Made by a program: the position numbers and the translations under genes
Part shown: positions 1-64,000 of the stretch, one piece after another
How positions within the stretch are numbered: position 1 is the stretch's first letter
Layout of the letters: each line of letters opens with the position of its first letter
The notes under the pieces: generated by a model
What the model was told of the DNA's origin: nothing
What the model saw: the letters and a program-made list of their open reading frames with translations, nothing else
Database searches by the model: none
Source: a plasmid
Sequence record: NZ_CP041047.1
Direction: 5' to 3' (one strand)
Length of the DNA: 64,000 nucleotides

Positions 1-234
1 ACGCGCCAGGCTTTACTTGGTCGTAATCAGCAGTTGCAGGAGGAAAATAAAGAGCTACGTGAACAACTTGCACAAAACACCCTGTCATTGATTGAAATTG
101 TCAAAGCAGTAAAAATCAATACTGTGATACCAGTCGAAAGCCTGCTGGCGCCTCACGTTCTTAGGGAGTTGATAAAAAAAATTGATTTCACGTGGTCAGT
201 GCCACGTATGGCTATGGTGTGTCTTATTGCTTAA
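1..234 (+). CDS. 3' end of a gene entering from upstream (C-terminal fragment, unknown function)
   Basis: The open frame runs from position 1 to the stop at 234 (…LREQLAQNTLSLIEIVKAV…). There is no start codon inside the window upstream of this frame. Confidence 0.3.
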   Translation, partial: TRQALLGRNQQLQEENKELREQLAQNTLSLIEIVKAVKINTVIPVESLLAPHVLRELIKKIDFTWSVPRMAMVCLIA

Positions 235-426
235 AAATTTTCGTATACGAAAACATGAAGCCGAGAATTATAGTGGGCACTAACCCTCGACTCCCCCGAT
301 CTTTCATGATCTTTCTTCAGCCAAATCAGGAGCAGCTTTGCATCACAGCTAAATCAGAAAATGTGTGTAATAATTCCTTCCAATTCAATGCAGATACAAC
401 ATTTTTGGTTTATGAGGGAACGATAA

Positions 427-2154
427 ATGGCTGTTATCCGCCACATCAGCATCCAAAACTTTCGGGCAGTGCGACAAGCAGAATGGTGCCCTGGCCCAAG
501 CCTCAATTGTCTGATAGGCCCAGGGGATTCAGGAAAATCGACCATCATTGACGCGATTGACCTGGTGCTTGGCGCAAGAAGATCGTTTACGTTCAGTGAT
601 GCAGATTTTCATTTGATGAACACAGCCACGCCAATCTGCATCAGCATAACGCTAGGACAGCTCGATGACGGATTGCTGAATCTCGAAGCTTACGGACGCT
701 ATTTTCGTGGGTTCAACATTGAAACGAAAGAAATCCATGATGAACCGCTGGCGGGTGATGAGACTGTGCTCACGCTAAGAATGGTCGTCGAAGATGATCT
801 TGAACCAGACTGGCTCTTATTTTCTGAACGAACAACTGCGGAAGGTCTGGAGAAAAGACTGCAATGGAAGCACCGTGAGCAATTAAGCCCGACGCGCCTT
901 GGGGCTGCATCCCACCACCACCTGGCATGGGGAAATCGCTCAGTATTAAACAAACTTTCAGATGAGGATTTCAATGTCAGCGCAACGCTGGCCGAGCTTT
1001 CCCGTCAAACCCGGCAAAGCTTTGCTGCCCGGGAACTTCCGCAGCTTGATGCCATTCTGACCGAAGTCAGAACTATCGCGAATTCACTTGGGGTACCGGT
1101 CGGTGAACTGAAAGCGCTTCTGGATGTTAATGGCGTTTCACTCTCTAACAGCGCAATCAGTCTGCATAACAATGATAATACGCCGCTGAGGATGCTTGGC
1201 ACGGGATCGACCCGTTTACTGGTAAGCGGGTTACAGAAAGCTGTCGGGCGTCCAGGGACCATACTTATTGATGAAGCGGAATATGGGCTGGAGCCCTACA
1301 GAATAAGCCAGCTGTTGCATCAACTGGGCTCCCGCGATCCTGAGCCCACTTCGCAGGTATTCATCACCACTCATTCCCCATATGTTCTCCGGGAACTCCA
1401 AGCAACCCAACTATGTGTGCTGCGAAAAGTAAATCAACCGGCCCCAGAGCCTTCACACCTTTTCCTGACACTTAGCGGAGAAGATCAGGAACAGGCAACC
1501 TTACGGGCCTGCGCTGAAGCCTTCTTTAGCAAAGCCGTGATTGTGGGTGAAGGTGGGACTGAGGTTGGTTTTATCAGAGGACTGGATTTATACAGGCAAA
1601 GCAGAGGAAGAACGGGTTTTCAGGATCAAGGTGCCTTTGCTACCGATGGCGCCGGTGGGGAAAAATATTTCAAACGCGCCGAGGTTTTTGCACGACTGGG
1701 GTATCGTACTGCATTACTAAAAGACTCAGATATTATCTCGCAAGCACACAGACTAAAGACAGAACATTGCCGGGCCAGGGGCGTGACCATTTTTGAATGG
1801 GGTAATGGTTTTTCAACAGAGGGAGCCCTGCTAGCCTGGTGCCCTGTTGAGACTATCCGTGACATTGTTCTCCTCGCTGCGGCTCTGAACAGCCAACAAC
1901 AGGTGGATCAGCATATTCAGAACTGCTCCCAGGGAGCTTATAACTTTGAAGCATGCACTGAGGAACCAACGATAGAAATGAGAGAGCCCGTGGCGCGTGC
2001 GGCAGGTGAATATGGTTGGTTTAAAACGATCGGCAAGGCTGAAGACCTGGCGGAAAATATTGTGGGCCCGGCTATCAATGATTTTTCACGGCCGTTCAAG
2101 GCGATAATCAGAGATTTGCTGGGGTGGGCTGCAGATGACGGTGATCAACAATGA
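427..2154 (+). CDS. gajA: OLD-family ABC ATPase + TOPRIM nuclease (GajA-like, Gabija)
   Basis: 575 aa. N-terminus IQNFRAV…LIGPGDSGKSTIIDAIDLVLG is an AAA_15/OLD-type Walker A. ILIDEAEYGLEP and FITTHSP are signature and Walker B-like motifs. C-terminal VIVGEGGTEVGF…LLKDSD looks like a TOPRIM E…DxD. The gene overlaps the downstream UvrD-like gene by 4 bp. Confidence 0.6.
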   Translation: MAVIRHISIQNFRAVRQAEWCPGPSLNCLIGPGDSGKSTIIDAIDLVLGARRSFTFSDADFHLMNTATPICISITLGQLDDGLLNLEAYGRYFRGFNIETKEIHDEPLAGDETVLTLRMVVEDDLEPDWLLFSERTTAEGLEKRLQWKHREQLSPTRLGAASHHHLAWGNRSVLNKLSDEDFNVSATLAELSRQTRQSFAARELPQLDAILTEVRTIANSLGVPVGELKALLDVNGVSLSNSAISLHNNDNTPLRMLGTGSTRLLVSGLQKAVGRPGTILIDEAEYGLEPYRISQLLHQLGSRDPEPTSQVFITTHSPYVLRELQATQLCVLRKVNQPAPEPSHLFLTLSGEDQEQATLRACAEAFFSKAVIVGEGGTEVGFIRGLDLYRQSRGRTGFQDQGAFATDGAGGEKYFKRAEVFARLGYRTALLKDSDIISQAHRLKTEHCRARGVTIFEWGNGFSTEGALLAWCPVETIRDIVLLAAALNSQQQVDQHIQNCSQGAYNFEACTEEPTIEMREPVARAAGEYGWFKTIGKAEDLAENIVGPAINDFSRPFKAIIRDLLGWAADDGDQQ

Positions 2155-3566
2155 GTGTGGATGCCGTTTTAAATGCCACTAAAGGCCTGATTGTAGCGCC
2201 TGCCGGATGCGGCAAAACCCACCTGATTACTGACGCTCTGAGTGTTGCACAAAGTAAGCCGTATCTCGTGCTGACGCATACAACTGCAGGTGTAACGGCA
2301 CTCAAAAAGCGATTGAGTCGTTTTGCAATTCCTCCGCGAAACTATATTGTGACAACAATCGATGGATGGGCGCTGAAGATAGCAGGCTGTTTCCCGGGAT
2401 TGTGCCCGCTTGACGTTGGTCCTGAAAATCCAACCCTTTTCTACCCTTCTCTTCGCCGTGCCGTACTGAACTTGATTGTTAACGGTAATATTAGCGAAAT
2501 CATCACAGCTACTTACTCGCGTTTGCTGGTCGATGAATACCAGGACTGCAATAGTGAACAGCATGAACTGACTTGTGCGCTTTCACGTTTGCTACCAACG
2601 GTCGTCTTTGGTGACCCGATGCAATGTATCTTCAGCTTCAGCGGCCCTATGCCTGACTGGACCCGAACCGTTGAGACTTTTTTCCCTACTCTGGCAACCT
2701 TGCAGACGCCCTGGCGCTGGAACAATGCCCAAACCCCAGATTTGGGCCAATGGATCCTTGAGCAAAGACATCGTTTACTTCGCCGGGAGCGCATTGACTT
2801 AAAGTCTTGTCCTGAATATGTCCGTTTTCATCCTCTTTCACGAAATCACAATGACAATATCCAGCGCCAGCAGCGCGAATATTACTCGCTGCTGCGACAT
2901 TTCCCCAACGACTCGATTTTGGTTATGGGTGATTCACGAAGAGCTTCATCCCGGCATCAATTTGCACAACGTATTAATGGTATTGATGTTGTTGAACCCG
3001 TTGATCTGACTGATGTGATGAGAATGGCCACTTCCCTTGACGAGGCTAATACCGCTAACGTGATGCCAAATATATTACAGGCAGCAGCTGAGCTGATGAC
3101 AAATGTGGGCGTTAGCGCAACCCTACGCAGAATTGGTTCTATTCAAGCCGGTCGAAACATAACGCCCCCTTCTTCACTTGAAATTGCATTAGTAGAGCTT
3201 GCACTGGCACCCACCCGACAAAACATGCGAACAACGCTTCTCTTGCTTGAAGAGAAGTATGAAACTCGCGTATTCAGGGCCGGAGCGCTGCAAGTGCTAA
3301 AAGATGCAATAAATCTGTCCATCAGTTCACCCGAAAAAAGCATTCATGAATCAGCATCTGTCATTCGTGAACAACGCAGATACCAGGGAGAAGGACGTGT
3401 ATCGCATCGCTCAATAGGCTCAACACTTCTTCTGAAAGGACTGGAATGCGATCACGCATTAATACTGGATGCAGGAAATATGGGAGCAAGTGATTTGTAT
3501 GTTGCACTCTCCAGGGGGGCTAAATCTGTTACGGTCTTCTCAGTCCGTGATGAATTCACACCCTGA
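2151..3566 (+). CDS. gajB: UvrD-like helicase (GajB-like, Gabija)
   Basis: 471 aa. The N-terminal LIVAPAGCGKTHLITDAL is a UvrD/PcrA-type Walker A. It is translationally coupled to the upstream OLD ATPase (ATGA overlap). Confidence 0.6.
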   Translation: MSVDAVLNATKGLIVAPAGCGKTHLITDALSVAQSKPYLVLTHTTAGVTALKKRLSRFAIPPRNYIVTTIDGWALKIAGCFPGLCPLDVGPENPTLFYPSLRRAVLNLIVNGNISEIITATYSRLLVDEYQDCNSEQHELTCALSRLLPTVVFGDPMQCIFSFSGPMPDWTRTVETFFPTLATLQTPWRWNNAQTPDLGQWILEQRHRLLRRERIDLKSCPEYVRFHPLSRNHNDNIQRQQREYYSLLRHFPNDSILVMGDSRRASSRHQFAQRINGIDVVEPVDLTDVMRMATSLDEANTANVMPNILQAAAELMTNVGVSATLRRIGSIQAGRNITPPSSLEIALVELALAPTRQNMRTTLLLLEEKYETRVFRAGALQVLKDAINLSISSPEKSIHESASVIREQRRYQGEGRVSHRSIGSTLLLKGLECDHALILDAGNMGASDLYVALSRGAKSVTVFSVRDEFTP

Positions 3567-3696
3567 TAGTCCACCAATGGGGCTGGATTTTTTACCTGAG
3601 CGGAATCAGTCCGCAATGGCTCAGAAGCATCCAAAGCATCCGTGGCGATTCAAAGTGTTATTTCACTCATAGACCATTCCTTCAATTTCTTTCAAT

Positions 3697-4458
3697 CTAT
3701 AACTGTGAGGGAGTCGAAATAACTACATTTGATTGCCATTCGGATTCACCACGACGGCGAAAATCTCTGATAACAGCCTCTATGACATCCACGTTCAAAG
3801 CTGGCGCATCAACAATCATTTTAAGGCCGATTCCGTAGGAATAGCCAGGTAAGTAACGGTACTCACTGTAAATTTGTATGGGAGTATTAAGCGCTATTTC
3901 TTGTTCTCGCTTCGAAAGATACTCAGAAAAAGTTAATCCATTGAATATTGCATAGCGAGTAAGATGCCTTGGACTATCGCGTTGCATGGTATCTAGCCTA
4001 AATTCTTCTTCACGCTGATGTGTATTCAACAAACTGTAGGCTTCTTCAAAGGCTAATGAACCAACTACATCATTAAAAGCGGTCTGCGTGGTAATGATTT
4101 CAGCATTCCATAATACGTCAGGCTGGAGACCTAAAAAATAGATATCGCTCCAGTTCCAGATATAATCTTTGCTGTTATAATATTGATCTATATCGCATTC
4201 ATCGTAGAAGATGCCACCATAGATATGACGAGTATTCCGGAGACGATTTTTCAGCTGAATCACTTTTTGCCGACGTTTTCGACGCGAAAGAGAGATAAAA
4301 GAGCGATGCTTTCTTATGCTCGGCATTGAGACCTCTATACTATCAGAGTTATGCTTACCTGAAAAATGGCAGCCGATCAGGGTAATGGAAAAAAAGTATA
4401 CTTTCAAGCGTTGGCTTAAAGTCTGTTCAGCGATAACATCGTTCTTCGTCGCTGACAA
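3697..4458 (-). CDS. hypothetical protein, AT-rich islet (alternative start near 4326)
   Basis: 253-aa ORF in an AT-rich segment with no motif I recognise. An internal Met (MPSIRKH…) would give about 210 aa. Confidence 0.4.
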   Translation of the reverse strand: MSATKNDVIAEQTLSQRLKVYFFSITLIGCHFSGKHNSDSIEVSMPSIRKHRSFISLSRRKRRQKVIQLKNRLRNTRHIYGGIFYDECDIDQYYNSKDYIWNWSDIYFLGLQPDVLWNAEIITTQTAFNDVVGSLAFEEAYSLLNTHQREEEFRLDTMQRDSPRHLTRYAIFNGLTFSEYLSKREQEIALNTPIQIYSEYRYLPGYSYGIGLKMIVDAPALNVDVIEAVIRDFRRRGESEWQSNVVISTPSQL

Positions 4459-4989
4459 CTTCCTTGCGCTCCACTATCAGTTCCGAGGCCCGGATTTGCT
4501 TTTCCAGTGACCCTGACCTGAAATCCTGCCCCATTCAGAAACATAATTCCGGCATGATCTACGCTGCCTGAACGGAGGTGGTGCCGATGCCCCCTTCTCT
4601 TCGTCATGCAACACTATCGCTATGCTTACCGGCTTCGTTATACTGATACAAATTTTATACATCTTTTATTCAGTCAACATTAACAGTATCTCAGTGTGTT
4701 TCCCTGTTATTTCTGCGCGGGTTAAACTGAAGCATCGTTTTTTGCTCTGTAGAATCGGAAGCATCTGTCCCGGAAGGACAAATGAAAAAATCAGAAAAGC
4801 ACAAAGATGCATTGCTGTGCAAATAGGTGACACCTATCCAGAAATACTTGAACCATTGCGGGAAAAATTCGAAATGATTATAAATATCGACAACACCGCC
4901 CCACATACCGGGGCAACTAAGATAGTGAATGCTGTTCATTCATGCGACTTGTGAGATGATGGAAGGAAGGTTCTGTCGTGGTCAACTAT

Positions 4990-5985
4990 CTACAAGCCGC
5001 TATAATAGTCAATTAATTGCTTGCAAAATTTCTTGCTTCGGATGTTACCAACATAGCTGCTGTTTAACAAAGTACCAAATTGTCGAGCTTTTTCATTATT
5101 GAACCCTCGAAATTTGTCTTGGTTGCTGTGATAGATATATATTGATTCAAATTCTCCAATGTTATTTCTTAAGAGCTGTTTATCTATATCTACTGCTATA
5201 TCGCTAATTAGTGACATGTATTTCTTCAATGATTCCAACTCAACCTTGTCATGGAATTTATCTTCCACTCGATCAACAAAGACGCCATTATCCATTCTGC
5301 TGAATGAATGCGCCGCTCGATTTCTTATTTTTCTGATTTTCTCCAATGTTTCAATGTTATCACGAATTGAGGATGGTAATTCCAAAAATACCAATTCGAA
5401 ATTCCTAGCCCTATCATACCAAGTACCCTTCACAAGGGAGGTTATTATTTTTTCAGTGTTCACTGCTTTGGTGTTTTTAATTAACTTCGTCCCATCAACT
5501 GCCCTAGATTCTCCAATCATGACACCTGGGTCTGATAACAAGGAAATTGTGCCAATCCTTTTTATATAAAATTCCAAATATGAAAGGATTGAGGTTAAAG
5601 CATTTATATAGCATAAATTCTGGAAGCTCTTGAAGTTTTTCATCCAAAGTGCTTTACTTTTCTCTACTCTTCTAGAGTCTATCCCGGACACATGAAATAT
5701 ATCATGAATAGTTTTATCAGCTTTATCATGCCTTACTAAATACTCCCCAAAGCTTTGTAATGGTACAAAGCTCCAAATATAATTATTTATTTCACAATGG
5801 TGTTTGTTAAAAACTCGATAAGAATTTGTATTTGGATCAAGACAACTCCATCTATTGAAACTTTCGTTCTCATCTTCGTTCATGATAACCACGTACTCCT
5901 TATTATAAATTTTATGGGCTGTAATTATTCGACTTGCAGAGAATAGCATGAACAAGCATAGTGGTGAATTTCTTTGTAATCCCAC
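4990..5985 (-). CDS. HEPN-motif protein, Abi-like (possibly Abi_2/AbiD-AbiF family)
   Basis: 331 aa in low-GC sequence. It contains RNRAAH, an Rx4H HEPN-type motif, at roughly residue 213. Its size is typical of abortive-infection proteins. The family assignment is a guess. Confidence 0.45.
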   Translation of the reverse strand: MGLQRNSPLCLFMLFSASRIITAHKIYNKEYVVIMNEDENESFNRWSCLDPNTNSYRVFNKHHCEINNYIWSFVPLQSFGEYLVRHDKADKTIHDIFHVSGIDSRRVEKSKALWMKNFKSFQNLCYINALTSILSYLEFYIKRIGTISLLSDPGVMIGESRAVDGTKLIKNTKAVNTEKIITSLVKGTWYDRARNFELVFLELPSSIRDNIETLEKIRKIRNRAAHSFSRMDNGVFVDRVEDKFHDKVELESLKKYMSLISDIAVDIDKQLLRNNIGEFESIYIYHSNQDKFRGFNNEKARQFGTLLNSSYVGNIRSKKFCKQLIDYYSGL

Positions 5986-6209
5986 TTTAATATACTATAT
6001 TAACCTTCTTATCCTGCCGATACTCCTGATGTAGACCTCGGTAAACTTAACAATGCTACCGCCATCAGAGTCATAAGTTCCGATAAGGTATTGATGTATC
6101 AAATGCTACCAAATTTCATGGATTGTTCAAGAAGGCAATCAGACAACCCCTAAAACTTGATGGGCCTAGCTATGTGATTGCGATGAGACATGGTGACCTG
6201 CCGGATGCA

Positions 6210-6467
6210 TCAAGGCAACAACGCTTCGGTCAGCGCTCCGGAAATATACTCATCACCGCCCGGTTCATAGTGCGCAGCATAACGCGTATCGGCGAGATAA
6301 AACCGGTTCGCCGCCTGCTGAATTGCGTCCTCAAGTACGGTGTCCTCAAGCGCACGGGCATAAATTCGAGTATCGGTCAAGGCCACCCGTTTCCGAGTAG
6401 CCTTGTACTTTATTACCAACATATATGAACTGGTATTTCTATGTGATAAGTTGATGCACTTATGCAC
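6210..6467 (-). CDS. small hypothetical protein
   Basis: 85-aa ORF with no recognisable motif. The real start may be an internal Met. Confidence 0.2.
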   Translation of the reverse strand: MHKCINLSHRNTSSYMLVIKYKATRKRVALTDTRIYARALEDTVLEDAIQQAANRFYLADTRYAAHYEPGGDEYISGALTEALLP

Positions 6468-6550
6468 CAGTCTTACGCCTGCTCTAGAGACCTTGATTTA
6501 ACCCTAAACGCCGTGTTAACGAGTGGGTGAGCGTCTTAGGAATGCGGGCG

Positions 6551-6877
6551 TTAGTCCTTCTCCTCGTCCCAGTCCTCTTCATCATCATCTTCCTCTTCAT
6601 ATTCGTCTTCTTCTTCATCGTCAACTTCGCCCACACCACCGCAGTGGGGGCAGATTGACGTTTCAGTTGTACCATCACCATAACAGGTGTGGCATTGTGC
6701 AAAGGGTTTGTCTTCTTCAGGACTGTAACCCGATCCATCGCACTCCGGGCAGGTAACCTCGAATAGGCCGTCTCGGCCATGGCATACTGGGCAAGTTTGA
6801 ATTGTCATTCTCTCTTCCTCTAATTTTGGGATGCATAAATAAGCCCGGTCAGTAACTGACCGGAGGGAAATCAACAC
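6551..6877 (-). CDS. DnaJ-type cysteine-rich (4x CxxCxGxG) zinc-finger protein with poly-acidic C-terminal tail
   Basis: Four repeats (CPVCHGRDG, CPECDGSG, CHTCYGDG, CPHCGGVG) are followed by the tail DDEEEDEYEEEDDDEEDWDEEKD. The likely start is MTIQTCP near 6808. It lies 3 bp downstream of the 398-aa ORF. Confidence 0.6.
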   Translation of the reverse strand: MLISLRSVTDRAYLCIPKLEEERMTIQTCPVCHGRDGLFEVTCPECDGSGYSPEEDKPFAQCHTCYGDGTTETSICPHCGGVGEVDDEEEDEYEEEDDDEEDWDEEKD

Positions 6878-6880
6878 GGC

Positions 6881-8077
6881 TTACTTAAACCGCGCCTTAA
6901 GGGATTTAATTTGGGGGGTCGTTGCCAGCTCACAGCACCAGGCTTCAGTATCTGGGAAGGCAGAAATTTTATGGCGTAGCTCGTGTAGGCGCTCGTTTTC
7001 GGGATCAACACCGTGCAGCGGCAAAAAATCCGGGGTCAGGATGCACAGTGCGCAGGCTGCAAAGCCTTCCATGCGCTTTTCAGCGCCCTCAAGCTGTATG
7101 GTCACCAAATTACGCGTTAGTCGATCCACTTCCACCGGATCATCACTGTTACGAATAGCCTCTACCACGATTGTGTTGTAATTGCGATAGAGATCGGTTT
7201 CGGAATCACCATGCGCAAATACTGGCACCTGGGCCCGACGCTGTCGATATTGTTCAAAGGTCATCTCAATCACCTCTAACGCCAGCTGCTTATCAATCCG
7301 GGTCGTATCAGCCTTATAGAAAAGTGATTGTGCTAGCTGATGGCCAGCGTATATCTCTCCAAGCCGAAACATTCCCGAGAGTGCCATGATGCCCCGCCAG
7401 GTTTTAATGGGCTCTCCGGTGTTAATCCAGCGTGTAGCAATGGTGCCAACCTCAAGAATGAGCAACTCCCAGGCAGGTGAAGAACGAACTTTGGTCATAA
7501 GGCTGTCTTCCTGGGCCAGGAAGTGTAAAGCGATAGCTCGGTACACATGTTTTTGCTCAGGATTCTCAGACCCAACTAAATGATCAAACACATGGTGGAA
7601 TTCCTCAATCAGGCGGCCTTCATCTTTGGCCTGAACCATCTCCTGATAATTTGATTCATACTTGTCTTCTACAATCGCCAGGGGCTGCACTAACTCGATT
7701 AGGTTCACACACTGAACATAAAGATTATCCGGCACCCGGAAATGTGCTTTCGCTGCATGGTGATTGATAAATGCAGACAGGCGGTCAGCCATAGCCTTAC
7801 GGCGATCAATAACCTGGTTCCAGGACAAACCTTCATCGACGACAAGGGCAAGTGCCGGTATATCATTGAGCTTTTCGACGCCCAGCATGGCAGTCAACAA
7901 ATCCGTTTCACCCGACTGTTGCCCTTGGACATGGTACGCATCATGGTAACCTTGCCGAAATGTGTTGATATCGGCTACAGAGTCAAATTTTTTGAGACTT
8001 GATTTAATGCGGCCGATGGCCGTGCGAGCAAGTTTACGGTCGAATTTCTGCGACGCGAATGACGATGGTGAGTTCAT
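6881..8077 (-). CDS. hypothetical protein (398 aa), operon partner of the zinc-finger protein
   Basis: Long ORF with coding-like composition and no motif I recognise. Its stop at 6881 sits 3 bp from the downstream ORF, whose last codon ends at 6877. Confidence 0.5.
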   Translation of the reverse strand: MNSPSSFASQKFDRKLARTAIGRIKSSLKKFDSVADINTFRQGYHDAYHVQGQQSGETDLLTAMLGVEKLNDIPALALVVDEGLSWNQVIDRRKAMADRLSAFINHHAAKAHFRVPDNLYVQCVNLIELVQPLAIVEDKYESNYQEMVQAKDEGRLIEEFHHVFDHLVGSENPEQKHVYRAIALHFLAQEDSLMTKVRSSPAWELLILEVGTIATRWINTGEPIKTWRGIMALSGMFRLGEIYAGHQLAQSLFYKADTTRIDKQLALEVIEMTFEQYRQRRAQVPVFAHGDSETDLYRNYNTIVVEAIRNSDDPVEVDRLTRNLVTIQLEGAEKRMEGFAACALCILTPDFLPLHGVDPENERLHELRHKISAFPDTEAWCCELATTPQIKSLKARFK

Positions 8078-8460
8078 GGTTTTTCCTCAAGTAGACAAAG
8101 TCCTGACACATAAAAAGTGCCATGTATTGGACCCGGAGTCGTCTGACCCCCTTGAGGTTGGGTAGTAGCCTAACCCTTTTACCGTATCGCGCTTGCCCTG
8201 TGATGTCAATACACCTTACCCCAATGACGCTATAACGCTTTTTACAACCTTTTATTAGTTTGGAAAAGGTCCATGAACTGAAGCAGAGTAAGCTGTCAGA
8301 ATATATTTAAAAGAGGCGCATTTCCTGTTAGTTCATGAAGTTCTCTTAAAGTGATTTCAACTTTCTGTTAAAAAAATCTTTTATAGCAGAGAAGCACACG
8401 CATTAAAAACCCGGCCACTGTCACTGTGACTGGATAAGCCGACGGGACCTGCGTTTCTCA

Positions 8461-9246
8461 TTATCTGGCGGCAATTACCGCATCTGCAATTTCCACAAAA
8501 CCAGCACCTCCCGGGCCACGGGTGATCCACTGTGGAGGTTTCGGGATTTGATCAAGGAAATCTGATACCGTGCTCACTCCCACCGTATGTTCAAAGAATG
8601 AAAACATCGGCGCATCATTCGTCGAGTCGCCGCTATACAATACGGCAGAACGTTCGGCATCAATGTCGAGATCGTAATAATCCCTGAGCACTCGTCGGGC
8701 CATAGATAACTTGTCATACTCTCCAGACCAACCAAGAATCCAGAGATTGTTTACGGTGGTTGTCGCACCTGCTTGCGTCAATGCGTTAAGTATTAATGAA
8801 CACTGATGGGCTTCTGGCGGTTTAGCAAAGGCAATGGACGTCATCCTGAAAGGTTGATCGTCGGCAAAATGAGCGGCAGGAATTTCCCTTTTTATCTGTT
8901 CCCCAATTTGCGTCAGGCGCTCAGCGACGTCAGGATATTTTTCTGTGCCGTGCCAGAAGAAACGCTCAATGCCATGACCGTCATTTTGCCTCCTGAAAAA
9001 CACACCGCCATTTTCACCAATGACACCATCAACTGGCCACATCCGTGCCATCTGGTCGCACCAGCCGGCTGGCGCGGCTGTGACCGGTATCACTTTGACT
9101 CCCGCGTTCTGCAACCGTTCCAACGCCATATAGGTTTCAGCCGCAAGGCGCCCCTTGTAAGTCAGCGTTTCATCCATGTCTGTGAGAACAAAACGCACAT
9201 GTTTAAATGTTGACGAATCTGCGGAACAGATCTCTTTCATAAGCAC
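8461..9246 (-). CDS. HAD-superfamily (IIB/Cof-type) hydrolase
   Basis: FVLTDMDETLT is HAD motif I (DxD). SGDSTNDAPMF is motif IV (GDxxND). Confidence 0.6.
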   Translation of the reverse strand: MLMKEICSADSSTFKHVRFVLTDMDETLTYKGRLAAETYMALERLQNAGVKVIPVTAAPAGWCDQMARMWPVDGVIGENGGVFFRRQNDGHGIERFFWHGTEKYPDVAERLTQIGEQIKREIPAAHFADDQPFRMTSIAFAKPPEAHQCSLILNALTQAGATTTVNNLWILGWSGEYDKLSMARRVLRDYYDLDIDAERSAVLYSGDSTNDAPMFSFFEHTVGVSTVSDFLDQIPKPPQWITRGPGGAGFVEIADAVIAAR

Positions 9247-9578
9247 GCTCGAAGACTTGTAGAGATAATAATGGTTTATAATTAAACGACTTATGGAATT
9301 ATTAAAGTCAAAATCGTACTAAGTTATAATTTTTATTGCGTTATTTACACCTCAGAGTCGCGTTTGGGCGGTGAAGGTGTGCTGGGTGCGGTTCAGATGC
9401 AGCATGTTCATACTCACACAACTTAACATCTCCCAACGGCTCTCGTCGAGTCATGGCGTTCTGAATGAAATCGGAGAAATCTTGCGATGACTAGTCGAAA
9501 AATTAAACTGTTATTTTATTACAACATGATATCCGGGGTTCTCTCCCCGGATATTTTATCATGACTACTTTCCTGTAT

Positions 9579-9968
9579 TCAGGCAAACTCAGGTGCATGA
9601 AGGGAAATATGGTGAGCATGAGGCTCTTCACATTTTAATAGTACGGCATATACCTTTTTTAACTCTTCCATATTTTCATGAAGAAAAGCTCTCAGATTTT
9701 CTTCCGAGTCCAGTAGCTCGAGACACTGGGGATGTGTCATATTGGTTAACTCAGGATGATGGTGAGATAATCGTTTTCCGGGAAGATAACCGGAGGTGAC
9801 ATGATGTAATGTCGCTGCTTTAATGTCTGATTTCTTCGCCACGGAAAGAAGATGCTGCGCCAGTTGGGGAGCTAGTAATCTGTGCCAAAAACGTCTGGCA
9901 CTGGCTTTAGATGCGACTGGAAAATATAATCTTAAAGCGGCTAAAGTCTGGACTGCATCTGCACTCAT
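9579..9968 (-). CDS. DUF190-like small protein co-transcribed with CLC-F
   Basis: 129 aa. It overlaps the end of the CLC gene by 4 bp. This small-protein family is commonly linked to crcB/fluoride loci. The call rests on context. Confidence 0.4.
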   Translation of the reverse strand: MSADAVQTLAALRLYFPVASKASARRFWHRLLAPQLAQHLLSVAKKSDIKAATLHHVTSGYLPGKRLSHHHPELTNMTHPQCLELLDSEENLRAFLHENMEELKKVYAVLLKCEEPHAHHISLHAPEFA

Positions 9969-11338
9969 TTAGAACTCTCCATTGTGACTTCTTTGTCTTT
10001 TTTCGGTTGGATTTTTATTTCATTTTCTTCACTTGATAACGCGAAAGATTTCTTCCTGCGAACAGCAGAAATTTCAGAAATGCGTAGCTCAGACGGAACA
10101 AGTGTACGGTATCGGCGGCTTTTGGCATGACCGACTCGCTGGGCATGATAAATCCCGGTATGTCCTGAAAAAAGATATGCCGTAAAGCAGCCGACGGCAG
10201 AAAATACCGCCATTTCGGTACCGAACAGTTCCATCGCCATAAAGGTTGTCGCAAGCGGGGTATTTGCCGCACCGGCAAACACAGCTACAAAACCTATCCC
10301 GGCCATAAAAGCAAATGGCATGTGCAGAAGAGGAGCGAGAGCATTCCCCAGAGTGGCACCAATGTAAAACAGAGGTGTGACCTCACCACCTTTAAATCCT
10401 GTCGCCAGAGAAACGATGGTAAAGCTCATTTTTCCCATAAAATCCATCGGATATAGCGGTTCTTTAAAGGCTCGGACAATTTCCGGAATACCGAGACCAA
10501 TATAACGGTCAGTACCGATAAACCAGACGGCGGCAGCAATCAGTATCCCTCCGAAAAAAGGACGCAAAGGAGCATATTTAATGTAACGTTTAACGATCCC
10601 ACTAGCCTTTCCGGTCGCGACAGAGAATACCATTCCTGCCAGCCCGAATACGGCACCCGCTATCACAACGGACAGGAAACTCCATATAGTAAATGCCGGG
10701 ATGAAATCGATGCGGTAATGTGTGTGATGTACCCCCCATGCCAGACAGACCTGATCGGCAAGCACTGCGGCAACCAGACAGGGGAACAGCGCGTCATAAC
10801 GAATTCGCCCTATTGCCAGTACTTCCATCCCAAAGATAGCACCGGCCATCGGGGTACCGAATACTGACGAAAAGCCCGCGCTCATCCCAGCCATCAGCAG
10901 TATCCGACGAGCGTCTTTCTTCACTTTAAACATATGCGTCAACTGATCGGCCAGGGCTCCCCCCATCTGAACCGCCGTCCCTTCGCGCCCTACCGAAGCG
11001 CCAAACAGATGCGACATGAGGGTACCGCCCAGAACCAGTGGCACCATCCTTATCGGAACCACCTTTCTCGGATCGTGTATCTCATCGATAATCAGGTTAT
11101 TGCCAGCGTTGACGGGCTCGCCATACCAGCTGTAAACCAGTCCGACCAGGAGACCTGCCAGTGGAAGCAACCATATCATCCAGGAATGGGATTCCCGCCA
11201 TGCTGTGGCATTATCGAGTGAGAGCAGAAATACCGCGGATGCAGTACCTGCCAGTAATGCGATAAGACTCGCAGTAACTAACCATGCCCCTATATAGGAA
11301 AATAATTCAATTTGATCGTGGTGTTTTAGTCGTTTCAT
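9965..11338 (-). CDS. CLC-family F-/H+ antiporter (EriC-F / CLC-F type)
   Basis: GREGT and GKEG-like CLC selectivity motifs are present. The true start MKRLKHH is near 11338. The longer listed ORF reads into the 5' leader that carries a fluoride riboswitch. Confidence 0.8.
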   Translation of the reverse strand: MKRLKHHDQIELFSYIGAWLVTASLIALLAGTASAVFLLSLDNATAWRESHSWMIWLLPLAGLLVGLVYSWYGEPVNAGNNLIIDEIHDPRKVVPIRMVPLVLGGTLMSHLFGASVGREGTAVQMGGALADQLTHMFKVKKDARRILLMAGMSAGFSSVFGTPMAGAIFGMEVLAIGRIRYDALFPCLVAAVLADQVCLAWGVHHTHYRIDFIPAFTIWSFLSVVIAGAVFGLAGMVFSVATGKASGIVKRYIKYAPLRPFFGGILIAAAVWFIGTDRYIGLGIPEIVRAFKEPLYPMDFMGKMSFTIVSLATGFKGGEVTPLFYIGATLGNALAPLLHMPFAFMAGIGFVAVFAGAANTPLATTFMAMELFGTEMAVFSAVGCFTAYLFSGHTGIYHAQRVGHAKSRRYRTLVPSELRISEISAVRRKKSFALSSEENEIKIQPKKDKEVTMESSK

Positions 11339-11409
11339 TGGTCCTGGCTCGTGAGTTTCAGGGCTGACCAATGGGGAGTGCAGAAAATAGCCTACAGTAC
11401 CGACAAAGG

Positions 11410-11480
11410 TCAGTGTTCTGTAGGCGTCATTAACTGTCAGAAAACAGTGGTTATAAGGAGGAACGCCATCTCCGCCGGGC
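11410..11480 (-). promoter_or_regulatory. candidate fluoride riboswitch (crcB RNA motif) upstream of CLC-F
   Basis: On the minus strand the leader reads GGCGGAGAUGGCGUUCCUCC–UUAUAACCACUG–hairpin–AAUGACGCCUAC. This matches the consensus GGNGAUGGNGUUCNCC…AACC…CUGAUGANNCCUAC. Confidence 0.55.
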
Positions 11481-11694
11481 ACTATACCTGTTCTGCCCAA
11501 CGTTGACCATGATTTTTCCTGCTTCGCCTGCGGAATTAGCCTCCCCTCATTCGCAAAACCGTAACGGATCGCCGGAAAATGGAGTGTTCCGCAGATTGTC
11601 TGCCAGTGAAATATTATTCAGGATAGACAGACCAAGATACAGGAAATGAAGATGACAGTTTTTAAATATTGCCACTGCCATCTCCCACCCATCA

Positions 11695-12273
11695 TTAAAT
11701 TTTGAATAATTTTAAGCTGATTGTTTTAAAAAAAGAGAATACATATTCACCTTTATATTTCCATAACCGGCAGAAAAGAGCATTAGACACCATCCCCGTG
11801 ATGACACCTCCTATCATATCGAGAGGAAAATGTACGCCAAGATAAATACGTGACCAGGCGACCAGAATACTAATGCCCAACACCACCAGGCCGGTACGTA
11901 CTGCCTTTGCGCTGATCAGCGCAAGCGCAAAACACACAAAAATGGTCATATGATCACTCGGGAATGAGTAATCTGCCGTATGCGAAAACCAGACATAGCC
12001 CAGCGGAACCATAAATGGTCTTGGATGCGGCCAGAAGGTTCCAATAATCAGGCTCAACACTACACCAATGACCATTGTTAACGTTGAGCGAAGCGCCAGT
12101 ATCTTTCCTTTTTCTTTACCGGCAAACCATAAAAAAATAATAATAAATGGTATGGCATAAATAAGGGTATTCGCAAAAAAATTCGCAATAACCAGAGCTG
12201 AATCAGGCGTTCCAGGCTTAGCGTTCATAGCAAGGAAAATTTTTCTGTTCAGAGTTTCAATTTCATTCAGCAT
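11695..12273 (-). CDS. PAP2-family membrane phosphatase
   Basis: 192-aa multi-TM protein with FPSDH and a later HxxxD-like sequence, typical of PAP2 acid-phosphatase motifs. Confidence 0.55.
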   Translation of the reverse strand: MLNEIETLNRKIFLAMNAKPGTPDSALVIANFFANTLIYAIPFIIIFLWFAGKEKGKILALRSTLTMVIGVVLSLIIGTFWPHPRPFMVPLGYVWFSHTADYSFPSDHMTIFVCFALALISAKAVRTGLVVLGISILVAWSRIYLGVHFPLDMIGGVITGMVSNALFCRLWKYKGEYVFSFFKTISLKLFKI

Positions 12274-12489
12274 AAATGTTAATTACCCAGAAAAAAGAAG
12301 CATAATACTGCCTGATTCTTAATATTCACTTAAGAAAAATCCATGATGGCTGGCAGATCCCCCCAGATTCTCACCGTTCATTCTCGCTGAAGCCCTGGAG
12401 GGATAGGATGACACCGCGCGTAAGGAATAACCTACACAACAGAGAACAATAATTGATATTGATTTATTGCAACGGTCCATATAAGATTG

Positions 12490-12565
12490 ATCAACAAGGT
12501 GATGGTGCTCCACCTTACCCAACCGCCGGTTTCTTTAAAAACCGGATGATGACGCCTGATATACA
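12490..12565 (+). promoter_or_regulatory. candidate fluoride riboswitch (crcB RNA motif) upstream of the ppaC-usp-eno-gpmA-crcB operon
   Basis: The leader reads AAGGUGAUGGUGCUCCACC–UUACCCAACCGCC–GGUUUCUUUAAAAACC–GGAUGAUGACGCCUGAUA. It matches the conserved P1, linker and 3' pseudoknot segments of the fluoride aptamer. Confidence 0.65.
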
Positions 12566-12592
12566 GTTGAATTAGTCCTTTTATAGGCATGT

Positions 12593-13570
12593 ATGTCAGG
12601 TATCGCTATGAAAAATCAAACCACATTACCGCTTACCTCAGAATCTCTCTCTTTTCAAAGAGATAATCCAATCCATGTCTTCGGTCATCGAAATCCTGAC
12701 AGCGATGCTATCTGCAGCGCGCTGGTTGTGGCTGACTGGCTTAATTACACTGGTCGTCCCGCAACGCCCTGGCGCCTGGGGGATATCACCCCGGAAACCC
12801 GTTACATCCTCAATGTCGCGGGTGTTTCACAACCTGATTTACTCACCGCCGACTTGACTGATAAAACCGTATGGCTGGTTGATTTTACGGATGCGGAGCA
12901 GGGACCATCCTCGTTGATGGACAGCAACGTCATCGGCATCATTGACCATCATCGTATTGGCACCCTCATTACCCGCAATCCACCGGATGTCTGGGTGCGG
13001 GCGGTAGGATGCTGCGGAACCGTAATTCTCTCAATTCTGATGCATGACATTCCGATGCCGATTACGGCATCTCAGGCAGTGTTGCTGATGGGGGCGATCC
13101 TCAGTGATACCGTTGCGCTGACTGGCCCCACCACCACCACTCAGGATCAGGAAGCCGTGGCAGTTTTGCGTGAAATCGCCGGTATCGATTATGACCAGTT
13201 TGTGACAGGGCTACTGCGTGCCAAAACAGATATAACCGGGCAATCCACATCGGTATTACTCAATCGTGACGCCAAAAATTACCGGATCCATGATGTGCCG
13301 CTGTTGTTGTCACAAATTGAGGTACGCGACATGGCTGATATTACTCCCCTGTTGCCCGCGCTGCTGCAGGAAATGGATAAAACCTGTAAAGACAGTTCGC
13401 TGGACATGGTTATTTTGATGGTGACAGACATCACCAACCGGAACTCCGTTTTACTTTTTTCAGATAGCAGCCTGACAGGCTCTCTCCAGATGTCGCTGCC
13501 CGGTATGACAAGCCGGAAGAAAGAAATCCTGCCCTGGCTGACCGACCACTTCGCTTCTTATAAGAGGTGA
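12593..13570 (+). CDS. DHH-family phosphoesterase, putative Mn-dependent inorganic pyrophosphatase (PpaC-like)
   Basis: NPDSDAICSA is DHH motif I. IIDHHR is the DHH motif. The length (~320 aa) fits family II PPases. The start may be at 12608. Confidence 0.6.
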   Translation: MSGIAMKNQTTLPLTSESLSFQRDNPIHVFGHRNPDSDAICSALVVADWLNYTGRPATPWRLGDITPETRYILNVAGVSQPDLLTADLTDKTVWLVDFTDAEQGPSSLMDSNVIGIIDHHRIGTLITRNPPDVWVRAVGCCGTVILSILMHDIPMPITASQAVLLMGAILSDTVALTGPTTTTQDQEAVAVLREIAGIDYDQFVTGLLRAKTDITGQSTSVLLNRDAKNYRIHDVPLLLSQIEVRDMADITPLLPALLQEMDKTCKDSSLDMVILMVTDITNRNSVLLFSDSSLTGSLQMSLPGMTSRKKEILPWLTDHFASYKR

Positions 13571-13573
13571 TTT

Positions 13574-14002
13574 ATGCAAATTTACCGGCATGCCTTATTA
13601 CTTGTACAGAATGAAACCGATGGTCTGCTGTTGCTTGAGCAGGCAGAACGTCTGGCAAAAGAGATGGGCACCCGTATTACTGTCGGCCATCTCAGCGCTG
13701 ACTACCGGGAACTGGATTATACCAGTGATTCATTAACTAAAGATCGCCAGTCACACGAAGTTATTGATGCAAAGGCAATGCTGAGCCGTCTGGTGGAGTC
13801 CAGCAGTATTGATATCAAAGTCAGGTCCATCGTCAGTATCCATCGTTTCCGGGACGTCGAAGCCGTTGTTCAGCACGAAGATATTGATCTGGTCATGCTG
13901 GGGCATAAAAACCGCCTGTTCGGGGTTTTTTCTTCCTACTCTTTCGAATTTATCAATCACCTTTCTGTTGATGTTTTGATTAAACACATTCCAACCCCAT
14001 AA
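13574..14002 (+). CDS. universal stress protein family (UspA-like)
   Basis: 142 aa with a Usp-like fold signature (…VDLVMLGHKN…). It sits 3 bp after the upstream gene. Confidence 0.6.
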   Translation: MQIYRHALLLVQNETDGLLLLEQAERLAKEMGTRITVGHLSADYRELDYTSDSLTKDRQSHEVIDAKAMLSRLVESSSIDIKVRSIVSIHRFRDVEAVVQHEDIDLVMLGHKNRLFGVFSSYSFEFINHLSVDVLIKHIPTP

Positions 14003-15304
<1,302 letters not shown>

Positions 15305-15355
15305 TTCCGTCACCCTTCCCGTATGCTTAGCTACGGGAAGGGGTAAGGTGATCCT

Positions 15356-15550
15356 ATGAACGGAAAAATACTCATACTGTCAACAGCAACGGGGATCCTG
15401 GCAACCTGTCTGGTTTTCCTGATCGCCGATGTCTTTTTTAACGTACTGCCAGATGATACCAGCGCTGTTGTAATCGCGCTGTTCATCGGGAGCTGCACCC
15501 ATCTTCTGATGCGCCACCTCCTTGACCGGAGCCCAGGTAAATTCAGGTAA
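15356..15550 (+). CDS. small single-TM membrane protein (hypothetical)
   Basis: 64 aa with one hydrophobic helix. It lies between eno and gpmA in the same orientation. Confidence 0.3.
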   Translation: MNGKILILSTATGILATCLVFLIADVFFNVLPDDTSAVVIALFIGSCTHLLMRHLLDRSPGKFR

Positions 15551-15616
15551 TCAGTACAAACAACTGAACGGGTTCAGGTCCTTCAGGTTCAGTCGCTGTT
15601 GGTGACCGACAGGTAG

Positions 15617-16309
15617 TTGCTTATGGGAAAAATTATTTTACTCCGCCATGGAGAGAGTCAGTGGAATCAGCAAAATCGTTTTACCGGATGGGAAGATGTT
15701 CCGCTGACGCAGAAAGGAGTGGAGGAAGCCCGGCGCGCAGCAAACCTGATAAAACGGTCGGGGATCATCATTGATGGTGCCTGCACATCCGTTCTGAATC
15801 GGGCAATTCATTCACTCTGGCTGATAATGGAAACGCTGAATCAATTGTGGTTACCGGTGGACAAATCATGGCGGTTAAATGAACGCCATTACGGTGCGCT
15901 TCAGGGAATGAATAAGGATGAAGCCGCTCAACAAATTGGCCAGAATATCGTTTATCACTGGCGGAGGAGCTATCGTGGCATCCCTCCTCCGTTGCTGGAT
16001 GCGCCTGCTTTACTTCATCGTGAGGCACGTTATCGCCATGTGTCCCTGACGGACCTACCGGCGGGTGAAAGTCTGGAAATGACGCAGCGAAGGCTGCTGC
16101 CTTACTGGCACCACGTCATTGTCCCGCGTGTTGCCAGTGGTGAAACCATGCTGCTGGTCAGTCATGCTAATGCATTGCGTGCGCTAACCATGTTTATTGA
16201 GCAGATTGATGAGAACAAGGTTCCCGATCTGCATGTCCTGACGGGTATCCCCGTACTGTATGAAATGAATGAAAATCGGGCCATCACCGCACGTTATTCC
16301 CTTGAATGA
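15617..16309 (+). CDS. gpmA: 2,3-bisphosphoglycerate-dependent phosphoglycerate mutase
   Basis: LLRHGESQWNQQNRFTGW is the canonical dPGM active site. The probable start is MGKIILL near 15623. Confidence 0.85.
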   Translation: MLMGKIILLRHGESQWNQQNRFTGWEDVPLTQKGVEEARRAANLIKRSGIIIDGACTSVLNRAIHSLWLIMETLNQLWLPVDKSWRLNERHYGALQGMNKDEAAQQIGQNIVYHWRRSYRGIPPPLLDAPALLHREARYRHVSLTDLPAGESLEMTQRRLLPYWHHVIVPRVASGETMLLVSHANALRALTMFIEQIDENKVPDLHVLTGIPVLYEMNENRAITARYSLE

Positions 16310-16343
16310 CGGTCTGATGGTGCCCTGATTTCTGCGAGGTGGT

Positions 16344-16718
16344 ATGTACAAATCATTATTCGCGGTAGTGATAGGCGGCTCGATCGGCTGTGTGATCCGC
16401 TGGATACTGTCCATGCGTCTCAATGCACTTTTCCCCAATCTTCCACCTGGCACCCTGGTGGTTAATCTGGTTGGCGGATTTATCATCGGTATGGCACTGG
16501 CCTTCTTTGTCCGGCAGCCTCACCTCGATCCCGCCTGGAAGTTTTTTATTACCACCGGCTTATGCGGCGGTATGACCACCTTTTCCACTTTTTCAGCTGA
16601 GGTGGTAGTTCTACTTCAGAATGGCAATTATGCATGGGCTGTCATTTCCGTACTGACGCACGTAACTGGCTCGCTTTTGATGACTGCAGCCGGTTTTTTT
16701 GTAATGACACTGTTGTAA
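16344..16718 (+). CDS. crcB: fluoride ion channel CrcB/Fluc
   Basis: 124 aa with four TM segments, and GGxxGxxxR-like and TFSTFS motifs typical of CrcB. Confidence 0.85.
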   Translation: MYKSLFAVVIGGSIGCVIRWILSMRLNALFPNLPPGTLVVNLVGGFIIGMALAFFVRQPHLDPAWKFFITTGLCGGMTTFSTFSAEVVVLLQNGNYAWAVISVLTHVTGSLLMTAAGFFVMTLL

Positions 16719-16828
16719 AGGCATATGCGCCATACACTTAACCGGTGCCATGTCTCCGTCAGACTTTTATTATATCGGCATAACAACACGCCTGACCTGC
16801 CGGGTCAGTTTTTTCCGGAGAAGGATGT

Positions 16829-19165
16829 ATGGAGATGACCCCTGAGAATAACGTGAAGGGACTTTCCGAAGCCGAGGTGCAGGCCAGGCTGGTGCAATAT
16901 GGCTATAACGAAGTACGTGAACAGCCTCCGGGCCAGCTGCGTACGATCCTCAAACGTCTGTGGGGCCCCATCCCCTGGATGCTCGAAATTGCGCTGGTAC
17001 TCGAAGTGGCTCTGGGAAAGACGGTTGAACCCGCCATCATTGCAGGATGGCTCGCTTTCAGTGCGGTCCTTGGCGGCATTCAGGAACGGCGGGCACAGTC
17101 AGCACTTGACCTGCTGCGTAGTCGGCTGAAAGTTAATACCAGTGTATGCCGTGATGGCACCTGGCGCCAGATACCGGCCCGAGGGCTTGTCCCCGGTGAC
17201 TTTATCGTCTTAACGGCGGGGAACCTGGTCCCTGCCGACTGTATGATTGATGAGGGAGTCGTGGATGTTGACCAGGCAGCCCTGACCGGGGAGTCGACCC
17301 AGGAGTCACACAACAAGGGTGATACTCTCTATTCAGGATCGACGATTACACGCGGTAAGGCGACAGGAACCGTCACCGCCACCGGTACCCGAAGCTACTT
17401 TGGGCGTACGGCAGAGCTGGTACGAACGGCCAGCTCTGCCAGCCATCTTGAACAGCTTCTGTTCGCTGTTGTGCGCTATCTTGTGACCATTGACGCCGTG
17501 CTTGCGGTCATTCTGGCCGTTGTTGCACTCTGGCGCGGTGAAGATTTGTTGCCCCTCGTCCCCTTTTTTCTTGTTCTCATTATTGCGACCGTCCCGGTGA
17601 CAATGCCGGCAGCCTTTACGGTCGCCAATGCAGTGGAAGCCCGGCGACTGGCGAATCAGGGGGTACTTGTCACCGGCCTGTCAGCGGTACAGGAAGCGGC
17701 AACCATGGATGTGCTGTGTATCGACAAAACCGGTACACTGACCAGAAACCAGCAGTCAGTTGCCGGCATAACGGCGCTTCCGGGAGAGAATGAGGACGAG
17801 GTACTGGCCTGGGCTGCCGCAGCCTGCGACGAAACGATGCAGGGGCAACTTGAGATGGCGATTCTGGATGCGTTACGACGCCGGGGGGGAATGCCGCACA
17901 TCCGTGAGCAATTCATCCCGTTCGATCCTGCCACGAAACGTTCCGAAGCCCGTGTGTGTTCAGACAATGACGGATCGTCCGTTCACGTCATTCTGGGTTC
18001 ACCGATGGTCGTTGCATCACTCGCCGAATCTCCTCCTGAGTTCACCACGATCCAGCAGGCCATGGCGGCGTCCGGCGCCAGGATCCTGGCAGTCGCAACC
18101 GGCACCGACGGCCATCTCCGTATCCGAGGGTTGCTGGCACTAGCCGATACACTACGCGATGATGCCGCAGCCCTCGTCAGGGATATCCGGGCACTGGGTA
18201 TCAGGATAATCATGGTCACCGGTGATACGGTTGATACCGCCAGAGTTATCAGCCGCCAGGCAGGACTCGGTGACCGCTTCGGCGATGCAGCCAGGGACCT
18301 GCAGGCACCTCTCCACTTTGATGGTTTTGCTAACTTCTATCCGGAGGAAAAATTCCGTCTGGTGCAGTCCCTGCAACAAACGGGCTGTATAGTCGGCATG
18401 ACGGGTGACGGTGTGAATGATGCGCCGGCACTGAAACAAGCCGGAGTGGGCATTGCCGTACAAACAGCGTCTGACGTGGCAAAAGCAGCTGCTCAGGTGG
18501 TATTGACCCACCCCGGGTTAGACGGTGTTGCCGCCGTCGTATCAGGGGGCCGCTGTGTGTTTCGCCGTATGCTGACCTGGACAATAACGAAAATAGCCCG
18601 GACCGTTGAGCTGGCGGCCCTGCTGACCATCGGCTATATCGCGACAGGATTCTTCGTCACACCGCTGGTTCTGATTGCCGTGATTGTGGTTCTCAATGAT
18701 GTGGTGACCATCACGCTGGCGACAGACCGGTCATGGATTTCTTCATCACCGGAAAGATGGAACGTTGGTGAAATTGCCAGGCTGGGAGGTGTCCTGGCCG
18801 CAGGCTGGCTGGTTCTGGCATTCATTATCCTGTGGTTCGTCCTTACCAGGTTGCAGCTTCCCGTCCCACAAATCCAGGCCCTGATGTTCGCCTATCTGAT
18901 GTATACGGCCCAGATGACGATTTATCTTTCACGAACGCCGGGCCGCTGCTGGTCACTCCGGCCGGGCCGGTTTGTTGTGTTGGCCACGGTGGGCAATATC
19001 ATCATTGCCACCGTACTGGCTGCCGGTGGTTTTCTTATGACGCCGGTTTCACTGACACTGCTGGTCATCATGTTTGCTCTGGTTTTGCTGGCCACCCTTC
19101 TGCTCGATCAGATCAAGATATGGCTCTTCGCCAGAAGACCTGTTGAGGACTCACCGAAAAGCTGA
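16829..19165 (+). CDS. P-type cation-transporting ATPase (type III H+/Mg2+-ATPase-like)
   Basis: TGES, CIDKTGTLT (DKTGT phosphorylation site), MVTGD and GDGVNDAPAL hinge motifs are all present. Length is 778 aa. Confidence 0.85.
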   Translation: MEMTPENNVKGLSEAEVQARLVQYGYNEVREQPPGQLRTILKRLWGPIPWMLEIALVLEVALGKTVEPAIIAGWLAFSAVLGGIQERRAQSALDLLRSRLKVNTSVCRDGTWRQIPARGLVPGDFIVLTAGNLVPADCMIDEGVVDVDQAALTGESTQESHNKGDTLYSGSTITRGKATGTVTATGTRSYFGRTAELVRTASSASHLEQLLFAVVRYLVTIDAVLAVILAVVALWRGEDLLPLVPFFLVLIIATVPVTMPAAFTVANAVEARRLANQGVLVTGLSAVQEAATMDVLCIDKTGTLTRNQQSVAGITALPGENEDEVLAWAAAACDETMQGQLEMAILDALRRRGGMPHIREQFIPFDPATKRSEARVCSDNDGSSVHVILGSPMVVASLAESPPEFTTIQQAMAASGARILAVATGTDGHLRIRGLLALADTLRDDAAALVRDIRALGIRIIMVTGDTVDTARVISRQAGLGDRFGDAARDLQAPLHFDGFANFYPEEKFRLVQSLQQTGCIVGMTGDGVNDAPALKQAGVGIAVQTASDVAKAAAQVVLTHPGLDGVAAVVSGGRCVFRRMLTWTITKIARTVELAALLTIGYIATGFFVTPLVLIAVIVVLNDVVTITLATDRSWISSSPERWNVGEIARLGGVLAAGWLVLAFIILWFVLTRLQLPVPQIQALMFAYLMYTAQMTIYLSRTPGRCWSLRPGRFVVLATVGNIIIATVLAAGGFLMTPVSLTLLVIMFALVLLATLLLDQIKIWLFARRPVEDSPKS

Positions 19166-19171
19166 ACACAG

Positions 19172-19202
19172 ATTATAACCGTTCGCCATAGCCTGAACGG
19201 TT
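19172..19202. terminator. bidirectional hairpin between the convergent ATPase and mutS-like genes
   Basis: ATAACCGTTCGCCATAGCCTGAACGGTTAT forms an inverted repeat. Confidence 0.4.
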
Positions 19203-19229
19203 ATCGCCTGTCGGGCTATGTGGGGGCAT

Positions 19230-20753
19230 TCAGCTGCGTTCAGCGGGTTGTGCCGGAGGCGTGAAGACCTCCCGGTAGAGGTCTTCACCATAGCTGGTAT
19301 CCAGTGGTGTCCCTTCCGTCATGCGGAACGTTCTTTCACCATCATCACGCCTCTCCGCGCACAGATAAACCGTATCCTGGTGATACTCCTGATAAAATGC
19401 GCAGGCAAATTCCGACGTGTGTGTGACGAAAAACAGCTTCACATGACACTCTGCCAGCGCGGTCACTATCCCCCTGATAATACCGGCTCCTTCCCGGCTG
19501 TTGGTGGCGGCAAACGATTCATTAAACAACACCAGATCATCCGGCTTCAGTTCGCTAACGATATCCCGCATGCGTCTGAGCTCTTCATCAAGCTTTCCGC
19601 TGACCATATGGCTGTCTTCTTCACATTTATAATGAGTAAAAATCTGCCGGCAGATATCGGAACTGAAACATTCAGCAGACACAAACATTCCCGTCTGCAT
19701 CATTATCTGAGCCAGGCCAATGCTGCGCAGGAACGTTGATTTTCCACCCTGGTTAGCCCCGGTAATAATAAAGGTATTTTTATTATCCGTTTTCAGGGTA
19801 TTACTGATGACAGTATCCGGAGAGGTCAGCGCCAGACAGGTATCAAATAATGAATCAAAGACCAGATGGCGCTCCCTTTTGTAGATCGGAACCGGAAAAC
19901 ACTGTGGCACATTCCGGTGATTCAGCACCTCAGCAAGATTCAGGCAGGCGATATAGAAACCCAGCTCAGCACGCAACGCGCGAAAGAAATTGAGCAGATG
20001 TGCTGTAGACTGAGCCATTGCGCTGGCAACCAACACCAGTCCTTCATCCTGCAGGTCACTGAGTGCCCTGAACCCATTTTCATCCCGGGGAGCAATCTGT
20101 ACCGTATAATGTTCCGGTTTGCGGGAAAACAGACGCCGGAACCAGTTTCTGCTCTCCGCGGCAGGCTGGCGAAGAACATAGGCCTCCCCCCGGTTTCCCG
20201 CCCCCAGTCTGGCGCTCAGCAATACCCCTTTTTTAAATGTCATCTGCCTGAGGTGTTCCTCGATCACCTCAAGGTATTCATCATTCAGCTCCTGCATAAT
20301 CATGACAAACAGGCGTTCCATACCGGGTGAGGCGACATGAAGAAGGTTTTTCTCCGCTATTCCCCTGACCTTACGTAAATTGTCCAGCAGAAAACGGGTG
20401 AACGAAATGGACTGATGAAGAATGGCGGAAGGGTATCGCCCGAAAATACCGTAATGGAGTTTTTCCTTTTCCATTAACAGGCAGTCCACCACAATTTTAT
20501 AAAATTCCCTGAAAATTTCAGGATTGTAGAGACAATCGCGCAGGATAGCCTGCCGGTATTCAATATCCTGTACCTCGGTCAATGGTTGTGAACACGCTTT
20601 TCTCACCACCGAATACAGAAAATCATCCCCACCGGAAAGCGCCTGAAAGAGGACATCCAGCTCAAGGTCTTTAGTCAGAAGGGTAAAGTGGGCAGGAAAT
20701 GATTCATCCACGATAAAATCATCATGTTTATACATCAGGTATGCTTTCATCCG
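19230..20753 (-). CDS. MutS-related ATPase (domain V; no mismatch-binding domain evident)
   Basis: ITGANQGGKSTFLRSIGLA is Walker A. LVLFNESFAATNSREGAGI is a MutS-type Walker B/GTNT segment. FFVTHTSEF is THxxEL-like. The likely start is MKAYLMYK near 20753, which gives about 507 aa. Confidence 0.6.
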   Translation of the reverse strand, partial: RMKAYLMYKHDDFIVDESFPAHFTLLTKDLELDVLFQALSGGDDFLYSVVRKACSQPLTEVQDIEYRQAILRDCLYNPEIFREFYKIVVDCLLMEKEKLHYGIFGRYPSAILHQSISFTRFLLDNLRKVRGIAEKNLLHVASPGMERLFVMIMQELNDEYLEVIEEHLRQMTFKKGVLLSARLGAGNRGEAYVLRQPAAESRNWFRRLFSRKPEHYTVQIAPRDENGFRALSDLQDEGLVLVASAMAQSTAHLLNFFRALRAELGFYIACLNLAEVLNHRNVPQCFPVPIYKRERHLVFDSLFDTCLALTSPDTVISNTLKTDNKNTFIITGANQGGKSTFLRSIGLAQIMMQTGMFVSAECFSSDICRQIFTHYKCEEDSHMVSGKLDEELRRMRDIVSELKPDDLVLFNESFAATNSREGAGIIRGIVTALAECHVKLFFVTHTSEFACAFYQEYHQDTVYLCAERRDDGERTFRMTEGTPLDTSYGEDLYREVFTPPAQPAERS

Positions 20754-21070
20754 TTTAACCCCGCTTTTATTTTTTCGTAGGTCAGCCCATATTTCTGCAC
20801 CAGGGTGACCGACCATGCCACGCCATCAGCAGGTTTCCTGATAATTTTATAGGTCCGGGAGGCCTCATTATCCTCTTCCACCGTACTCATCATGCTGACG
20901 ACTGACGTATCCAGTGCCGTCAGTTCATCGATAAACGTCACGCAGATACAAATGGCATCCAGCGCGATGACCTTTTCAATGATCCGGGTACCCAGAAAAA
21001 TCGCATCGTGTGAGGTTGTGGAGGTGAATATCTCATTCATAATGATGAGACTGCGGGTAGTGGATTTATC
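20747..21070 (-). pseudogene. C-terminal fragment of a second MutS-related ATPase, 5' end replaced by IS26
   Basis: LIIMNEIFTSTTSHDAIFLG…VTFIDELTALD…YKIIRKPADG matches MutS domain-V Walker B through the C-terminal helix. It abuts the IS26 inverted repeat at 21071. Confidence 0.5.
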
Positions 21071-21890
21071 CGGCACTGTTGCAAATAGTCGGTGGTGATA
21101 AACTTATCATCCCCTTTTGCTGATGGAGCTGCACATGAACCCATTCAAAGGCCGGCATTTTCAGCGTGACATCATTCTGTGGGCCGTACGCTGGTACTGC
21201 AAATACGGCATCAGTTACCGTGAGCTGCAGGAGATGCTGGCTGAACGCGGAGTGAATGTCGATCACTCCACGATTTACCGCTGGGTTCAGCGTTATGCGC
21301 CTGAAATGGAAAAACGGCTGCGCTGGTACTGGCGTAACCCTTCCGATCTTTGCCCGTGGCACATGGATGAAACCTACGTGAAGGTCAATGGCCGCTGGGC
21401 GTATCTGTACCGGGCCGTCGACAGCCGGGGCCGCACTGTCGATTTTTATCTCTCCTCCCGTCGTAACAGCAAAGCTGCATACCGGTTTCTGGGTAAAATC
21501 CTCAACAACGTGAAGAAGTGGCAGATCCCGCGATTCATCAACACGGATAAAGCGCCCGCCTATGGTCGCGCGCTTGCTCTGCTCAAACGCGAAGGCCGGT
21601 GCCCGTCTGACGTTGAACACCGACAGATTAAGTACCGGAACAACGTGATTGAATGCGATCATGGCAAACTGAAACGGATAATCGGCGCCACGCTGGGATT
21701 TAAATCCATGAAGACGGCTTACGGCACCATCAAAGGTATTGAGGTGATGCGTGCACTACGCAAAGGCCAGGCCTCAGCATTTTATTATGGTGATCCCCTG
21801 GGCGAAATGCGCCTGGTAAGCAGAGTTTTTGAAATGTAAGGCCTTTGAATAAGACAAAAGGCTGCCTCATCGCTAACTTTGCAACAGTGC
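21071..21890 (+). mobile_element. IS26 (IS6 family), copy A
   Basis: GGCACTGTTGCAAA inverted repeats at both ends. tnp26 (MNPFKGRHFQRDIILWAVRWY…) is at 21135–21839. Boundaries are ±1 bp. Confidence 0.95.
21135..21839 (+). CDS. tnpA: IS26 transposase Tnp26
   Basis: DDE transposase of the IS6 family, 234 aa counted from MNPF. Confidence 0.95.
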   Translation: MNPFKGRHFQRDIILWAVRWYCKYGISYRELQEMLAERGVNVDHSTIYRWVQRYAPEMEKRLRWYWRNPSDLCPWHMDETYVKVNGRWAYLYRAVDSRGRTVDFYLSSRRNSKAAYRFLGKILNNVKKWQIPRFINTDKAPAYGRALALLKREGRCPSDVEHRQIKYRNNVIECDHGKLKRIIGATLGFKSMKTAYGTIKGIEVMRALRKGQASAFYYGDPLGEMRLVSRVFEM

Positions 21891-22153
21891 CACTTTTTGT
21901 GGTGTTTAAATAAAACATTGGGCACCAAAACATATCCAAAAGATGCAAATTTCGTTACCATGAAAACACAAAGGTGTCAGAGAAAGAATCTCGGTCCACC
22001 TATAGTTCAAGTCCGACAGGCTGCTAACCGCAGCGATTTGCCGACCTTGCGCGCCTGCATATGCCTGCGCGGGCGACGGTGCAAAAATCGCGCGCATGCT
22101 GCGAATCGAACGAACCAAAACCGCAATAGAACACACCGTCCAGGGAGCAAGCA

Positions 22154-23845
22154 ATGCGAACCAACATGCCAGTAACAAATTCCGAGTACATCTTGAAGGA
22201 CACGGAAACGATCGTTTCCAAGACTGATTTGAGCGGGAATATCACCTACGTTAACCAGGATTTCTGCATTATCAGCGGCTTCTCGGAAGAAGAACTAATT
22301 GGATCGCCGCAAAATATCGTGCGTCACCCGGATATGCCGGCTGAGGCGTTCAAAGATTTCTGGAGCACTATCAAGGCCGGCAAAGCGTGGACTGGCCTGG
22401 TGAAAAATCGCTGCAAGAACGGCGATTATTATTGGGTCGAGGCCAATGTCGCGCCCATGCTGGAAAACGGCAAAATGGTCGGGTACACATCGATTCGCGT
22501 CAAGCCCAGCCGGGAGCAGGTAGCTGCCGCTGACAAAGCCTATCGCACGATCAAAAGTGGCAGCAACGAACTTCAGGTGCACGAAGGCTCGGTCGTCGCG
22601 CGCTCATTCTTCCGGCGCTTCGACTGGCTGGCGATCCTGTCGATCAGATCGAAAATCATGCTGTCGTCCGGGCTGCTGACGCTTCTGTTCATTGCAAACC
22701 TGGTCTTCTCGGCTTCTGGAAACAAGCAATTCGACGCATGGTCGAGCGCCGCTTCCATCCTCGGCATCGTCCTGGGCCTGGTGTCTGGATTCCTGCTGTA
22801 CCGCGCCGTCGTCGTGCCGCTGCAAAACGTCAAGCATGACATCGAACGGATGAGCGCGGGCGACCTGAGCGCCAAGATCGACGCCAATGGCGACGATGAG
22901 CTGGCGCAGATGATCCAATCGCTGCGCGTGCTGCAAACTAATGTGAAGCTATTGGTCGGCCAGATCAAGGAAGCGACCGATGTCGTCAATAGCGACGCCG
23001 CGGAAATCGCAACCGGCAATGCAGACCTGTCGGCCCGCACCGAATCGCAGGCTAGCTCACTGGAGGAAACCGCTTCCTCGATGGAAGAACTGACCAGCAC
23101 CGTGAAACAGAACGCCGACAATGCACGCGAGGCAAACCGACTGGTTGCGTCTGCATCCGAAACTGCGATAAAAGGCGGCCAGGCGGTCGGCCAGGTGGTC
23201 GGCACGATGGGGTCAATCAAGGAAAGCTCCCGCAAGATCGTCGATATCATCGGCGTCATCGACGGCATCGCGTTCCAGACCAACATCCTGGCCTTGAACG
23301 CAGCAGTCGAGGCCGCGCGCGCCGGCGAACAGGGCCGCGGCTTCGCGGTGGTAGCCGCCGAAGTGCGCAATCTTGCACAACGCTCGGCAGGCGCCGCCAA
23401 AGAAATCAAGTCCCTGATCAGCGACTCGGTCGAGAGAGTCGAGGCTGGCAGCAAGCTGGTCGACGATGCCGGCAAGACGATGGATGAGATCGTCACACAA
23501 GTCAAACAGGTTGCCGGCTACATGAGCGACATCACCTTGGCCAGCCAGGAACAAAGCGAAGGAATCGAACAAGTCAATCAAGCGATCACGCAGATGGACG
23601 AGGTGACGCAGCAAAATGCGGCGCTGGTCGAACAAGCGGCAGCCGCTGCCGAGGAAATGCAAAGCCAGGCAGGAAAACTGGCCCAGCTGGTCGACAGTTT
23701 CAAACTGGTCTCCGGTGCACAGGCAACGCGAAGTGGCAACACGCAGCCTGTTGCCATACGCGCGCCCACCCCGGTTGCACGCAAGCCTGTTGCCGCGATC
23801 CGGACGGCAACCCCGAAAAAACTTGCTCTAACCGGCAGGCGGTAG
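22154..23845 (+). CDS. PAS-domain methyl-accepting chemotaxis protein (Aer-like aerotaxis receptor)
   Basis: The N-terminal PAS (…NIVRHPDMP…KNGDYYWV…) resembles Aer. A TM hairpin and HAMP follow. The MCP signalling domain contains IAFQTNILALNAAVEAARAGEQGRGFAVVA. GC content is much higher than in the neighbouring sequence. Confidence 0.8.
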   Translation: MRTNMPVTNSEYILKDTETIVSKTDLSGNITYVNQDFCIISGFSEEELIGSPQNIVRHPDMPAEAFKDFWSTIKAGKAWTGLVKNRCKNGDYYWVEANVAPMLENGKMVGYTSIRVKPSREQVAAADKAYRTIKSGSNELQVHEGSVVARSFFRRFDWLAILSIRSKIMLSSGLLTLLFIANLVFSASGNKQFDAWSSAASILGIVLGLVSGFLLYRAVVVPLQNVKHDIERMSAGDLSAKIDANGDDELAQMIQSLRVLQTNVKLLVGQIKEATDVVNSDAAEIATGNADLSARTESQASSLEETASSMEELTSTVKQNADNAREANRLVASASETAIKGGQAVGQVVGTMGSIKESSRKIVDIIGVIDGIAFQTNILALNAAVEAARAGEQGRGFAVVAAEVRNLAQRSAGAAKEIKSLISDSVERVEAGSKLVDDAGKTMDEIVTQVKQVAGYMSDITLASQEQSEGIEQVNQAITQMDEVTQQNAALVEQAAAAAEEMQSQAGKLAQLVDSFKLVSGAQATRSGNTQPVAIRAPTPVARKPVAAIRTATPKKLALTGRR

Positions 23846-24079
23846 TGCGGTAACTAGAACCAACATTTGAAACATTGCTGAATGGCGCGTCATCACCGCT
23901 TATTCTGGGAGAAATGAAATGCTAAACTCATTTACGTAGGAATCCTTGCGGTCCCCCATGACCGAACAGTTCGACGCCAAGTCGGCCGAGATTCGCGCGA
24001 TGCTCAACAACCAACTCGAACCAAAGCACACGGCCGAGATCCGCGAGCGCATGCTGGCGGCGGGCTTGCCGATATAAGC

Positions 24080-24260
24080 CATCATTTGCAGTTAGCGTGA
24101 GCCGACGGCGGTGAAATGCGAGCTGGCGCCATCGACTGCAAGCTCGTTTGCAGATATTGAGAGCATGTGCGCTCCGTCATTTGCAGTTAATTCGAGCCGA
24201 AACCGGTGTCAAATGCGAGCACGGCCGATTTCAAACGCGAGCCGCTACAGCTAAGCCCCT
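24080..24260. repeat. two ~45-bp direct repeats (CATTTGCAGTTA…GAGCCGA…GTG.AAATGCGAGC) plus partial copies
   Basis: Seen directly at about 24082–24125 and 24176–24220. Confidence 0.5.
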
Positions 24261-24360
24261 CCTTTTTTTTAACAGTGGCAGGGACTGCTAAAAATGAATG
24301 ATGGTAGGCGGGATTTCTCAATAAGGAACTAACATGGCTGACTGGTTTATTGCGACTGAG

Positions 24361-25180
24361 GGCACTGTTGCAAAGTTAGCGATGAGGCAGCCTTTTGTCT
24401 TATTCAAAGGCCTTACATTTCAAAAACTCTGCTTACCAGGCGCATTTCGCCCAGGGGATCACCATAATAAAATGCTGAGGCCTGGCCTTTGCGTAGTGCA
24501 CGCATCACCTCAATACCTTTGATGGTGGCGTAAGCCGTCTTCATGGATTTAAATCCCAGCGTGGCGCCGATTATCCGTTTCAGTTTGCCATGATCGCATT
24601 CAATCACGTTGTTCCGGTACTTAATCTGTCGGTGTTCAACGTCAGACGGGCACCGGCCTTCGCGTTTGAGCAGAGCAAGCGCGCGACCATAGGCGGGCGC
24701 TTTATCCGTGTTGATGAATCGCGGGATCTGCCACTTCTTCACGTTGTTGAGGATTTTACCCAGAAACCGGTATGCAGCTTTGCTGTTACGACGGGAGGAG
24801 AGATAAAAATCGACAGTGCGGCCCCGGCTGTCGACGGCCCGGTACAGATACGCCCAGCGGCCATTGACCTTCACGTAGGTTTCATCCATGTGCCACGGGC
24901 AAAGATCGGAAGGGTTACGCCAGTACCAGCGCAGCCGTTTTTCCATTTCAGGCGCATAACGCTGAACCCAGCGGTAAATCGTGGAGTGATCGACATTCAC
25001 TCCGCGTTCAGCCAGCATCTCCTGCAGCTCACGGTAACTGATGCCGTATTTGCAGTACCAGCGTACGGCCCACAGAATGATGTCACGCTGAAAATGCCGG
25101 CCTTTGAATGGGTTCATGTGCAGCTCCATCAGCAAAAGGGGATGATAAGTTTATCACCACCGACTATTTGCAACAGTGCC
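24361..25180 (-). mobile_element. IS26, copy B (inverted relative to copy A)
   Basis: 820 bp between the GGCACTGTTGCAAA inverted repeats. tnp26 is at 24413–25117 (-). Confidence 0.95.
24413..25117 (-). CDS. tnpA: IS26 transposase Tnp26
   Basis: Nearly identical protein to copy A. There is one substitution (YATIKG in copy B, YGTIKG in copy A). Confidence 0.95.
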   Translation of the reverse strand: MNPFKGRHFQRDIILWAVRWYCKYGISYRELQEMLAERGVNVDHSTIYRWVQRYAPEMEKRLRWYWRNPSDLCPWHMDETYVKVNGRWAYLYRAVDSRGRTVDFYLSSRRNSKAAYRFLGKILNNVKKWQIPRFINTDKAPAYGRALALLKREGRCPSDVEHRQIKYRNNVIECDHGKLKRIIGATLGFKSMKTAYATIKGIEVMRALRKGQASAFYYGDPLGEMRLVSRVFEM

Positions 25181-25309
25181 AAAAATACCCTCAGCAATTA
25201 GTGTACTGAGGGTATTGTTAACCATCCGTAGGATCGTTCAACTGATCAATGCCTTAACTGATCGGTGTTATCCCGATTGGGAGGCTTTACAAAATAGCTC
25301 ATTTTTATC

Positions 25310-26461
25310 TTACGCTTGCGCTTTCTTAGGCAAAGAAAAGTGCAGTAAGGCATAGCCAAGTAATGCTGCTGTCGTAGAACCCATTAAGATACCGAGTCGA
25401 GCATAGGTATCAAATTCAGGACTTACATTTCCGAACGCTAAAGAGGAAATGAAGATAGACATTGTAAAGCCAATACCACACAACACAGATACCGCAAAGA
25501 TATGCTTGAAGTTAACGCCTTCAGGTAACTTAGCAACGCCCATTTTTACCGCTGCCCAGCTAAAGGTAAAGATACCTAGAGGCTTACCAACCAGTAGACC
25601 CAAAGCAATACCGAGTGGCAGCATTGAAGTTAGACCTGACATCGATACGCCTTCTAACGAAATCCCCGCATTGGCAAATGCGAATAGAGGCAGAATACCA
25701 AATGCCACGTATGGGTGAAGCGCGTGCTCCATATGTTTAAGTGGAGAATGTTCGCCCTGCTTTCCCTTTAGTGGGATAGCAAAACCAATCACTACACCTG
25801 CCAATGTTGCGTGAACACCAGATTTAAGCACCGCGAACCATAAGATCGCACCGACGATCATGTATGGCGTAAGTTTTGTTACTTCCTTCGCATTCAACAT
25901 GAATAGGACACCAGTCATGATGAAGCCAACAAGCAACGCCATGGTCGACAGGTCACCGGTGTAAAATAGCGCGATAATAACAACTACACCTAAATCATCG
26001 ATGATAGCAACCGCCAGCAAGAACACTTTTAGGCTTACTGGTACACGCTTACCTAATAACGCCATGATACCTAAAGCAAAAGCGATATCTGTCGCCGCTG
26101 GAATTGCCCAACCAGAAATCGCCTCAGGATCGTTGGCATTAAAGGCTACGTAAATAAGAGCAGGAGTTAATATACCGCCAACCGCTGCAATCGCAGGGAA
26201 AATTGCGGTTTCTTTTGATTTTAACGCACCTTCAAGCAGCTCTCGCTTAACTTCAAGGCCAATGAGTAAGAAGAAAACAGCCATTAGGCCGTCATTAATC
26301 CAGTGAGAAACTGACATACCAAATACATAAGTATGCAGTACAGATTGATAAGTTTCGCCCAGCGGTGAGTTAGCAATGGTCATCGCAATTGCCGCGGCAA
26401 TCACGAGAAGAATACCACCAGCTGATTCCATTTTGAAAAAGTCACGAATGACATCGTTCAT
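25310..26461 (-). CDS. nhaA: Na+/H+ antiporter NhaA
   Basis: 383 aa with 12 TM segments. [12 protein letters not shown]…IANSP is the NhaA N-terminus. GC is low. To my eye the sequence is closer to Vibrio-type NhaA than to the E. coli protein. Confidence 0.85.
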
Positions 26462-26621
26462 GGTTTCGTCCTTATATTTATTATCTTAATAAACGATTAA
26501 CAAAGAATGATAAGAGTGTATAGCGGTCGAAAACTTTAGAATAATTGAATCGCCACGGATAATCTAGACACTTCCGAGCCGTTGATTGGACTGACCCCAC
26601 GCCCGTAGACAAATTCTGTCC

Positions 26622-26865
26622 TCACGACGAGGCCTGTTCGAAGGCCTCCGGACTGACGCCGCCGAGGTGACTGTGGCGCCGGGCCCGGTTGTAGAACACT
26701 TCAATGTAATCGAAGATATCCGCCCGGGCTAGATCCCGGGTTTTGTATATTCTCTTCCTGATGCGCTCTTTTTTCAGTGAACTGAAGAACGATTCGGCCA
26801 CCGCATTATCCCAGCAGTTGCCACGCCGGCTCATGCTCGGGACCAGGTTATTAGCCCGGCAGAAG
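26622..26865 (-). pseudogene. IS3-family transposase (OrfB) C-terminal fragment, truncated by IS1
   Basis: …[19 protein letters not shown]…[19 protein letters not shown] is the conserved IS3-family integrase-core C-terminus. The frame ends at the IS1 left inverted repeat. Confidence 0.8.
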
Positions 26866-26920
26866 GGTGATGCTGCCAACTTACTGATTTAGTGTATGAT
26901 GGTGTTTTTGAGGTGCTCCA

Positions 26921-27196
26921 GTGGCTTCTGTTTCTATCAGCTGTCCCTCCTGTTCAGCTACTGACGGGGTGGTGCGTAACGGCAAAAGCACTGCCGGACA
27001 TCAGCGCTATCTCTGCTCTCACTGCCGTAAAACATGGCAACTGCAGTTCACTTACACCGCTTCTCAACCCGGTACGCACCAGAAAATCATTGATATGGCC
27101 ATGAATGGCGTTGGATGCCGGGCAACCGCCCGCATTATGGGCGTTGGCCTCAACACGATTTTCCGCCATTTAAAAAACTCAGGCCGCAGTCGGTAA
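26921..27196 (+). CDS. insA: IS1 InsA
   Basis: 91 aa, [30 protein letters not shown]…. Confidence 0.95.
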
Positions 27197-27618
27197 CCTC
27201 GCGCATACAGCCGGGCAGTGACGTCATCGTCTGCGCGGAAATGGACGAACAGTGGGGATACGTCGGGGCTAAATCGCGCCAGCGCTGGCTGTTTTACGCG
27301 TATGACAGGCTCCGGAAGACGGTTGTGGCGCACGTATTCGGTGAACGCACTATGGCGACGCTGGGGCGTCTTATGAGCCTGCTGTCACCCTTTGACGTGG
27401 TGATATGGATGACGGATGGCTGGCCGCTGTATGAATCCCGCCTGAAGGGAAAGCTGCACGTAATCAGCAAGCGATATACGCAGCGAATTGAGCGGCATAA
27501 CCTGAATCTGAGGCAGCACCTGGCACGGCTGGGACGGAAGTCGCTGTCGTTCTCAAAATCGGTGGAGCTGCATGACAAAGTCATCGGGCATTATCTGAAC
27601 ATAAAACACTATCAATAA
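27115..27618 (+). CDS. insB: IS1 InsB' (expressed as an InsAB' fusion by -1 frameshift)
   Basis: 167-aa frame, [16 protein letters not shown]…. Confidence 0.9.
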
Positions 27619-27805
27619 GTTGGAGTTATTACCGAGCTCTCCATGATTTATATGCAGAACTTCAGCGAATTTGGCCACAGGTGGAAGAGTATTATACTCA
27701 GATGCCAACATACCAAATGGAACGTGAGTTTTACGCTGAACTCGTGCAAATAAAGATAAAGGCTGAAGAGTACCTACGTAGAACTAAGCAGGAACAATAA
27801 AACAA

Positions 27806-27838
27806 TTCGTTTTTGGGGAGCCCGGTGGGCTCCTTTTT
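27806..27838 (+). terminator. rho-independent terminator-like hairpin
   Basis: GGAGCCCGGTGGGCTCC is followed by TTTTTTG. It lies downstream of a gene remnant (27634–27799, +) whose 5' end was cut off by IS1. Confidence 0.5.
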
Positions 27839-27915
27839 TGTGATGGTTCAATCCGGTGACGTGGGGTTACCGAGCTGGCGCATTCCCACGATTCGCACCT
27901 GATGGATTACCGGTT

Positions 27916-29529
27916 TTACTTGGTCAGTTCTAACCGGCGCTGATAACGCTCCCAGCGCATGACGAGATTCGCCGGGTCTATCGGACGGCAAAGCCCGGTA
28001 ATCACATGGCCATCGTATTGCTGCAAATCGGGATCTTCGGCCTGCGCGACAGGGTCAACGTGGACGGTCAACGTCTCCGGGCAAATGGCAAGGACGTTGT
28101 CGTCAAACAGCCGGTGCAGATCGATACGAAGCAGCAAGCCATTACTCCAGTGATCCAGACCACCAGCACTATGCTCTACCAGGTGTGCGGCCTCTGTCCT
28201 GCGGCGTAAGCTTGCTCCTGTAATCACGCAGCGGTCGTTACAGTTTCGACGGACGGTAGCAGCGAAATCAGCCTGATCCGGCCTGGTCACCACGCAGGTT
28301 GTAGAGCCTTCACGTTTAGGGTGCGCCAGGGGCGCAACAGACGGTTCCTGCATGGAGACGCGGGATTGTTCAACTTCGACGGAGATCAGGGCTGGCTGGG
28401 GTGCTGGCTGCGATTCTCGCACTACATCGTGCGTAATGCCGTTGGTTTCCGCTTCTTTAAGCTTTCCGACCTGGCTTGCTGCGGCCAGCGCACGGTCACG
28501 CGCTTCCTGCTTTTCTTCCTTCGTCCATTTACGTTTGGCAGGTTCGTGTGTGGGAGCCGGGAGATTATCTGGTTCATTGACCGGCACAGGGTCAACCATC
28601 TTTTTGCCTTGCATTGACTCAGCCATAAACCGGCGAGCCAGCACATCAGCGCGTAGTCCCGTATCGCGATGCTCATAAAGATAGGTGCGAAATTCCGTCA
28701 CACGTCCGCCCACCAGCTTAATGGCCTCACTCATTCCGGCCTTGTTGATGGAAGCGCTACTGGTTTTCAGGTTGGGCAAACCGTACTGACGTGGGTTTTC
28801 TTTCTGGGTGCTTTCAGCGCCGGTCAGACGGCTCTCTCTGATTTTTCCATTATGCCGGGTCGGTGAATCGCCATTCGGATGTTCAGGAGATCGCCAGGTG
28901 TCTGCGGGAGGCGTATACGTTGTACCGTTCTTCTGGGCCATGTAGGCGAGCACTTCCCGCATATCAACACGGGTCTTTTTGCGCTCGGCAATACCTTCAT
29001 CAATCTGACGTTCAAGATCCGCTCGCTTCTCTTTGTGCAGGCGGCGCGATTCCAGTACGGTTTCGTTATCATTCAGGCGTTCTACTATCTCACCGGTATT
29101 TAAATTCTGGTTTGCCAGTTCGCGCACCATGCTCAGCACTAAATCGCCCATTGGATGCCGGGTTGTGATACCCAGGCGCTCAAACGCCCGGTTGGTGATC
29201 TCGTTTCTGCGGGTTTGATTGGCCAGTTCCGTGATCTTCTTCAGGCGCTCGATTTCGGCAAGCTGTGCCCGCTTCATCAATTCGCTGCCGGTTAGCATGG
29301 CAACAATCTGAACCTGACTCTCACCCTTCAGTAAGTGCTCGGTGATGAATGTAGAAAGAGCTGCCCGCCCACCGTGATTTTTAGGGATACCCAGCGTGGC
29401 CAGAATGTCTCTCTTTAGAATATTACGCAGGTTAGCGGCCTTTTTTTCCGCTTCATGTTTGGCCTGCATGTCCCGGCTATGCTGCTTACGTTCGGCCCGG
29501 GTTTTCTTCACCTTCACTTTCGTCGTCAC
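27916..29529 (-). CDS. HNH_2-type endonuclease-domain protein with a long basic/coiled N-terminal region
   Basis: The C-terminal CVITGASLRRRTEAAHLVEHSAGGLDHWSNGLLLRIDLHRLFDD has the CxxTG…AAH…NGL…H..FD pattern. The N-terminal ~400 aa has no motif I recognise. Confidence 0.55.
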   Translation of the reverse strand: MTTKVKVKKTRAERKQHSRDMQAKHEAEKKAANLRNILKRDILATLGIPKNHGGRAALSTFITEHLLKGESQVQIVAMLTGSELMKRAQLAEIERLKKITELANQTRRNEITNRAFERLGITTRHPMGDLVLSMVRELANQNLNTGEIVERLNDNETVLESRRLHKEKRADLERQIDEGIAERKKTRVDMREVLAYMAQKNGTTYTPPADTWRSPEHPNGDSPTRHNGKIRESRLTGAESTQKENPRQYGLPNLKTSSASINKAGMSEAIKLVGGRVTEFRTYLYEHRDTGLRADVLARRFMAESMQGKKMVDPVPVNEPDNLPAPTHEPAKRKWTKEEKQEARDRALAAASQVGKLKEAETNGITHDVVRESQPAPQPALISVEVEQSRVSMQEPSVAPLAHPKREGSTTCVVTRPDQADFAATVRRNCNDRCVITGASLRRRTEAAHLVEHSAGGLDHWSNGLLLRIDLHRLFDDNVLAICPETLTVHVDPVAQAEDPDLQQYDGHVITGLCRPIDPANLVMRWERYQRRLELTK

Positions 29530-29539
29530 TACTCTTTAC

Positions 29540-30430
29540 CTGGCAGGGCATCATCATCATTGATACCGGTCGCGGAGGCCTGCGGTCGTTACCTATCCCC
29601 CGCCGCTGGCCGCACATTTGATGGCGAGAGTATACCTGCTCTGTCGGCAGCGCGTCTTTTCTTGTCTTCATATATGCAAAATTAGTCCAACATACAAAAG
29701 CGATCAGGGTCAACACCCCCGCGTCCACCCTGCAAAGCGCCCTTGACCTTAATACCCACTGAAACCCTCGCGCCCCCGGCCCCTCTTTTTTTTCTCTTTT
29801 TTTCTCTCTTTTTCTCATATTTTCTCGCATGGCTCATCCAGCGACCGGAGTCCCTATGTGGGGTTTGCAGGAACCGGACGGAAAGACCGGCACGGCCCGG
29901 TTGCCGCAGGCGGGGGAAATGGCCAGACCGGGCACGGCGGTTTCTTTTTAAAATGGTGGGCCCGGGCAGAATGGTTACCCCGGGCACGGGCCCGATCCTG
30001 AAAACGACACGGAGGTTTCAGGTACGGCTCCCCTTTCTGCCCCAAGCGAAGCGCAGGGGCAGAAAGGGGAAGTTTATTTGTATGTTGGACTAATAGAGGG
30101 TGATGTACGTGAATTCTGCCCGGGTTTTCCCGGCGATTATCCCGGAATCCATCACCGATATTCTTCCCTTTATCCTAATACCGGTGATGGCCACCGGCAC
30201 AAAATGCAGGGTGTTCCGGCCCGGCGAAGATGCGGCCGCAAACCAGCACGAAAGTGTCGGTCGGAAAAAGGTGAAGCCAATGCTGGTGGCCGCACGGAAT
30301 TCAGGCGGGCACTCGACGTTACTCACCCACGACTCCGGGTTAACGGTTCGACTCCGGGTAGCCTGGCCCGGGTGAAGCCCGGGGCAGGCTACCCTGTTTT
30401 TGTATGTTGGACTATTTTGACGGGTACTGG
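29540..30430. repeat. GC-rich non-coding region: two tandem structured modules, each ending in a hairpin+T-tract and the 15-mer TTGTATGTTGGACTA, plus an inverted copy of the 15-mer upstream
   Basis: The 15-mer is at 30079–30093 and 30399–30413 (+) and at ~29681–29695 (reverse complement). Hairpins CCCCTTTCTGCCCC…GGGGCAGAAAGGGG (~30035–30070) and GGGTAGCCTGGCCCGGG…CAGGCTACCC (~30355–30395) each precede a T-run. Confidence 0.5.
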
Positions 30431-30586
30431 AGCAAACCACTCTGCCACACGATATGGCATTTAGTTACCGCTCTTGCGGTTCATGGATGAAATAGTCGGT
30501 TCTGTCAGGAGGGAGTCAGGGAAATGTGAAGAACCGAAATGGCCACGCTGAAAGATCATGTAGCCAGTTCAGATAAGCAAATTGAG

Positions 30587-30805
30587 TTAACGCCCTCGCT
30601 CATACCGCACCAGCTCTTCAGGTTTAGACAACCACTCTGTAATCTGGTGATCATGCATTGACGTATCGTATTCAAAGTCTGGCGGATAATACATATCGCC
30701 AACAAACCACTCTTCCTGCTTTAATTCATCCTCATCTATATCACAACCGCTATCAAGCCAGTCCCATCGGCCTCTTTTGTTAAAAATCACTCTCCCATTC
30801 GGCAT
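30587..30805 (-). CDS. hypothetical small protein
   Basis: 72-aa ORF with coding-like composition. Confidence 0.3.
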   Translation of the reverse strand: MPNGRVIFNKRGRWDWLDSGCDIDEDELKQEEWFVGDMYYPPDFEYDTSMHDHQITEWLSKPEELVRYERGR

Positions 30806-31087
30806 AAAAGCTCCTTATTCAGTCAGATGGTTACGGTCTCGATATCTCGATGCCAGGTTAACATCGTTCACCAGTTTTACCACGGCTGGACGTTCGGCTT
30901 CAGTCCAGGAATCAGGCTGATAGTACACCCGCAGCGATTATCATCAAACTACTTCGCCTCTCAATCCCGCGCTCTCAAATTTCTGTTATGCATCATGCCA
31001 GAGTACAATATGAGGACACTATCGCCGGAATATTACCGACCGCCCCGACGATTAACGTTACCGGCCTAAGCTGAGGAAAATGGTTCT

Positions 31088-31411
31088 ATGAAGTCATTTC
31101 TGATCAAAATGTCAAACGCGCATAACGAACACATCCGGGAAGTCGCTTCCGTGGATGAAGCTATTCGTATCGCATCCGAAAGAGCAAATGAAGGTTTCTG
31201 GCTTCCACCCAGCCGGGTCTGCGAAATGAGCAAGGAACATGAAGGCCGGTATACAGTCGGTGATGATGGCTGGTTCCGCCCCATCGAGCTGGCGGTTCCA
31301 GTCGAAATAGAAGAAGTGAAGTCGTCCTACGGGAACGGTGGTTACGACATGATTTCCGTAGGCAAATGGATCCAGACTCAATCAGGCTGGCAACCGTCAC
31401 CGGCTGTCTGA
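31088..31411 (+). CDS. hypothetical protein
   Basis: 107-aa ORF preceded by GAGGAAAA, a plausible ribosome-binding site. Confidence 0.4.
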   Translation: MKSFLIKMSNAHNEHIREVASVDEAIRIASERANEGFWLPPSRVCEMSKEHEGRYTVGDDGWFRPIELAVPVEIEEVKSSYGNGGYDMISVGKWIQTQSGWQPSPAV

Positions 31412-31446
31412 CTCTCCTTTTGTTTCGGTGGGGCTAGAGTGCCCCA

Positions 31447-32370
31447 CTATTCTTCCGCTTTACGCTCGCGTTTTTCTTTGTCGCACTTCACTTTTTCATA
31501 AGCCTTGCCAAACCACTTAGGCTCTTTTCCCATCCCCGAATAAGATAGTCCTTCCGGCAGACTCTTCCAGAACACCGTTATCGCCTCGGCAAATTCTCTA
31601 AACTGTTCCTCGGAAACTTCAAGTTCTTCGTGGCGAGCTGGTCTCTCTTGCGGATAACCTTCGCATTGCCATACTGAGTAGTACTCCGGGTGAGCATTAA
31701 CCAGTTTCTGGTGGGCATCACCATCTCCATGTTTATAAACGTTGACAACCTGATGACATGCACTGATTAACGGGAAACATGGCATGTTTCGTACTTCAAT
31801 ACCCAGCCATTCCATCAAATCCATAAGCCTCGGAAAACTGAGGTTCCAGATCAAATCTGATATCACAACCATGTCGAGCCACCGCCAGCTTCTGGCCTCC
31901 CGGATAAGCAGATCTCGTAATGCCTTGTCAAACTGGTGGTACATCCCAGCGGTCAGGGAAAGCGTGACCGTGACCTTCATTTCCCGCAACGCAACCCAGT
32001 GGCAAGCTTCAATCTGTTCAATATTCTCGTATACGTCACTTTCGTCGTGGTAATCAGGATTGAACCAGTCTCCAGCTGACTCTATAAATGACTCGCCTTT
32101 CTTTGTCGCTTCACTCCTGATCTCCACATCACTGAACTGCGACAGCAAACGTTCCTGCGCTTGTTCAGCGTAAAAAAGATGCGGGTTAAGCACCCACGGT
32201 CGGTCAATTGCCGCAAAGAAAAAGATGTTCCATCTCGGGTCGATAATTTCTTTTTCAGCATCAACAGCTGGCGCTGATACACTGCGGTTTGATTGTTTTT
32301 TTCTACCCATACCACTATCCAAATTAAAAACAGACGAAAAAAAACCGTCCAGCTGGACGGTTAATATCAA
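31447..32370 (-). CDS. hypothetical protein (~290–307 aa)
   Basis: Long ORF with no recognisable motif. MGRKKQ near 32310 is an alternative start. Confidence 0.45.
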   Translation of the reverse strand: MILTVQLDGFFSSVFNLDSGMGRKKQSNRSVSAPAVDAEKEIIDPRWNIFFFAAIDRPWVLNPHLFYAEQAQERLLSQFSDVEIRSEATKKGESFIESAGDWFNPDYHDESDVYENIEQIEACHWVALREMKVTVTLSLTAGMYHQFDKALRDLLIREARSWRWLDMVVISDLIWNLSFPRLMDLMEWLGIEVRNMPCFPLISACHQVVNVYKHGDGDAHQKLVNAHPEYYSVWQCEGYPQERPARHEELEVSEEQFREFAEAITVFWKSLPEGLSYSGMGKEPKWFGKAYEKVKCDKEKRERKAEE

Positions 32371-32550
32371 AATATCCTTCAGAAGTCTGACACGGGTCAG
32401 GCGCTAACCCGGGCAGTCGCTACTCACTAATTAAACCCCGCATAGGGGAAAACAATATTTTGATACTCCGACAACGCACCCCGCGATGGGGGAAGGTATG
32501 TCAGGCCAGTCTAACAAACCCAAAGCTCGTTGCAACCGCCAATCAGTGAC

Positions 32551-32925
32551 TTAATCCTGGCAATCCTGATCATCAGTTTCAGTTCCGCAACTTAAGTAAT
32601 CCATATTTAAAAACATTTTGTTCCCCGAGCCTGCCAATGCAGACAGACCTGAGATTTTACAGATCACGACAATCGACGGTACGCGTTTATAAATCTCGAT
32701 TTCGCTTTCCCAACTTGACGCAAGATACCTTTCAAGCTGAAGTTCAGGGGTTACATCAACAGGTTGAATTCTGACCACAAAACCGTCTTTTCGCCCCTCA
32801 TTGCGAAGAGATGTTAGCTGTTTTATCTCTGCATCGTTGAGTGTGGAAAATTTACGGCCATTAAGAATATGAGAGCAAAAATTGAAGCCAGTGATATGAG
32901 ATGAGCCACCAGTTATCGATTCCAA
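32551..32925 (-). CDS. hypothetical protein
   Basis: 124-aa ORF. Confidence 0.35.
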   Translation of the reverse strand: MESITGGSSHITGFNFCSHILNGRKFSTLNDAEIKQLTSLRNEGRKDGFVVRIQPVDVTPELQLERYLASSWESEIEIYKRVPSIVVICKISGLSALAGSGNKMFLNMDYLSCGTETDDQDCQD

Positions 32926-33130
32926 AATGCTTGCATATTAGCTATCTGGGGGTTAGGCTCGCCTGTTTGCGGAGTGGATTCACATAATTCAAGGAGTCTT
33001 TCCAATTCCGATTTGGAATCACCCATACCCAATTCATTGCAAGGAAAAACATTGTGATTATTATTCATGAAAACTTGTCAACGCCAAGATTTATGGCCGT
33101 TTTTCGCCATTTTTAATGTCCGCTATTTGA

Positions 33131-35100
<1,970 letters not shown>

Positions 35101-35226
35101 GTCGATGTCCTTTCTGGTGTGAGAACCTCAAGGAAACAACATGTTGGGTGGAGCGGACAATTCAAATGGTGAATTACCGTCTTATATCATTGGCGCTAAC
35201 AAACTCCGTAGCATTAGATTTGAAGG

Positions 35227-35625
35227 CTAGTTTTCAACACTATGGGATCCCGAAATAAGTTCTCCCCCCCGCTCCCGGTAAGCTTTCGTTAATACCGCAT
35301 AACTTTCTGAATTAACATGCTCATCAACCCCCGAACAAATCAGCCGGTTCGTCGGTGCTTCAAAAGCGTGGCGTTCGTATTTTTCGACCACGCGACAATC
35401 TTCCGACCATCTCTTGCCGAGCAACAAATCATTTGTGGTAATTGATGGAAACATCATCAATGCAAAAATTCCCCCAAGACAGCCTATTGGCACGAGCCAC
35501 ATGCAAACGATCTTGTTTTCGGAGCGTACAAATTTCAACCCGATGGTAGCGCCTATGATAGTCACGACAAATACCACCAGCAGAATTTTTAAGGGTAAAA
35601 TCAGATCTGCGGCATAAATTAGCAT
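35227..35625 (-). CDS. hypothetical membrane protein
   Basis: 132 aa with 2–3 hydrophobic helices. Confidence 0.35.
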   Translation of the reverse strand: MLIYAADLILPLKILLVVFVVTIIGATIGLKFVRSENKIVCMWLVPIGCLGGIFALMMFPSITTNDLLLGKRWSEDCRVVEKYERHAFEAPTNRLICSGVDEHVNSESYAVLTKAYRERGGELISGSHSVEN

Positions 35626-35646
35626 TAATCATATCTCCTTAACTTT

Positions 35647-35964
35647 TCAATATTTGGTTCCTTCAAAAAGCCATCCATACTTTCCTTCATCTGGATGATC
35701 TGTCTTGTAGTTTATCTGGCAAGTGGTGAACTGACGCATCCATTCTCGTGACCTAAAAAATTTCCCACGAGGAAGTTTATCGCCAGGTAAGCATTGTTCA
35801 GCCCATTCGACAAAAGCAGGACAAACCCCCTTAAAGTGAGGAATAACAACTTGCGTGGCTTCTTTACGCATTACTGCTGACTGAATGGTTTTGGGATCAA
35901 TCGTCATGGCTTCACAGGCTAACCCGACTTCACAAACATTTCTATTCTGCTGATGTTCTGTCAT
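35647..35964 (-). CDS. hypothetical protein
   Basis: 105-aa ORF. Confidence 0.35.
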   Translation of the reverse strand: MTEHQQNRNVCEVGLACEAMTIDPKTIQSAVMRKEATQVVIPHFKGVCPAFVEWAEQCLPGDKLPRGKFFRSREWMRQFTTCQINYKTDHPDEGKYGWLFEGTKY

Positions 35965-36051
35965 AGCGCCTTCCAGTTGAAGTTAAGTAGGGTCAGTTTG
36001 GATTTGAAAATTGTTGTACGGTAAGCCTGTTCTTGAACCTGCTTCGTGATC

Positions 36052-36537
36052 TTATGCCCGTTTGATGGCCACGGACTGACGCAAAAGTGCAAGAACGTCA
36101 CTGACACTCATATCCCACGCATCCGCCTGCCGTTTCAGAATAAATGCCCCTACTTCCATTCTTTGGGCATGGTTCAACATATGCGTCAGCATATCCCCAC
36201 CATGAGAAAAGTTTATCCCGCAGCCGGATGCACCATTGTTGATGAGCGTAAAACCTTTGTTTTTATCGGTTCCGTGAAAGTTTGCCCTCATCTCCTTTTC
36301 CAGCCCGAACAATACCGCGCAACATTGAGTTAATTCATAGCGATTCAGCTGGATGACGCGCTTAAGCTCCCATTGGGCTTCTTTTGCGCCATCAGCAATC
36401 GGAGCCATAGTGATGTTCACCGTGGGAAACGCATCCTTACCAGGCGAAACCACATATTGAAAATCAAGAGCAGTACGTTTTGCGCCCGTTTGCCGGTCTG
36501 CATAAAGCTTCAGCTGCTTACCAAATGTCGAAGTCAT
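36052..36537 (-). CDS. hypothetical protein
   Basis: 161-aa ORF immediately downstream of the repA1 iterons. Confidence 0.4.
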   Translation of the reverse strand: MTSTFGKQLKLYADRQTGAKRTALDFQYVVSPGKDAFPTVNITMAPIADGAKEAQWELKRVIQLNRYELTQCCAVLFGLEKEMRANFHGTDKNKGFTLINNGASGCGINFSHGGDMLTHMLNHAQRMEVGAFILKRQADAWDMSVSDVLALLRQSVAIKRA

Positions 36538-36564
36538 AACTATCCTCCAGAACTTAATTTACCC

Positions 36565-36670
36565 TGGTCATTCCAGCCGACAAAAGATTGTCGGGTTGTT
36601 TTCTACAGGCCTTCCCTCTCAATCCCACCGGGTATATTTTCCCCTTCCCTCTCGTTCCCACCGGCGATAA
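36565..36670. repeat. iteron-like repeats (CCTTCCCTCTC..TCCCACCGG) downstream of repA1
   Basis: Two clear copies of a ~22-bp CCCACCGG-containing motif. Confidence 0.5.
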
Positions 36671-36947
36671 AAACTGTGCAGATTAAAAAAGTATCTTTTT
36701 GGGATTAGGCGAACAGCAGTAATTATAAAGAGGAGTGTTATTTTCTTTATTTTTCATGGTAATACAAGTTGTATTCAATAGAGGCCTGACGCGCCCCATC
36801 AGCTTTTCAGATGTAAATGGGACTATTTATCCTTTAGCGACTACAAAATCACGGGTGGGTTTGAGAGGGAAACGTCAACTTAGTGTTTTTGACCGGTGGG
36901 AATGAGACAGCACATTCCCGGAACCGGGCAAAAAGACGTTTCAAACA

Positions 36948-37814
36948 TCAGGAACCTGTTAGTTTGGGATTCCGATCCGTGATCTGAATGGTGGGTACGC
37001 TGGTGTCCACCAGGTAGTAAAATTTCAGGTAACCGATGCTGGCAAGCACATCGAGAGCAGTTCGCATTTTCCGGTTCTGTTCGGCAATGCGCCCATTGAG
37101 CAGTAAACGCTGTCGAAGTCTGTCAAAGGTGATCGGGGCTGGATGTTGAGGTAGCGCTTCAAAAAATGTATAGAGCGCCTGAGCCGTTTCATTCCTGGTA
37201 AGTAGCTCCAGGGGTTTCTTCCGCAACAGAGTAAGATGATCTGAACGGTACAAATCCCAGAGTCGTTCGTCGGCTTCCAGGATGATGTAATCACTTTCAC
37301 CATCAAATTCCGCCTCTTTCAGCAACCCGGCTACTTTGAACTTGGTGATCCCCGGGTTCTTCTCAAACCGAATGCTTTTTGAGCGAATCTTCGTCAACGA
37401 ATCGGCTATCTCATTGCGCAGTTTCGTGCTGTAGCGTTTTGATGGGTAGCCGCAGAGTTTGGCAAATTCACTAAAGGGCATTTTAATCCGGTTACCTTTC
37501 AGCGCATCAGGCGATACGCTGAAGGAATGGACGATTGCTGTCCAGCACCGGAAGTCCTGGAAATAATTCAGCATCGGGCCGGTGATCTTTATGTCCGTGT
37601 ACCCTTCCTGTTTTGCAATTTCCAGACTGGATAGCGCTTCCGTCACGTTTAGCGTGACCGTTGCCTCTGTTCGGCAACTGGGAGTAAAAACGCCCAGGCG
37701 GAGCAGTGATACAGGTTGTACTGATGAATTTTTTGTCACCGTCAGCTTTCCAGTCGACGGCTGATTGAAGTCGGGAATAGCGTCCTTGAAAAGAAGAACT
37801 TCATTCGAGTTCAT
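36948..37814 (-). CDS. repA: RepFIB-family replication initiator RepA (replicon 1)
   Basis: 288 aa. …LLRLGVFTPS…SAQALYTFFEALPQHPAPITFDRLRQRL… closely parallels the RepFIB RepA conserved blocks. Confidence 0.75.
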   Translation of the reverse strand: MNSNEVLLFKDAIPDFNQPSTGKLTVTKNSSVQPVSLLRLGVFTPSCRTEATVTLNVTEALSSLEIAKQEGYTDIKITGPMLNYFQDFRCWTAIVHSFSVSPDALKGNRIKMPFSEFAKLCGYPSKRYSTKLRNEIADSLTKIRSKSIRFEKNPGITKFKVAGLLKEAEFDGESDYIILEADERLWDLYRSDHLTLLRKKPLELLTRNETAQALYTFFEALPQHPAPITFDRLRQRLLLNGRIAEQNRKMRTALDVLASIGYLKFYYLVDTSVPTIQITDRNPKLTGS

Positions 37815-38124
37815 CGTGTGGATCCCCCAGTTTTATTGTTATTTTCCGGGTATCTTGGAATGCCCAGTCCGGGCGAATGTATCACGGTGATTTTTATTGA
37901 TCATGAGAAATAGGGGTCATTTAGTCCCCATTTATCGGGTATTGGTTTTTATTTGTACTAAATCAATACGTTATTTCAGAGATGAATCGGATAAATGTCG
38001 TTGACATCAAATTTTTGATCTGCTGCCAGTGTGGACAAAAAATGAATACCGATCACCTATTTTTGAGATTTGTTACGTATGATTATGTTTTTATTTGATG
38101 TTTTCATTAGCACAGCAGATGTTG

Positions 38125-38265
38125 ATAATTAAGTTCCTTTCCCCTTCCAATCCCACCGTTATTCCCTTTGAACACCACCAGCTACCAGGCTAACCCCACC
38201 GACAGCCCTTCAGAGCTCACTTTTTTCCCTCTCAACCCCACCGGGGCAGGTCTTCAGAGCTTACC
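38125..38265. repeat. iteron-like repeats (…CCAATCCCACCG, AACCCCACCGAC, CAACCCCACCGGGG) upstream of repA1
   Basis: Three or more CCCACCG-core repeats sit beside an AT-rich stretch with a DnaA-box-like GTGTGGACAAAA. Confidence 0.5.
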
Positions 38266-38386
38266 AGCTGCGGGTTTGCGGGAGCGGGGATCTTTTTGGT
38301 TCTATTTGGTCTTAATCTGGATCGATCTGTTGATCTACCCGGTGGATATGTGGATTAGTTGAGTCACGTCCTTGTTACTCGGTTGC

Positions 38387-38764
38387 TTAAATTTGGCCAC
38401 TACGAACTGTCTCAATACCACTCTGAACAACATCCCAGTTGATACCGATATCACCATCGTGAGTTCGGTCTATCAACGCTAAGGTCGACTCAGCTTCGCT
38501 AGCTGAAACCTGCGGCATGTTTCGGTCTATTGCTAACTCCTGAACATCAGACTTGTACCAGACACGGACTAGCACCTTTTCGTCAGGGTTCATTTTTTGC
38601 AGCTTTGCGATAATTTCTTTTGCAGTTGCGTACATGTGAGTGCCTCTTATCGTTTTGTTTACACAATCAGTAAAGCACCGAGTCAGTAGCTGACGAAGGC
38701 AAAAAAGATACTTTTCCACAGGACAGTTCCAATAAAGAGATCCCAAAGGTGCAACGGAGTACAA
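38387..38764 (-). CDS. hypothetical small protein between the two replicons
   Basis: 125-aa ORF. The real start is probably MYATAKEI… at ~38635. Confidence 0.25.
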   Translation of the reverse strand: MYSVAPLGSLYWNCPVEKYLFCLRQLLTRCFTDCVNKTIRGTHMYATAKEIIAKLQKMNPDEKVLVRVWYKSDVQELAIDRNMPQVSASEAESTLALIDRTHDGDIGINWDVVQSGIETVRSGQI

Positions 38765-39350
38765 AAGAGATCCCTGTACGCTGCAAGCCGCATGGTTACT
38801 GGGCTCAAGGGCATTTTATGACAATGGTAATGACTTTTTTGACATTGGTAATGATTAAAATGACATTGGTAGTGACTATTTCGACGTTAGTAGTGAGTAT
38901 TTGTGACAATGGTAGTGAGTTTTATTGTGTGATCTGAAGGTATAACTCTTAAAGAGTTTTGAGTATATTTCTATTATAATTCATATAGATACCATCTATC
39001 ACCTGTATGATGAAACAAAATTATTAAAATCTTATCCACTGTTTTCTATACGCATTTTCCTTTCATGCCCGTACATATTTTCGACAATTTAGCTATTCGA
39101 TGTTGATTTAACTCGAAGAGAGAATTTATCCCCATTTTCCACAAGGTAGTTCCAATAATTAGTACCTTACGAGTTCCCATAGATCACAAGAGATCCCCGC
39201 AGCTCGGAAGCCAGACGGCACAAGGCCTGGAAGCCAATCGGTGACAACGGTAGTGATTATTTTGACATTGGTAGTGAGTTTTTTAACGGTAGTAGTGAGT
39301 TTTTTGACAACGGTAGTGATTGCGGCGACAATGGTAGTGATTTTTTAAAG
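38690..39350. repeat. tandemly duplicated origin module upstream of repA2: two copies of [leader with AGTTCCAATAA / AGAGATCCC motifs + five ~21-bp direct iterons GACAWYGGTARTGAKT]
   Basis: Direct iteron clusters are at 38818–38925 and 39241–39350. Leader motifs recur at ~38700 and ~39140. An AT-rich stretch follows each cluster. Confidence 0.65.
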
Positions 39351-39560
39351 GATCTTTTTCACCGGAATTGATCCTTTGTTGATAAACTACGTATGTATTT
39401 GTTTTTATGTGAATTTCAGAGTTTTATATTTAGTCGTGGCGTTTTTTTAGCCTGGACTTATGCACAATCTGAGATCGTCGCAGAGATCCCTTAAGTGACA
39501 CTGAGGGCTTTGGGCGATAGTATTCAATAATCTGTTGATTAATACAGTCGATAAACCACT

Positions 39561-40679
39561 ATGACCAATGAGAAAGATTCTGAGCAGCAAGGCCAGATGG
39601 TTACCAGGGCTTTCTCTGTAACAGAGAGAGAGACAGGTAAAGAAATTATTTTACGTCCTAATAGCAGCAGGACGGTTCAGTCTATCGCGCTCATGCGCCT
39701 TGGGTTGTTTGTGCCATCACCAAAAAGCGTTGGCCGTCAGAGTCGTGAATACAAAACTGTTGGCTTTGATGCCACGAAAGAACTACAGACACTTTCTTTG
39801 ATGGAGAGCGAGGGTTTCACCAATATCTCGATCGTGGGTCAGCGCCTCGATATGTCTGTTGACTTCAAAACGTGGATGGGAATCATCCGAACGCTAGCTA
39901 ACCATCCGATTGATAACGATAAGATCAGCCTCAAATTTACTGAGTTTCTGAAGCTCTGTAACCCTGAAAATTATCGTTCCTCTACCGCATCCCGTAAGCG
40001 TATCGACGCGTCGTTACGCAGGCTGGCATCCGTGATGTTGTCCTTCACCAGCACCCACTCGTCAAAGGTGTATACGACGCACCTGGTGCAGTCTGCCTTG
40101 CTTGACCCGGACTCTGATCAGGTAGAGCTACAGATAGACCCTAAGATATTCGAGTTGTATCAGTACGACCACAAGGTTTTGATGCAGCTGAAGGCTATCA
40201 AGGAACTGGCGAAAAAAGAGAGCGCACAGGCGCTTTACACGTTCATTGAGTCACTTCCACCAAATCCAATCCCGATCTCCTTAACGAGACTTAAGAACCG
40301 ATTAAATCTTAAGACCCGTGCCAACAGCCAGAACGCCACAGTACGTAAGGCATTGGAGGAGCTGGCATCCATTGGTTACCTTCAGTACACCGAAGTAAAA
40401 AAAGATGGGAAGGTTTATTTCCAGATCCACAAACGCGATCCTGATTTGAATCTGAACAATATCCAACCACCACCTGATGGTGATGGCGAGGGTGATGCTG
40501 ATGAGGAGAACAATGGCACGTCGGGTAAAAATAATGGTGAGCCACTGGAAGGTGAATTGTGCCCACCAGATGAGCCCATTGATGGGGATGAAACGTTAAC
40601 CATCCATGACTTAACAGCTGAAGAACTTCACTACATTCGCAGCCTTAGAAGCCAGAAAAAGAACAATCCCGCCAGCTAG
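39561..40679 (+). CDS. repA: RepFIB-family replication initiator RepA (replicon 2) with an extended acidic/Gly-rich C-terminus
   Basis: 372 aa. …IALMRLGLFVPSP…RLDMSVDFKTWMGIIRT…ESAQALYTFIESLPPNPIPISLTRLKNRLNLK… matches RepFIB RepA blocks. Confidence 0.75.
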   Translation: MTNEKDSEQQGQMVTRAFSVTERETGKEIILRPNSSRTVQSIALMRLGLFVPSPKSVGRQSREYKTVGFDATKELQTLSLMESEGFTNISIVGQRLDMSVDFKTWMGIIRTLANHPIDNDKISLKFTEFLKLCNPENYRSSTASRKRIDASLRRLASVMLSFTSTHSSKVYTTHLVQSALLDPDSDQVELQIDPKIFELYQYDHKVLMQLKAIKELAKKESAQALYTFIESLPPNPIPISLTRLKNRLNLKTRANSQNATVRKALEELASIGYLQYTEVKKDGKVYFQIHKRDPDLNLNNIQPPPDGDGEGDADEENNGTSGKNNGEPLEGELCPPDEPIDGDETLTIHDLTAEELHYIRSLRSQKKNNPAS

Positions 40680-40744
40680 CATTCCCTCCGGGCTGTCAGA
40701 TGACGGCCTGGAACCCTCCCTCCCTGCACATCGTCAGAGAATCC

Positions 40745-42200
40745 TGTTTAGCTTAATGACAACGGTATTGAGTGACGCGGTCACTACTGTTGTCATTGCG
40801 GGGTGACCACTCATGACAATGGTAATGAGACTAGATAGCTCACTACTGTTGTCATCATCGACATCTCTCCAGACCAGCTTCTCAGGGAAGGTCTTACACC
40901 GCTCACTACCATTGTCGGAATCGCCGGTACAGACAAATCGCTGATACCCATGACACCATGACATCGGCAATGAGTCTTGGCAGCTCACTGCTGTTGTCAT
41001 CATCGACAACTCTCCAGAGCAGCTTCTCGGAGAAGACCTCATACCGCTCACTACCATTGTCGGCATCGTCAGTACGGATTTATCGCTGATTCCCATGACA
41101 CAATGACAACGGTAATGAGTGATTTGACTCACTACCGCTGTCATTTGCTCCCGGCGCATTTGAATGACCACTGTATTGACTAAGAATACTCACTACCGTT
41201 GTCATTCATGATTCAGACCAAGTTCTTACTGCTCCACCAGCACAATGACAACGGAAATGAGTTCTGTTGGTCATTACCGTTGTCATATGCATTCCAGGTT
41301 AATCAGGCCTTTCAGGTAGCTATGGTAAGGATTCACTCGCCGTACTGTCTGCTCGTACTTGAGGGGCGGGATGAATGACCGTGGTAGTGACCGCGTCACT
41401 CCCTGTCGTTGTCGTTGTATGAATACATGGCCTGTCGGTGACAATGGAAATGAGTCCAACCGCTGTCGTAGCTAACCTGATTGGTCAATGACAATGGATG
41501 TGATTTTTTCAAGTCTCTACCATTGTCATCGTTTCCAAGTACATTTCAGTGGGGTCGTTCCGGCGATGACGAATCAAGTGAGTGCGGGATCACAACCATT
41601 GTCGAGGCACAACTTGCCGGTTGTAGCCATACCGAACGCTGCGACAACGATAGTGATCTCGATCACTCATTACCGTTGTCACCAGGCGGATGGTGAAGCA
41701 CCAGAATCACTACTGTTGTCATCTAACATTCTGCTACCCATGCAACCAATGACGATGGTAGTGAGCAACGCCGTCTACTTGCTGTATATAGGGATAGTAT
41801 GATGAGCCATAACAATGGTAATGACTCACTACCATTGTCATAGTTCCTGTACTTGATTGCCGGTAACCAGACAAGGGTTAACCATTAAGTCACTACCGTT
41901 GTCATTACAGAAAGGTACTTTCCTTAATTGTCATTACCGTTGTCGACCATGCACCCTCTTACCAGTAGTAACGGTTCGTTAATTATGTGAAGGTGATCAT
42001 TACCATTGTCACTGGTTACACTCCCGGCAGATTCAAAAATCGAGTGACAATGGATGTGAGTTCGATGCGCAGGACGGCATCTCAGTGCCGATGGCAATAG
42101 TTATGAGCTGACCAGACTGGTGACAACGATAATGAGCCAAGCATTGAAGCCCGTTTGCTACGACAACGGTAATGATTAGGCCTCACTACCGTTGTCAGAC
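40745..42200. repeat. ~1.45-kb array of >30 iteron copies, mostly arranged as inverted pairs (TGACAAYGGTARTGAG–N6-10–CTCACTACYGTTGTCA)
   Basis: Counted by eye, e.g. 40757–40800, 40812–40858, 40965–41010, 41105–41145, 41245–41286, 41643–41683, 41810–41840 and 42160–42197. The motif is the same as in the direct iterons upstream of repA2. Confidence 0.7.
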
Positions 42201-42207
42201 ACGATGC

Positions 42208-42927
42208 TTACTTCGGCCAGGTAAGTTCATCCCACCGGGATTTTAACCAGGCAGGGTTTACAGGTTTTCTTGTCGGTAATATTGGCCGAGCTTCATACGC
42301 GATGAGATCGTCATCCTTAGCCAGGATAGTGGGGTGGAAATGGATTGTCAGGGTGCTGGGATTAATCACACACAGGCCGTTGTCGTATAACCGATGTATG
42401 TCTGCCCGAAGCCACAGGCCATTACTCCAGTGGTCAGAGCCCGCTTTATGATGCTCAATCAGATGTGCTGCTTCTCCCCTGCATTTTGTCTTCACACCGG
42501 TGACGACACACCGCTCCATGCAGTTGAAGTATACCCTGTCGCTGAATTTCTTCTGATCAGGACGGGACATCGCACCGTACCGGCGATATCCAAAGCGTTT
42601 TGGTGAGACTTTCTCATCCAGGTCATCGTCAAATGAATCCTGACTCTCAGGCCGGAAGGTCTTCAGACGAACTTCCCAGCGAATGCCGTCACGTGCAAAT
42701 TGCTGCCCTACGCGTGGGTCATCATCAGGCCAGATAGCTATTCCCTTAGCTTTAACAGCCAGCCGGAACTGGCGGGCATCAGCAGGGGTTCCCGTGCGGG
42801 TTAGTGTCATAAATTCATGGACACTCCGGTACTCCACTGGTTCTCCTGATGAGCCAGCAGGCCTGGCGAGAACCTTGTCTTTAATATCGCGGGCGAGTTT
42901 ATCGGTTTGATTTTTATCTGAAGCCAT
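42208..42927 (-). CDS. HNH_2-type endonuclease-domain protein (paralogue of the 537-aa protein's C-terminus)
   Basis: CVVTGVKTKCRGEAAHLIEHHKAGSDHWSNGLWLRADIHRLYDNG aligns with the HNH block of the 27916–29529 protein. Confidence 0.55.
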   Translation of the reverse strand: MASDKNQTDKLARDIKDKVLARPAGSSGEPVEYRSVHEFMTLTRTGTPADARQFRLAVKAKGIAIWPDDDPRVGQQFARDGIRWEVRLKTFRPESQDSFDDDLDEKVSPKRFGYRRYGAMSRPDQKKFSDRVYFNCMERCVVTGVKTKCRGEAAHLIEHHKAGSDHWSNGLWLRADIHRLYDNGLCVINPSTLTIHFHPTILAKDDDLIAYEARPILPTRKPVNPAWLKSRWDELTWPK

Positions 42928-42989
42928 GTGAGCTATGCCATACCGGAAGAGGGAGGCATGAATAATGGGCTGTTTTCCGAGGATAAGCC

Positions 42990-43033
42990 ATAGATACTCA
43001 CTACTGTTGTCATTCTTGTCGATGACAACAGTA
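42990..43033. repeat. perfect iteron palindrome CTCACTACTGTTGTCATTCTTGTCGATGACAACAGTAGTGAG
   Basis: Seen directly. It lies between the HNH gene and the 141-aa gene. Confidence 0.7.
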
Positions 43034-43080
43034 GTGAGTCTGGTTGGTATGCATCATGTCGAAATCGGAGCACCGGTGAC

Positions 43081-43506
43081 TTATCGAATAGTCTGAACTG
43101 ACTTGTAATGCGCTTGTGCAGGGTGGCCATAAGCCGTATTCGAGCGTGGAACTTCGAGGTGACCCGGCATCCATCCGGTCGTTTTTGCAACCCAGAAACA
43201 GCGTTCCTCACCGTCATCGGTAGTGACTCTAACACGACAACCTTCAAGCCCAATTAGTTGGGGGGAAAGATTACCGGGGCAGCATTTCCGGGAAGCGTTA
43301 GCATATACCTGCCCGCGCCGCATGAGTTCTGCACATTGTTCAAAATGTTCTTCTGTACCCAGTGCAGCTACTGGTGCTTCAACGTCCATCCAGTCAGCTA
43401 CGGCGGTTGCTTTTGTATGCAGGAGATCAAATCCGTAGCTTGATAGAATAGAGCCACATTTAAGAACATAGAGCTGCTGCTCTTTGTTAATGTTTTCGAG
43501 TTTCAT
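43081..43506 (-). CDS. hypothetical protein
   Basis: 141-aa ORF. Confidence 0.35.
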   Translation of the reverse strand: MKLENINKEQQLYVLKCGSILSSYGFDLLHTKATAVADWMDVEAPVAALGTEEHFEQCAELMRRGQVYANASRKCCPGNLSPQLIGLEGCRVRVTTDDGEERCFWVAKTTGWMPGHLEVPRSNTAYGHPAQAHYKSVQTIR

Positions 43507-43617
43507 AGCCGCTCCTGTTAGATTATCGTTGCCTGTTATTTAAAACATGGCTTTTCAGTAAATAAATAACCACACCTGCATGACGATTGGGACGCGATAA
43601 TAAATAACGAGTATCTA

Positions 43618-43920
43618 TTAGCTTTGAGTGCCGAAAAAACCACAATCCATAAGTTGCTCACCAACGGTATTGTCGAATAACATATCGTCTACTGAAACTT
43701 CATAGCTATTCTCTGATGAAAAATATCCAGCGTTATCATAGTCGACTTCTAAAGCGTCACCATCAATAACCACAACCTCAGTATTAACGAAAAGATCATC
43801 AAGGTCTGAAATAACCTCAATATCTTCACTCTGTTCATCGGTAATGACAATGACAACCATATCATCTTCAAACTCGGAAGCTGATACTTCATCATATCTT
43901 GCTGCAATTAAATCTGACAT
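43618..43920 (-). CDS. highly acidic small protein (about one third D/E)
   Basis: 100 aa, MSDLIAARYDEVSASEFEDDMVVIVITDEQSEDIEVISDLDDLF…. Confidence 0.4.
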   Translation of the reverse strand: MSDLIAARYDEVSASEFEDDMVVIVITDEQSEDIEVISDLDDLFVNTEVVVIDGDALEVDYDNAGYFSSENSYEVSVDDMLFDNTVGEQLMDCGFFGTQS

Positions 43921-44056
43921 ATTAGCCTCCAGTTGAATGTGATTGCCTATATGTCTATATTACCACCCACATGCTTGTGACGAAGTGATTTGGCTTATTT
44001 TTAATCGTTTAAAACAAAAAAGCCACCCCGGTTATTTCCTTGGTGGCTAATTGATA

Positions 44057-44602
44057 TTATCCCTCGGCTAGTTCCAGCGCTTCCTTCTGGGAAGTGGCTT
44101 CACCGAACCAGACCAGATCATAATGCGTGAAGTCAGTAGATAACATGCTCCTGACCCGTTGTTCCTCTGTTGCCACAGTGCGGCTATAGACAGCTACACA
44201 GCGCTCTCTCTTCCCGCCCCGCAATGATGAAGGGCTGTTGAAAATCGCAAAACACATCGTTTCCGGCTTAACGTTAACCCCGCCCATTTTTTCAATGACG
44301 TAATCATAGGCAATTTTTTCAATGTCATAAAATGAGCCGTCAGATGACACCATTGAATATTTCAGAACAGTACCCCCCAGAGCTCGCTTAATCTGGTGCT
44401 CCCTTTGCTGCTCGTTGTTCCAGCGAAAGGTTTGACGGCTGCTGGGGTGTCCTACTTTCTGTTCCGCTTTTGCACGTGGGCTATAGCCGTCAGCAATGAG
44501 TGAATCCATAAATTCACGCATTGATAAAATCTTACCGTTATGACGAATTTGTTTGGCTAGGAAGTTTTCAATACGTTTTTCGTTGGCTTTTTGAAGTGTC
44601 AT
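44057..44602 (-). CDS. hypothetical protein
   Basis: 181-aa ORF. A GGCUAAUUGAU-type hairpin follows it. Confidence 0.4.
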   Translation of the reverse strand: MTLQKANEKRIENFLAKQIRHNGKILSMREFMDSLIADGYSPRAKAEQKVGHPSSRQTFRWNNEQQREHQIKRALGGTVLKYSMVSSDGSFYDIEKIAYDYVIEKMGGVNVKPETMCFAIFNSPSSLRGGKRERCVAVYSRTVATEEQRVRSMLSTDFTHYDLVWFGEATSQKEALELAEG

Positions 44603-44963
44603 TTTTTCTGGCCTATGGTTCGTTGTCGTTATATTCAGTAAACCATAGGTCGTTCATGTGACGAAACGTGTATTTATTCAACCCTATCTTCAATTATTTC
44701 GGTCATTAGAAAACGCAAATGATGATTATCGCCATCAGGATTGATTTTGTTTTTGTGATAATCCATTACGCTTACATTTCTTGCTTGTTTGAAGTGGTAA
44801 TTATCCATCGCGTTTACAGTTTTCTCATAGTAAGCTTCAGCTGAATAATCCAATAAACTTCGATAATAGGCAGCGACAACATCCCATCGACGATTTTCCG
44901 ATGCTTTACATAACTCTTCGTCGTCACCTATTGCCGCTATGATATAACCATATATATAGCCAA

Positions 44964-46197
<1,234 letters not shown>

Positions 46198-46263
46198 GAA
46201 ATTAATGTCGGATACGGCGCGAGCGCCTTATCCGACCAACTTATCAGGACGGAATGTTAAAAA

Positions 46264-46402
46264 TGAACATGTCGATGACAGAAAAAATAAAAGCAGGCAA
46301 GCTATTTACCGATATGTGCGAAGGCTTACCTGAAAAAAGACTTCGTGGGAAAACATTAATGTATGAGTTCAATCACTCGCATCCATCAGAAGTTGAAAAA
46401 AG
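46264..46402 (+). pseudogene. lacA: lacA 5' fragment (first ~46 codons), truncated by IS1 copy 3
   Basis: MNMSMTEKIKAGKLFTDMCEGLPEKRLRGKTLMYEFNHSHPSEVEKR matches the N-terminus of galactoside acetyltransferase. The lacY–lacA spacer contains a REP-like palindrome. Confidence 0.8.
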
Positions 46403-47168
46403 GGTAATGACTCCAACTTATTGATAGTGTTTTATGTTCAGATAATGCCCGATGACTTTGTCATGCAGCTCCACCGATTTTGTGAGCGACAGCGACTTCC
46501 GTCCCAGCCGTGCCAGGTGCTGCCTCAGATTCAGGTTATGCCGCTCAATTCGCTGCGTATATCGCTTGCTGATTACGTGCAGCTTTCCCTTCAGGCGGGA
46601 TTCATACAGCGGCCAGCCATCCGTCATCCATATCACCACGTCAAAGGGTGACAGCAGGCTCATAAGACGCCCCAGCGTCGCCATAGTGCGTTCACCGAAT
46701 ACGTGCGCAAACCGTCTTCCGGAGCCTGTCATACGCGTAAAACAGCCAGCGCTGGCGCGATTTAGCCCCGACGTATCCCCACTGTTCGTCCATTTCCGCG
46801 CAGACGATGACGTCACTGCCCGGCTGTATGCGCGAGGTTACCGACTGCGGCCTGAGTTTTTTAAGTGACGTAAAATCGTGTTGAGGCCAACGCCCATAAT
46901 GCGGGCGGTTGCCCGGCATCCAACGCCATTCATGGCCATATCAATGATTTTCTGGTGCGTACCGGGTTGAGAAGCGGTGTAAGTGAACTGCAGTTGCCAT
47001 GTTTTACGGCAGTGAGAGCAGAGATAGCGCTGATGTCCGGCGGTGCTTTTGCCGTTACGCACCACCCCGTCAGTAGCTGAACAGGAGGGACAGCTGATAG
47101 AAACAGAAGCCACTGGAGCACCTCAAAAACACCATCATACACTAAATCAGTAAGTTGGCAGCATCACC
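46403..47168 (-). mobile_element. IS1, copy 3 (766 bp; 2-bp deletion in insB)
   Basis: Inverted repeats at both ends. insA is intact at 46838–47113 (-). The insB frame is broken (…RKTVCARIR instead of …[11 protein letters not shown]) and there is also an F→L substitution (LSLTKS). Confidence 0.9.
46418..46919 (-). pseudogene. insB: IS1 insB with frameshift
   Basis: Comparison with copies 1 and 2 shows GACGGTTTGCGCAC where they have GACGGTTGTTGCGCAC. Confidence 0.8.
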
Positions 47169-47287
47169 TGATGTGCCAAAGTCGATTACCTGTTGCATGG
47201 TTCACCTGTTTATTTATTCGTTTTGTATATTTATTTAAACACGGGCGTACCAGCTGACGAATAAGGCCAGCGGTATTATTTAATGAT

Positions 47288-47653
47288 TTATTTAGTAATC
47301 GGGGATGGAAATAATTGATCAAGACAACTCATTGGTTTGCCAATGGCATTTGTGAGCTTTAGAATTTCTCCCGGCGTAACTGCCTTAAGCATTTCAGAGC
47401 GCCCTTCACGGATATATTCATCTACAGACATATTCCGCCATCCTGCTTTTGGTCGATTACTGCAACCTTGCCAGTTTGAATCAGCATTATCCCGACGAAG
47501 AACATATACATCGATAGAGCGAGTTAACCCTGCACCGAACGCAGCCTGAGCAGTAATTTTCACTTCAGATCCATCCTTGCGTTTAATGACCTGCGATATA
47601 CGCGTGATTAACTCTTCAGGTGCGGATGCGTTGTTCTGAGTTTCATTTGTCAT
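47288..47653 (-). CDS. hypothetical protein
   Basis: 121-aa ORF. Confidence 0.35.
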   Translation of the reverse strand: MTNETQNNASAPEELITRISQVIKRKDGSEVKITAQAAFGAGLTRSIDVYVLRRDNADSNWQGCSNRPKAGWRNMSVDEYIREGRSEMLKAVTPGEILKLTNAIGKPMSCLDQLFPSPITK

Positions 47654-47779
47654 AAAACACCTCGTGAATATTGTCCGGTTTGTTTACTTATTAAATCACG
47701 AGGCATTCGGGTGACGAAGTGATGTTCAGAAAGATACTTTTCTTTGCTGGAGCAGGCTTAACCGTTGGTTGTCTGGATG

Positions 47780-47980
47780 CTACCATTCATAAGAAATGAC
47801 GGTTAGCGTATCACTCACCTGTTCTTTGGTGATCTTTGGTTTTACCGGTTCGGGTAAAATTGTAATCGAAATTTGAATAGTTGCCGTTGCCTGTTGCTTT
47901 TTATCACCACTATTTCCCTCATCCTGTGCCAGTGCATTCCATGAAACAACGAATAATAAAGCTGAGAGTATCGTTTTCAT
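47780..47980 (-). CDS. small secreted protein / lipoprotein candidate
   Basis: 66 aa with a signal peptide, MKTILSALLFVVSWNALA. Confidence 0.4.
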   Translation of the reverse strand: MKTILSALLFVVSWNALAQDEGNSGDKKQQATATIQISITILPEPVKPKITKEQVSDTLTVISYEW

Positions 47981-48102
47981 TTTACACCTATATAAAAGAT
48001 TGCTGTCCGTAGAACCATTATCTATCGGGCCAATCAGCTGGCGAAATTAAACAGTCGAAAACCTTTAATTAAATATCAGGATAAGGTCAGTAGCTTTTAT
48101 GG

Positions 48103-49575
48103 TCAGTCGTCATCATGATACTCAGGGCCACCATAATTATCAAATCGAGACCATTGACCATTAAATGTGAGACGTACTGTCCCTATAGGCCCGTTGCGCT
48201 GTTTACCTATGATAATTTCGGCTATACCTTTCATATCGCTATTTTCGTGATAGACCTCATCACGGTAAATAAACATGATCAGGTCAGCATCCTGCTCAAT
48301 GGAGCCTGACTCTCGCAAATCTGAGTTTACCGGACGTTTATCGGCACGTTGTTCAAGCGAGCGGTTTAGTTGCGATAAAGCGATTACCGGTACATTCAGC
48401 TCTTTTGCCAGTGCTTTCAGAGATCGGGAGATTTCAGCAATTTCCAGAGTTCTGTTGTCAGATAACGACGGTACACGCATCAACTGAAGGTAGTCGATCA
48501 TAATGAGGCTAAGCCCACCGTGTTCGCGGGACAATCGACGCGCCCGGGAGCGAACGTCCATAGGTGTTAGGCCAGAGCTGTCATCAATGTAAATGTTCTT
48601 TTTTTCCAGCAGCAGTCCCATTGTGCCGGATAACCGGGCCCAGTCCTCGTCATCGAGCTGTCCGGTTCGGATGCTGGTCTGGTTGACGCGTGATAGCGAT
48701 GCCAGTGAGCGCATCATGAGCTGTTCCGTAGGCATTTCCAGGCTGAAAATCATGACGGGCTTATCGTTTGTCAGCGATACATTCTCGCAGATGTTCATTG
48801 CAAACGTAGTTTTCCCCATTGAGGGTCTGGCAGCGATAATAATCAAATCCGAGGGCTGTAGACCGGCTGTCTTCTTGTTCACGTCCACGTAGCCGGTATC
48901 AACTCCAGTGACCCCGTCATGGGGACGCTGGAACAAGGCTTCAATCTTGGTAACGGTTCTGTCCAGAATGCTGCTGATATTTTCCGGCCCACCGCTTTTA
49001 TTTCCCCTTTGCTCTGCAATCTGGAAAATCCGGCTTTCTGCAAGATCAAGCAATTCGTCACTTGTCCTACCTTCCGGGTTGTAACCGGCCTCGGTTATTT
49101 CGTTGGCAACTTTTATCATTTCCCTGATTACGGCACGTTCCCTGACGATCTGCGCGTAGGCAATTATATTTGCCGCACTGGGCGTATTTTTTGACAGTTC
49201 TGCCAGATAGGCGAAACCGCCGAGACTATCCAGCTTACCTTCTCCCTCGTTTTCGATGTGCTCAGCGAGGGTTATCAAATCAATCGGGAATTGATTCGCA
49301 ACGAGCGATCTCATTGCAGAGAAAATTGAGCGATGCGGTCGAGAACTAAAATCCTGCTCACTAACGATTTCTGCCACATCATCCCATCTCTGGTTTTCAA
49401 GCATTAACCCGCCCAGCACGGACTGTTCCGCTTCTATCGATTGCGGAGGGGTTTTTAAGCTGTATTCAGCTGTTTGCTTTGTCTCACCTGTTTCGGTAAA
49501 CGAGATGTCCGCCATAGTCATAAGTGGCCTCAGAGGTTCTGGAATAGCTTTTGTTTTTGTAATTGTCGTGCGCAT
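48103..49575 (-). CDS. DnaB-family replicative DNA helicase (plasmid/phage-encoded)
   Basis: AARPSMGKTTFAMN is Walker A. IMIDYLQLM is Walker B. The SQLNR and GKQRNGP motifs are present. The N-terminal domain reads …IEAEQSVLGGLML…. Confidence 0.85.
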   Translation of the reverse strand: MRTTITKTKAIPEPLRPLMTMADISFTETGETKQTAEYSLKTPPQSIEAEQSVLGGLMLENQRWDDVAEIVSEQDFSSRPHRSIFSAMRSLVANQFPIDLITLAEHIENEGEGKLDSLGGFAYLAELSKNTPSAANIIAYAQIVRERAVIREMIKVANEITEAGYNPEGRTSDELLDLAESRIFQIAEQRGNKSGGPENISSILDRTVTKIEALFQRPHDGVTGVDTGYVDVNKKTAGLQPSDLIIIAARPSMGKTTFAMNICENVSLTNDKPVMIFSLEMPTEQLMMRSLASLSRVNQTSIRTGQLDDEDWARLSGTMGLLLEKKNIYIDDSSGLTPMDVRSRARRLSREHGGLSLIMIDYLQLMRVPSLSDNRTLEIAEISRSLKALAKELNVPVIALSQLNRSLEQRADKRPVNSDLRESGSIEQDADLIMFIYRDEVYHENSDMKGIAEIIIGKQRNGPIGTVRLTFNGQWSRFDNYGGPEYHDDD

Positions 49576-49898
49576 TCCGATACCAACTCCGGGTAACTGG
49601 ATGCTATTGCCTTTAGAATTGCTTCAGAGAGCTCATTCGCTTCATCAGAGCGGCCCACCAGCCTCAGCTCGGCTACTGTACCGGGGTCGCAGTTTGTCAG
49701 GTTGGCGCGGGCGTAATTGACTTTCAGCCGCGCCAGAAATTCCACCCCGGGCTTGCGCTTCACCGCGTGGACAGAAAGTGTTTTTCGGCAAAATCGACCA
49801 GCTGTACGGCGTTCGTGATGCTCCAGAGCTTTTGCTTCCAGCTCCTGCCCGGCGATAACGGTCACATAGAGGCTACTAATCAACGCCGATACATTCAT
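49530..49898 (-). CDS. hypothetical protein
   Basis: 122-aa ORF upstream of the helicase. Its last 46 nt overlap the helicase ORF as listed, or 15 nt if the helicase starts at MTMADISF. Confidence 0.35.
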   Translation of the reverse strand: MNVSALISSLYVTVIAGQELEAKALEHHERRTAGRFCRKTLSVHAVKRKPGVEFLARLKVNYARANLTNCDPGTVAELRLVGRSDEANELSEAILKAIASSYPELVSECARQLQKQKLFQNL

Positions 49899-50470
49899 GC
49901 AGCAATCCCCCGCTTATTAGCCAGCGCAACGGTATCCAGAAGTACGAAGTCATCAAGCAGGTTCAGTCCTGCGGGCGTCTTCTGATCACGCCATAGCGCA
50001 TCCAGTACATCGGTGTCTGGCATTCCCGTTGGGATTAGGCTTAGAAGTTCGGATAACGTATCTACCTGTAGCATGTGGCAGATAGAAGCCAGCATTATTC
50101 CCTCTGACGCTTTATCCATAAGACCACCGATCAGAATCTGAATTTCCGGGGTCATAACAAAATGCTCATAATTGGATTTATTGAATCGGCACTGAATGAG
50201 TTTATAACCCTTGAACTCAGTAATTAACTCCTGAAGGAATACATGCAGCATATCTGGTTTTGTTTTTCTAATAGCCGCTACCTGCATTGCAATTTTTAAA
50301 ATGCCATCATCAACTCTTTCGTGCGGGCATCCTGCGGAGGAATAAATACTTTTTGCCTTTTCGAGCCAATTTTGCAGCTCGATATAATTAGTCTGAATAT
50401 TCAACGCGACCCCCATTGCTATCCAAAAAAGTCTATAACCCTGATATTTTAATGCGCTCCTGTCTATCAT
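49895..50470 (-). CDS. hypothetical protein
   Basis: 191-aa ORF overlapping the next gene by 4 bp. Confidence 0.4.
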   Translation of the reverse strand: MIDRSALKYQGYRLFWIAMGVALNIQTNYIELQNWLEKAKSIYSSAGCPHERVDDGILKIAMQVAAIRKTKPDMLHVFLQELITEFKGYKLIQCRFNKSNYEHFVMTPEIQILIGGLMDKASEGIMLASICHMLQVDTLSELLSLIPTGMPDTDVLDALWRDQKTPAGLNLLDDFVLLDTVALANKRGIAA

Positions 50471-50593
50471 CGAAAAATTTAAGACAGCAAAATGCGGCCA
50501 TTTATATGTGCAAAAATATGAGCCGGTTTATCCGGCCCATCAGAATGAAAAGGAATTTTATGCAGGTCTGTTAAAGACCTGCTGGGAGGTTAG

Positions 50594-51788
<1,195 letters not shown>

Positions 51789-52086
51789 CTATTTGTGCGA
51801 TTACATCGCTATTTTGGGAAATATTCCACTAAAGCCCCCAAAACATGCAAAACTATTTCGCCTTATTTTGAACCGCCTTACTGCAAATCGGGCTGCATGC
51901 CCTTTCGCCACAGGTACTGTCTCTTTATTCACAACTCAAATAGAAATGTGACATAGTGCAAATTCACAATCGTCAGATCCGGACATAACTTGCAATAATT
52001 CGGAATTTATCCGACTTTATTTATATTAATTACGAAGCGCAAAAAAAATCGTTTTTCCCCTATGTCCTCACAGCGAAGTGATAACT

Positions 52087-54792
52087 ATGTTGATTCCGTC
52101 TAAATTAAGTCGCCCGGTACGCCTCGACCATACTGTCGTTCGTGAGCGTCTGCTGGCTAAACTTTCCGGCGCGAACAATTTTCGGCTTGCGCTGATCACT
52201 AGCCCGGCAGGGTACGGAAAAACAACGCTCATTTCTCAATGGGCTTCCGGTAAAAATGACGTCGGCTGGTTTTCGCTGGATGAAGGCGACAACCAACAGG
52301 AACGTTTTGCCAGCTATTTCATTGCGGCCATTCAGCAAGCCACCGGTGGGCATTGCGTCAGCAGTGAGGTGATGGCGCAAAAACGCCAGTACGCCAGCCT
52401 CTCCTCCCTCTTTGCCCAGTTATTTATTGAACTGGCAGAGTGGCAACGCGCGCTCTATCTGGTGATTGATGACTACCACCTCATCACCAACCCGGTAATT
52501 CATGAAGCCATGCGCTTCTTCTTGCGCCATCAGCCAGAAAACCTGACGCTGATTGTGCTGTCGCGCAATTTACCGCAGTTAGGCATCGCCAACCTGCGCG
52601 TACGTGAACAGCTGCTGGAGATCGGCAGCCATCAACTGGCCTTTAATCATCAGGAAGCGAAGCAATTTTTCGATTGCCGCCTGACCTCGCCCATCGAAGC
52701 GGCAGAGAGCAGCCGCCTGTGTGATGACGTTGCCGGCTGGGCCACTGCGCTACAACTCATTGCCCTTTCCGTACGCCAGAATCACAGCGCCGCGCAGCAA
52801 TCCGCTCGCCGTCTGGCGGGGATCAACGCCAGCCACCTGTCCGACTATCTTGTGGATGAGGTGCTGGATAATGTGGATGCCAGTACGCGCCTGTTCTTAC
52901 TGAAAAGCTCATTATTGCGCTCTATGAACGATGCGCTGATTGTCCGTGTCACTGGCGAAGAAAATGGTCAGATGCGGCTGGAAGAAATTGAGCGCCAGGG
53001 GCTATTCCTGCAGCGCATGGATGACTCCGGCGAGTGGTTCAGCTACCACCCGCTGTTCGGCAATTTCCTGCGCCAGCGCTGCCAGTGGGAACTGGCGACT
53101 GAACTACCGGAAATTCATCGCTCGGCAGCAGAAAGCTGGATGGCGCAGGGTTTCCCCAGCGAAGCCATTCATCACGCACTGGCCGCGGGCGACGGTATCA
53201 TGTTACGGGATATTCTGTTGCATCACGCCTGGGGGTTGTTCAATCACAGCGAACTCAGCCTGCTGGAAGCATCGCTGAAAGCGCTGCCGTGGGAAAGCCT
53301 GCTGGAAAACCCTCGCCTGGTTCTGCTACAGGCCTGGCTGATGCAAAGCCAGCATCGCTACAGTGAAGTGAATACCTTGCTGGCCCGTGCCGAGCAGGAG
53401 ATGACCACCCGAATGGATGCCTCCCTGCATGGTGATTTCAACGCGTTACGCGCGCAGGTCGCGATCAATGATGGTGACGCCGTCGAAGCGGAACGTCTGG
53501 CCATGGTCGCTCTCGACGAACTGCCGCTCGCCAATTACTACAGCCGTATTGTCGCCACATCGGTACATGGCGAAGTGCTGCACTGCAAAGGGCAACTCAC
53601 CAACTCCCTGGCGTTAATGCAGCAAACCGAACAGATGGCGCGCCGCCACGACGTGTGGCACTACGCCTTATGGAGCCTGATTCAGCAAAGCGAAATTCTT
53701 TTTGCGCAAGGCTTCCTGCAGGCCGCCTGGGAGACCCAGGAAAAAGGGTTTGTCCTGGTGCGCGAACAGCATCTTGAACAACTGCCGATGCACGAATTCT
53801 TACTGCGCATTCGTTCGCAGTTGCTCTGGGCCTGGGCACGCCTTGACGAATCTGAGGCCGCCGCCCGCCAGGGGATGGAGGTTCTCGCCTCCTTCCAGCC
53901 GCAGCAACAGTTACAGTGTCTGGCGCTGGTGATTCAAAACTCGCTGGCAAGAGGCGATTTGGATAACGCGCGCGCGCATTTGCATCGTCTGGAAAACTTG
54001 CTGGGTAACGGTCAGTATCACAGCGATTGGGTATCGAACGCCGATAAGGTTCGGGTGATTTACTGGAACATGACAGGGGATCGCAAATCCGCAGCACAGT
54101 GGCTTCGCCAGACGCCTAAACCGGAGTTCGCTAATAACCATTTCCTGCAAGGGCAGTGGCGTAATATCGCCAGAGCGCAAATTCTGCTCGGTGATTTCGA
54201 TCCAGCCGAAATGGTCCTCGAAGAGCTTAACGAGAACGCCCGCAGTCTGCGCCTGATGAGTGATTTGAATCGCAACCTGCTGTTACTGAATCAGCTGTAC
54301 TGGCAGTCCGGACGCAAAAACGACGCACAGCGTGTGCTACTTGAGGCGCTGCAGCTTGCCAACCGCACCGGGTTTATCAGCCACTTTGTCATAGAGGGCG
54401 AGGCGATGGCGCAGCAATTGCGTCAGCTTATTCAACTCAACACATTGCCGGAGCTGGACCAGCACCGCGCGCAGCGTATTCTGCGCGACATCAACCAACA
54501 TCACCGGCATAAGTTCGCCCATTTTGACGAGAACTTCGTTGAACGTTTACTGAACCATCCGGAAGTGCCGGAACTTATCCGTACCAGTCCGTTAACCCAG
54601 CGAGAGTGGCAGGTTTTGGGGCTTATTTACTCAGGCTATAGTAATGAGCAGATCGCCGGTGAGCTCGCCGTAGCGGCGACCACCATTAAAACGCATATCC
54701 GTAATTTGTATCAGAAGCTGGGGGTTGCTCACCGTCAGGATGCCGTGTTGCATGCCCAGCGGCTGCTGAAAATGATGGGCTATGGCGTCTGA
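52087..54792 (+). CDS. malT: HTH-type maltose regulon activator MalT
   Basis: [47 protein letters not shown]… over 901 aa, with a LuxR-type C-terminus. Confidence 0.95.
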
Positions 54793-54796
54793 GTTC

Positions 54797-54824
54797 AGGT
54801 CGGGCTGGCGCAACGCCGCCCGAC
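54797..54824. terminator. bidirectional terminator between malT and glpR
   Basis: GTCGGGCTGGCGCAACGCCGCCCGAC hairpin. Confidence 0.6.
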
Positions 54825-54832
54825 ACTATCTC

Positions 54833-55591
54833 TCAGCATAACTCTAACTGGATGTTATTACTGGTGATCACCTGCATGACGCCCGCAGGTGGCATAGTAT
54901 CGGTGTACACTGCATTCACCATGCTGATACTGCCCATATTAACCATCGCGTTACGTCCAAACTTCGAGTGATCCACCACCAACATCGCATGGCGGGAGTT
55001 TTCAATGATCGCCCGTTTGGTGCGGACTTCATGATAGTCAAACTCAAGCAGCGAACCATCAGCGTCAATGCCACTGATACCAAGAATGCCAAAGTCCAGA
55101 CGGAACTGAGAGATAAAGTCCAGCGTAGCTTCGCCGACAATGCCGCCGTCACGGCTACGCAATTCGCCGCCCGCGAGGATGACGCGGAAATCTTCTTTTT
55201 TCAGCAGCGTATTTGCCACATTGAGATTGTTAGTCACCACGCGTAAATCGCTATGATCGAGCAGCGCGTGCGCCACGGCTTCCGGGGTAGTTCCAATATC
55301 AATAAACAACGTTGCGCCGTTCGGGATCTGGCTGGCCACTTTACGGGCAATCCGTTCTTTCTCCGCCGTTTGCGTTGCCTTACGGTCATGCCAGGAGGTG
55401 TTGACGGAGCTGGAAGGTAGCGCAGCCCCCCCGTGGTGGCGCAGGATTTTGTTTTGATCAGCCAGATCGTTCAGATCGCGGCGAATCGTCTGCGGACTTA
55501 CCGAGAATTGCTCTACCAGTTCTTCCGTGCTGACATATCCCTGCAGTTTAACCAGTTCAATGATCGCGTCATGACGTTGTGTTTGTTTCAT
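54833..55591 (-). CDS. glpR: glycerol-3-phosphate regulon repressor (DeoR family)
   Basis: MKQTQRHDAIIELVKLQGYVSTEELVE…, 252 aa. Confidence 0.95.
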   Translation of the reverse strand: MKQTQRHDAIIELVKLQGYVSTEELVEQFSVSPQTIRRDLNDLADQNKILRHHGGAALPSSSVNTSWHDRKATQTAEKERIARKVASQIPNGATLFIDIGTTPEAVAHALLDHSDLRVVTNNLNVANTLLKKEDFRVILAGGELRSRDGGIVGEATLDFISQFRLDFGILGISGIDADGSLLEFDYHEVRTKRAIIENSRHAMLVVDHSKFGRNAMVNMGSISMVNAVYTDTMPPAGVMQVITSNNIQLELC

Positions 55592-55608
55592 GAAATGTCT
55601 CTGGATAA

Positions 55609-56439
55609 TTATGTTCGTTTTCGCGCATTCAATGTATCTACCAGCGCCATCGCAAGGCCAATCACCAGCCCGCCGGTGTGGGCGCCGATAGCCGTATCCA
55701 CTGCTGAGATGCCAAACCAGTCAGCAACCAGTAACACGACCGTAAAAATAACCAGTCCACGGGGCAGCCAGACCGGGCGTTCCGGGTCTCGCTCACCCCG
55801 TAGCCACACATAACCAATCAATGCATAGACCACACCTGACAGACCACCAAACCAGGGGCCCGTCAGTTTGTACTGTAAAAAGCCGCTCAGTAACGCGCTG
55901 ATAAGCGTGATCACCACCAGCTTGCCGCTTCCCAGACGTTTTTCAACGGCTCCGCCAAGATACCACCACCAGAACAGGTTAAAGATGATATGAACCAGCG
56001 AAAAGTGCATTAGCGCATGGCTAAAGTAGCGCCAGGCTTCAAATTTCAGCGAGGCGTCATAGGGCCAGGCAAGCCAGACCATCACGGTCTGATCGTCAGA
56101 CATACTCATCAGGATAAAGACCAGCACGCAAGCCGCGAAGACAGAGAGGGTAATCGGCCCACCGCGCTCCCGTAGCGCCGTGCGCAGAGAAAATCCACGG
56201 TAGTGCAAACCGCTGCCTGTCTCTCCGGATTGCCAGCTTGCGGCGAGATAACGTGGATCGGTGGGATTTTCCAGAAAACGCGCCAGTTCAGCTTTCACGC
56301 GCTCAGCCTGGCTTTCGTCCGCCAGCCAGATATCGCTTTGCGAGTGGTGTTGAATCGTAAGAATGACGCCCTGTGTTTGCATGTAATCGACAAACGCCTG
56401 GGCGACGCGCGGGTTGGTAAATGATGTAATCATCAACAT
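55609..56439 (-). CDS. glpG: rhomboid protease GlpG
   Basis: 276-aa membrane protein with the GGLSG rhomboid serine motif. Confidence 0.9.
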
Positions 56440-56498
56440 GGCTGGCGGTCGCTTTGTCTCCGGAAAAGAGCACAGTATAGCGGCAGATTCATCACTCT

Positions 56499-56828
56499 CT
56501 AAAGGGATCCCTGCGTGACTTCCGCTGGAAAGTGACGGTGCCAGGCATCAAAGCCACCATCGACGCTGAATACCGAATCATAGCCTTGCTGGAGCAGGTA
56601 TTGTGCCGCACCTTTACTGCTATTGCCGTGGTAGCACATCACCATGACCGGGGTATCGAAGTCGGTTTCACGCATAAACGCCCCGAGCGTATCGTTTGTT
56701 AAATGAAAAGCGCCCGGCGTATGGCCAATCGCATAGCTTTGCGGGTCACGAATATCGACCAGAACCGCCTGCTTAAGCTGCAGTTTCTGGTGGGCCTCTT
56801 CAACATTAATACAGACAAAATGATCCAT
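56499..56828 (-). CDS. glpE: thiosulfate sulfurtransferase (rhodanese) GlpE
   Basis: 109 aa with the CYHGNSS active-site loop. Confidence 0.9.
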
Positions 56829-57069
56829 TCTGATCTCTTTTCTTTTACGTATGACAGGTGGTACGCCTGCTTCTTCCCGTATACATCAGGGCGGAAAAAG
56901 CAGGCTGCATAAGTTTACCGCTTAGTGTACGTCCTCCAGGTGGAGAAACACCATTATGTTATGTATATCACTCTAAATTGTTTTTCTGATGTTACCAAAA
57001 GCGCGATCTTTTGCTATTATGAGCGATATCGAACATTTGTGAGCTTTAACGAAAGCGCGTGAGGGCAGC

Positions 57070-58575
57070 ATGGAAACCAAAGATCTTATCGTTATTGGCG
57101 GGGGCATCAACGGTGCCGGTATTGCGGCGGACGCCGCCGGGCGAGGTTTATCCGTGCTGATGCTGGAAGCCCAGGACTTAGCTTGCGCGACCTCCAGCGC
57201 CAGCTCAAAATTAATTCACGGTGGCCTGCGCTACCTTGAACACTATGAATTTCGTCTGGTTAGCGAGGCGCTGGCCGAGCGTGAAGTGCTGCTGAAAATG
57301 GCACCGCACATTGCCTTCCCGATGCGCTTCCGCTTGCCGCATCGCCCCCATTTACGTCCGGCGTGGATGATCCGCATAGGTCTTTTTATGTACGATAATC
57401 TGGGGAAACGCACCAGTTTACCCGGATCGCAAAGTTTGCGTTTTGGCTCAGAATCGGTCCTCAAACCTGAAATCGTGCGCGGTTTCGAATATTCTGACTG
57501 CTGGGTCGATGATGCCCGTCTGGTACTGGCGAATGCGCAGATGGTTGTCAAAAAAGGCGGTGAAGTGCGCACCCGCACCCGCGCCATCTCAGCAAAACGT
57601 GAAAACGGACTGTGGATTGTTGAAGCGGAAGATATCGACACCGGGGAAAAATTTAGCTGGCAAGCACGCGGTCTGGTCAATGCCACCGGCCCATGGGTTA
57701 AGCAGTTCTTTGATGACGGGATGCATTTGCCGTCTCCGTATGGTATTCGCCTGATTAAAGGCAGCCATATCGTGGTACCGCGCGTTCATTCACAAAAGCA
57801 GGCGTATATTCTGCAAAACGAAGATAAACGTATCGTCTTCGTGATTCCGTGGATGGATGAGTTTTCTATCATCGGCACCACCGATGTGGAATATAAAGGC
57901 GACCCGAAAAACGTCGAAATCGACGAAAGTGAAGTGAATTACCTGTTGAAGGTCTATAACGCGCACTTTAAAAAGCAACTGACGCGCAATGACATTGTCT
58001 GGACTTACTCCGGTGTGCGCCCGCTGTGTGACGATGAGTCGGATTCTCCGCAGGCAATCACCCGCGACTACACGCTGGATATTCACGATCAGGACGGCAA
58101 AGCGCCGCTGCTTTCCGTCTTTGGTGGCAAACTCACGACCTACCGTAAGCTGGCTGAACATGCGATGGAAAAACTGGCCTCCTATTATGAAGGTATCGGC
58201 CCCGCATGGACCAAAAACTGTGTGTTACCCGGCGGTGAACTGGCGGGCTATCGTGATGATTACGCTGCAAAACTGCGTCGCCGTTACCCGTTCATTAGCG
58301 AATCGCTGGCTCGCCATTACGCACGGACCTATGGCAGCAATACCGAGTTGATTCTGGCCGGAGCCAGTAGCATCGAGGACCTGGGTGAAAACTTCGGGCA
58401 CGAGCTGTACGAAGCCGAGCTGCGCTACCTGGTTGAGCATGAGTGGGTGCGCCGTCTGGATGATGCCATCTGGCGTCGTACCAAACTGGGCATGTGGCTC
58501 AATGCCGACGAGCAGTCCCGCGTAGCCCAGTGGCTGGCTCGCCACAGCAAAGCAGAACTCTCGCTGGCCTCGTAA
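57070..58575 (+). CDS. glpD: aerobic glycerol-3-phosphate dehydrogenase
   Basis: METKDLIVIGGGINGAGIAADAAGRGL… is the FAD-binding motif. Length is 501 aa. Confidence 0.95.
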   Translation: METKDLIVIGGGINGAGIAADAAGRGLSVLMLEAQDLACATSSASSKLIHGGLRYLEHYEFRLVSEALAEREVLLKMAPHIAFPMRFRLPHRPHLRPAWMIRIGLFMYDNLGKRTSLPGSQSLRFGSESVLKPEIVRGFEYSDCWVDDARLVLANAQMVVKKGGEVRTRTRAISAKRENGLWIVEAEDIDTGEKFSWQARGLVNATGPWVKQFFDDGMHLPSPYGIRLIKGSHIVVPRVHSQKQAYILQNEDKRIVFVIPWMDEFSIIGTTDVEYKGDPKNVEIDESEVNYLLKVYNAHFKKQLTRNDIVWTYSGVRPLCDDESDSPQAITRDYTLDIHDQDGKAPLLSVFGGKLTTYRKLAEHAMEKLASYYEGIGPAWTKNCVLPGGELAGYRDDYAAKLRRRYPFISESLARHYARTYGSNTELILAGASSIEDLGENFGHELYEAELRYLVEHEWVRRLDDAIWRRTKLGMWLNADEQSRVAQWLARHSKAELSLAS

Positions 58576-58579
58576 TCGT

Positions 58580-58612
58580 GCCCCCGCTGAGAGATGCTCA
58601 GCGGGGGTTTTA
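58580..58612 (+). terminator. glpD rho-independent terminator
   Basis: CCCCCGCTGAGAGATGCTCAGCGGGGG followed by TTTTAT. Confidence 0.7.
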
Positions 58613-58767
58613 TGACGCGGCAGCGGGGGCTTACAATGAAAGCCCACAGTGCCTCAACATAAACAGTCTTCCCCTCATCCGCACCTATCCCCTGCCGCCT
58701 TATCCTTGTTTGTCGACTCACTACAGAGACCAGACAGGAGGGTTTATCCCTTTCATCTTCTGAAAAA

Positions 58768-58796
58768 AAACGGAGCCCTGAGGCTCCGTGCGGTAT
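58768..58796 (-). terminator. glgP rho-independent terminator
   Basis: On the minus strand, GGAGCCTCAGGGCTCC followed by TTTTTTTT. Confidence 0.7.
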
Positions 58797-58818
58797 TTAT
58801 GTCAAAAGCAAAAGTGAC

Positions 58819-62719
<3,901 letters not shown>

Positions 62720-62810
62720 TATCGCTCCTGTCAAAACCGCTAACACTTAGCGGGCGCTAGCGGGAAAAACAGCGCGCGGACCCCTTCCGCGCAAGGTTAT
62801 CTCGATGCTG

Positions 62811-64000
62811 TTACTCTTGTTGCAACTTACGCAGCATTTCGCGCGTCACCAGTACAATCCCCTCTTCGGAGCGGTAGAACCGACGGGCGTCTTCTTCGGC
62901 ATTTTCACCAATGATCGTCCCTTCCGGGATGACACAGGCCCGGTCAATAACGCAACGCCGCAAGCGACAGGAGCGTCCGACCCAGACCTCCGGTAAAAGA
63001 ACCGCAGAGTCGATATTGCAGAACGAGTTCACACGCACCCGTGAGAACAATACCGATTGCACCACTACCGATCCGGATATCACACATCCACCGGAAACCA
63101 GTGAGTTCAGCGTCATACCGTGACTTCCCGATCTGTCCTGAACAAATTTCGCCGGTGGTAAAGATTCATTATAGGTACGTATTGGCCAGTTACGGTCATA
63201 CATGTCCAGTTCAGGTACAACTGATGCGAGATCGAGGTTTGCTTTCCAGTACGCTTCGAGGGTTCCTACGTCACGCCAGTAGGGTTCTGATTCAGGGTCC
63301 GAATGCACACAGGACAGTGGGAAGGGATGTGCATAAGCCATGCCAGACTTGGTTATCAGCGGGATGATATCTTTGCCGAAATCGTGACTGGAATTTTCAT
63401 TCTTGTCGTCTTCTTCGAGCAACTCATAAAGGTACTCAGCGTCGAAAACATAAATTCCCATGCTGGCGAGCGATTTTGTGCTGTCATTCGGCATTGAAGG
63501 CGGGTTGGCGGGTTTTTCGACAAACTCAATAACTTTGTCGTTTTCATCCACCGCCATGACGCCAAACGCACTTGCCTCTTCAATGGGCACCGGCAGACAA
63601 GCCACGGTGCAACGCGCACCTTTTTCGACATGATCGATAAGCATGCGTGAATAGTCCTGCTTATAGATATGGTCGCCGGCCAGAATGACGATGTACTCCG
63701 CACCATAACGGCGAATGATGTCGAGGTTTTGCGTAACCGCATCGGCAGTGCCGCGATACCAGCTCTCGCCATGCACACGCTGCTGAGCAGGCAACAGATC
63801 GACAAATTCGTTCATCTCTTCGTTGAAGAAGGACCAGCCACGCTGAATATGCTGCACCAGCGTGTGGGATTGATACTGCGTGATCACACCAATACGACGA
63901 ATACCGGAGTTAATGCAGTTGGATAATGCGAAATCGATAATACGGAACTTACCGCCGAAGTGAACCGCGGGTTTGGCGCGTTTTTTTGTCAAATCTTTAA
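62811..64000 (-). CDS. glgC: glucose-1-phosphate adenylyltransferase, 5' end beyond the window
   Basis: …[27 protein letters not shown]…. The stop is at 62811. The N-terminal codons lie past position 64000. Confidence 0.9.

Follow-up and report, generated by a model that had tools for sequence, protein, structure and literature searches.

Genes of the locus

The window (i.e., the whole 64,000-nucleotide stretch of plasmid DNA analyzed here, from sequence record NZ_CP041047.1) carries, at 8461-19165, ten genes that an original prediction had proposed to form a fluoride-resistance island. Pfam and NCBIfam profile searches found all ten in place:

8461..9246, (-): HAD-IIB family phosphatase (TIGR01484, 65 bits vs a cut-off of 41.8)
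9579..9968, (-): DUF190/PII-like small protein (PF02641, 25.1 bits vs a cut-off of 23.4)
9965..11338, (-): CLC-F type fluoride/proton antiporter (best solved relative 6D0J, 213 bits, E = 5.5e-62)
11695..12273, (-): PAP2 phosphatase of the YbjG type (undecaprenyl-diphosphate phosphatase-like; PF01569, 54.8 bits)
12608..13570, (+): PpaC, family II (DHH/DHHA2, Mn-type) inorganic pyrophosphatase (DHH and DHHA2 domains; alternative start 12593)
13574..14002, (+): universal stress protein, Usp (PF00582, 26.8 bits vs 24)
14018..15304, (+): accessory enolase, Eno (TIGR01060, 616.7 bits)
15623..16309, (+): GpmA, dPGM (TIGR01258, 278 bits vs 81.7; alternative start 15617)
16344..16718, (+): CrcB/Fluc fluoride channel (NF010792, 182.5 bits vs 125; TIGR00494, 113 vs 80)
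16829..19165, (+): type IIIA (plasma-membrane H+-ATPase-like) P-type ATPase, full length, 778 aa

Both expected fluoride exporters, CLC-F and CrcB, are thus present. A canonical CLC scores 50 bits against the 213 bits for 6D0J, and the window protein can be aligned to the CLC-F structure at its GNNLI, GREGT and GGEVTPLF motifs. That best solved relative, the Enterococcus casseliflavus CLC-F (6D0J/6D0K/6D0N; alignment over residues 22-403), has the GREGT gating-glutamate motif and GGEVTPLF in common with the window protein, but differs in carrying GMNLV in place of GNNLI; the window protein also has a C-terminal extension of ~55 residues and an apparent translational coupling to the DUF190 protein, suggested by the 4-base overlap between the DUF190 start and the CLC-F stop.

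The DUF190 call, first made from context, held up at the profile level, and PF02641 is matched by 23 of 30 members of this subfamily. An AlphaFold model (pLDDT 72) predicts a PII-like fold, with best matches to the DUF190 structures 2DCL and 1O51, then to CutA1, SbtB and GlnK. The glnK and sbtB genes adjoin membrane transporter genes. The window gene likewise directly adjoins a transporter gene, and its product shares the predicted beta-alpha-beta-beta-alpha-beta fold with the PII-like partners in GlnK-AmtB and SbtB-SbtA and with the DUF190 structures PH1503 and TM0021, though at only 10–18% sequence identity. The CLC-DUF190 pair also lies behind a riboswitch in Pandoraea (locus L095), and the FlJ protein of Streptomyces fluorinase clusters is another DUF190 protein tied to fluorine (PMC9173684). 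The PII-like protein is probably a regulator or partner of CLC-F.

The enolase and the pyrophosphatase had both been described as second copies of fluoride-inhibited enzymes, which is right for the enolase only. Island Eno is 55% identical to the E. coli chromosomal protein, and a chromosomal eno exists in all 5426 complete E. coli genomes; given also that the island resides on mobile plasmid-type DNA in six genera, the objection that these genes might be sole, housekeeping copies does not refute the island reading. PpaC, on the other hand, is an isozyme non-homologous to the E. coli family I enzyme and not a duplicate. Its translation shows the DHH and SRKK motifs, and it scores 282.9 bits against NF003877 (cut-off 283). 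Family II pyrophosphatases are reported to be fluoride-insensitive, in contrast to the E. coli family I enzyme, and to confer fluoride tolerance on replacing a family I enzyme (PMC11857102). In comparison with other riboswitch-linked enolases, island Eno grouped with none (52–55% identity to all of them) and thus shows no sign of intrinsic fluoride tolerance.

Riboswitch control of two divergent arms

Two fluoride riboswitches, absent from the original prediction along with the MutS-related genes and the IS26 truncation described below, lie ahead of the two multi-gene arms. The RNA and promoter elements are:

9529..9554, (-): 10-bp GC-rich hairpin, directly 3' of the DUF190 stop codon (RNA fold and sequence)
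11382..11425, (-): intrinsic terminator of aptamer 1, GCCUACAG...CUGUAGGC then UAUUUUCU (RNA fold)
11414-11482, (-): fluoride riboswitch aptamer 1, ahead of CLC-F/DUF190 (RF01734, 48.1 bits vs a gathering score of 34; E = 3e-10 over the whole window)
11481..11509, (-): candidate sigma-70-like promoter, TGGTCA, 17-nt spacer, TATAGT, ending at the 5' edge of aptamer 1 (consensus scan only)
12489-12565, (+): fluoride riboswitch aptamer 2, ahead of ppaC-usp-eno-gpmA-crcB-ATPase (RF01734, 43.4 bits vs a gathering score of 34; E = 1e-8 over the whole window)
12554..12602, (+): helix of the aptamer 2 3' strand (GCCUGAUAUACA) with UGUAUGUCAGGU (RNA fold)
15313..15342, (+): strong hairpin CCCUUCCCGUA...UACGGGAAGGG, just 3' of eno (RNA fold)
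16792..16815, (+): terminator-like hairpin and T-run between crcB and the ATPase gene (consensus scan)

Across 17 aptamers, the P1, P2 and pseudoknot positions of RF01734 are 92.7% paired, and 10 of 13 pairs are altered on both sides, so that helices and pseudoknot covary. The region of aptamer 1 (11336-11485, minus strand) folds at -48.9 kcal/mol (z = -3.9), and the 5' arm of its terminator shares bases with the aptamer's 3' pseudoknot strand, an arrangement that identifies the terminator, from its sequence, as the expression platform for transcriptional ON switching. Aptamer 2 appears to work differently: 12485-12625 folds at -41.2 kcal/mol (z = -3.8), and the helix at 12554..12602 covers the AGG Shine-Dalgarno of the 12608 start codon, which makes it a probable translational expression platform. 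No U-tract follows this helix in the sequence and fold, so it is not terminator-like. The promoter ahead of aptamer 1 is a suggestion only, since sigma-70-like consensus matches are no commoner here than in shuffled sequence.

Cytoplasmic fluoride would be expected to bind both aptamers. As the terminator arm overlaps the 3' strand of aptamer 1, ligand should permit read-through into CLC-F and DUF190; as the 3' strand of aptamer 2 can alternatively pair with the ppaC ribosome-binding site, ligand there should free that site and allow translation of ppaC-usp-eno-gpmA-crcB-ATPase. Family functions suggest three layers of defence—export, metabolic protection, and energy/pH homeostasis. In the first, F- would leave by two routes, F-/H+ antiport through CLC-F and the Fluc channel. 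In the second, the fluoride-insensitive pyrophosphatase would bypass the host's sensitive family I enzyme, and the extra enolase and phosphoglycerate mutase would add capacity at the most fluoride-sensitive metabolic steps.

The hairpin downstream of DUF190 probably marks the end of the CLC-F/DUF190 transcript and the left edge of the conserved core. The one after eno is probably a partial terminator or stabilizer, which fits the two transcripts (a short ppaC-uspA-eno and a full-length one, with read-through into an ATPase remnant) reported for the related FRM operon (PMC5533749). The terminator-like hairpin between crcB and the ATPase gene is a point against this account of the island.

Extent, carriers and relation to published systems

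The whole conserved block was found on 51 plasmids from six genera, its synteny maintained at 88% nucleotide identity, and seven large plasmids, from Klebsiella, Citrobacter and E. coli, carry copies that are at least 99% identical. With two Rfam fluoride riboswitches ahead of both arms and conservation of the block on 51 plasmids, the pattern of genes, riboswitches and conservation is far beyond chance. Homology with the remaining lineages of the island sets in at query position 1055-1069 (window 9515-9529), and the conserved core runs from ~9515 past 19165 into the MutS-related pair. The limits first proposed for the unit therefore needed correction at both ends: the left includes the non-core HAD-IIB gene, and the right stops short of the MutS-related genes (19230-21071), which are island members in relatives. 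The features beyond 19165 are:

19230..20816, (-): MutS-related protein, MutS domain V ATPase only, intact (PF00488, 72.8 bits)
20747..21071, (-): proximal MutS-related gene, 3' remnant truncated by IS26 (partial MutS_V match)
21072..21891, (+): IS26, inverted repeat GGCACTGTTGCAAA from 21072, DDE_Tnp_IS240 transposase at 21117-21839, end coordinate inferred from the element length of 820 bp

IS26 is 820 bp long. On E. coli, Klebsiella and Citrobacter plasmids, a third unit reads riboswitch, cation:proton antiporter, Usp and two MutS-related genes; the gene at 19230..20816 is the distal one, severed here from its promoter and riboswitch. Homology with p027_SK3a ends at 21071, and IS26 has removed the 5' part of the proximal MutS-related gene, the Usp gene, the CPA2 antiporter and riboswitch 3. 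This loss, together with the mosaic of IS26, IS1, IS5 and IS21 elements around the island, is what would be expected were the island a decaying passenger of this replicon whose remainder may be unexpressed or useless. Such a reading is highly improbable, as the two surviving units keep all ten genes and both riboswitches intact, at least 99% identical to the copies on seven other plasmids, and in Enterobacter cloacae FRM a ppaC arm whose ATPase is truncated suffices by itself for high resistance (PMC5533749).

The two phosphatases that had been counted among possible additions to known fluoride-resistance sets fared unequally. The HAD-IIB gene is missing from pC51_002 (L098) and from lineages L102 and L103 (present in L101), a strong hairpin separates it from the island core, and the riboswitch search of the window found none upstream of it; it is a lineage-specific accessory gene outside the core, perhaps a late addition. 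PAP2 (161.5 bits against NF008813, below the cut-off of 229) lies upstream of aptamer 1 and divergent from ppaC, and so is not under riboswitch control. Its position is kept in all island lineages—next to ppaC even in L103, where PAP2 is only 57% identical—but never behind a riboswitch, which supports its standing as a positionally conserved neighbor within the enterobacterial island family only. It may be a constitutive neighbor, perhaps backing up undecaprenyl-diphosphate recycling. No homologues of PAP2 or HAD-IIB were found in fluoride loci of other taxa.

The original prediction pointed to reported clusters of this kind in fluoride-resistant Enterobacteriaceae, and the closest is the GI3 genomic-island operon of E. 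cloacae FRM (Liu et al. 2017, Sci Rep 7:6786; PMC5533749). As judged by published gene order and sizes, the two share an identical order (riboswitch-ppaC-uspA-eno-gpmA-crcB-P-type ATPase gene) and matching sizes (ppaC 963 bp, uspA 429 bp, eno 1287 bp); aptamer 2 sits where the riboswitch was reported upstream of FRM ppaC, and both loci lie on horizontally acquired DNA with flanking transposases. E. coli EH09-18-41 has the FRM architecture as well, at 94–98% protein identity to the window. The FRM locus differs in being chromosomal where the window is plasmid-type DNA, and of its ATPase gene a 261-bp stump remains, next to RND efflux genes, where ours is intact. The published FRM locus includes no mention of a CLC-F/DUF190 unit, of PAP2 or of a MutS-related/antiporter unit, whereas the window has a second riboswitch unit with CLC-F attached divergently.

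The FRM ppaC-uspA-eno-gpmA-crcB-orf5249 operon is induced 8-177x by fluoride (uspA 120x, eno 177x), and when it is deleted the MIC falls from 4000 to 1500 mg/L (PMC5533749); these induction and MIC data belong to a related locus with an ATPase stump and without a CLC-F arm, the window itself being known from sequence. Because its core matches this operon, the island is mostly known biology, i.e., an architecture already shown experimentally in E. cloacae. More broadly, the fluoride riboswitch super-regulon (crcB motif; Weinberg 2010, PMC2864571; Baker et al. 2012, as summarized in PMC7266159 and PMC11139923) places this aptamer family ahead of crcB, eriC-F, pyrophosphatase, enolase, Usp, Na+/H+ antiporter, HAD-type and mutS-like genes.

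Could the block instead be mainly a metabolic-fitness or general-stress island, for which fluoride is one signal among others and plasmid retention is unrelated to fluoride? Plasmid-borne gpmA and eno raised the growth rate of Erwinia on sucrose (work cited in a paper on the Pantoea plasmid pPV989-94; PMC5971314), PAP2 and HAD-IIB lie outside riboswitch control, and the host strains were isolated from clinical, wastewater and food sources, with fluoride exposure stated for none. Against this, a fluoride-specific riboswitch opens each multi-gene arm, there is a dedicated fluoride exporter in each arm, unrelated taxa likewise have these gene families behind fluoride riboswitches, and the FRM genes are near-silent without fluoride (RPKM 7-29) and induced up to 177x (PMC5533749), making such an island very unlikely. 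With riboswitches controlling both arms and the ppaC arm showing the FRM architecture, we instead conclude with high confidence that these genes form a resistance island that is inducible by fluoride, moves horizontally and consists of riboswitch-controlled transcription units, in agreement with the original prediction.

The P-type ATPase

The ATPase scores 606.8 bits against the type IIIA H+-ATPase profile (TIGR01647), just below the equivalog cut-off of 615.5; the next-best profile, type IB, gives 269 bits. Among solved structures it most resembles Pma1 of Neurospora and yeast and AHA2 of Arabidopsis (~350 bits along its full length), with which it aligns at the DKTGT phosphorylation site, the M4 PVxMP-type motif, the M6 Asp (LND) and the M5 Arg, these last two being invariant in its clade. 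It has an invariant Ser in M2 where the plant and fungal pumps have Asn, is shorter (778 vs ~920-950 aa), lacks N- or C-terminal regulatory extensions, and is bacterial, plasmid-borne and within a fluoride operon.

An alternative, possible though unlikely, is that the protein transports a divalent cation (Mg2+ or Mn2+) and supplies the Mn-dependent PpaC and Mg-dependent enolase as fluoride complexes free Mg2+. Close homologues are named “divalent cation transporter” in several public sources and the FRM stump is annotated likewise (PMC5533749), yet the public-source names are automatic annotations; fluoride does perturb divalent metal availability, and ion transporters are over-represented in fluoride operons (review PMC11139923). 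The narrowly missed equivalog cut-off also leaves room for this reading, but the type IIIA profile outscores the Mg2+-ATPase (IIIB) profile by 607 to 220 bits, the full-length structural relatives are H+-ATPases (~350 bits vs ~190 for MgtA), and the H+-pump residues in M5 and M6 do not vary in the clade.

The ATPase thus most likely pumps H+ out at ATP cost. In the energy/pH layer, HF leaking in and F- exported would amount to a proton leak, to which CLC-F would add by importing further H+; proton pumping would re-establish cytoplasmic pH as well as the membrane potential driving F- through Fluc, and the CPA2 cation:proton antiporter of intact relatives may contribute to the same layer. Metal fluorides inhibit P-type ATPases in vitro, which is a point against this account.

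Comparative genomics supports counting the ATPase as an extension of the known set, as had been suggested. Among its close relatives (at least 60% identity), a fluoride riboswitch lies within 10 kb at 7/10 non-enterobacterial loci, hand-picked for long contigs rather than sampled at random, and no riboswitch is nearby at the other three; among distant type IIIA ATPases the figure is 1-2/80 (Fisher p about 1e-7 to 5e-7). P-type H+-ATPase-like pumps, PAP2 and DUF190 receive no mention as regulon members in the literature searched, which covered the 2012 work through its later summaries, such that an earlier listing in the primary paper or its supplement is possible. The new lead offered by these sequence comparisons is the association of a proton-pump-like ATPase with fluoride riboswitches across distant microbes. 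The seven linked loci come from Achromobacter, Methanocella, Gluconobacter, Sphingobium, Pandoraea and two metagenome/genome contigs, and at four of them the ATPase lies on the riboswitch strand as the last gene of the riboswitch-started run.

Gene content and riboswitch leaders of the fluoride island

The original prediction named ten genes of a fluoride-resistance island, and open-reading-frame listing and profile searches recovered all ten at 8461-19165. Two fluoride riboswitches (RF01734) also lie here, both above the Rfam gathering score of 34 bits.

Features of the island (coordinates, strand, identity and supporting match)
8461-9246, minus: HAD-IIB hydrolase (TIGR01484 subfamily model, 65 vs. 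cut-off 41.8)
9579-9968, minus: DUF190 protein (PF02641, 25.1 vs. gathering score 23.4)
9965-11338, minus: CLC-F (best solved relative 6D0J)
11414-11482, minus: aptamer 1, fluoride riboswitch (48.1 bits), 76 nt upstream of the CLC-F start codon
11695-12273, minus: PAP2 protein (general PAP2 domain, Pfam)
12489-12565, plus: aptamer 2, fluoride riboswitch (43.4 bits), preceding ppaC
12608-13570, plus: ppaC, probable DHH/DHHA2 family II pyrophosphatase (both domains above Pfam cut-offs)
13574-14002, plus: Usp (profile search)
14018-15304, plus: enolase, eno (TIGR01060 equivalog, 616.7 bits vs. 300)
15623-16309, plus: dPGM, gpmA (TIGR01258 subfamily, 278.4 vs. 81.7)
16344-16718, plus: CrcB/Fluc (NF010792, 182.5 vs. 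125; TIGR00494, 113.3 vs. 80.45)
16829-19165, plus: P-type ATPase, 778 aa (TIGR01647 best-scoring subtype)

No NCBIfam equivalog reaches its cut-off for the HAD-IIB protein, the PAP2 protein matches the general domain only (YbjG-type equivalog NF008813, 161.5 vs. 229), and GpmA does not reach the E. coli-type equivalog NF010713 (282.8 vs. 305). PpaC lies 0.1 bit short of its equivalog model (NF003877, 282.9 vs. cut-off 283), with the DHH and SRKK motifs visible in its sequence. None of the NCBIfam ClcA/ClcB equivalogs is matched at cut-off by the window's CLC protein, which scores 213 bits to the Enterococcus CLC-type fluoride/proton antiporter (6D0J) vs. 50 bits to a canonical CLC (3ND0), and whose GREGT and GGEVTPLF motifs align with 6D0J. 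The DUF190 call had been made from context, and it is now backed by the Pfam score, by matches to PF02641 in 23 of 30 members of the subfamily, and by predicted fold. Specifically, because a sequence search against solved structures gave no match for this protein, we turned to a fold search, in which the predicted model (pLDDT 72) was PII-like, with DUF190 structures 2DCL and 1O51 as best matches, followed by CutA1, SbtB and GlnK.

The two leaders differ in their predicted folds. Downstream of aptamer 1, RNA folding gives a hairpin, GCCUACAG...CUGUAGGC, whose 5' arm overlaps the 3' strand of the aptamer and which is followed by UAUUUUCU; this leader reads as a classic transcriptional ON switch. 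A sigma-70-like hexamer pair (a consensus match only) stops exactly at the aptamer's 5' edge. Aptamer 2 has a 3' strand that is able to base-pair with the Shine-Dalgarno region (AGG) serving the 12608 start codon, in a helix with no U-tract behind it, and this suggests translational control. Across 17 aptamers aligned from the window and related loci, 92.7% of cells in P1, P2 and the long-range pseudoknot are paired, and both sides have changed in 10 of the 13 pairs. In the pseudoknot, pair 18-74 varies: most sequences have A-U there, whereas aptamer 1 has C-G and aptamer 2 has U-G. The PAP2 gene shares a strand with aptamer 1, is located upstream of it and diverges from ppaC, and is thus outside riboswitch control. 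HAD-IIB has no riboswitch, and a 10-bp GC-rich hairpin (9554-9529) lies between it and DUF190.

Relation to the published operon and extent of the island

In Enterobacter cloacae FRM, a fluoride riboswitch precedes the operon ppaC-uspA-eno-gpmA-crcB-orf5249 (Liu et al., 2017; PMC5533749). Fluoride induces this operon 8-177x, two transcripts arise from it (one full-length, one short and covering ppaC-uspA-eno), and growth at 4000 mg/L fluoride depends on it, with deletion leaving an MIC of 1500 mg/L; orf5249 is described as a 261-bp "divalent cation transporting ATPase" adjoining RND efflux genes (PMC5533749). The window has the same arrangement—a riboswitch, then ppaC-uspA-eno-gpmA-crcB plus an ATPase gene on one strand—but the ATPase gene that is truncated to 261 bp in FRM is intact here. 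A locus with exactly the FRM layout occurs on the E. coli EH09-18-41 chromosome, and its proteins are 94-98% identical to the window's. Given this locus and the shared layout, the window contains, uninterrupted, an operon that has been characterized in truncated form. A strong hairpin directly 3' of eno (15313-15342) is consistent with the two-transcript pattern of FRM.

Fluoride riboswitch regulons as a kind are already known (Weinberg, 2010, PMC2864571; Baker, 2012, as described in reviews PMC7266159 and PMC11139923), as is the FRM operon, and the island genes are already annotated in RefSeq, as are the riboswitches in related records. What is new here is the full three-unit architecture of the island and its plasmid spread, the recognition of orf5249 as the probable stump of a Pma1-like pump, and comparative evidence that points to the pump clade (relatives of the ATPase at about 60% identity or more) and a pair of MutS-domain-V (MutS_V) ATPases as recurrent regulon members. 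Our literature search, to which the primary 2012 riboswitch paper was out of reach, returned no paper stating this recurrence, and only incidental mentions of DUF190 with fluoride or of P-type ATPases with fluoride riboswitches.

The third unit is best seen in relatives. On plasmids of E. coli, K. pneumoniae and C. freundii it follows the ATPase gene on the opposite strand, in the order fluoride riboswitch, CPA2 cation:proton antiporter, Usp and two MutS-related (domain V only) ATPases; RefSeq annotates this riboswitch in relatives, upstream of the CPA2 antiporter. Plasmid pC51_002 keeps the three-unit order at only 88% DNA identity, without HAD-IIB. A much more divergent lineage (L103; PAP2 57%, PpaC 62% and Eno 88% identity) keeps PAP2 divergent from ppaC, as well as the antiporter-Usp-MutS-related unit; in it a riboswitch-controlled MFS transporter replaces CLC-F and the ATPase is absent. 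Judged against the relatives' three-unit order and L103, the conserved core extends from ~9515 to beyond 21071, with PAP2 a stable positional member of the island and HAD-IIB an add-on within one sub-lineage.

In the window, homology to relatives ends at 21071 and an IS26 inverted repeat, GGCACTGTTGCAAA, starts at 21072. Of the third unit, only its two MutS-related genes are represented, the distal one surviving (19230-20816) and the proximal one reduced to a stump, and both are severed from their riboswitch. A third riboswitch was sought in a permissive Rfam search of 5000-30000 and none was found, since IS26 has deleted that part. The truncating copy is the left member of an IS26 pair (21072-25180; transposases 21117-21839, plus, and 24413-25135, minus) that brackets a PAS-HAMP methyl-accepting chemotaxis protein gene (22154-23845) in a composite-transposon-like arrangement. 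Just past the second copy is an NhaA-type Na+/H+ antiporter gene (25310-26461, minus), different from the CPA2 antiporter removed, and at which the same permissive search found no fluoride riboswitch.

A Pma1-like ATPase and its linkage to fluoride riboswitches

Type IIIA is by far the best subtype for the ATPase (next subtype, 269 bits), although its equivalog TIGR01647 is marginally missed (606.8 vs. cut-off 615.5 bits). Among solved structures, those closest to it are of Neurospora and yeast Pma1 and of Arabidopsis AHA2 (~350 bits, full-length matches), and the DKTGT site, the M6 proton-acceptor Asp and the M5 Arg align with AHA2 and Pma1. D299-T303, N623-D624 and R591 are invariant among 15 clade members, while the M2 Asn is replaced by Ser. 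Proteins 61-80% identical to the ATPase are found in Stenotrophomonas, Achromobacter, Gluconobacter, Sphingobium, Pandoraea, Methanocella and metagenomes.

The suggestion that the ATPase extends the known set of fluoride genes gains support from these relatives. Fluoride riboswitches, sought by Rfam and with our own model (R1), lie within 10 kb of the ATPase at 7 of 10 close-clade non-enterobacterial loci, a frequency that is indicative rather than a census because the ten were hand-picked for long contigs. At four of the seven, a run of genes on one strand begins with the riboswitch and closes with the ATPase:

Achromobacter: riboswitch, 156-aa ORF, ATPase
Methanocella: riboswitch, NUDIX, prenyltransferase-like protein, enolase, ATPase
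Gluconobacter: riboswitch, enolase, dynamin-like GTPase, two MutS_V genes, ATPase
Sphingobium: riboswitch, two ORFs, ATPase

Elsewhere, the order at locus L092 is Usp-enolase-CrcB-CrcB-ATPase, and in Pandoraea CLC-DUF190 and antiporter-Usp units adjoin the ATPase. As a negative control, and not as a survey of the clade, we used 80 loci with more distant type IIIA ATPases (34-57% identity) from among the matches listed in a scan of genome contigs, which yielded one clear and one marginal riboswitch, and none of which had enolase, CrcB or MutS-related neighbors. The difference in linkage (7/10 vs. 1-2/80) has a p of about 1e-7 to 5e-7 by Fisher's exact test.

These patterns raise the possibility—to which we give somewhat less than an even chance—that this prokaryotic type IIIA clade, found from Enterobacteriaceae to the archaeon Methanocella, is a dedicated fluoride-stress pump, i.e., an ATP-driven proton extruder that offsets the proton load from HF influx together with F- export and sustains the Fluc-driving membrane potential. 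If so, bacterial and archaeal Pma1-like pumps would acquire a physiological role that we did not find described in the literature searched, fluoride resistance would have a third, energetic layer besides export and enzyme bypass, and the MutS-domain-V ATPase pair that recurs with the pump, often with a dynamin-like GTPase, would be a further module of the same regulon.

The clear riboswitch among the controls belongs to Candidatus Desulfosporosinus nitrosoreducens (L016), whose ATPase (1595-3832, 48% identity) is the only distant type IIIA enzyme with one among the matches listed; the riboswitch (186-245, plus) lies ~1.3 kb upstream on the same strand. This locus may represent a second independent recruitment or a deeper edge of the clade.

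Pairs of MutS-domain-V-only ATPases stand directly behind fluoride riboswitches in unrelated bacteria (L008 5706-8782; L010, Sphingobium, 4293-7516; L092 1900-6832; L002 127-3182), with a dynamin-like GTPase added in L008 and L092; in Methanocella a dynamin-like GTPase stands alone behind a riboswitch. A defense function was considered for the MutS-related protein, for which PADLOC gave no match; in NCBIfam the pairs most resemble the KamC reactivase ATPase (74 bits, far under cut-off) rather than repair MutS.

Other families also recur in fluoride loci (L006 4751-6445; L010 1755-3611 and 15882-17177; L093 1-1420 and 7607-8911). ILVD_EDD (dihydroxy-acid/6-phosphogluconate dehydratase, an Fe-S enzyme) immediately follows a riboswitch in L006 and is encoded at other places in L010 and L093, CMAS (a cyclopropane-fatty-acid synthase-like methyltransferase) is behind one in L093, and DUF211, DUF983, NUDIX and a prenyltransferase-like protein recur as well. 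These families may include additional targets of fluoride or serve in membrane adaptation. In Sphingobium (L010), a 20-kb stretch holds six aptamers, of which two (18632-18691 and 19233-19293, minus), ~540 nt apart on the same strand, precede a long DUF211-...-Usp-CMAS-CrcB-Usp-His_Phos-Eno operon. By tblastn, no homologue of PAP2, HAD-IIB or PpaC was found in other taxa's fluoride loci; these loci have family I pyrophosphatase copies instead.

Proposed mechanism, accessory status and plasmid context

Two fluoride sensors, two exporters and the gene order are evident from the sequence, and fluoride induction and a contribution to MIC come from experiment on the locus of the same architecture in FRM (PMC5533749). 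At 0.5 mM, fluoride strongly inhibits family I pyrophosphatases, the E. coli enzyme among them, whereas those of family II are far less fluoride-sensitive, and one replacing the yeast enzyme gives fluoride tolerance (PMC11857102). The pyrophosphatase had been put forward as a second copy of a fluoride-inhibited enzyme; as a probable family II protein, PpaC would act as a bypass, not a duplicate. Eno and GpmA would provide extra capacity at a step where glycolysis is sensitive to fluoride. When HF enters and F- is then exported, the net effect would be proton influx, with one more H+ entering via CLC-F, and the link between fluoride stress and pH homeostasis has been reviewed (PMC11139923). The Pma1-like ATPase most likely uses ATP to expel protons, and in this way would keep up both the pH of the cytoplasm and the membrane potential behind F- passage through Fluc. 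The PII-like DUF190 protein, probably translationally coupled to CLC-F, may regulate the exporter, as the analogous pairs GlnK-AmtB and SbtB-SbtA suggest.

We also considered a specialized "fluoride enolase" clade, which gained no support: the island Eno is 52-55% identical to the housekeeping Eno of E. coli and equally so to riboswitch-locus enolases (from Methanocella, Gluconobacter and Sphingobium).

BacA/UppP, the other, non-homologous undecaprenyl-diphosphate phosphatase family, is encoded beside or near the ATPase at three other loci (L003 11354-12145; L092 13537-13842; L093 15370-16146). On the Stenotrophomonas ICE, the ATPase gene is flanked by BacA and an alkaline phosphatase gene, and no riboswitch is close to it. 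With the YbjG-like PAP2 of the island, BacA at these three loci gives a speculative hint that undecaprenyl-diphosphate dephosphorylation is another backed-up step.

Seven plasmids (254-340 kb) of Klebsiella, Citrobacter and E. coli carry the 10.7-kb block at 99% identity or more, and lower-identity copies occur on 51 plasmids of six genera, mostly conjugative or mobilisable. Were its enolase and pyrophosphatase the sole copies in the genome, they would be housekeeping rather than accessory. Yet all 5426 complete E. coli genomes have their own chromosomal eno, only two of them carry the block, and the enolase of the island shares just 55% identity with chromosomal Eno; on these grounds the island genes are accessory.

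How well microbes tolerate fluoride sets a limit on the biotechnological defluorination of PFAS and organofluorines and also shapes their responses to fluoridated products. The island is a compact, self-transmissible package of both exporter types, a probably fluoride-insensitive pyrophosphatase, extra glycolytic enzymes and a proton-pump-like ATPase, all controlled by fluoride-sensing RNAs. It already circulates in clinical and wastewater Enterobacteriaceae and offers a ready-made cassette for engineering fluoride-tolerant strains, while the intact ATPase and its cross-phyla riboswitch link provide a testable hypothesis on the energetics of fluoride resistance.

Outside the island, too, the window is of plasmid type. 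Chromosomal-type malT-glpR-glpG-(glpE)-glpD-glgP-glgA-glgC genes at 52078-63992, ~80% identical to the E. coli chromosome, at first suggested chromosomal integration. This reading was rejected: segments of three plasmids (of E. asburiae, E. mori and C. freundii) match the block at 100% identity, and 34000-50600 is a RepB and DnaB plasmid backbone, which the block meets at an ISKpn26 (IS5) copy (50590-51791). A plasmid appears to have captured these maltose-regulator, glycerol and glycogen genes as a second set.

On the other side of the island, a complete Gabija anti-phage system (427-3566, plus) comprises GajA (575 aa; PADLOC GajA, 716 bits) and an overlapping GajB (471 aa; 567 bits), a pair also found a few kb from the fluoride island on two related plasmids (L100 and L101). 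A low-GC stretch (38% at 4001-6000) contains an ORF of 331 aa (4990-5985, minus) that weakly matches HEPN (Cthe_2314-like). Adjoining HAD-IIB, 6551-8077 (minus) encodes a 398-aa protein without a Pfam match and a small DnaJ-type CXXCXGXG zinc-finger protein, both of which accompany the island on plasmids at 100% identity.

Follow-up and report, generated by a model that had tools for sequence, protein, structure and literature searches.

The backbone of large (190–450 kb) MOBH plasmids from Citrobacter, Klebsiella, Enterobacter and E. coli contains about 1 kb of DNA without a conserved open reading frame, in which a 15-mer occurs three times, once on the minus strand and twice on the plus strand. 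We think it probable (roughly 0.7) that the three 15-mers are variant Ter sites for the plasmid's own Tus protein and that they make up a one-way replication fork trap located 9 kb from the origin. The proposal is built on the sites themselves, on their invariance and orientation, on the tus gene carried by the plasmid family and on the same arrangement in two related lineages; from these we infer that Tus binds to the sites and that forks stop there.

The non-coding locus and its conservation

The window, by which we mean the whole stretch of 64,000 nucleotides of the plasmid record NZ_CP041047.1 that was analysed, has a 1,057-bp gap between the gene of an HNH_2 endonuclease (27916–29529, minus strand) and a 72-aa ORF (30587–30805, minus strand). 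The 15-mer TTGTATGTTGGACTA is present there in three exact copies, at 29683–29697 on the minus strand (copy A) and at 30078–30092 and 30400–30414 on the plus strand (copies B and C), a count that was reached in 0 of 100 shuffles. The copies form inverted arms of 18 nt with 100% identity (A/B) and of 21 nt with 95% identity (A/C). Each copy is preceded by a GC-rich hairpin (arms at 30029–30043/30056–30070, 15 bp, and at 30356–30372/30378–30394), and a direct repeat CGACTCCGGGT is found at 30330 and 30349. A sequence-only reading of the same DNA had reported the three 15-mers, and it is right in this; they do make up a meaningful set of cis-acting sites, and the hairpins, the polypyrimidine run and the direct repeat that it mentioned were all located as well. 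Its description of the region as GC-rich has to be toned down, as the GC content is raised only moderately, 52–62% against 43–55% in the flanks. The motif CCSGG is nine-fold in excess in the conserved DNA of the region.

The region was found in 109 PLSDB records, 108 of them at an identity of at least 99%, and in 108 of the 109 at least 80% of the query lies in one collinear piece; the records differ by insertions of IS26 and of Tn3-family elements. Five E. coli plasmids carry it, and it occurs nowhere else in the 5,426 E. coli genomes. Searches with two patterns through a genome collection (185,579 species, each represented by one genome) gave chance matches only, the JGI metagenomes gave only chance matches or copies of the same locus at an identity of at least 99%, and the matches in the viral contigs and the phage collection were of these two kinds as well. 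The region has no match in a Vibrio plasmid, a connection considered on account of the Col(VCM04) replicon marker.

Diverged copies of the region were reached through homologues of the HNH protein. The identity is 95% in L005, 92% in L166 and 89% in L006, where most of the DNA between copies B and C is deleted, and about 77–83% in L008, a plasmid whose HNH protein is only 57% identical; L007 retains only copy A plus 55 nt. Without gaps, the region is 83% identical to that of L008, whereas the four-fold degenerate sites of the flanking genes are 29–56% identical. Since the identity to L008 exceeds that at these degenerate sites, the region is clearly functional. Conservation falls to about 40% right after copy C.

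What is conserved is not a protein. Every ORF of at least 18 aa is interrupted in one relative or more, by indels or by stops, among them the PGAP 'hypothetical protein' at 30090–30326 on the minus strand, and the substitutions are without 3-periodicity in a codon periodicity test. Searches of Pfam, PADLOC, NCBIfam and PDB with the HNH protein, its neighbours and every ORF of the region returned HNH_2 only. The broken ORFs and the lack of 3-periodicity bear out the earlier opinion that the region holds no real gene, and the annotated 'hypothetical protein' inside it should be dropped.

The DNA between copies A and B (29701–30074, module 1) has an identity of about 83% to L008, where neutral sites reach about 50%. 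Within it are a polypyrimidine tract, three repeats of the form AATGG-N4-CCCGGGCA and hairpins rich in CCSGG. The tract occupies 29780–29827 on the plus strand, being polypurine on the strand that reads from rep towards copy A, and its length differs by 9–10 nt in L006 and L008. The hairpin next to copy B (30029–30070, plus strand) is delimited by the alignments and has the conserved core CTGCCCC (30037–30043), GCGAAGC (30046–30052) and GGGGCAG (30056–30062). In L005, L166, L006 and L008 it consists of a 7-bp stem followed by AGTGAAACCTTATTT; judged by these sequences, the 15-bp stem is a derived extension peculiar to the lineage of the window.

Between copies B and C there is a conserved spacer (30097–30396, module 2), the last 125 nt or so of which are a paralogue of the approximately 125 nt before copy B (nhmmer E 4e-28). 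Copy C thus arose by duplication of a unit of about 100 nt together with its site, and duplication explains the two modules seen in the sequence. L005, L166 and L008 have module 2, L006 has lost most of it, and the plasmids of the two related lineages described below are without it. The hairpin next to copy C (30356–30394, plus strand) has the core GCCTG-G-CCCGGG-TGAAG-CCCGGG-R-CAGGC, and its outer stem and T-run are gone in L005 and L008. Just outside copy A, and directed away from the repeats, lies a candidate sigma-70 promoter of the HNH gene (29629–29663, minus strand; −35 AAGACG, 18-nt spacer, −10 TATACT/TATAAT). It is a consensus match only, and it is the only promoter-like site conserved in the window, L005, L166 and L008.

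Ter-like sites and the plasmid-encoded Tus

Extended by their A/T-rich surroundings, the three copies can be aligned with Ter sites. Ter-A lies at 29678–29700 on the minus strand (CTTTT-G(6)TATGTTGGACTA-ATTTT), Ter-B at 30075–30096 on the plus strand (TATTT-G(6)TATGTTGGACTA-ATAG), and Ter-C, where conservation ends, at 30397–30418 on the plus strand (TTTTT-G(6)TATGTTGGACTA-TTTT). They have in common the 13-mer GTATGTTGGACTA (at 29683–29695, 30080–30092 and 30402–30414, respectively), the one element that is invariant in every copy and lineage (L005, L006, L007, L008 and L166). This 13-mer resembles the E. coli Ter site GTATGTTGTAACTA, with G(6)TATGTTG kept and a core 1 bp shorter. In the alignment with TerB, AATAAGTATGTTGTAACTAAAGT (sequence from PMC4499146), G(6)TATGTTG is identical and is followed by G-ACTAA where TerB has TA-ACTAA; the identity of G(6)TATGTTG to TerA and TerB extends to all three copies and all five lineages. 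The A/T-rich stretch ahead of G(6), which looks like a T-tract, corresponds to Ter positions 1–5.

The site as a whole reads GTTGGACTA, one base shorter than canonical Ter, and the 12-bp core that defines the chromosomal Ter sites is not kept. On this comparison it would be a variant and not a canonical Ter, and the core being 1 bp shorter, a different register of Tus contacts would be needed. The canonical sequence GTTGTAACTA is not found with up to 1 mismatch within the 64-kb window, and there is no match to it better than 3 mismatches in the complete plasmid pBML2531 of a related lineage. In the absence of a canonical Ter, the pair would thus be the best Ter-like sequence available to the plasmid Tus, the candidate target in the window being the 22-mer TATTTGTATGTTGGACTAATAG. 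The similarity to TerB is not overwhelming or, taken alone, statistically decisive: 720 of 200,000 composition-preserving shuffles score equally well in the gapped comparison, and the scores of the Ter-like sites are equalled or exceeded at a few unrelated places in the window. Moreover, the sites cover only about 66 of some 740 conserved bases, so that about 670 bp of conserved DNA are left over.

The window itself does not contain tus. In L006, a Tus-family protein (PF05472, E 1.4e-43) is encoded at 7459–8349, 850 bp beyond HNH, and it is present at 95–99% identity in 104 PLSDB plasmids (accession of the plasmid Tus, WP_007372144.1). Among these family members, the window-type plasmids NZ_CP056382.1 and CP050835.1 carry a tus that is 97% identical to the L006 copy. 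In window-type plasmids the gene lies about 97 kb from the sites; in NZ_CP056382.1, where tus is placed after umuDC, some 93 kb of accessory DNA lie in between. In a survey of 20,395 records, the E. coli plasmids with this tus are exactly the five that also have the region.

The plasmid protein is a remote homologue of E. coli Tus (1ECR; phmmer E 4e-15). [quoted passage not shown] The pattern RF.ALH..C.GV is kept in all three plasmid Tus proteins considered here, and the stretch around R198 of the E. coli protein faces a gap in the plasmid Tus.

Two related lineages with a tus of their own (42–48% identical), Rts1/IncT and p33Kpn22-2, each carry an inverted pair of their own variant, GCATGTTGGTTTA and GCATGTTGGTCTA, respectively. 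In the Rts1 type, represented by pBML2531 (Tus 45% identical), TATTGCATGTTGGTTTAATTTATC is found at 3525 (minus) and 3945 (plus), which are 3835 and 4255 in Rts1; the two sites are 420 bp apart and about 2.7–3.1 kb from repA, and they are followed by umuDC, a transposon and tus. In p33Kpn22-2 (Tus 42% identical), ATTGCATGTTGGTCTAAT is found at 3924 (minus) and 4250 (plus), with tus at 11.8 kb. There are only two sites in the plasmids of both lineages, and they read G(6)CATGTTG. Within each plasmid all copies are of the same variant, and ATGTTGG..TA is invariant across the three families, in which the surrounding DNA is 60–78% identical.

The order rep, pair, tus is the same in all three lineages, at ancestral distances of 1.6–8 kb; the pair and tus are separated by about 1.6 kb in Rts1 once the transposon is removed and by 7.6 kb in p33Kpn22-2, and umuDC lies between them in L006 and Rts1. 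The interior of the pair is homologous across the families, with the polypurine tract (at the equivalent place in the Rts1-type and p33Kpn22-2 plasmids), TTTCAG and the CCCC..GCGAAGCG..GGGG hairpin. The gene beside the pair changes with the lineage (HNH, umuD or a 112-aa ORF), which means that the element is not tied to HNH.

In E. coli, TerB and tus are neighbours, TerB being 11 bp upstream. In L168 the DNA ahead of tus contains no site at up to 3 mismatches, no tus occurs within 10 kb of the sites in L008, and no sites were found in the Photorhabdus contig that carries tus. IncC plasmids also encode Tus, and the one deletion derivative that was scanned has no comparable or convincing pair. 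That no site adjoins tus itself counts against a trap, as do the results for L008 and the IncC derivative.

The proposed fork trap and its alternatives

Replisomes are arrested when Ter is approached from the A(4)A(5)G(6) side (PMC4499146, PMC8707476). Forks from the opposite side are let through. On the coordinate scale Ter-A (minus strand) precedes Ter-B and Ter-C (plus strand). Since the non-permissive end is the G(6) side, Ter-A would block leftward forks, and Ter-B and Ter-C would block rightward ones; because A is to the left of B, forks could enter the segment at 29.70–30.08 kb but not leave it. The same polarity of the pair is found in all three lineages, the other two being represented by pBML2531 and Rts1 and by p33Kpn22-2.

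The presumed starting point of the trapped forks is an iteron origin at 38.8–39.3 kb, made of two clusters of 21-bp repeats TGACAWTGGTAGTGA (38814–39346) between two Rep genes, at 36948–37814 on the minus strand and at 39561–40679 on the plus strand (evidence from Rep3_N and from a RepB family annotation); the plasmid also encodes DnaB. The leftward fork would pass Ter-C and Ter-B and halt at Ter-A after about 9 kb, and its counterpart would replicate the remainder of the plasmid, pass Ter-A and halt at Ter-B, with Ter-C, of the same polarity, as the predicted back-up barrier. Replication would then be effectively unidirectional and would end inside 29.70–30.08 kb. The hairpins (which lie on the non-permissive side of Ter-B and Ter-C), the polypurine tract and module 2 would be accessory DNA. 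The heptamer d(GCGAAGC) is known to form a DNA mini-hairpin of unusual stability, and Tus can be dislodged by transcription; these two facts suggest, speculatively, that the accessory DNA may slow forks or shield the sites from transcription.

The base composition of the genes gives some indication in the same direction. The third-codon GC skew of the plus strand is about −0.22 in the genes from Ter-A to oriV, one plus-strand gene included, against about −0.03 in the backbone genes outside (one-sided p about 0.04, a rank-sum estimate), a weak fit to the predicted division into a short arm and the remainder of the plasmid. On the other hand, nearly every gene of these plasmids is oriented from rep through the trap to tus, and the fork going the long way would therefore meet most of them head-on, which counts against the trap. 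A further point against it is that a long-range stem, too, would make the two inverted copies change in concert.

A more specific version of the fork trap can be considered, in which the plasmids carry an orthogonal Tus-Ter system with a core 1 bp shorter than in every described Ter, an ultra-narrow trap and accessory DNA that acts in arrest or fork fusion. We put it forward tentatively and consider it doubtful as a whole. Across the lineages the trap would be 0.33–0.42 kb wide. A GC-clamped GCGAAGC mini-hairpin lies about 15 nt before G(6), and the polypurine-polypyrimidine tract is about 50 nt long. The accessory DNA might serve, for example, as a speed bump, delaying the fork until C(6) has locked, an idea that may be set beside the gap of the plasmid Tus at the position of E. 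coli R198, and the system could be near the ancestral plasmid system behind the domesticated chromosomal tus.

Among the explanations that do without Tus, the one that survives best, unlikely as we consider it, is that the repeats are operators or a long-range pairing element. They could be bound by a DNA-looping regulator of the HNH (or umuDC) promoter beside Ter-A, which agrees with the position of copy A just upstream of the only conserved promoter-like site, or they could form an 18–21-bp long-range stem in a transcript or in single-stranded DNA. Copy A is indeed able to pair with B or C over 18–21 nt, both arms are of the same variant in each lineage, so that complementarity is preserved, and the differences in the flanks of the L008 arms would be G-U pairs in a plus-strand RNA. 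Nevertheless, mere complementarity does not require the invariance of the 13-mer within the family or of ATGTTGG..TA across the three families, which speaks for a sequence-specific reading; an operator is hard to reconcile with the varying gene beside copy A (HNH, umuD or the 112-aa ORF); and both the likeness to Ter and the link with tus would have to be put down to coincidence.

The proposal of the sequence-only reading that there are two tandem structured ncRNA genes (or three) on the plus strand, with intrinsic terminators and the 15-mer just downstream, we judge quite improbable. Purifying selection without coding capacity is what such genes would give, module 2 folds better than its shuffles (z −3.4 on the plus and −5.3 on the minus strand), and in L008 a 42-nt deletion removes one hairpin and retains the closing helix, with one compensatory and two wobble changes. 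The hairpin followed by a T-run, read as a terminator, does exist in this lineage, but the terminator stems and T-runs decay in the relatives. Conservation with compensatory changes, which was suggested as a check, turned out accordingly: the region is conserved in relatives, and its hairpins and T-runs are lost there with no compensating changes. The covariation term of RNAalifold, run on five lineages, is +8.5, a penalty, with 1 of 196 pairs compensated; an exhaustive helix search on both strands found compensation at chance level; stems such as CCTGAAA/TTTCAGG are hit without compensation in three lineages; and the alignment of the B and C paralogues lends no covariation support. No Rfam family matches the region at gathering thresholds or at E up to 10, where only spurious, chance-like miRNA and snoRNA hairpin matches appear; in the whole window Rfam finds fluoride riboswitches elsewhere. 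A conserved sigma-70-like promoter on the plus strand is missing, and the most conserved element, the 13-mer, would be outside the putative transcripts, with one copy on the other strand.

Very improbable, in our opinion, is a mobile-element remnant or a non-autonomous element with A/B or A/C as terminal inverted repeats, or a set of recombination or inversion sites as the same reading had also proposed. The perfect 18-bp inverted repeats 378 bp apart and the 16-bp direct repeats that flank module 2 have the look of such an element, but each plasmid has a single locus, the 5,426 E. coli genomes hold no other copy, and the genome collection and the JGI metagenomes gave chance or same-locus matches and no dispersed copies. 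The flanks show no target-site duplication, 108 of the 109 PLSDB records are collinear with neither inversion nor excision, and there is no transposase or recombinase in the conserved neighbourhood. The position relative to rep is conserved in three plasmid families, and the one natural deletion, that of L006, has no breakpoint at a 15-mer.

Other candidates were rejected. For a tRNA or tmRNA remnant, suspected from the TΨC-like word GGTTCGACTCC, ARAGORN finds 0 genes, and the word is not kept in L008. An RNA guided by the HNH protein (IscB/HEARO-like) does not agree with the distant HNH relatives L009 and L167, which are without the region, or with the pair in Rts1 and p33Kpn22-2, which has no adjacent HNH. 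The region is not the iteron origin, as the iterons are at 38.8–39.3 kb and have a different repeat, nor an oriT, as no transfer genes are nearby; no promoter type (sigma-70, extended −10, sigma-54 or ECF) fits all copies of the 15-mer; and integron attC, Xer/dif, retron, DGR and type III TA, judged from the sequence, lack the defining partner or geometry.

Relation to known fork traps and implications

A Tus-Ter fork trap is of a kind already known from E. coli, R1 and R6K. Like the system of E. coli (TerA-J, with the 'mousetrap' C(6) lock), the proposed trap has asymmetric sites of about 22 bp with G(6)TATGTTG, clusters of opposite orientation that forks can enter and not leave, a back-up site behind the first barrier (PMC4499146, PMC8707476), and a PF05472 protein with conserved residues in the cytosine pocket. 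It differs in being about 0.4 kb wide instead of hundreds of kb, in lying 9 kb from the origin and not opposite to it, in having no site that abuts tus and in being read by a remote homologue of Tus.

R1 and R6K use canonical Ter sequences and the Tus of the host, whereas in our plasmids the sequence departs from canonical Ter and Tus is encoded by the plasmid itself. Their fork traps adjoin the origins (PMC10331603). As in R6K and in terRL-terRR of R1/R100, an inverted pair near the plasmid origin would stop one fork almost at once, which in those plasmids results in unidirectional replication (PMC10331603). The conserved interior of about 380 bp with its hairpins and polypurine tract is without a described counterpart.

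Plasmid-borne tus is widespread (PMC6549158; PMC4036041). In PLSDB the gene is carried by about 1,300 plasmids. The Pseudoalteromonas chromids replicate unidirectionally, and a search of them with the E. coli Ter consensus failed (PMC7858055). Like these chromids and the other mobile tus genes (IncA/C, IncT, pAQU1), our plasmids have tus on a plasmid-derived replicon near the origin; unlike there, candidate sites are now at hand for three plasmid lineages. The papers searched describe no cognate ter sites for plasmid-borne tus genes.

This matters, we think, because tus is frequent on the IncT, IncA/C and related MOBH plasmids by which carbapenemase and other resistance genes are spread, and because plasmids of this sort are the presumed source of the domesticated chromosomal tus (PMC6549158). 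An orthogonal Tus-Ter pair, if true, would also be a useful tool. Further questions that become testable are whether the C(6) lock can still work with a shorter core, whether plasmids of 200–300 kb replicate unidirectionally and head-on to most of their genes, and what role the conserved DNA inside the trap has. Above all, with candidate sites in three lineages, each with its own variant, the co-evolution of Tus specificity and Ter becomes testable.

Sequence words and a hairpin within the proposed fork trap

The stretch from the interior of the proposed replication fork trap to Ter-C (window 29698-30414) contains 18 CCSGG words, i.e. 25 per kb compared with 2.7 per kb in the remaining window, and five CCCGGG words, which is a ~32-fold excess; these words make up most of its small GC stems. 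Besides them, a GCGAAGC with a CCCC/GGGG clamp is found at window 30046-30052, in pBML2531, an Rts1-type IncT plasmid (L171 ~3556-3575), and in p33Kpn22-2 (L176 ~3960-3980), lying ~15-17 nt before the conserved core G, G(6), of the Ter-B-type site. The clamped word is unchanged across these three plasmid families, between which the Tus proteins share only 42-48% identity.

The RefSeq/PGAP annotation places in the same region a 78-aa 'hypothetical protein', WP_071602877.1 (window 30090-30326, minus strand). Its reading frame is disrupted in L005, L166 and L008, three plasmid relatives with diverged copies of the region, and this gene call is therefore spurious.

Further Ter-like words and the HNH_2 genes

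Two more words resemble the Ter core. The weak one, TTTG-GTATGTTGG-CATC (window 27701-27713, minus strand; L005 7805, plus strand), matches at 10 of 13 positions and is located 200 nt downstream of the HNH gene in the orientation of Ter-A (29678-29700, minus strand); it is probably a chance match. The other, GTATGTTGGATTA, differs by one mismatch from the window's invariant 13-mer and lies at position 50405 (minus strand) in an unannotated part of pBML2531 (L170, L171 and L172), where ~0.1 such match would be expected by chance.

In its N-terminal half (window 28800-29450), the HNH_2 gene (27916-29529, minus strand) is only 65-84% identical to L005, compared with 95-100% in the surroundings; this segment is hypervariable or has recombined, and the rest of the backbone is nearly identical. 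Near the replication region, the backbone also carries another HNH_2 endonuclease gene, a shorter one (42208-42927, minus strand), and the plasmid's own DnaB-family helicase gene (48103-49575, minus strand).

Replication arm, tus neighbourhood and gene direction

Between the two Rep genes there are two clusters of 21-bp iterons (TGACAWTGGTAGTGA; window 38814-38925 and 39242-39346), and downstream of the second Rep gene a 145-bp tandem repeat of 2.1 copies (40812-41120) includes iteron-like words. The predicted short replication arm, from the iterons to Ter-A, carries an inserted IS21-family element (33131-35100; IstA-like, 390 aa, and IstB, 266 aa); in other plasmids of the family it holds different IS elements at other positions. 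The accessory part of the plasmid contains two fluoride riboswitch aptamers (RF01734; 11414-11482, minus strand, 48.1 bits; 12489-12565, plus strand, 43.4 bits), which point outwards, away from each other.

In window-type plasmids, tus is followed by a solitary gene of the Cas6/Cse3/CasE-like kind (L168 7204-7584). In p33Kpn22-2 such a gene (L176 6558-7121) is placed between trap and tus, where its neighbours encode a DEAD-box helicase and a RAMP protein. Nearly all genes of p33Kpn22-2 (L176, L178, L179) run in one direction, from rep through the trap to tus. With a trap that acts in the proposed way, ~97% of this plasmid would be copied by a fork moving head-on to nearly all of its genes.

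Follow-up and report, generated by a model that had tools for sequence, protein, structure and literature searches.

Two divergent P1-RepA/RepFIB-family iteron replicons form the probable replication region of an enterobacterial megaplasmid of the pKPC-CAV1321 type

Two divergent iteron replicons of the P1-RepA/RepFIB family make up the locus described here, which very probably serves as the replication region of an enterobacterial megaplasmid of the pKPC-CAV1321 type. It lies within a 64,000-nucleotide stretch of plasmid record NZ_CP041047.1 (the window), in which repA1 (36948-37814, minus strand, 288 amino acids) and repA2 (39561-40679, plus strand, 372 amino acids) point away from a 1746-bp control region that holds three P1-oriR-like origin modules. 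The open reading frames agree exactly with those of an initial annotation of this DNA, which had proposed two divergent rep genes, each with its own iteron family; both families proved to be far above chance. The span given at that time, 36948-40679, captured the two genes and the intergenic region but missed the iterons downstream of both, and because these fall outside it, the full replication feature, iterons included, extends to approximately 36.6-43.0 kb. The best-matching large plasmids are 100% identical to positions 36500-41500 along the whole of that span, and 109 sequence records reach 99% identity or more; at least 108 sequenced plasmids, 200-400 kb in size and from Citrobacter, Klebsiella, Enterobacter and relatives, show 100% identity to the region. 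The sequence and its kind are thus both already catalogued, and ordinary.

RepA1 and RepA2 are 37% identical over some 275 residues (E 1e-53), in an alignment that runs through the second winged-helix domain (WH2), and they share the conserved blocks LLRLGVFTPS / LMRLGLFVPS and TAQALYTFFEALPQHPAPI / SAQALYTFIESLPPNPIPI; the view that the two are distinct proteins with common RepFIB-family blocks therefore stands. Pfam, phrog_775 and pairwise identities together place both in the RepFIB/P1-RepA branch of the Rep_3 winged-helix initiators, as had been claimed. Each aligns with phrog_775 over essentially its full length (~290 of 294 profile positions), at E 1e-89 for RepA1 and 2e-110 for RepA2. 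RepA1 also matches Pfam Rep3_N (PF01051) at E 1.9e-7 (32 bits vs a cut-off of 22.4). RepA2 itself falls below detection by the Rep3_N profile search, but PF01051 is found in homologues 50-60% identical to it, in some of them alongside PF21205. Among individual relatives, P1/P7 RepA aligns with 91% of RepA1 at 44.5% identity, a Providencia plasmid Rep reaches 60% identity to RepA1, and the IncHI2A Rep 40%. These comparisons indicate that RepA1 represents a separate, tail-less, P1-RepA-like lineage with an iteron of its own.

RepA2 is a RepHI2-like initiator. Its WH1-WH2 core occupies residues ~65-295 and is followed by an acidic linker that is disordered (300-349) and by a conserved C-terminal helix (353-368). 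An AF2 model of the protein is of medium confidence overall (mean pLDDT 66.7), with values of 70-93 in the core. When this model was compared with the PDB using Foldseek, the top five matches were all RepE54/RepE (probability 1.0, E 1.7e-4 to 3.8e-4), spanning 214-217 columns of chains of 217-224 residues; the predicted fold thus agrees with RepE of F across both WH1 and WH2, and bears out the winged-helix expectation. Taken with its homologues, the model points to RepA2 being a Rep_3, RepE-like initiator with two winged-helix domains. The C-terminal extension had been thought unusual, a description that does not survive comparison: the same tail occurs in RepHI2 (85% full-length identity), and an acidic variable linker followed by the conserved terminal motif LTxEELxLLxxxRxxKK is common among aligned RepFIB-like homologues.

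Both iteron families are strongly enriched in the window, and each keeps to the two sides of its own gene. For RepA1, the iteron reads GGTGGGRTTGAGAGGGA on the coding strand. Searches with the 19-mer TCCCTCTCAAYCCCACCGG returned four matches at up to three mismatches (0.02 expected) and seven at up to five mismatches in the whole window, all within 36613-38244; the bare 8-mer CCCACCGG occurs nine times (1.5 expected), four of the nine copies flanking repA1. For RepA2, TGACAAYGGTARTGA at up to three mismatches gave 48 matches, as compared with 5.0 +/- 1.9 expected and with none of 100 shuffles reaching 48; 44 of the 48 fall in 38819-43226.

Inspection of the repA1 side of the control region identified a predicted origin module at 38141-38357 (minus strand), located by pattern scans and by alignment with the annotated P1 oriR. 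As in the other modules, its DnaA boxes and GATC sites were assigned by pattern match, with support from the P1 alignment. Tandem predicted DnaA boxes, TAATCCACATATCCAC, lie at 38342-38357, followed by a cluster of four GATC sites (38289-38336), a GC-rich spacer, and five iterons (38141-38244) spaced 21, 21, 21 and 22 bp apart. Three of these five iterons are degenerate, with at least four mismatches to the 19-mer, and the array stands 326 bp from the start codon, a gap that measures ~25-57 bp in P1 and in the homologue from Providencia. A simple promoter scan, which overall did not exceed shuffle expectation, found no sigma-70-like site for repA1. Downstream of the gene lie four further matches to the 19-mer at up to five mismatches, two on the plus strand (36613-36631 and 36646-36664) and two on the minus strand (36852-36870 and 36893-36911); the resulting cluster, 36613-36911, has the character of an incA-like control locus. 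A related iteron, GGTGAGTTTGAAAGGGA, accompanies the Providencia Rep, with five upstream copies at 21-bp spacing and inverted copies downstream, suggesting that iteron and Rep vary together.

On the repA2 side, pattern scans and alignment place two candidate origin modules on the plus strand. The distal one (module 1, 38712-38918), which has an equivalent in IncHI2, contains a predicted DnaA box, TTTTCCACA, at 38712-38720, GATC sites at 38739 and 38769, and five iterons at 21-bp spacing (38819-38918). An AT-rich stretch at 38940-39110 (A+T content from 62% to a peak of 80% per 50-nt window) separates it from the proximal module 2 (39126-39385), which is 78% identical to IncHI2 DNA from 39124 onward. 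Module 2 begins with predicted tandem DnaA boxes, TTATCCCCATTTTCCACA, at 39126-39143, continues with GATC sites at 39182 and 39192 and five iterons at 39242-39340, and ends with GATC sites at 39351 and 39370 and a DnaA-like box at 39377-39385. A promoter-like TTGACA-17-GACAAT sequence sits inside iterons 4-5 of this module, at 39304-39332, in a scan that overall was not above shuffle expectation. Between the two replicons there is also a small conserved reading frame (38387-38635, minus strand; 82 amino acids in RefSeq, WP_016241546.1) that matches phrog_10258, a family of unknown function, at E 1e-8. No DNA homologous to it is found beside repHI2 in the IncHI2 locus used for comparison, where homology to the window begins at 39124.

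Beyond repA2, approximately 33 iterons in both orientations fill 40757-42197 and form a putative incA-like locus for copy-number control. Nine convergent pairs occur in this field, their members 16-26 nt apart from start to start and mostly ~25 nt, and a 145-bp unit is repeated 2.1 times at 40812-41120. An outlying divergent pair of RepA2-type iterons (42998-43037, starting at 42998 and 43023) lies on the far side of an HNH_2 gene, recognized by Pfam, at 42208-42927. That these 1.45 kb might serve a role unrelated to Rep-binding control, for instance as protein-coding DNA or a partition site, is hardly credible: reading frames of 104-145 amino acids can be drawn through the field, and ~33 copies far exceed what is found in the P1 incA region, only 285 bp long, but RefSeq annotates no gene there and the repeats are the same 15-mer, in both orientations, as the origin iterons. 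Moreover, comparison with IncHI2 shows the type of field kept and the 15-mer itself preserved while the length of the repeated unit has changed (145 bp here, 81 bp in IncHI2), a pattern that argues for a Rep-binding control locus.

The layout of both replicons resembles that of P1. All three modules of the window, together with both modules of IncHI2, align with the annotated P1 oriR in columns that correspond to DnaA boxes, GATC heptamers, a GC-rich spacer and five iterons ~21 bp apart, and further iterons follow the rep gene in P1 as well; RepA1 also shares with P1/P7 RepA a similar length and the lack of a tail. The differences are that the iteron sequences are not those of P1, that P1 iterons overlap the promoter whereas those of RepA1 stand well back from the start codon, that no parAB adjoins the window replicons, and that RepA2 has two origin modules and more downstream iterons than P1 incA could accommodate. 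Relative to RepFIB (IncFIB) of F-like and Klebsiella plasmids, RepA2 is 50-52% identical (50% to the classical RepFIB) and RepA1 40-47%; there too repA is flanked by iterons on both sides, and many RepFIB-like proteins have the C-terminal linker and LTxEELxLL motif of RepA2. However, the RepFIB iterons differ, and these identities are well under replicon-typing thresholds.

The closest known counterpart of the RepA2 replicon is found in IncHI2 plasmids of the R478 type. By tblastn, RepA2 is 85.7% identical over residues 1-371, acidic tail included, to genes annotated as repHI2. In the IncHI2 locus, TGACAAYGGTARTGA has 46 matches (0.18 expected), and the iteron consensus, with near-identical base frequencies, is indistinguishable from that of RepA2. 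Both systems have two P1-like modules upstream, with a separation of 423 bp here and 424 bp in IncHI2, and both have convergent iteron pairs 25 nt apart in the downstream field, which in IncHI2 holds ~36 iterons with an 81-bp period. Judged by identity, iteron and layout, RepA2 and its iterons are a close homologue of the RepHI2 replicon. Nucleotide identity, however, is only ~78% and confined to 39124-40461, the DNA of the backbone on either side is unrelated, and the second Rep, IncHI2A, is ~13-14 kb away in the IncHI2 example, as opposed to the abutting, divergent replicons seen here. Because of this modest nucleotide identity, the mere 40% identity of RepA1 to the IncHI2A Rep and the lack of an IncHI2 type for plasmids of this family from MOB-suite (via PLSDB), we do not file the locus as IncHI2.

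The pKPC-CAV1321 assignment follows from a plasmid already typed. Plasmid pCIF11_1, from a Citrobacter freundii isolate from produce, was typed pKPC-CAV1321 by PlasmidFinder (PMC11537058), and record CP126624.1 (228,564 bp) appears, by its length and its origin in C. freundii from produce, to be that plasmid. This record matches window positions 37740-44964 at 99.945%, a near-identity that places the window replicon in the pKPC-CAV1321 type, whose prototype is pKPC_CAV1321-244 of C. freundii. No difference in the replicon was detected; members of the type differ in accessory content, namely IS26, IS21, IS1 and the cargo bounded by ISKpn26. For plasmids with the rep pair, MOB-suite (via PLSDB) returns no IncFIB replicon assignment, only a match to Col(VCM04) or rep_cluster_2358. 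The initial annotation had read the paired replicons as the signature of a multireplicon plasmid, and the region is indeed the replication region of such a family.

The same annotation had also proposed a plasmid inserted in a chromosome, or decaying there. Examination of related loci makes this very improbable. The identical rep pair does occur on contigs of more than 1 Mb (for example C. freundii CP181957.1 and CP199763.1 [5.15 Mb], as well as NGRE01000001.1 and KK736165.1), of which NGRE01000001.1 (5.21 Mb) shares the IS21 insertion of the window and CP199763.1 has a 4.8-kb fragment, with a truncated repA1, between Tn3/ars and IS110 and beside nrf and acs genes; the block at 51.8-64 kb of the window (malT-glp-glg) likewise has a chromosomal gene order. 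No locus on these large contigs, however, is colinear with the window or identical to it. Circular plasmids with the same reps instead provide a match of 99.9-100% identity to each segment of the window. The ISKpn26 junction between the malT-glp-glg-asd-gnt block and the backbone is shared with plasmid pF2119-1; there the malT block ends in a second ISKpn26, after which the backbone continues with parB. Both rep reading frames and all iteron arrays are intact. Because the 'chromosomal' flanks are IS-bounded cargo of the same plasmid family, integration or decay is not supported, and nothing in the 64-kb window requires it; the chromosome-like blocks beside the replicons are best read as IS-captured plasmid cargo and do not in themselves speak for integration.

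Natural variants bear on how the two replicons divide their work. One repA1 nonsense mutation, C256T, was seen in two read sets independent of each other and also in NCBI records, whose contigs reach 337 kb; the neighbouring repA2 genes are intact (372 amino acids). Two further repA1 frameshifts were each seen in a single sample, one of which may reflect read error, since repA2 is also broken in the same assembly. Intact RepA1 was accompanied by intact RepA2 in all ten places sampled. Because repA1 null alleles occur beside intact repA2, RepA2 is probably the main replicon, with RepA1 auxiliary and dispensable. A stronger reading, that only the RepA2 replicon works and that of RepA1 is vestigial or silent, incapable of autonomous replication, would fit these inactive alleles in otherwise intact relatives as well as the degenerate origin iterons, distant start codon, missing promoter-like match and mere four downstream iterons of RepA1. 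We consider it unlikely: 108 plasmid records preserve the repA1 reading frame intact, with 100% conservation, the exact protein occurs in ~6300 blocks of the assembly collection, nearly as many as RepA2, a complete P1-like origin with tandem DnaA boxes, four GATC sites and five phased iterons is retained, and the Providencia lineage has kept well-formed iterons.

Since we found no experiments on either replicon of pKPC-CAV1321-type plasmids in the searchable literature, the functional steps of our model are drawn from P1, RepFIB and R478. By homology to P1 oriR/incC/incA and RepFIB, Rep monomers would bind the five origin iterons and, with DnaA at the adjoining boxes, open nearby GATC-containing or A+T-rich DNA for loading of the DnaB helicase. 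Rep bound to iterons that overlap the candidate repA2 promoter would autoregulate that gene, and the downstream iterons (four for RepA1, ~33 for RepA2) would titrate Rep and handcuff origins, keeping copy number low. Possession of two replicons may carry the plasmid through interference between iterons, such as might come from an IncHI2 plasmid that shares them. Because the RepA2 and IncHI2 iterons are indistinguishable, we tentatively raise the possibility that pKPC-CAV1321-type and IncHI2 plasmids interfere through their RepHI2-type replicons, by titration and handcuffing, with RepA1 as a back-up for coexistence. A check of co-occurrence in E. coli yielded five records (at most five genomes) at 99% identity or more, against ~275 of IncHI2 type, too few for power. 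If this proposal is correct, an unrelated backbone would in functional terms be 'IncHI2-incompatible unless rescued', which would account for the routine co-typing of IncHI2 plasmids as 'IncHI2A-IncHI2-pKPC-CAV1321' (PMC12462442).

The findings imply no new biology, and their chief value is for annotation and typing. The rep pair marks a very common megaplasmid family of Citrobacter, Klebsiella and Enterobacter, with cargo that includes blaKPC and mcr-9, which MOB-suite (via PLSDB) leaves essentially untyped. Because it contains a RepHI2 homologue with IncHI2 iterons, cross-typing artefacts are to be predicted and incompatibility with IncHI2 plasmids is possible; and since RepA1 appears dispensable, RepA2 would be the better marker and target.

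Both open reading frames proposed in the initial annotation lie where it placed them: repA1 (36948-37814, minus strand) encodes 288 aa and repA2 (39561-40679, plus strand) encodes 372 aa, and the two genes diverge from start codons 1746 bp apart. The products share 37% identity over ~275 residues (E 1e-53), and the conserved RepFIB blocks quoted for them occur in both. Their placement in the RepFIB family is corroborated by phrog_775, which both RepA1 (E 1e-89) and RepA2 (E 2e-110) match end to end, by a match of RepA1 to Pfam Rep3_N that exceeds the gathering score (E 1.9e-7), and by the RepE-like fold of a RepA2 model. RepA2 has no Rep3_N match in Pfam, and even at E up to 10 its sole Pfam hit, to TrfA, is sub-threshold; homologues 50-60% identical to it bear PF01051 and, in some cases, also PF21205. 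An NCBIfam search of the two Reps returned nothing, and a sequence search of both against PDB chains gave chance matches only. The AlphaFold model of RepA2 (30-sequence alignment) has a confident core at residues ~65-295, and the top five Foldseek matches of this model in the PDB are RepE/RepE54 of plasmid F (probability 1.0), aligned over ~215 columns that span both winged-helix domains.

Beyond this core, RepA2 is predicted to have an acidic disordered stretch (residues 300-349) followed by a terminal helix (353-368). This C-terminal tail had been described as unusual, a view that does not hold, because RepHI2 also has this tail and because the terminal motif LTxEELxLLxxxRxxKK is common to most RepFIB-like homologues in a family alignment, in which the acidic linker is variable. 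We know of no assigned function for this motif. Among near-identical family members, residues ~300-372 (40458-40679) show in-frame linker length polymorphism (DGDGEGDADEE, DGDGDEE and DGDGDGEGDADEE, for example), giving proteins of 367-372 aa. RepA1 ends directly after WH2, as does P1 RepA, to which (as P1/P7 RepA) it is 44.5% identical over 91% of its length; its identity is 40-47% to RepFIB-type proteins and 60% to a Rep of a Providencia MOBH plasmid.

Reading the intergenic region on both strands and aligning it to the annotated P1 oriR (K02380.1) revealed three homologous P1-like origin modules between repA1 and repA2. On the minus strand, the RepA1 origin comprises tandem DnaA boxes TAATCCACATATCCAC (38342-38357; P1 counterpart TTATCCACATTATCCAC), four GATC sites (38289-38336), a GC-rich spacer and five iterons (38141-38244) spaced by 21, 21, 21 and 22 bp. 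The module proximal to repA2 (module 2) has DnaA boxes at 39126-39143, GATC at 39182 and 39192, and five iterons at 39242-39340, with a promoter-like TTGACA-17-GACAAT within iterons 4-5 that serves as a pointer only, the promoter and terminator scan being not above shuffle expectation. Its diverged duplicate 423 bp upstream (module 1; DnaA box 38712, five iterons 38819-38918) is separated from it by an A+T-rich stretch of up to 80% A+T. A conserved 82-aa small ORF between the replicons (38387-38635) matches phrog_10258, of unknown function (E 1e-8), and has no homologous DNA beside repHI2 in the IncHI2 locus examined. An Rfam search of 36.0-43.5 kb gave no match at E up to 0.1.

The two iteron families claimed for these genes are real. 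With at most three mismatches, the RepA2 repeat TGACAAYGGTARTGA has 48 matches in the 64-kb window, as compared with 5.0 +/- 1.9 in shuffles, and the extended RepA1 repeat TCCCTCTCAAYCCCACCGG has 4 against 0.02 expected; with at most five mismatches, all seven matches of the latter in the window fall within 36613-38244, on both sides of repA1. The span originally drawn for the locus sets the genes correctly and covers them only, omitting the downstream repeats of both reps, which a pattern scan places at 36613-36911 for RepA1 and which for RepA2 form a 1.45-kb field of ~33 copies (40757-42197), many of them convergent pairs 25 nt apart. An HNH_2 endonuclease gene (42208-42927) lies within this field or at its end, with iterons on both sides, an outlying pair of the RepA2 type (42998/43023) lying on its far side; no gene occupies the corresponding position in IncHI2, and further HNH_2 genes recur in the backbone, such as a 537-aa gene upstream. 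Beside the RepA1 homologue of Providencia stands another iteron, GGTGAGTTTGAAAGGGA, which is related to that of RepA1 but distinct, with five upstream copies spaced by 21 bp and inverted copies downstream. The presence of a different iteron beside a diverged Rep argues that Rep and iteron vary together, as expected of true iterons.

The RepA2 locus invites comparison with IncHI2. Residues 1-371 of RepA2 are 85.7% identical to proteins annotated as RepHI2 on ~1100 IncHI2 plasmids, as against 50-52% for classical RepFIB. The IncHI2 plasmid pB39_H has two upstream modules 424 bp apart (423 bp in the window), an identical 15-mer iteron (46 matches against 0.18 expected) and likewise a downstream field, of ~36 iterons in convergent pairs, which differs only in its repeat unit of 81 bp instead of 145 bp. 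The IncHI2 backbone, however, is without DNA similarity to the backbone around the replicons studied here. The locus would work as the RepHI2 replicon does, yet is not an IncHI2 plasmid. RepA1 was ruled out as a counterpart of the IncHI2A (RepHIA) replicon, which at 40% identity is no nearer to it than other family members are.

Over the entire interval 36500-41500, identity to the best-matching plasmid records is 100%, and 109 records match at 99% or more. These plasmids, 200-400 kb in size, come from Citrobacter, Klebsiella, Enterobacter, Kosakonia, Raoultella, Salmonella and E. coli and usually encode a MOBH relaxase; both of their reps bear the annotation "RepB family plasmid replication initiator protein". 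PLSDB/MOB-suite assigns them to no Inc type and reports only Col(VCM04) or rep_cluster_2358. Proteins identical to RepA1 and to RepA2 each occur in ~6300 blocks of a public assembly collection, and megablast of the region against a phage collection found no match. One family member, CP126624.1 (228,564 bp), appears to be pCIF11_1, which PlasmidFinder typed as pKPC-CAV1321 (PMC11537058); the prototype of this type is pKPC_CAV1321-244 of C. freundii (PMC4879409), and the type has been reported as a carrier of mcr-9 (PMC9769852). IncHI4 (pNDM-CIT, repHI4A/repHI4B), the first candidate for a Citrobacter MOBH megaplasmid, was dropped because of this published typing and the RepHI2-like character of RepA2. 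Neither the sequence nor the plasmid type nor the kind of replicon is new; a literature search found no dissection of the pKPC-CAV1321 replication region, and the three P1-like modules, the iteron identity with IncHI2 and the apparent dispensability of repA1 are routine extensions.

The proposal that the plasmid is integrated into, or decaying within, a chromosome is not supported, segments of the window being matched on plasmids of the family. Positions 1-21071, which encode a P-type ATPase, MutS-like and UvrD-like proteins, a chloride channel and enolase, are present as a block at 100% identity on six plasmids, and four or more of these plasmids also match the rep region at full length. An inverted pair of 820-bp IS26 copies (21072-21891 and 24361-25180) marks the junction of this cargo with the backbone, and the placement looks like an IS26-mediated rearrangement, since elsewhere in the family the block lies >100 kb away in the opposite orientation. 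The stretch 25200-37000 matches plasmids contiguously, including an IS21-family insertion (33076-35200; istA 33928-35100, with istB) that many family members share and whose 5-bp target duplication was judged against an uninterrupted plasmid (L001). An IS1 transposase and lacY fragment (44964-47168) stand in place of ~10.7 kb of backbone found in L001 and L002. From 47168 to 64000 the window is colinear with the C. freundii plasmid pF2119-1; ISKpn26 (50590-51791) is followed to 64000 by a block of chromosomal type (malT, glpR/G/E/D and glg genes, among others), and in pF2119-1 the malT-glpRGED-glgPACXB-asd-gnt block lies between two ISKpn26 copies, inserted among backbone genes beside parB. 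There it runs on to gntR, pirin and an oxidoreductase before the second ISKpn26; this captured chromosome segment of ~24 kb, also found on Enterobacter plasmids, is plasmid cargo. Because the blocks of the window are matched on plasmids and the malT block is bounded by ISKpn26 in pF2119-1, its "chromosomal" genes are best read as IS-captured cargo of the plasmid family.

Integration does occur in the family: the rep pair is also found on contigs >1 Mb, among them CP181957.1 and CP199763.1 (~5.15 Mb), NGRE01000001.1 (5.21 Mb) and KK736165.1 (4.14 Mb), some of these contigs being complete C. freundii chromosomes, and 64 kb alone is insufficient to prove a free plasmid. None of these loci, however, is identical to or colinear with the window, and we consider it very improbable that this copy is chromosomal. 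Assembly joins may account for some of the chromosome-sized contigs. CP199763.1 has a 4.8-kb fragment, with repA1 cut to 249 aa, an intact repA2 and some of the iteron field, that is flanked by a Tn3-family/ars element and IS110 and adjoins the nrf and acs genes. A chromosome that harbours an intact iteron replicon merits attention.

From homology with P1 (oriR/incC/incA) and with RepFIB, the expectation is that Rep monomers bind the five origin iterons and DnaA the adjacent boxes, whereupon the GATC-containing, A+T-rich DNA would melt for DnaB loading. For repA2, Rep could plausibly autoregulate from promoter-overlapping iterons, something not apparent for repA1; the downstream iterons would hold down copy number by titration and handcuffing. 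The plasmid has a DnaB homologue of its own (48103-49515, ~7.4 kb from repA2), which may serve its replication; in relatives a PAPS-reductase-family gene and parB lie nearby.

RepA2 is probably the main replicon, with RepA1 as an auxiliary, because repA1 null alleles occur beside intact repA2, the RepA1 iterons are degenerate, and these lie 326 bp from the repA1 ATG. Two independent read sets have the C256T stop in repA1, as do NCBI records on contigs of up to 337 kb, where a 177-aa remnant ORF is recorded; the adjacent repA2 is intact (372 aa). Of two indels, each found in one read set, the first is a frameshift by +A at nt 80 and the second deletes C237; both may be read errors, since repA2 is also broken in the assembly with the first of them, L017. 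It is intact beside the other three of the four repA1 variants (L016-L019), and wherever repA1 is intact among the sampled places (10 of 10). We think it rather unlikely that RepA1 has lost its function.

In the literature, most mcr-9 plasmids of the IncHI2 group are given as three-replicon "IncHI2A-IncHI2-pKPC-CAV1321" (PMC12462442), and the third call is probably a cross-match of the pKPC-CAV1321 probe on repHI2 (~78% nucleotide identity), not a further replicon. A check of co-residence with IncHI2 in complete E. coli genomes yielded 5 positives as against ~275 of IncHI2 type, too few to read. A predicted corollary is iteron-mediated cross-talk with IncHI2, for which RepA1 would be an escape replicon; such cross-talk, if true, would account for the frequent co-typing of the two.

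Follow-up and report, generated by a model that had tools for sequence, protein, structure and literature searches.

The window analysed here, a stretch of 64,000 nucleotides of plasmid sequence (NZ_CP041047.1), carries the initiator gene repA2 with copies of one short repeat on both sides of it. The features that bear on the analysis are listed below.

38817..38921, + strand: origin iteron set 1, five direct repeats at 21-bp spacing (position-weight scan; TRF, period 21 x 5.3; repeat search)
38922..39239, no strand: AT-rich spacer between the iteron sets, GC 0.33-0.39 (composition profile)
39240..39343, + strand: origin iteron set 2, five direct repeats at 21-bp spacing, directly upstream of repA2 (position-weight scan; TRF, period 21 x 5.0)
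39304..39332, + strand: sigma-70-like promoter, TTGACA-17-GACAAT, 10/12 matches, within iterons 4-5 of set 2 (consensus scan only)
39561..40679, + strand: repA2, 372 aa, iteron-type initiator
40755..42199, no strand: iteron array, 34 copies, 16 on + and 18 on - (position-weight scan, at least 12 bits)
40812..41101, no strand: tandem duplication inside the array, 145 bp, two copies 83% identical (repeat search; TRF 145 x 2.1, score 443)
42208..42927, - strand: HNH_2 endonuclease-family gene (Pfam PF13391), transcribed toward the array
42996..43039, no strand: isolated iteron pair, 18-bp perfect arms and a non-palindromic 8-bp spacer (repeat search; position-weight scan sites 42995/43021)

The initiator and its origin

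RepA2 is 85.7% identical to the annotated RepHI2 of IncHI2 plasmids; with RepA proteins of the RepFIB/pMT1 type it shares 50-60% identity (tblastn). Searches of Pfam, NCBIfam and PDB sequences and profiles gave no direct match to RepA2 above threshold. Its RepFIB-type homologues carry PF01051 (Rep3_N), and the best fold matches to its model, which is a weak one (pLDDT 58) with the acidic C-terminal extension modelled at low confidence, were RctB domains 2-3 and RepE; on these homologues and this weak fold match, RepA2 is placed in the iteron-initiator class, Rep_3 (WH1-WH2) family. The protein search disclosed one intermediate lineage at 94% identity (L011) and then a gap down to ~60%, while a scan of genome contigs for the RepHI2 clade gave only loci of the IncHI2 type (86%).

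The 20-mers of set 1 begin at 38817, 38838, 38859, 38880 and 38902, a layout also present in IncHI2 (L002, 5257-5361), and TRF confirmed both 21-bp x 5 sets. The spacer between them contains DnaA-box-like 9-mers at 39032 and, as a tandem pair, at 39126-39143, plus a GATC-containing sequence at 39179-39200; half of the DnaA-box-like matches of the window (9/18) fall within 38030-39466. By analogy with P1/RepFIB origins, 38922-39239 is probably the unwinding and DnaA region, and the promoter at 39304-39332 is a candidate for an autoregulated repA2 promoter, autoregulation being a trait extrapolated from P1/RepFIB-type replicons. Phased direct iterons upstream of the rep gene, overlapping a promoter-like site and beside DnaA-box-like sequences and an AT-rich stretch, place the replicon in the P1/RepFIB/RepHI2A class. 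The neighbouring RepA1 has a repeat different from the repA2 iterons.

The array downstream of repA2

Between 40755 and 42199 the 16-bp motif TGACAAYGGTARTGAG is present in 34 copies, and both consensus and position-weight scans identify it with the motif of the ten direct origin iterons upstream of repA2, as originally proposed. Allowing at most two mismatches to the consensus GACAAYGGTARTGA, the 64-kb window gave 44 matches where 1.29 were expected (at most 5 in any shuffle), and 31 of the 44 lie within 40758-42196. The predicted array of more than 30 copies is therefore recovered by either count (34 sites by position-weight scan, 31 by consensus); the site number used below is that of the position-weight scan with a cut-off of 12 bits or more.

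That most copies would be inverted pairs was also borne out, since 22 of the 34 sites form 11 convergent pairs (+ then -). The two sites of a pair are offset by 21-25 bp in ten cases (mode 24) and by 15 bp in the other, and in 20,000 trials of random placement there were on average 1.6 such pairs and never more than 7. All adjacent sites lying 20-26 bp apart are oriented + then -, and the convergent pair is built as a 40-bp unit of 16-bp core, ~8-bp spacer and 16-bp core. The other 12 sites are unpaired, some of them with decayed partners, and the spacing of the units is irregular, with 15-106 bp from site to site. Each copy of the 145-bp duplication holds one pair and one single site, and the duplication attests to growth of the array through tandem amplification. 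The GC content of the array is ordinary (0.45-0.50), with neither an AT-rich stretch nor a DnaA-box cluster.

Several other identities of this stretch were considered and rejected. RefSeq records annotate no gene within the array, and its two ORFs in the window (145 aa on the - strand, 104 aa on the + strand) have no Pfam match and no RefSeq annotation. Rfam searches of the array found no family, the hairpin matches to a microRNA model being at chance level and far under the gathering score, and a search of a phage collection gave no match. An assembly artefact, which the original prediction had allowed for, is discarded because more than 100 independent complete assemblies agree: eight genera contribute 107 independent complete plasmid records in which the array is at least 99% identical.

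The isolated pair beyond the HNH gene needed correction. It had been described as one more perfect palindrome, of 44 bp, at 42990-43033. Perfect arms do exist (18 bp), but at 42996-43039 and around an 8-bp spacer that is not palindromic, and the arms are divergent, with their TGACA ends facing inward; that this orientation is opposite to that of the array pairs had been overlooked. The pair lies 69 bp upstream of the HNH start codon; in the intermediate lineage it is the only conserved block of its intergenic region, and there two identical substitutions are found in each arm. Folded as RNA, the pair would give a strong hairpin (z = -6.4), with no T-run after it. Most simply, to judge from its sequence, it would be one more RepA2 site, with the geometry expected for a dimer operator; candidate roles for it are those of a RepA2 (dimer) operator or of a boundary site. 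The HNH gene itself is syntenic in the intermediate lineage (94% RepA); we regard it as a neighbour of the array and only putatively as a member of the replicon.

Rep-dimer operators such as those of F, pPS10 and R6K are likewise inverted repeats of iteron sequence, and the isolated palindrome resembles them in its proximal TGACA ends. Classical operators of this kind consist of half iterons and overlap the rep promoter. In contrast, the isolated pair has full-iteron arms and lies 2.3 kb beyond repA2 on the upstream side of the HNH gene, and the pairs of the array are oriented the other way round. The sites as a whole are full iterons 0.1-2.4 kb downstream of repA2, while the promoter-like site falls within the direct iterons, an arrangement that differs from the classical operator.

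The same array in related plasmids

The RepHI2A replicon of R478, with its "long iterons", was reportedly described by Page et al. in 2001 and Gilmour et al. in 2004. We found the array in three lineages, with 34 sites in that of the window, 29 in the intermediate one and 35-37 in IncHI2/R478 (86% RepA). R478 (NC_005211) has 37 sites downstream of repHI2, with a pair offset of 24 bp, arranged in twelve regular 80-81-bp units that start 542 bp past the repHI2 stop codon. Twelve iterons of 80-81 bp (or 76 bp) are described in the literature for R478/IncHI2 (PMC8490738; PMC4980987), and the regular units located here in R478 are those same "twelve 80-81 bp iterons", every long iteron being made up of two short iterons in convergent orientation. 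The R478 repeats have been treated as functional iterons of RepHI2A (PMC8490738), and the "functional activity" reported for them could be that of an origin, a positive role, instead of a negative one. Repeats of the R478 type go unmentioned in a comparative preprint on IncHI and in a paper on an IncHI2 plasmid.

The regular 81-bp form lies downstream of repHI2 in ~1,100 IncHI2 plasmids, and no plasmid without the array was seen among ~109 of the window lineage and ~1,100 IncHI2 records. This retention fits strong selection, but it would also fit an essential role in cis. The number of units varies in IncHI2 (35 versus 37 sites; record spans of 3721, 3801 and 3881 bp). An IS3 element is found inside the array of pF1917-1 and an IS4321-bounded insertion inside that of pKPC_CAV1947-412, both plasmids being maintained, and IS2/IS1203 occur within the matched repHI2-array region of IncHI2 records; in nature, IS insertions are tolerated and no deletion of the array was seen. 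An ORF of 202 aa runs through the IncHI2 array because 81 bp equal 27 codons, but it is not conserved and was rejected as a gene.

The window and R478 share their layout (two sets of five 21-bp iterons, the rep gene and a large downstream array), the 16-bp motif, the convergent pair with its 24-bp offset and a similar number of sites (34 vs 37). They differ in other respects. Whereas R478 has twelve regular tandem units, TRF finds in the window just one 145-bp x 2.1 duplication, and 12 sites are unpaired; the two arrays give no blastn alignment; the flanking gene is HNH in the window, whereas HNH is absent from IncHI2 and Ig-like genes take its place; the extra isolated pair is divergent and downstream in the window, while that of IncHI2 lies upstream of the origin and is convergent; and MOB-suite does not type the window lineage as IncHI2A. 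Since its spacing is irregular and 80-81-bp units are lacking, the array of the window is a homologue in a different state and not the same repeat family. It is an already described kind of element, a homologue of the R478 long-iteron array in a sister lineage, and it reveals no new kind of system; it is not unprecedented, arrays of the same kind being in the literature and downstream of repHI2 in R478 and the IncHI2 plasmids.

Sequence comparisons separate cores from spacers. Between the window and the intermediate lineage, cores are 76% identical, spacers 42% and third-codon positions of repA2 65%, and within IncHI2 units cores are 88% and spacers 55% identical, a core-versus-spacer contrast that is partly inflated because the aligner pairs any motif copy with any other. 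All three lineages retain the cores and the 24-bp convergent offset, whereas divergence of the spacers has reached saturation. Within the array, the arms of a pair are no more alike than unpaired ones (partner-shuffle P = 0.46, 0.13, 0.92), so each arm is held to the consensus independently, as would be the case for protein sites and not for hairpins; this lack of co-variation points to protein binding.

Function of the array

The downstream repeats of P1 (incA), F (incC), RepFIB (P307) and pMT1/pFra function by titration and handcuffing (see also PMC3401445). What these loci, which belong to a related Rep family, have in common is a second cluster of origin iterons just downstream of rep and outside the origin, and the array of the window conforms to this: it is made of the origin's own iterons, lies outside the minimal origin and lacks AT-rich or DnaA features. 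RepFIB-type replicons carry ~5-13 downstream iterons, which places the window/IncHI2 clade at the upper extreme; pFra/pMT1, whose RepA is 56% identical, has ~13 in 570 bp and in both orientations, and the limit of 3-10 control repeats that had been assumed for known plasmids is consequently too low. With respect to these loci, the array has 3-7 times more sites, full iterons set head to head with a fixed 8-bp spacer, and a negative control that is putative. Convergent pairs of full iterons depart from classical incA/incC geometry, which counts against an equation with incA/incC.

Among the functions first suggested, a Rep sink or handcuffing locus is the best supported. We believe, with rather better than even confidence and on the strength of sequence and layout, that the array belongs to a theta replicon of the RepHI2A type (P1/RepFIB class) as its downstream iteron cluster, and that it would serve there as a control locus of the incA/incC type, titrating and handcuffing RepA2. 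In iteron plasmids, over-initiation is prevented by the iterons, which initiators pair by handcuffing (PMC3401445). Here, the 40-bp unit would be a head-to-head pair of full putative RepA2 binding sites, and RepA2 monomers would bind such pairs, probably cooperatively. With ~34 array sites per plasmid against 10 at the origin, free initiator would be soaked up, and through Rep-Rep bridges the array would handcuff the iterons of the origin, whether in cis or on a sister copy, shutting off initiation once the plasmid has replicated. The outcome would be a plasmid of 200-370 kb held at about one copy per chromosome. The array sites would also be an incompatibility determinant and, the iteron consensus being common to both lineages, are predicted to cross-react with IncHI2 plasmids.

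A speculative variant, which we hold to be rather unlikely, is that the convergent 40-bp pair is not a simple incA-style sink but a distinct and dedicated inhibitory class of Rep site. The parallel is with the 39-mers of Vibrio cholerae chromosome 2, which lie beside the origin, apart from the initiating iterons, and are the main inhibitor by handcuffing via RctB (PMC3401445). Both are initiator sites of ~40 bp, and the RepA2 model finds its best fold match in RctB domains 2-3. The 39-mers are few, unrelated in sequence to their own iterons and bound by RctB as a monomer, whereas the unit of the window consists of two inverted iteron copies and occurs more than ten times, and there is no sequence relationship. 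If this variant were true, each pair would trap two DNA-bound monomers head to head, and more than ten such traps would give large two-replicon plasmids of the IncHI type a chromosome-like once-per-cycle switch, or choose the replicon that fires; the perfectly symmetric isolated pairs, with arms changing in concert from lineage to lineage, could then be a third class of site tying neighbouring genes, the HNH gene for one, to Rep levels. A looser parallel is the Acinetobacter megaplasmid pALWED1.1, whose 83-bp long iterons were compared with R478 by its authors (PMC8490738). It too is a large conjugative plasmid with at least ten repeats of ~80 bp several hundred bp from rep, although its replicase and sequence are unrelated.

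Rather than a brake, the array might be a positive cis-acting part of the origin, either an auxiliary or second origin or an enhancer of RepA2 loading. Retention in essentially all plasmids of both lineages would agree with this, as would the name "iterons" given to the R478 repeats and the cloning experiments that suggested functional activity (PMC8490738). The composition of the array does not: the AT-rich stretch and DnaA cluster that it lacks are both found upstream of repA2, together with the 21-bp phased direct iterons that are typical of the replicon class. Moreover, pF1917-1 and pKPC_CAV1947-412 are maintained with IS elements inside their arrays, IncHI2 plasmids carry them within the matched region, and the downstream cluster of P1/RepFIB relatives is a negative element. 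We find a positive role decidedly unlikely.

It is very unlikely that the array is a functionless by-product, left behind as a palindromic unit that by chance holds iterons was tandemly amplified and drifted. The variable number of 81-bp units in IncHI2, the 145-bp duplication in the window and the tolerance of IS insertions are what such drift would produce. Against it, ~30 cores are still at consensus amid saturated spacers even though the lineages differ at 35-50% of synonymous sites, the pairs retain their 24-bp geometry, and IncHI2 cores are far better conserved than spacers.

Still less likely is a centromere-like site, or one for plasmid pairing or positioning during segregation, bound by RepA2 or another protein. 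Many close repeats in both orientations do resemble some parC/parS arrays, and the downstream Rep repeats (incC) of the FIA-like replicon are needed for its stability in the IncHI1 plasmid R27 (PMC4853401). However, no partition operon adjoins the array: in agreement with the original observation that no ParAB genes are nearby, a Pfam scan of eight ORFs close to the array and of ten ORFs at 25.3-55.6 kb, each 180 aa or longer, found no ParA/ParB/ParM/ParR-type gene. In IncHI2, parAB and parMR sit elsewhere, in the tra2 region (PMC5955447), and the motif of the array is the Rep iteron and no separate sequence. Nothing supports either this suggestion or the defence decoy that had accompanied it.

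That the pairs act as nucleic-acid structures (cruciforms, RNA hairpins or terminators, conjugative single-strand hairpins) or as a defence or anti-plasmid decoy is extremely improbable, since, although every pair can fold, the isolated palindrome is strong as RNA with arms altered in concert, and the array lies between convergent genes without recognisable terminators, the array arms show no compensatory or concerted change, 12 sites are unpaired, the stems have no following T-runs and no Rfam match, and no defence genes were identified beside the array (the padloc library being left out).

Implications

In Enterobacterales, IncHI2 and related megaplasmids of the MOBH type are a major vehicle for carbapenemase, mcr and metal-resistance genes, and to our knowledge the control of their copy number is almost unstudied. 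The "long iterons" of R478 are resolved here as head-to-head pairs of ordinary iterons, and the same device with the same motif is present in an untyped, Citrobacter-centred sister lineage of more than 100 sequenced plasmids. If the array is indeed a locus that titrates and handcuffs RepA2, the predicted cross-incompatibility between this lineage and IncHI2 would follow, and the ~34 putative Rep sites may offer a compact target for plasmid curing or incompatibility-based displacement.

Results

The original prediction held that more than thirty iteron copies, mostly inverted pairs, lie downstream of repA2, and this proved to be the case. The degenerate consensus GACAAYGGTARTGA matched the 64-kb window 44 times with two mismatches at most (mean of 1.29 and maximum of 5 in dinucleotide-preserving shuffles), and 31 of these 44 matches fell within 40758-42196. 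A position-weight matrix made from the consensus sites (cut-off of at least 12 bits) resolved 34 sites in the array, 22 of them arranged as eleven convergent pairs of 16-bp cores separated by a spacer of about 8 bp, with offsets of 23, 25, 25, 24, 24, 24, 23, 24, 24 and 21 bp in ten of them and 15 bp in the other. When 34 sites were given random positions and orientations, the mean number of such pairs was 1.6 and the maximum 7 in 20,000 trials; moreover, array neighbours 20-26 bp apart were on the plus and then the minus strand in every case. Complete plasmid records of Citrobacter, Klebsiella, Enterobacter, Escherichia, Salmonella, Kosakonia, Kluyvera and Raoultella, 107 in all, carry this array at 99% identity or more, so that the assembly artefact that could have explained it is ruled out. 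No genes are annotated within the array, its ORFs had no family match and Rfam yielded no match in it.

Features of the replication region and its surroundings
27916-29529 (-): HNH_2-domain protein, 537 aa, in the backbone near the replication region
36948-37814 (-): repA1, second initiator gene, Rep3_N
38817-38921: origin iteron set 1, five direct repeats at exact 21-bp spacing (position-weight matrix, TRF)
39240-39343: origin iteron set 2, five direct repeats at exact 21-bp spacing (position-weight matrix, TRF)
Upstream of repA2: AT-rich interval, GC 0.33-0.39
Upstream of repA2: DnaA-box-like 9-mers, including a tandem pair at 39126-39143
Upstream of repA2, inside iterons 4-5: promoter-like TTGACA-17-GACAAT
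39561-40679: repA2, 372 aa
40755-42199: iteron array, 34 sites, 16 on + and 18 on - (position-weight matrix)
42208-42927 (-): HNH_2-domain protein, 239 aa, flanked by the array and the isolated palindrome, syntenic in lineage L011
42996-43039: isolated iteron pair, 18-bp perfect arms and a non-palindromic 8-bp spacer (repeat finding; matrix sites 42995/43021)

The window belongs to a MOBH plasmid lineage of 190-410 kb, centred on Citrobacter freundii, to which MOB-suite assigned no Inc replicon type. RepA2 is 85.7% identical to the RefSeq 'IncHI-type plasmid replication initiator protein RepHI2' and 50-60% identical to RepFIB/pMT1-type RepA proteins bearing Pfam Rep3_N; RepA2 itself gave no Pfam, NCBIfam or PDB sequence match. 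Its AlphaFold model (18 homologues) was weak, with a pLDDT of 58, and the best PDB fold matches of this weak model were RctB domains 2-3 and RepE, two iteron initiators. Both RepA2 and RepHI2 have a C-terminal extension of about 75 aa, acidic, rich in proline and glycine and followed by a short helix (40440-40679, RepA2 residues ~294-372; model pLDDT below 50), and the RepFIB-type relatives cover only about 75-80% of RepA2 in the alignment.

The region 5' of repA2 has the features of a P1/RepFIB-type origin, and the same matrix picks out its ten direct iterons and the 34 array sites, confirming that they share one motif. This origin is apparently duplicated into two tandem modules (38712-38921 and 39126-39343), each with a DnaA-box-like 9-mer, GATC-rich sequence and five 21-bp iterons, a two-set layout kept in IncHI2. 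Repeat finding also showed that the repA2 leader blocks recur about 1.3 kb upstream (38074-38348 versus 39388-39553). The repA1 gene is flanked by a repeat of its own, CCTTCCCTCTCAATCCCACCGG (22-27 bp), with two copies per side (36610-36669 and 38134-38249), that is unrelated to the repA2 iteron. This assigns the TGACAAYGGTARTGAG motif to RepA2 and means that two iteron replicons, each with its own site specificity, lie side by side on the plasmid. An IS21-family element (IstA-like transposase plus IstB ATPase; 33131-35100, -) is inserted about 2 kb from repA1, and a DnaB-type replicative helicase gene (48103-49575, -), matched by both the N-terminal and the C-terminal DnaB domain (E = 1e-106), lies about 6 kb from the replicon.

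That the array would be unprecedented does not stand, as R478 (NC_005211), the reference plasmid of IncHI2, is already known to carry it. There, 37 sites lie 3' of repHI2, and twelve units, the first starting 542 bp past the repHI2 stop codon, are spaced by 81, 81, 81, 81, 81, 81, 81, 81, 80, 81 and 81 bp. These units correspond to the twelve iterons of 80-81 bp in the literature (PMC8490738), and the mention in a review of 'iterons up to even 76-bp' (PMC4980987) fits this repeat array as well. The 'long iteron' of R478 is a head-to-head pair of short iterons. The IncHI2 plasmid pFORC82_1 (locus L002) displays the same order as the window, namely two sets of five 21-bp iterons, repHI2 and an array of 1.75 kb in which the window motif occurs 35 times, built of 81-bp tandem units carrying one convergent pair each at a 24-bp offset. 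Seven more IncHI2-type loci from other genera presented 37 sites. The array is carried by about 1,100 IncHI2 records, and match spans stepping by about 80 bp (3721, 3801, 3881) suggest 11-13 units. As 81 bp equal 27 codons, a spurious 202-aa repeat ORF runs through the IncHI2 array (L002 7453-8061), where some annotations place 'hypothetical proteins'. A RepA protein 94% identical to RepA2 led to a third lineage, L011, in which the synteny of the window is kept, the array comprises 29 sites and the same divergent palindrome precedes the HNH start codon by about 70 bp. Smaller clusters occur in pFra/pMT1 (~13 sites, both orientations) and in a Morganella plasmid (~5-6 sites).

The isolated palindrome exists and its 18-bp arms are perfect, but it had been placed 6 bp too low and its spacer is not palindromic. 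Its arms are divergent, the opposite of the array pairs. When the sequence preceding the HNH gene is compared between the window and L011, the palindrome stands out as the sole conserved block of that intergenic region. The two arms carry the same two substitutions, the window reading CAG where L011 (9282-9325) reads TGG, and the IncHI2 isolated pair (L002 4998-5031), a convergent, near-perfect palindrome upstream of the origin, has a non-consensus C in both arms. Isolated pairs thus retain perfect symmetry and array pairs do not, an observation from only three lineages. That arms share lineage-specific changes suggests a constraint differing from that on array pairs; the symmetry could reflect a dimer-operator or dimer-binding role, a structural role or arm conversion. 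As RNA, the palindrome has a strong predicted fold, and no T-run follows it.

Discussion

We consider it very likely that the array is a set of RepA2-binding iterons homologous to the R478 repeats. A positive origin element is an unlikely alternative: the literature does speak of 'functional activity' for the R478 repeats (PMC8490738), but AT-rich and DnaA features are missing from the array and occur, with the rest of the true origin, upstream of repA2.

The array grew by tandem amplification, signs of which are the IncHI2 81-bp units and a 145-bp duplication at 40812-41101 in the window, and then decayed to an irregular form retaining about 30 sites. That it is a non-functional amplified relic is nevertheless improbable in view of its conservation. 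Although the neighbouring rep genes have 77% DNA identity, blastn did not align the window and IncHI2 arrays. The convergent 24-bp geometry was found in all three lineages. Between the window and L011 arrays, cores are 76% and spacers 42% identical, with repA2 third-codon positions at 65% (Fisher P ~1e-33), a core-spacer contrast somewhat inflated because the aligner pairs any motif copy with any other. Within IncHI2 tandem units, a comparison free of that inflation, pairwise identity is 88% for cores and 55% for spacers. IS insertions inside the array are tolerated in plasmids that are still maintained, and no plasmid without the array was seen among about 109 of the window lineage and about 1,100 IncHI2 records. 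As a target for IS elements, the array seems to be permissive or preferred. IS3 and an IS4321-bounded insertion lie inside arrays of the window lineage (L014 3773-4941; L015 5165-6445), two IncHI2 records have IS2 and IS1203 somewhere within the matched repHI2-array region, and a break near L002 position 8320 is common to several IncHI2 records. The IncHI2 records with such insertions or breaks are H126, H145 and H169-H177.

Slightly less probable still is a centromere or pairing site. Stability of R27 requires the incC repeats of its FIA-like replicon (PMC4853401), but parAB and parMR are located elsewhere in IncHI2 plasmids (PMC5955447) and, in agreement with the original prediction, no partition gene or adjacent par operon was found among eight near-array ORFs and ten ORFs of at least 180 aa (25.3-55.6 kb). 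Paired array arms were no more alike than unpaired ones (partner-shuffle P = 0.46, 0.13 and 0.92), and selection therefore holds each arm to the consensus independently, which is what protein sites would predict; the complementarity that hairpins would need is not maintained. A nucleic-acid structure or defence decoy, with no arm covariation, terminator signature or RNA family, is very hard to credit.

The classical downstream clusters that act by titration and handcuffing are incA of P1, incC of F and the repeats that follow the rep gene of RepFIB. The array is probably an unusually large incA-type locus, with 34 sites versus 10 at the origin, in which monomeric Rep, the form expected to bind iterons in this replicon class, would be seated as two head-to-head monomers on each pair of full sites. 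The Rep sink proposed originally is the best-supported reading, because the motif is that of the RepA2 origin iterons and relatives have smaller downstream clusters. Iterons are known to start replication and to curb over-initiation by Rep titration and Rep-mediated pairing (PMC3401445), and the array probably serves negative copy control and incompatibility. Among copy-control loci of this known kind, it ranks at the upper extreme. It represents, in an irregular state and in a sister lineage that is untyped, the RepHI2A downstream iteron array already described for R478. As its consensus is identical to that of IncHI2, cross-incompatibility with IncHI2 plasmids is predicted.
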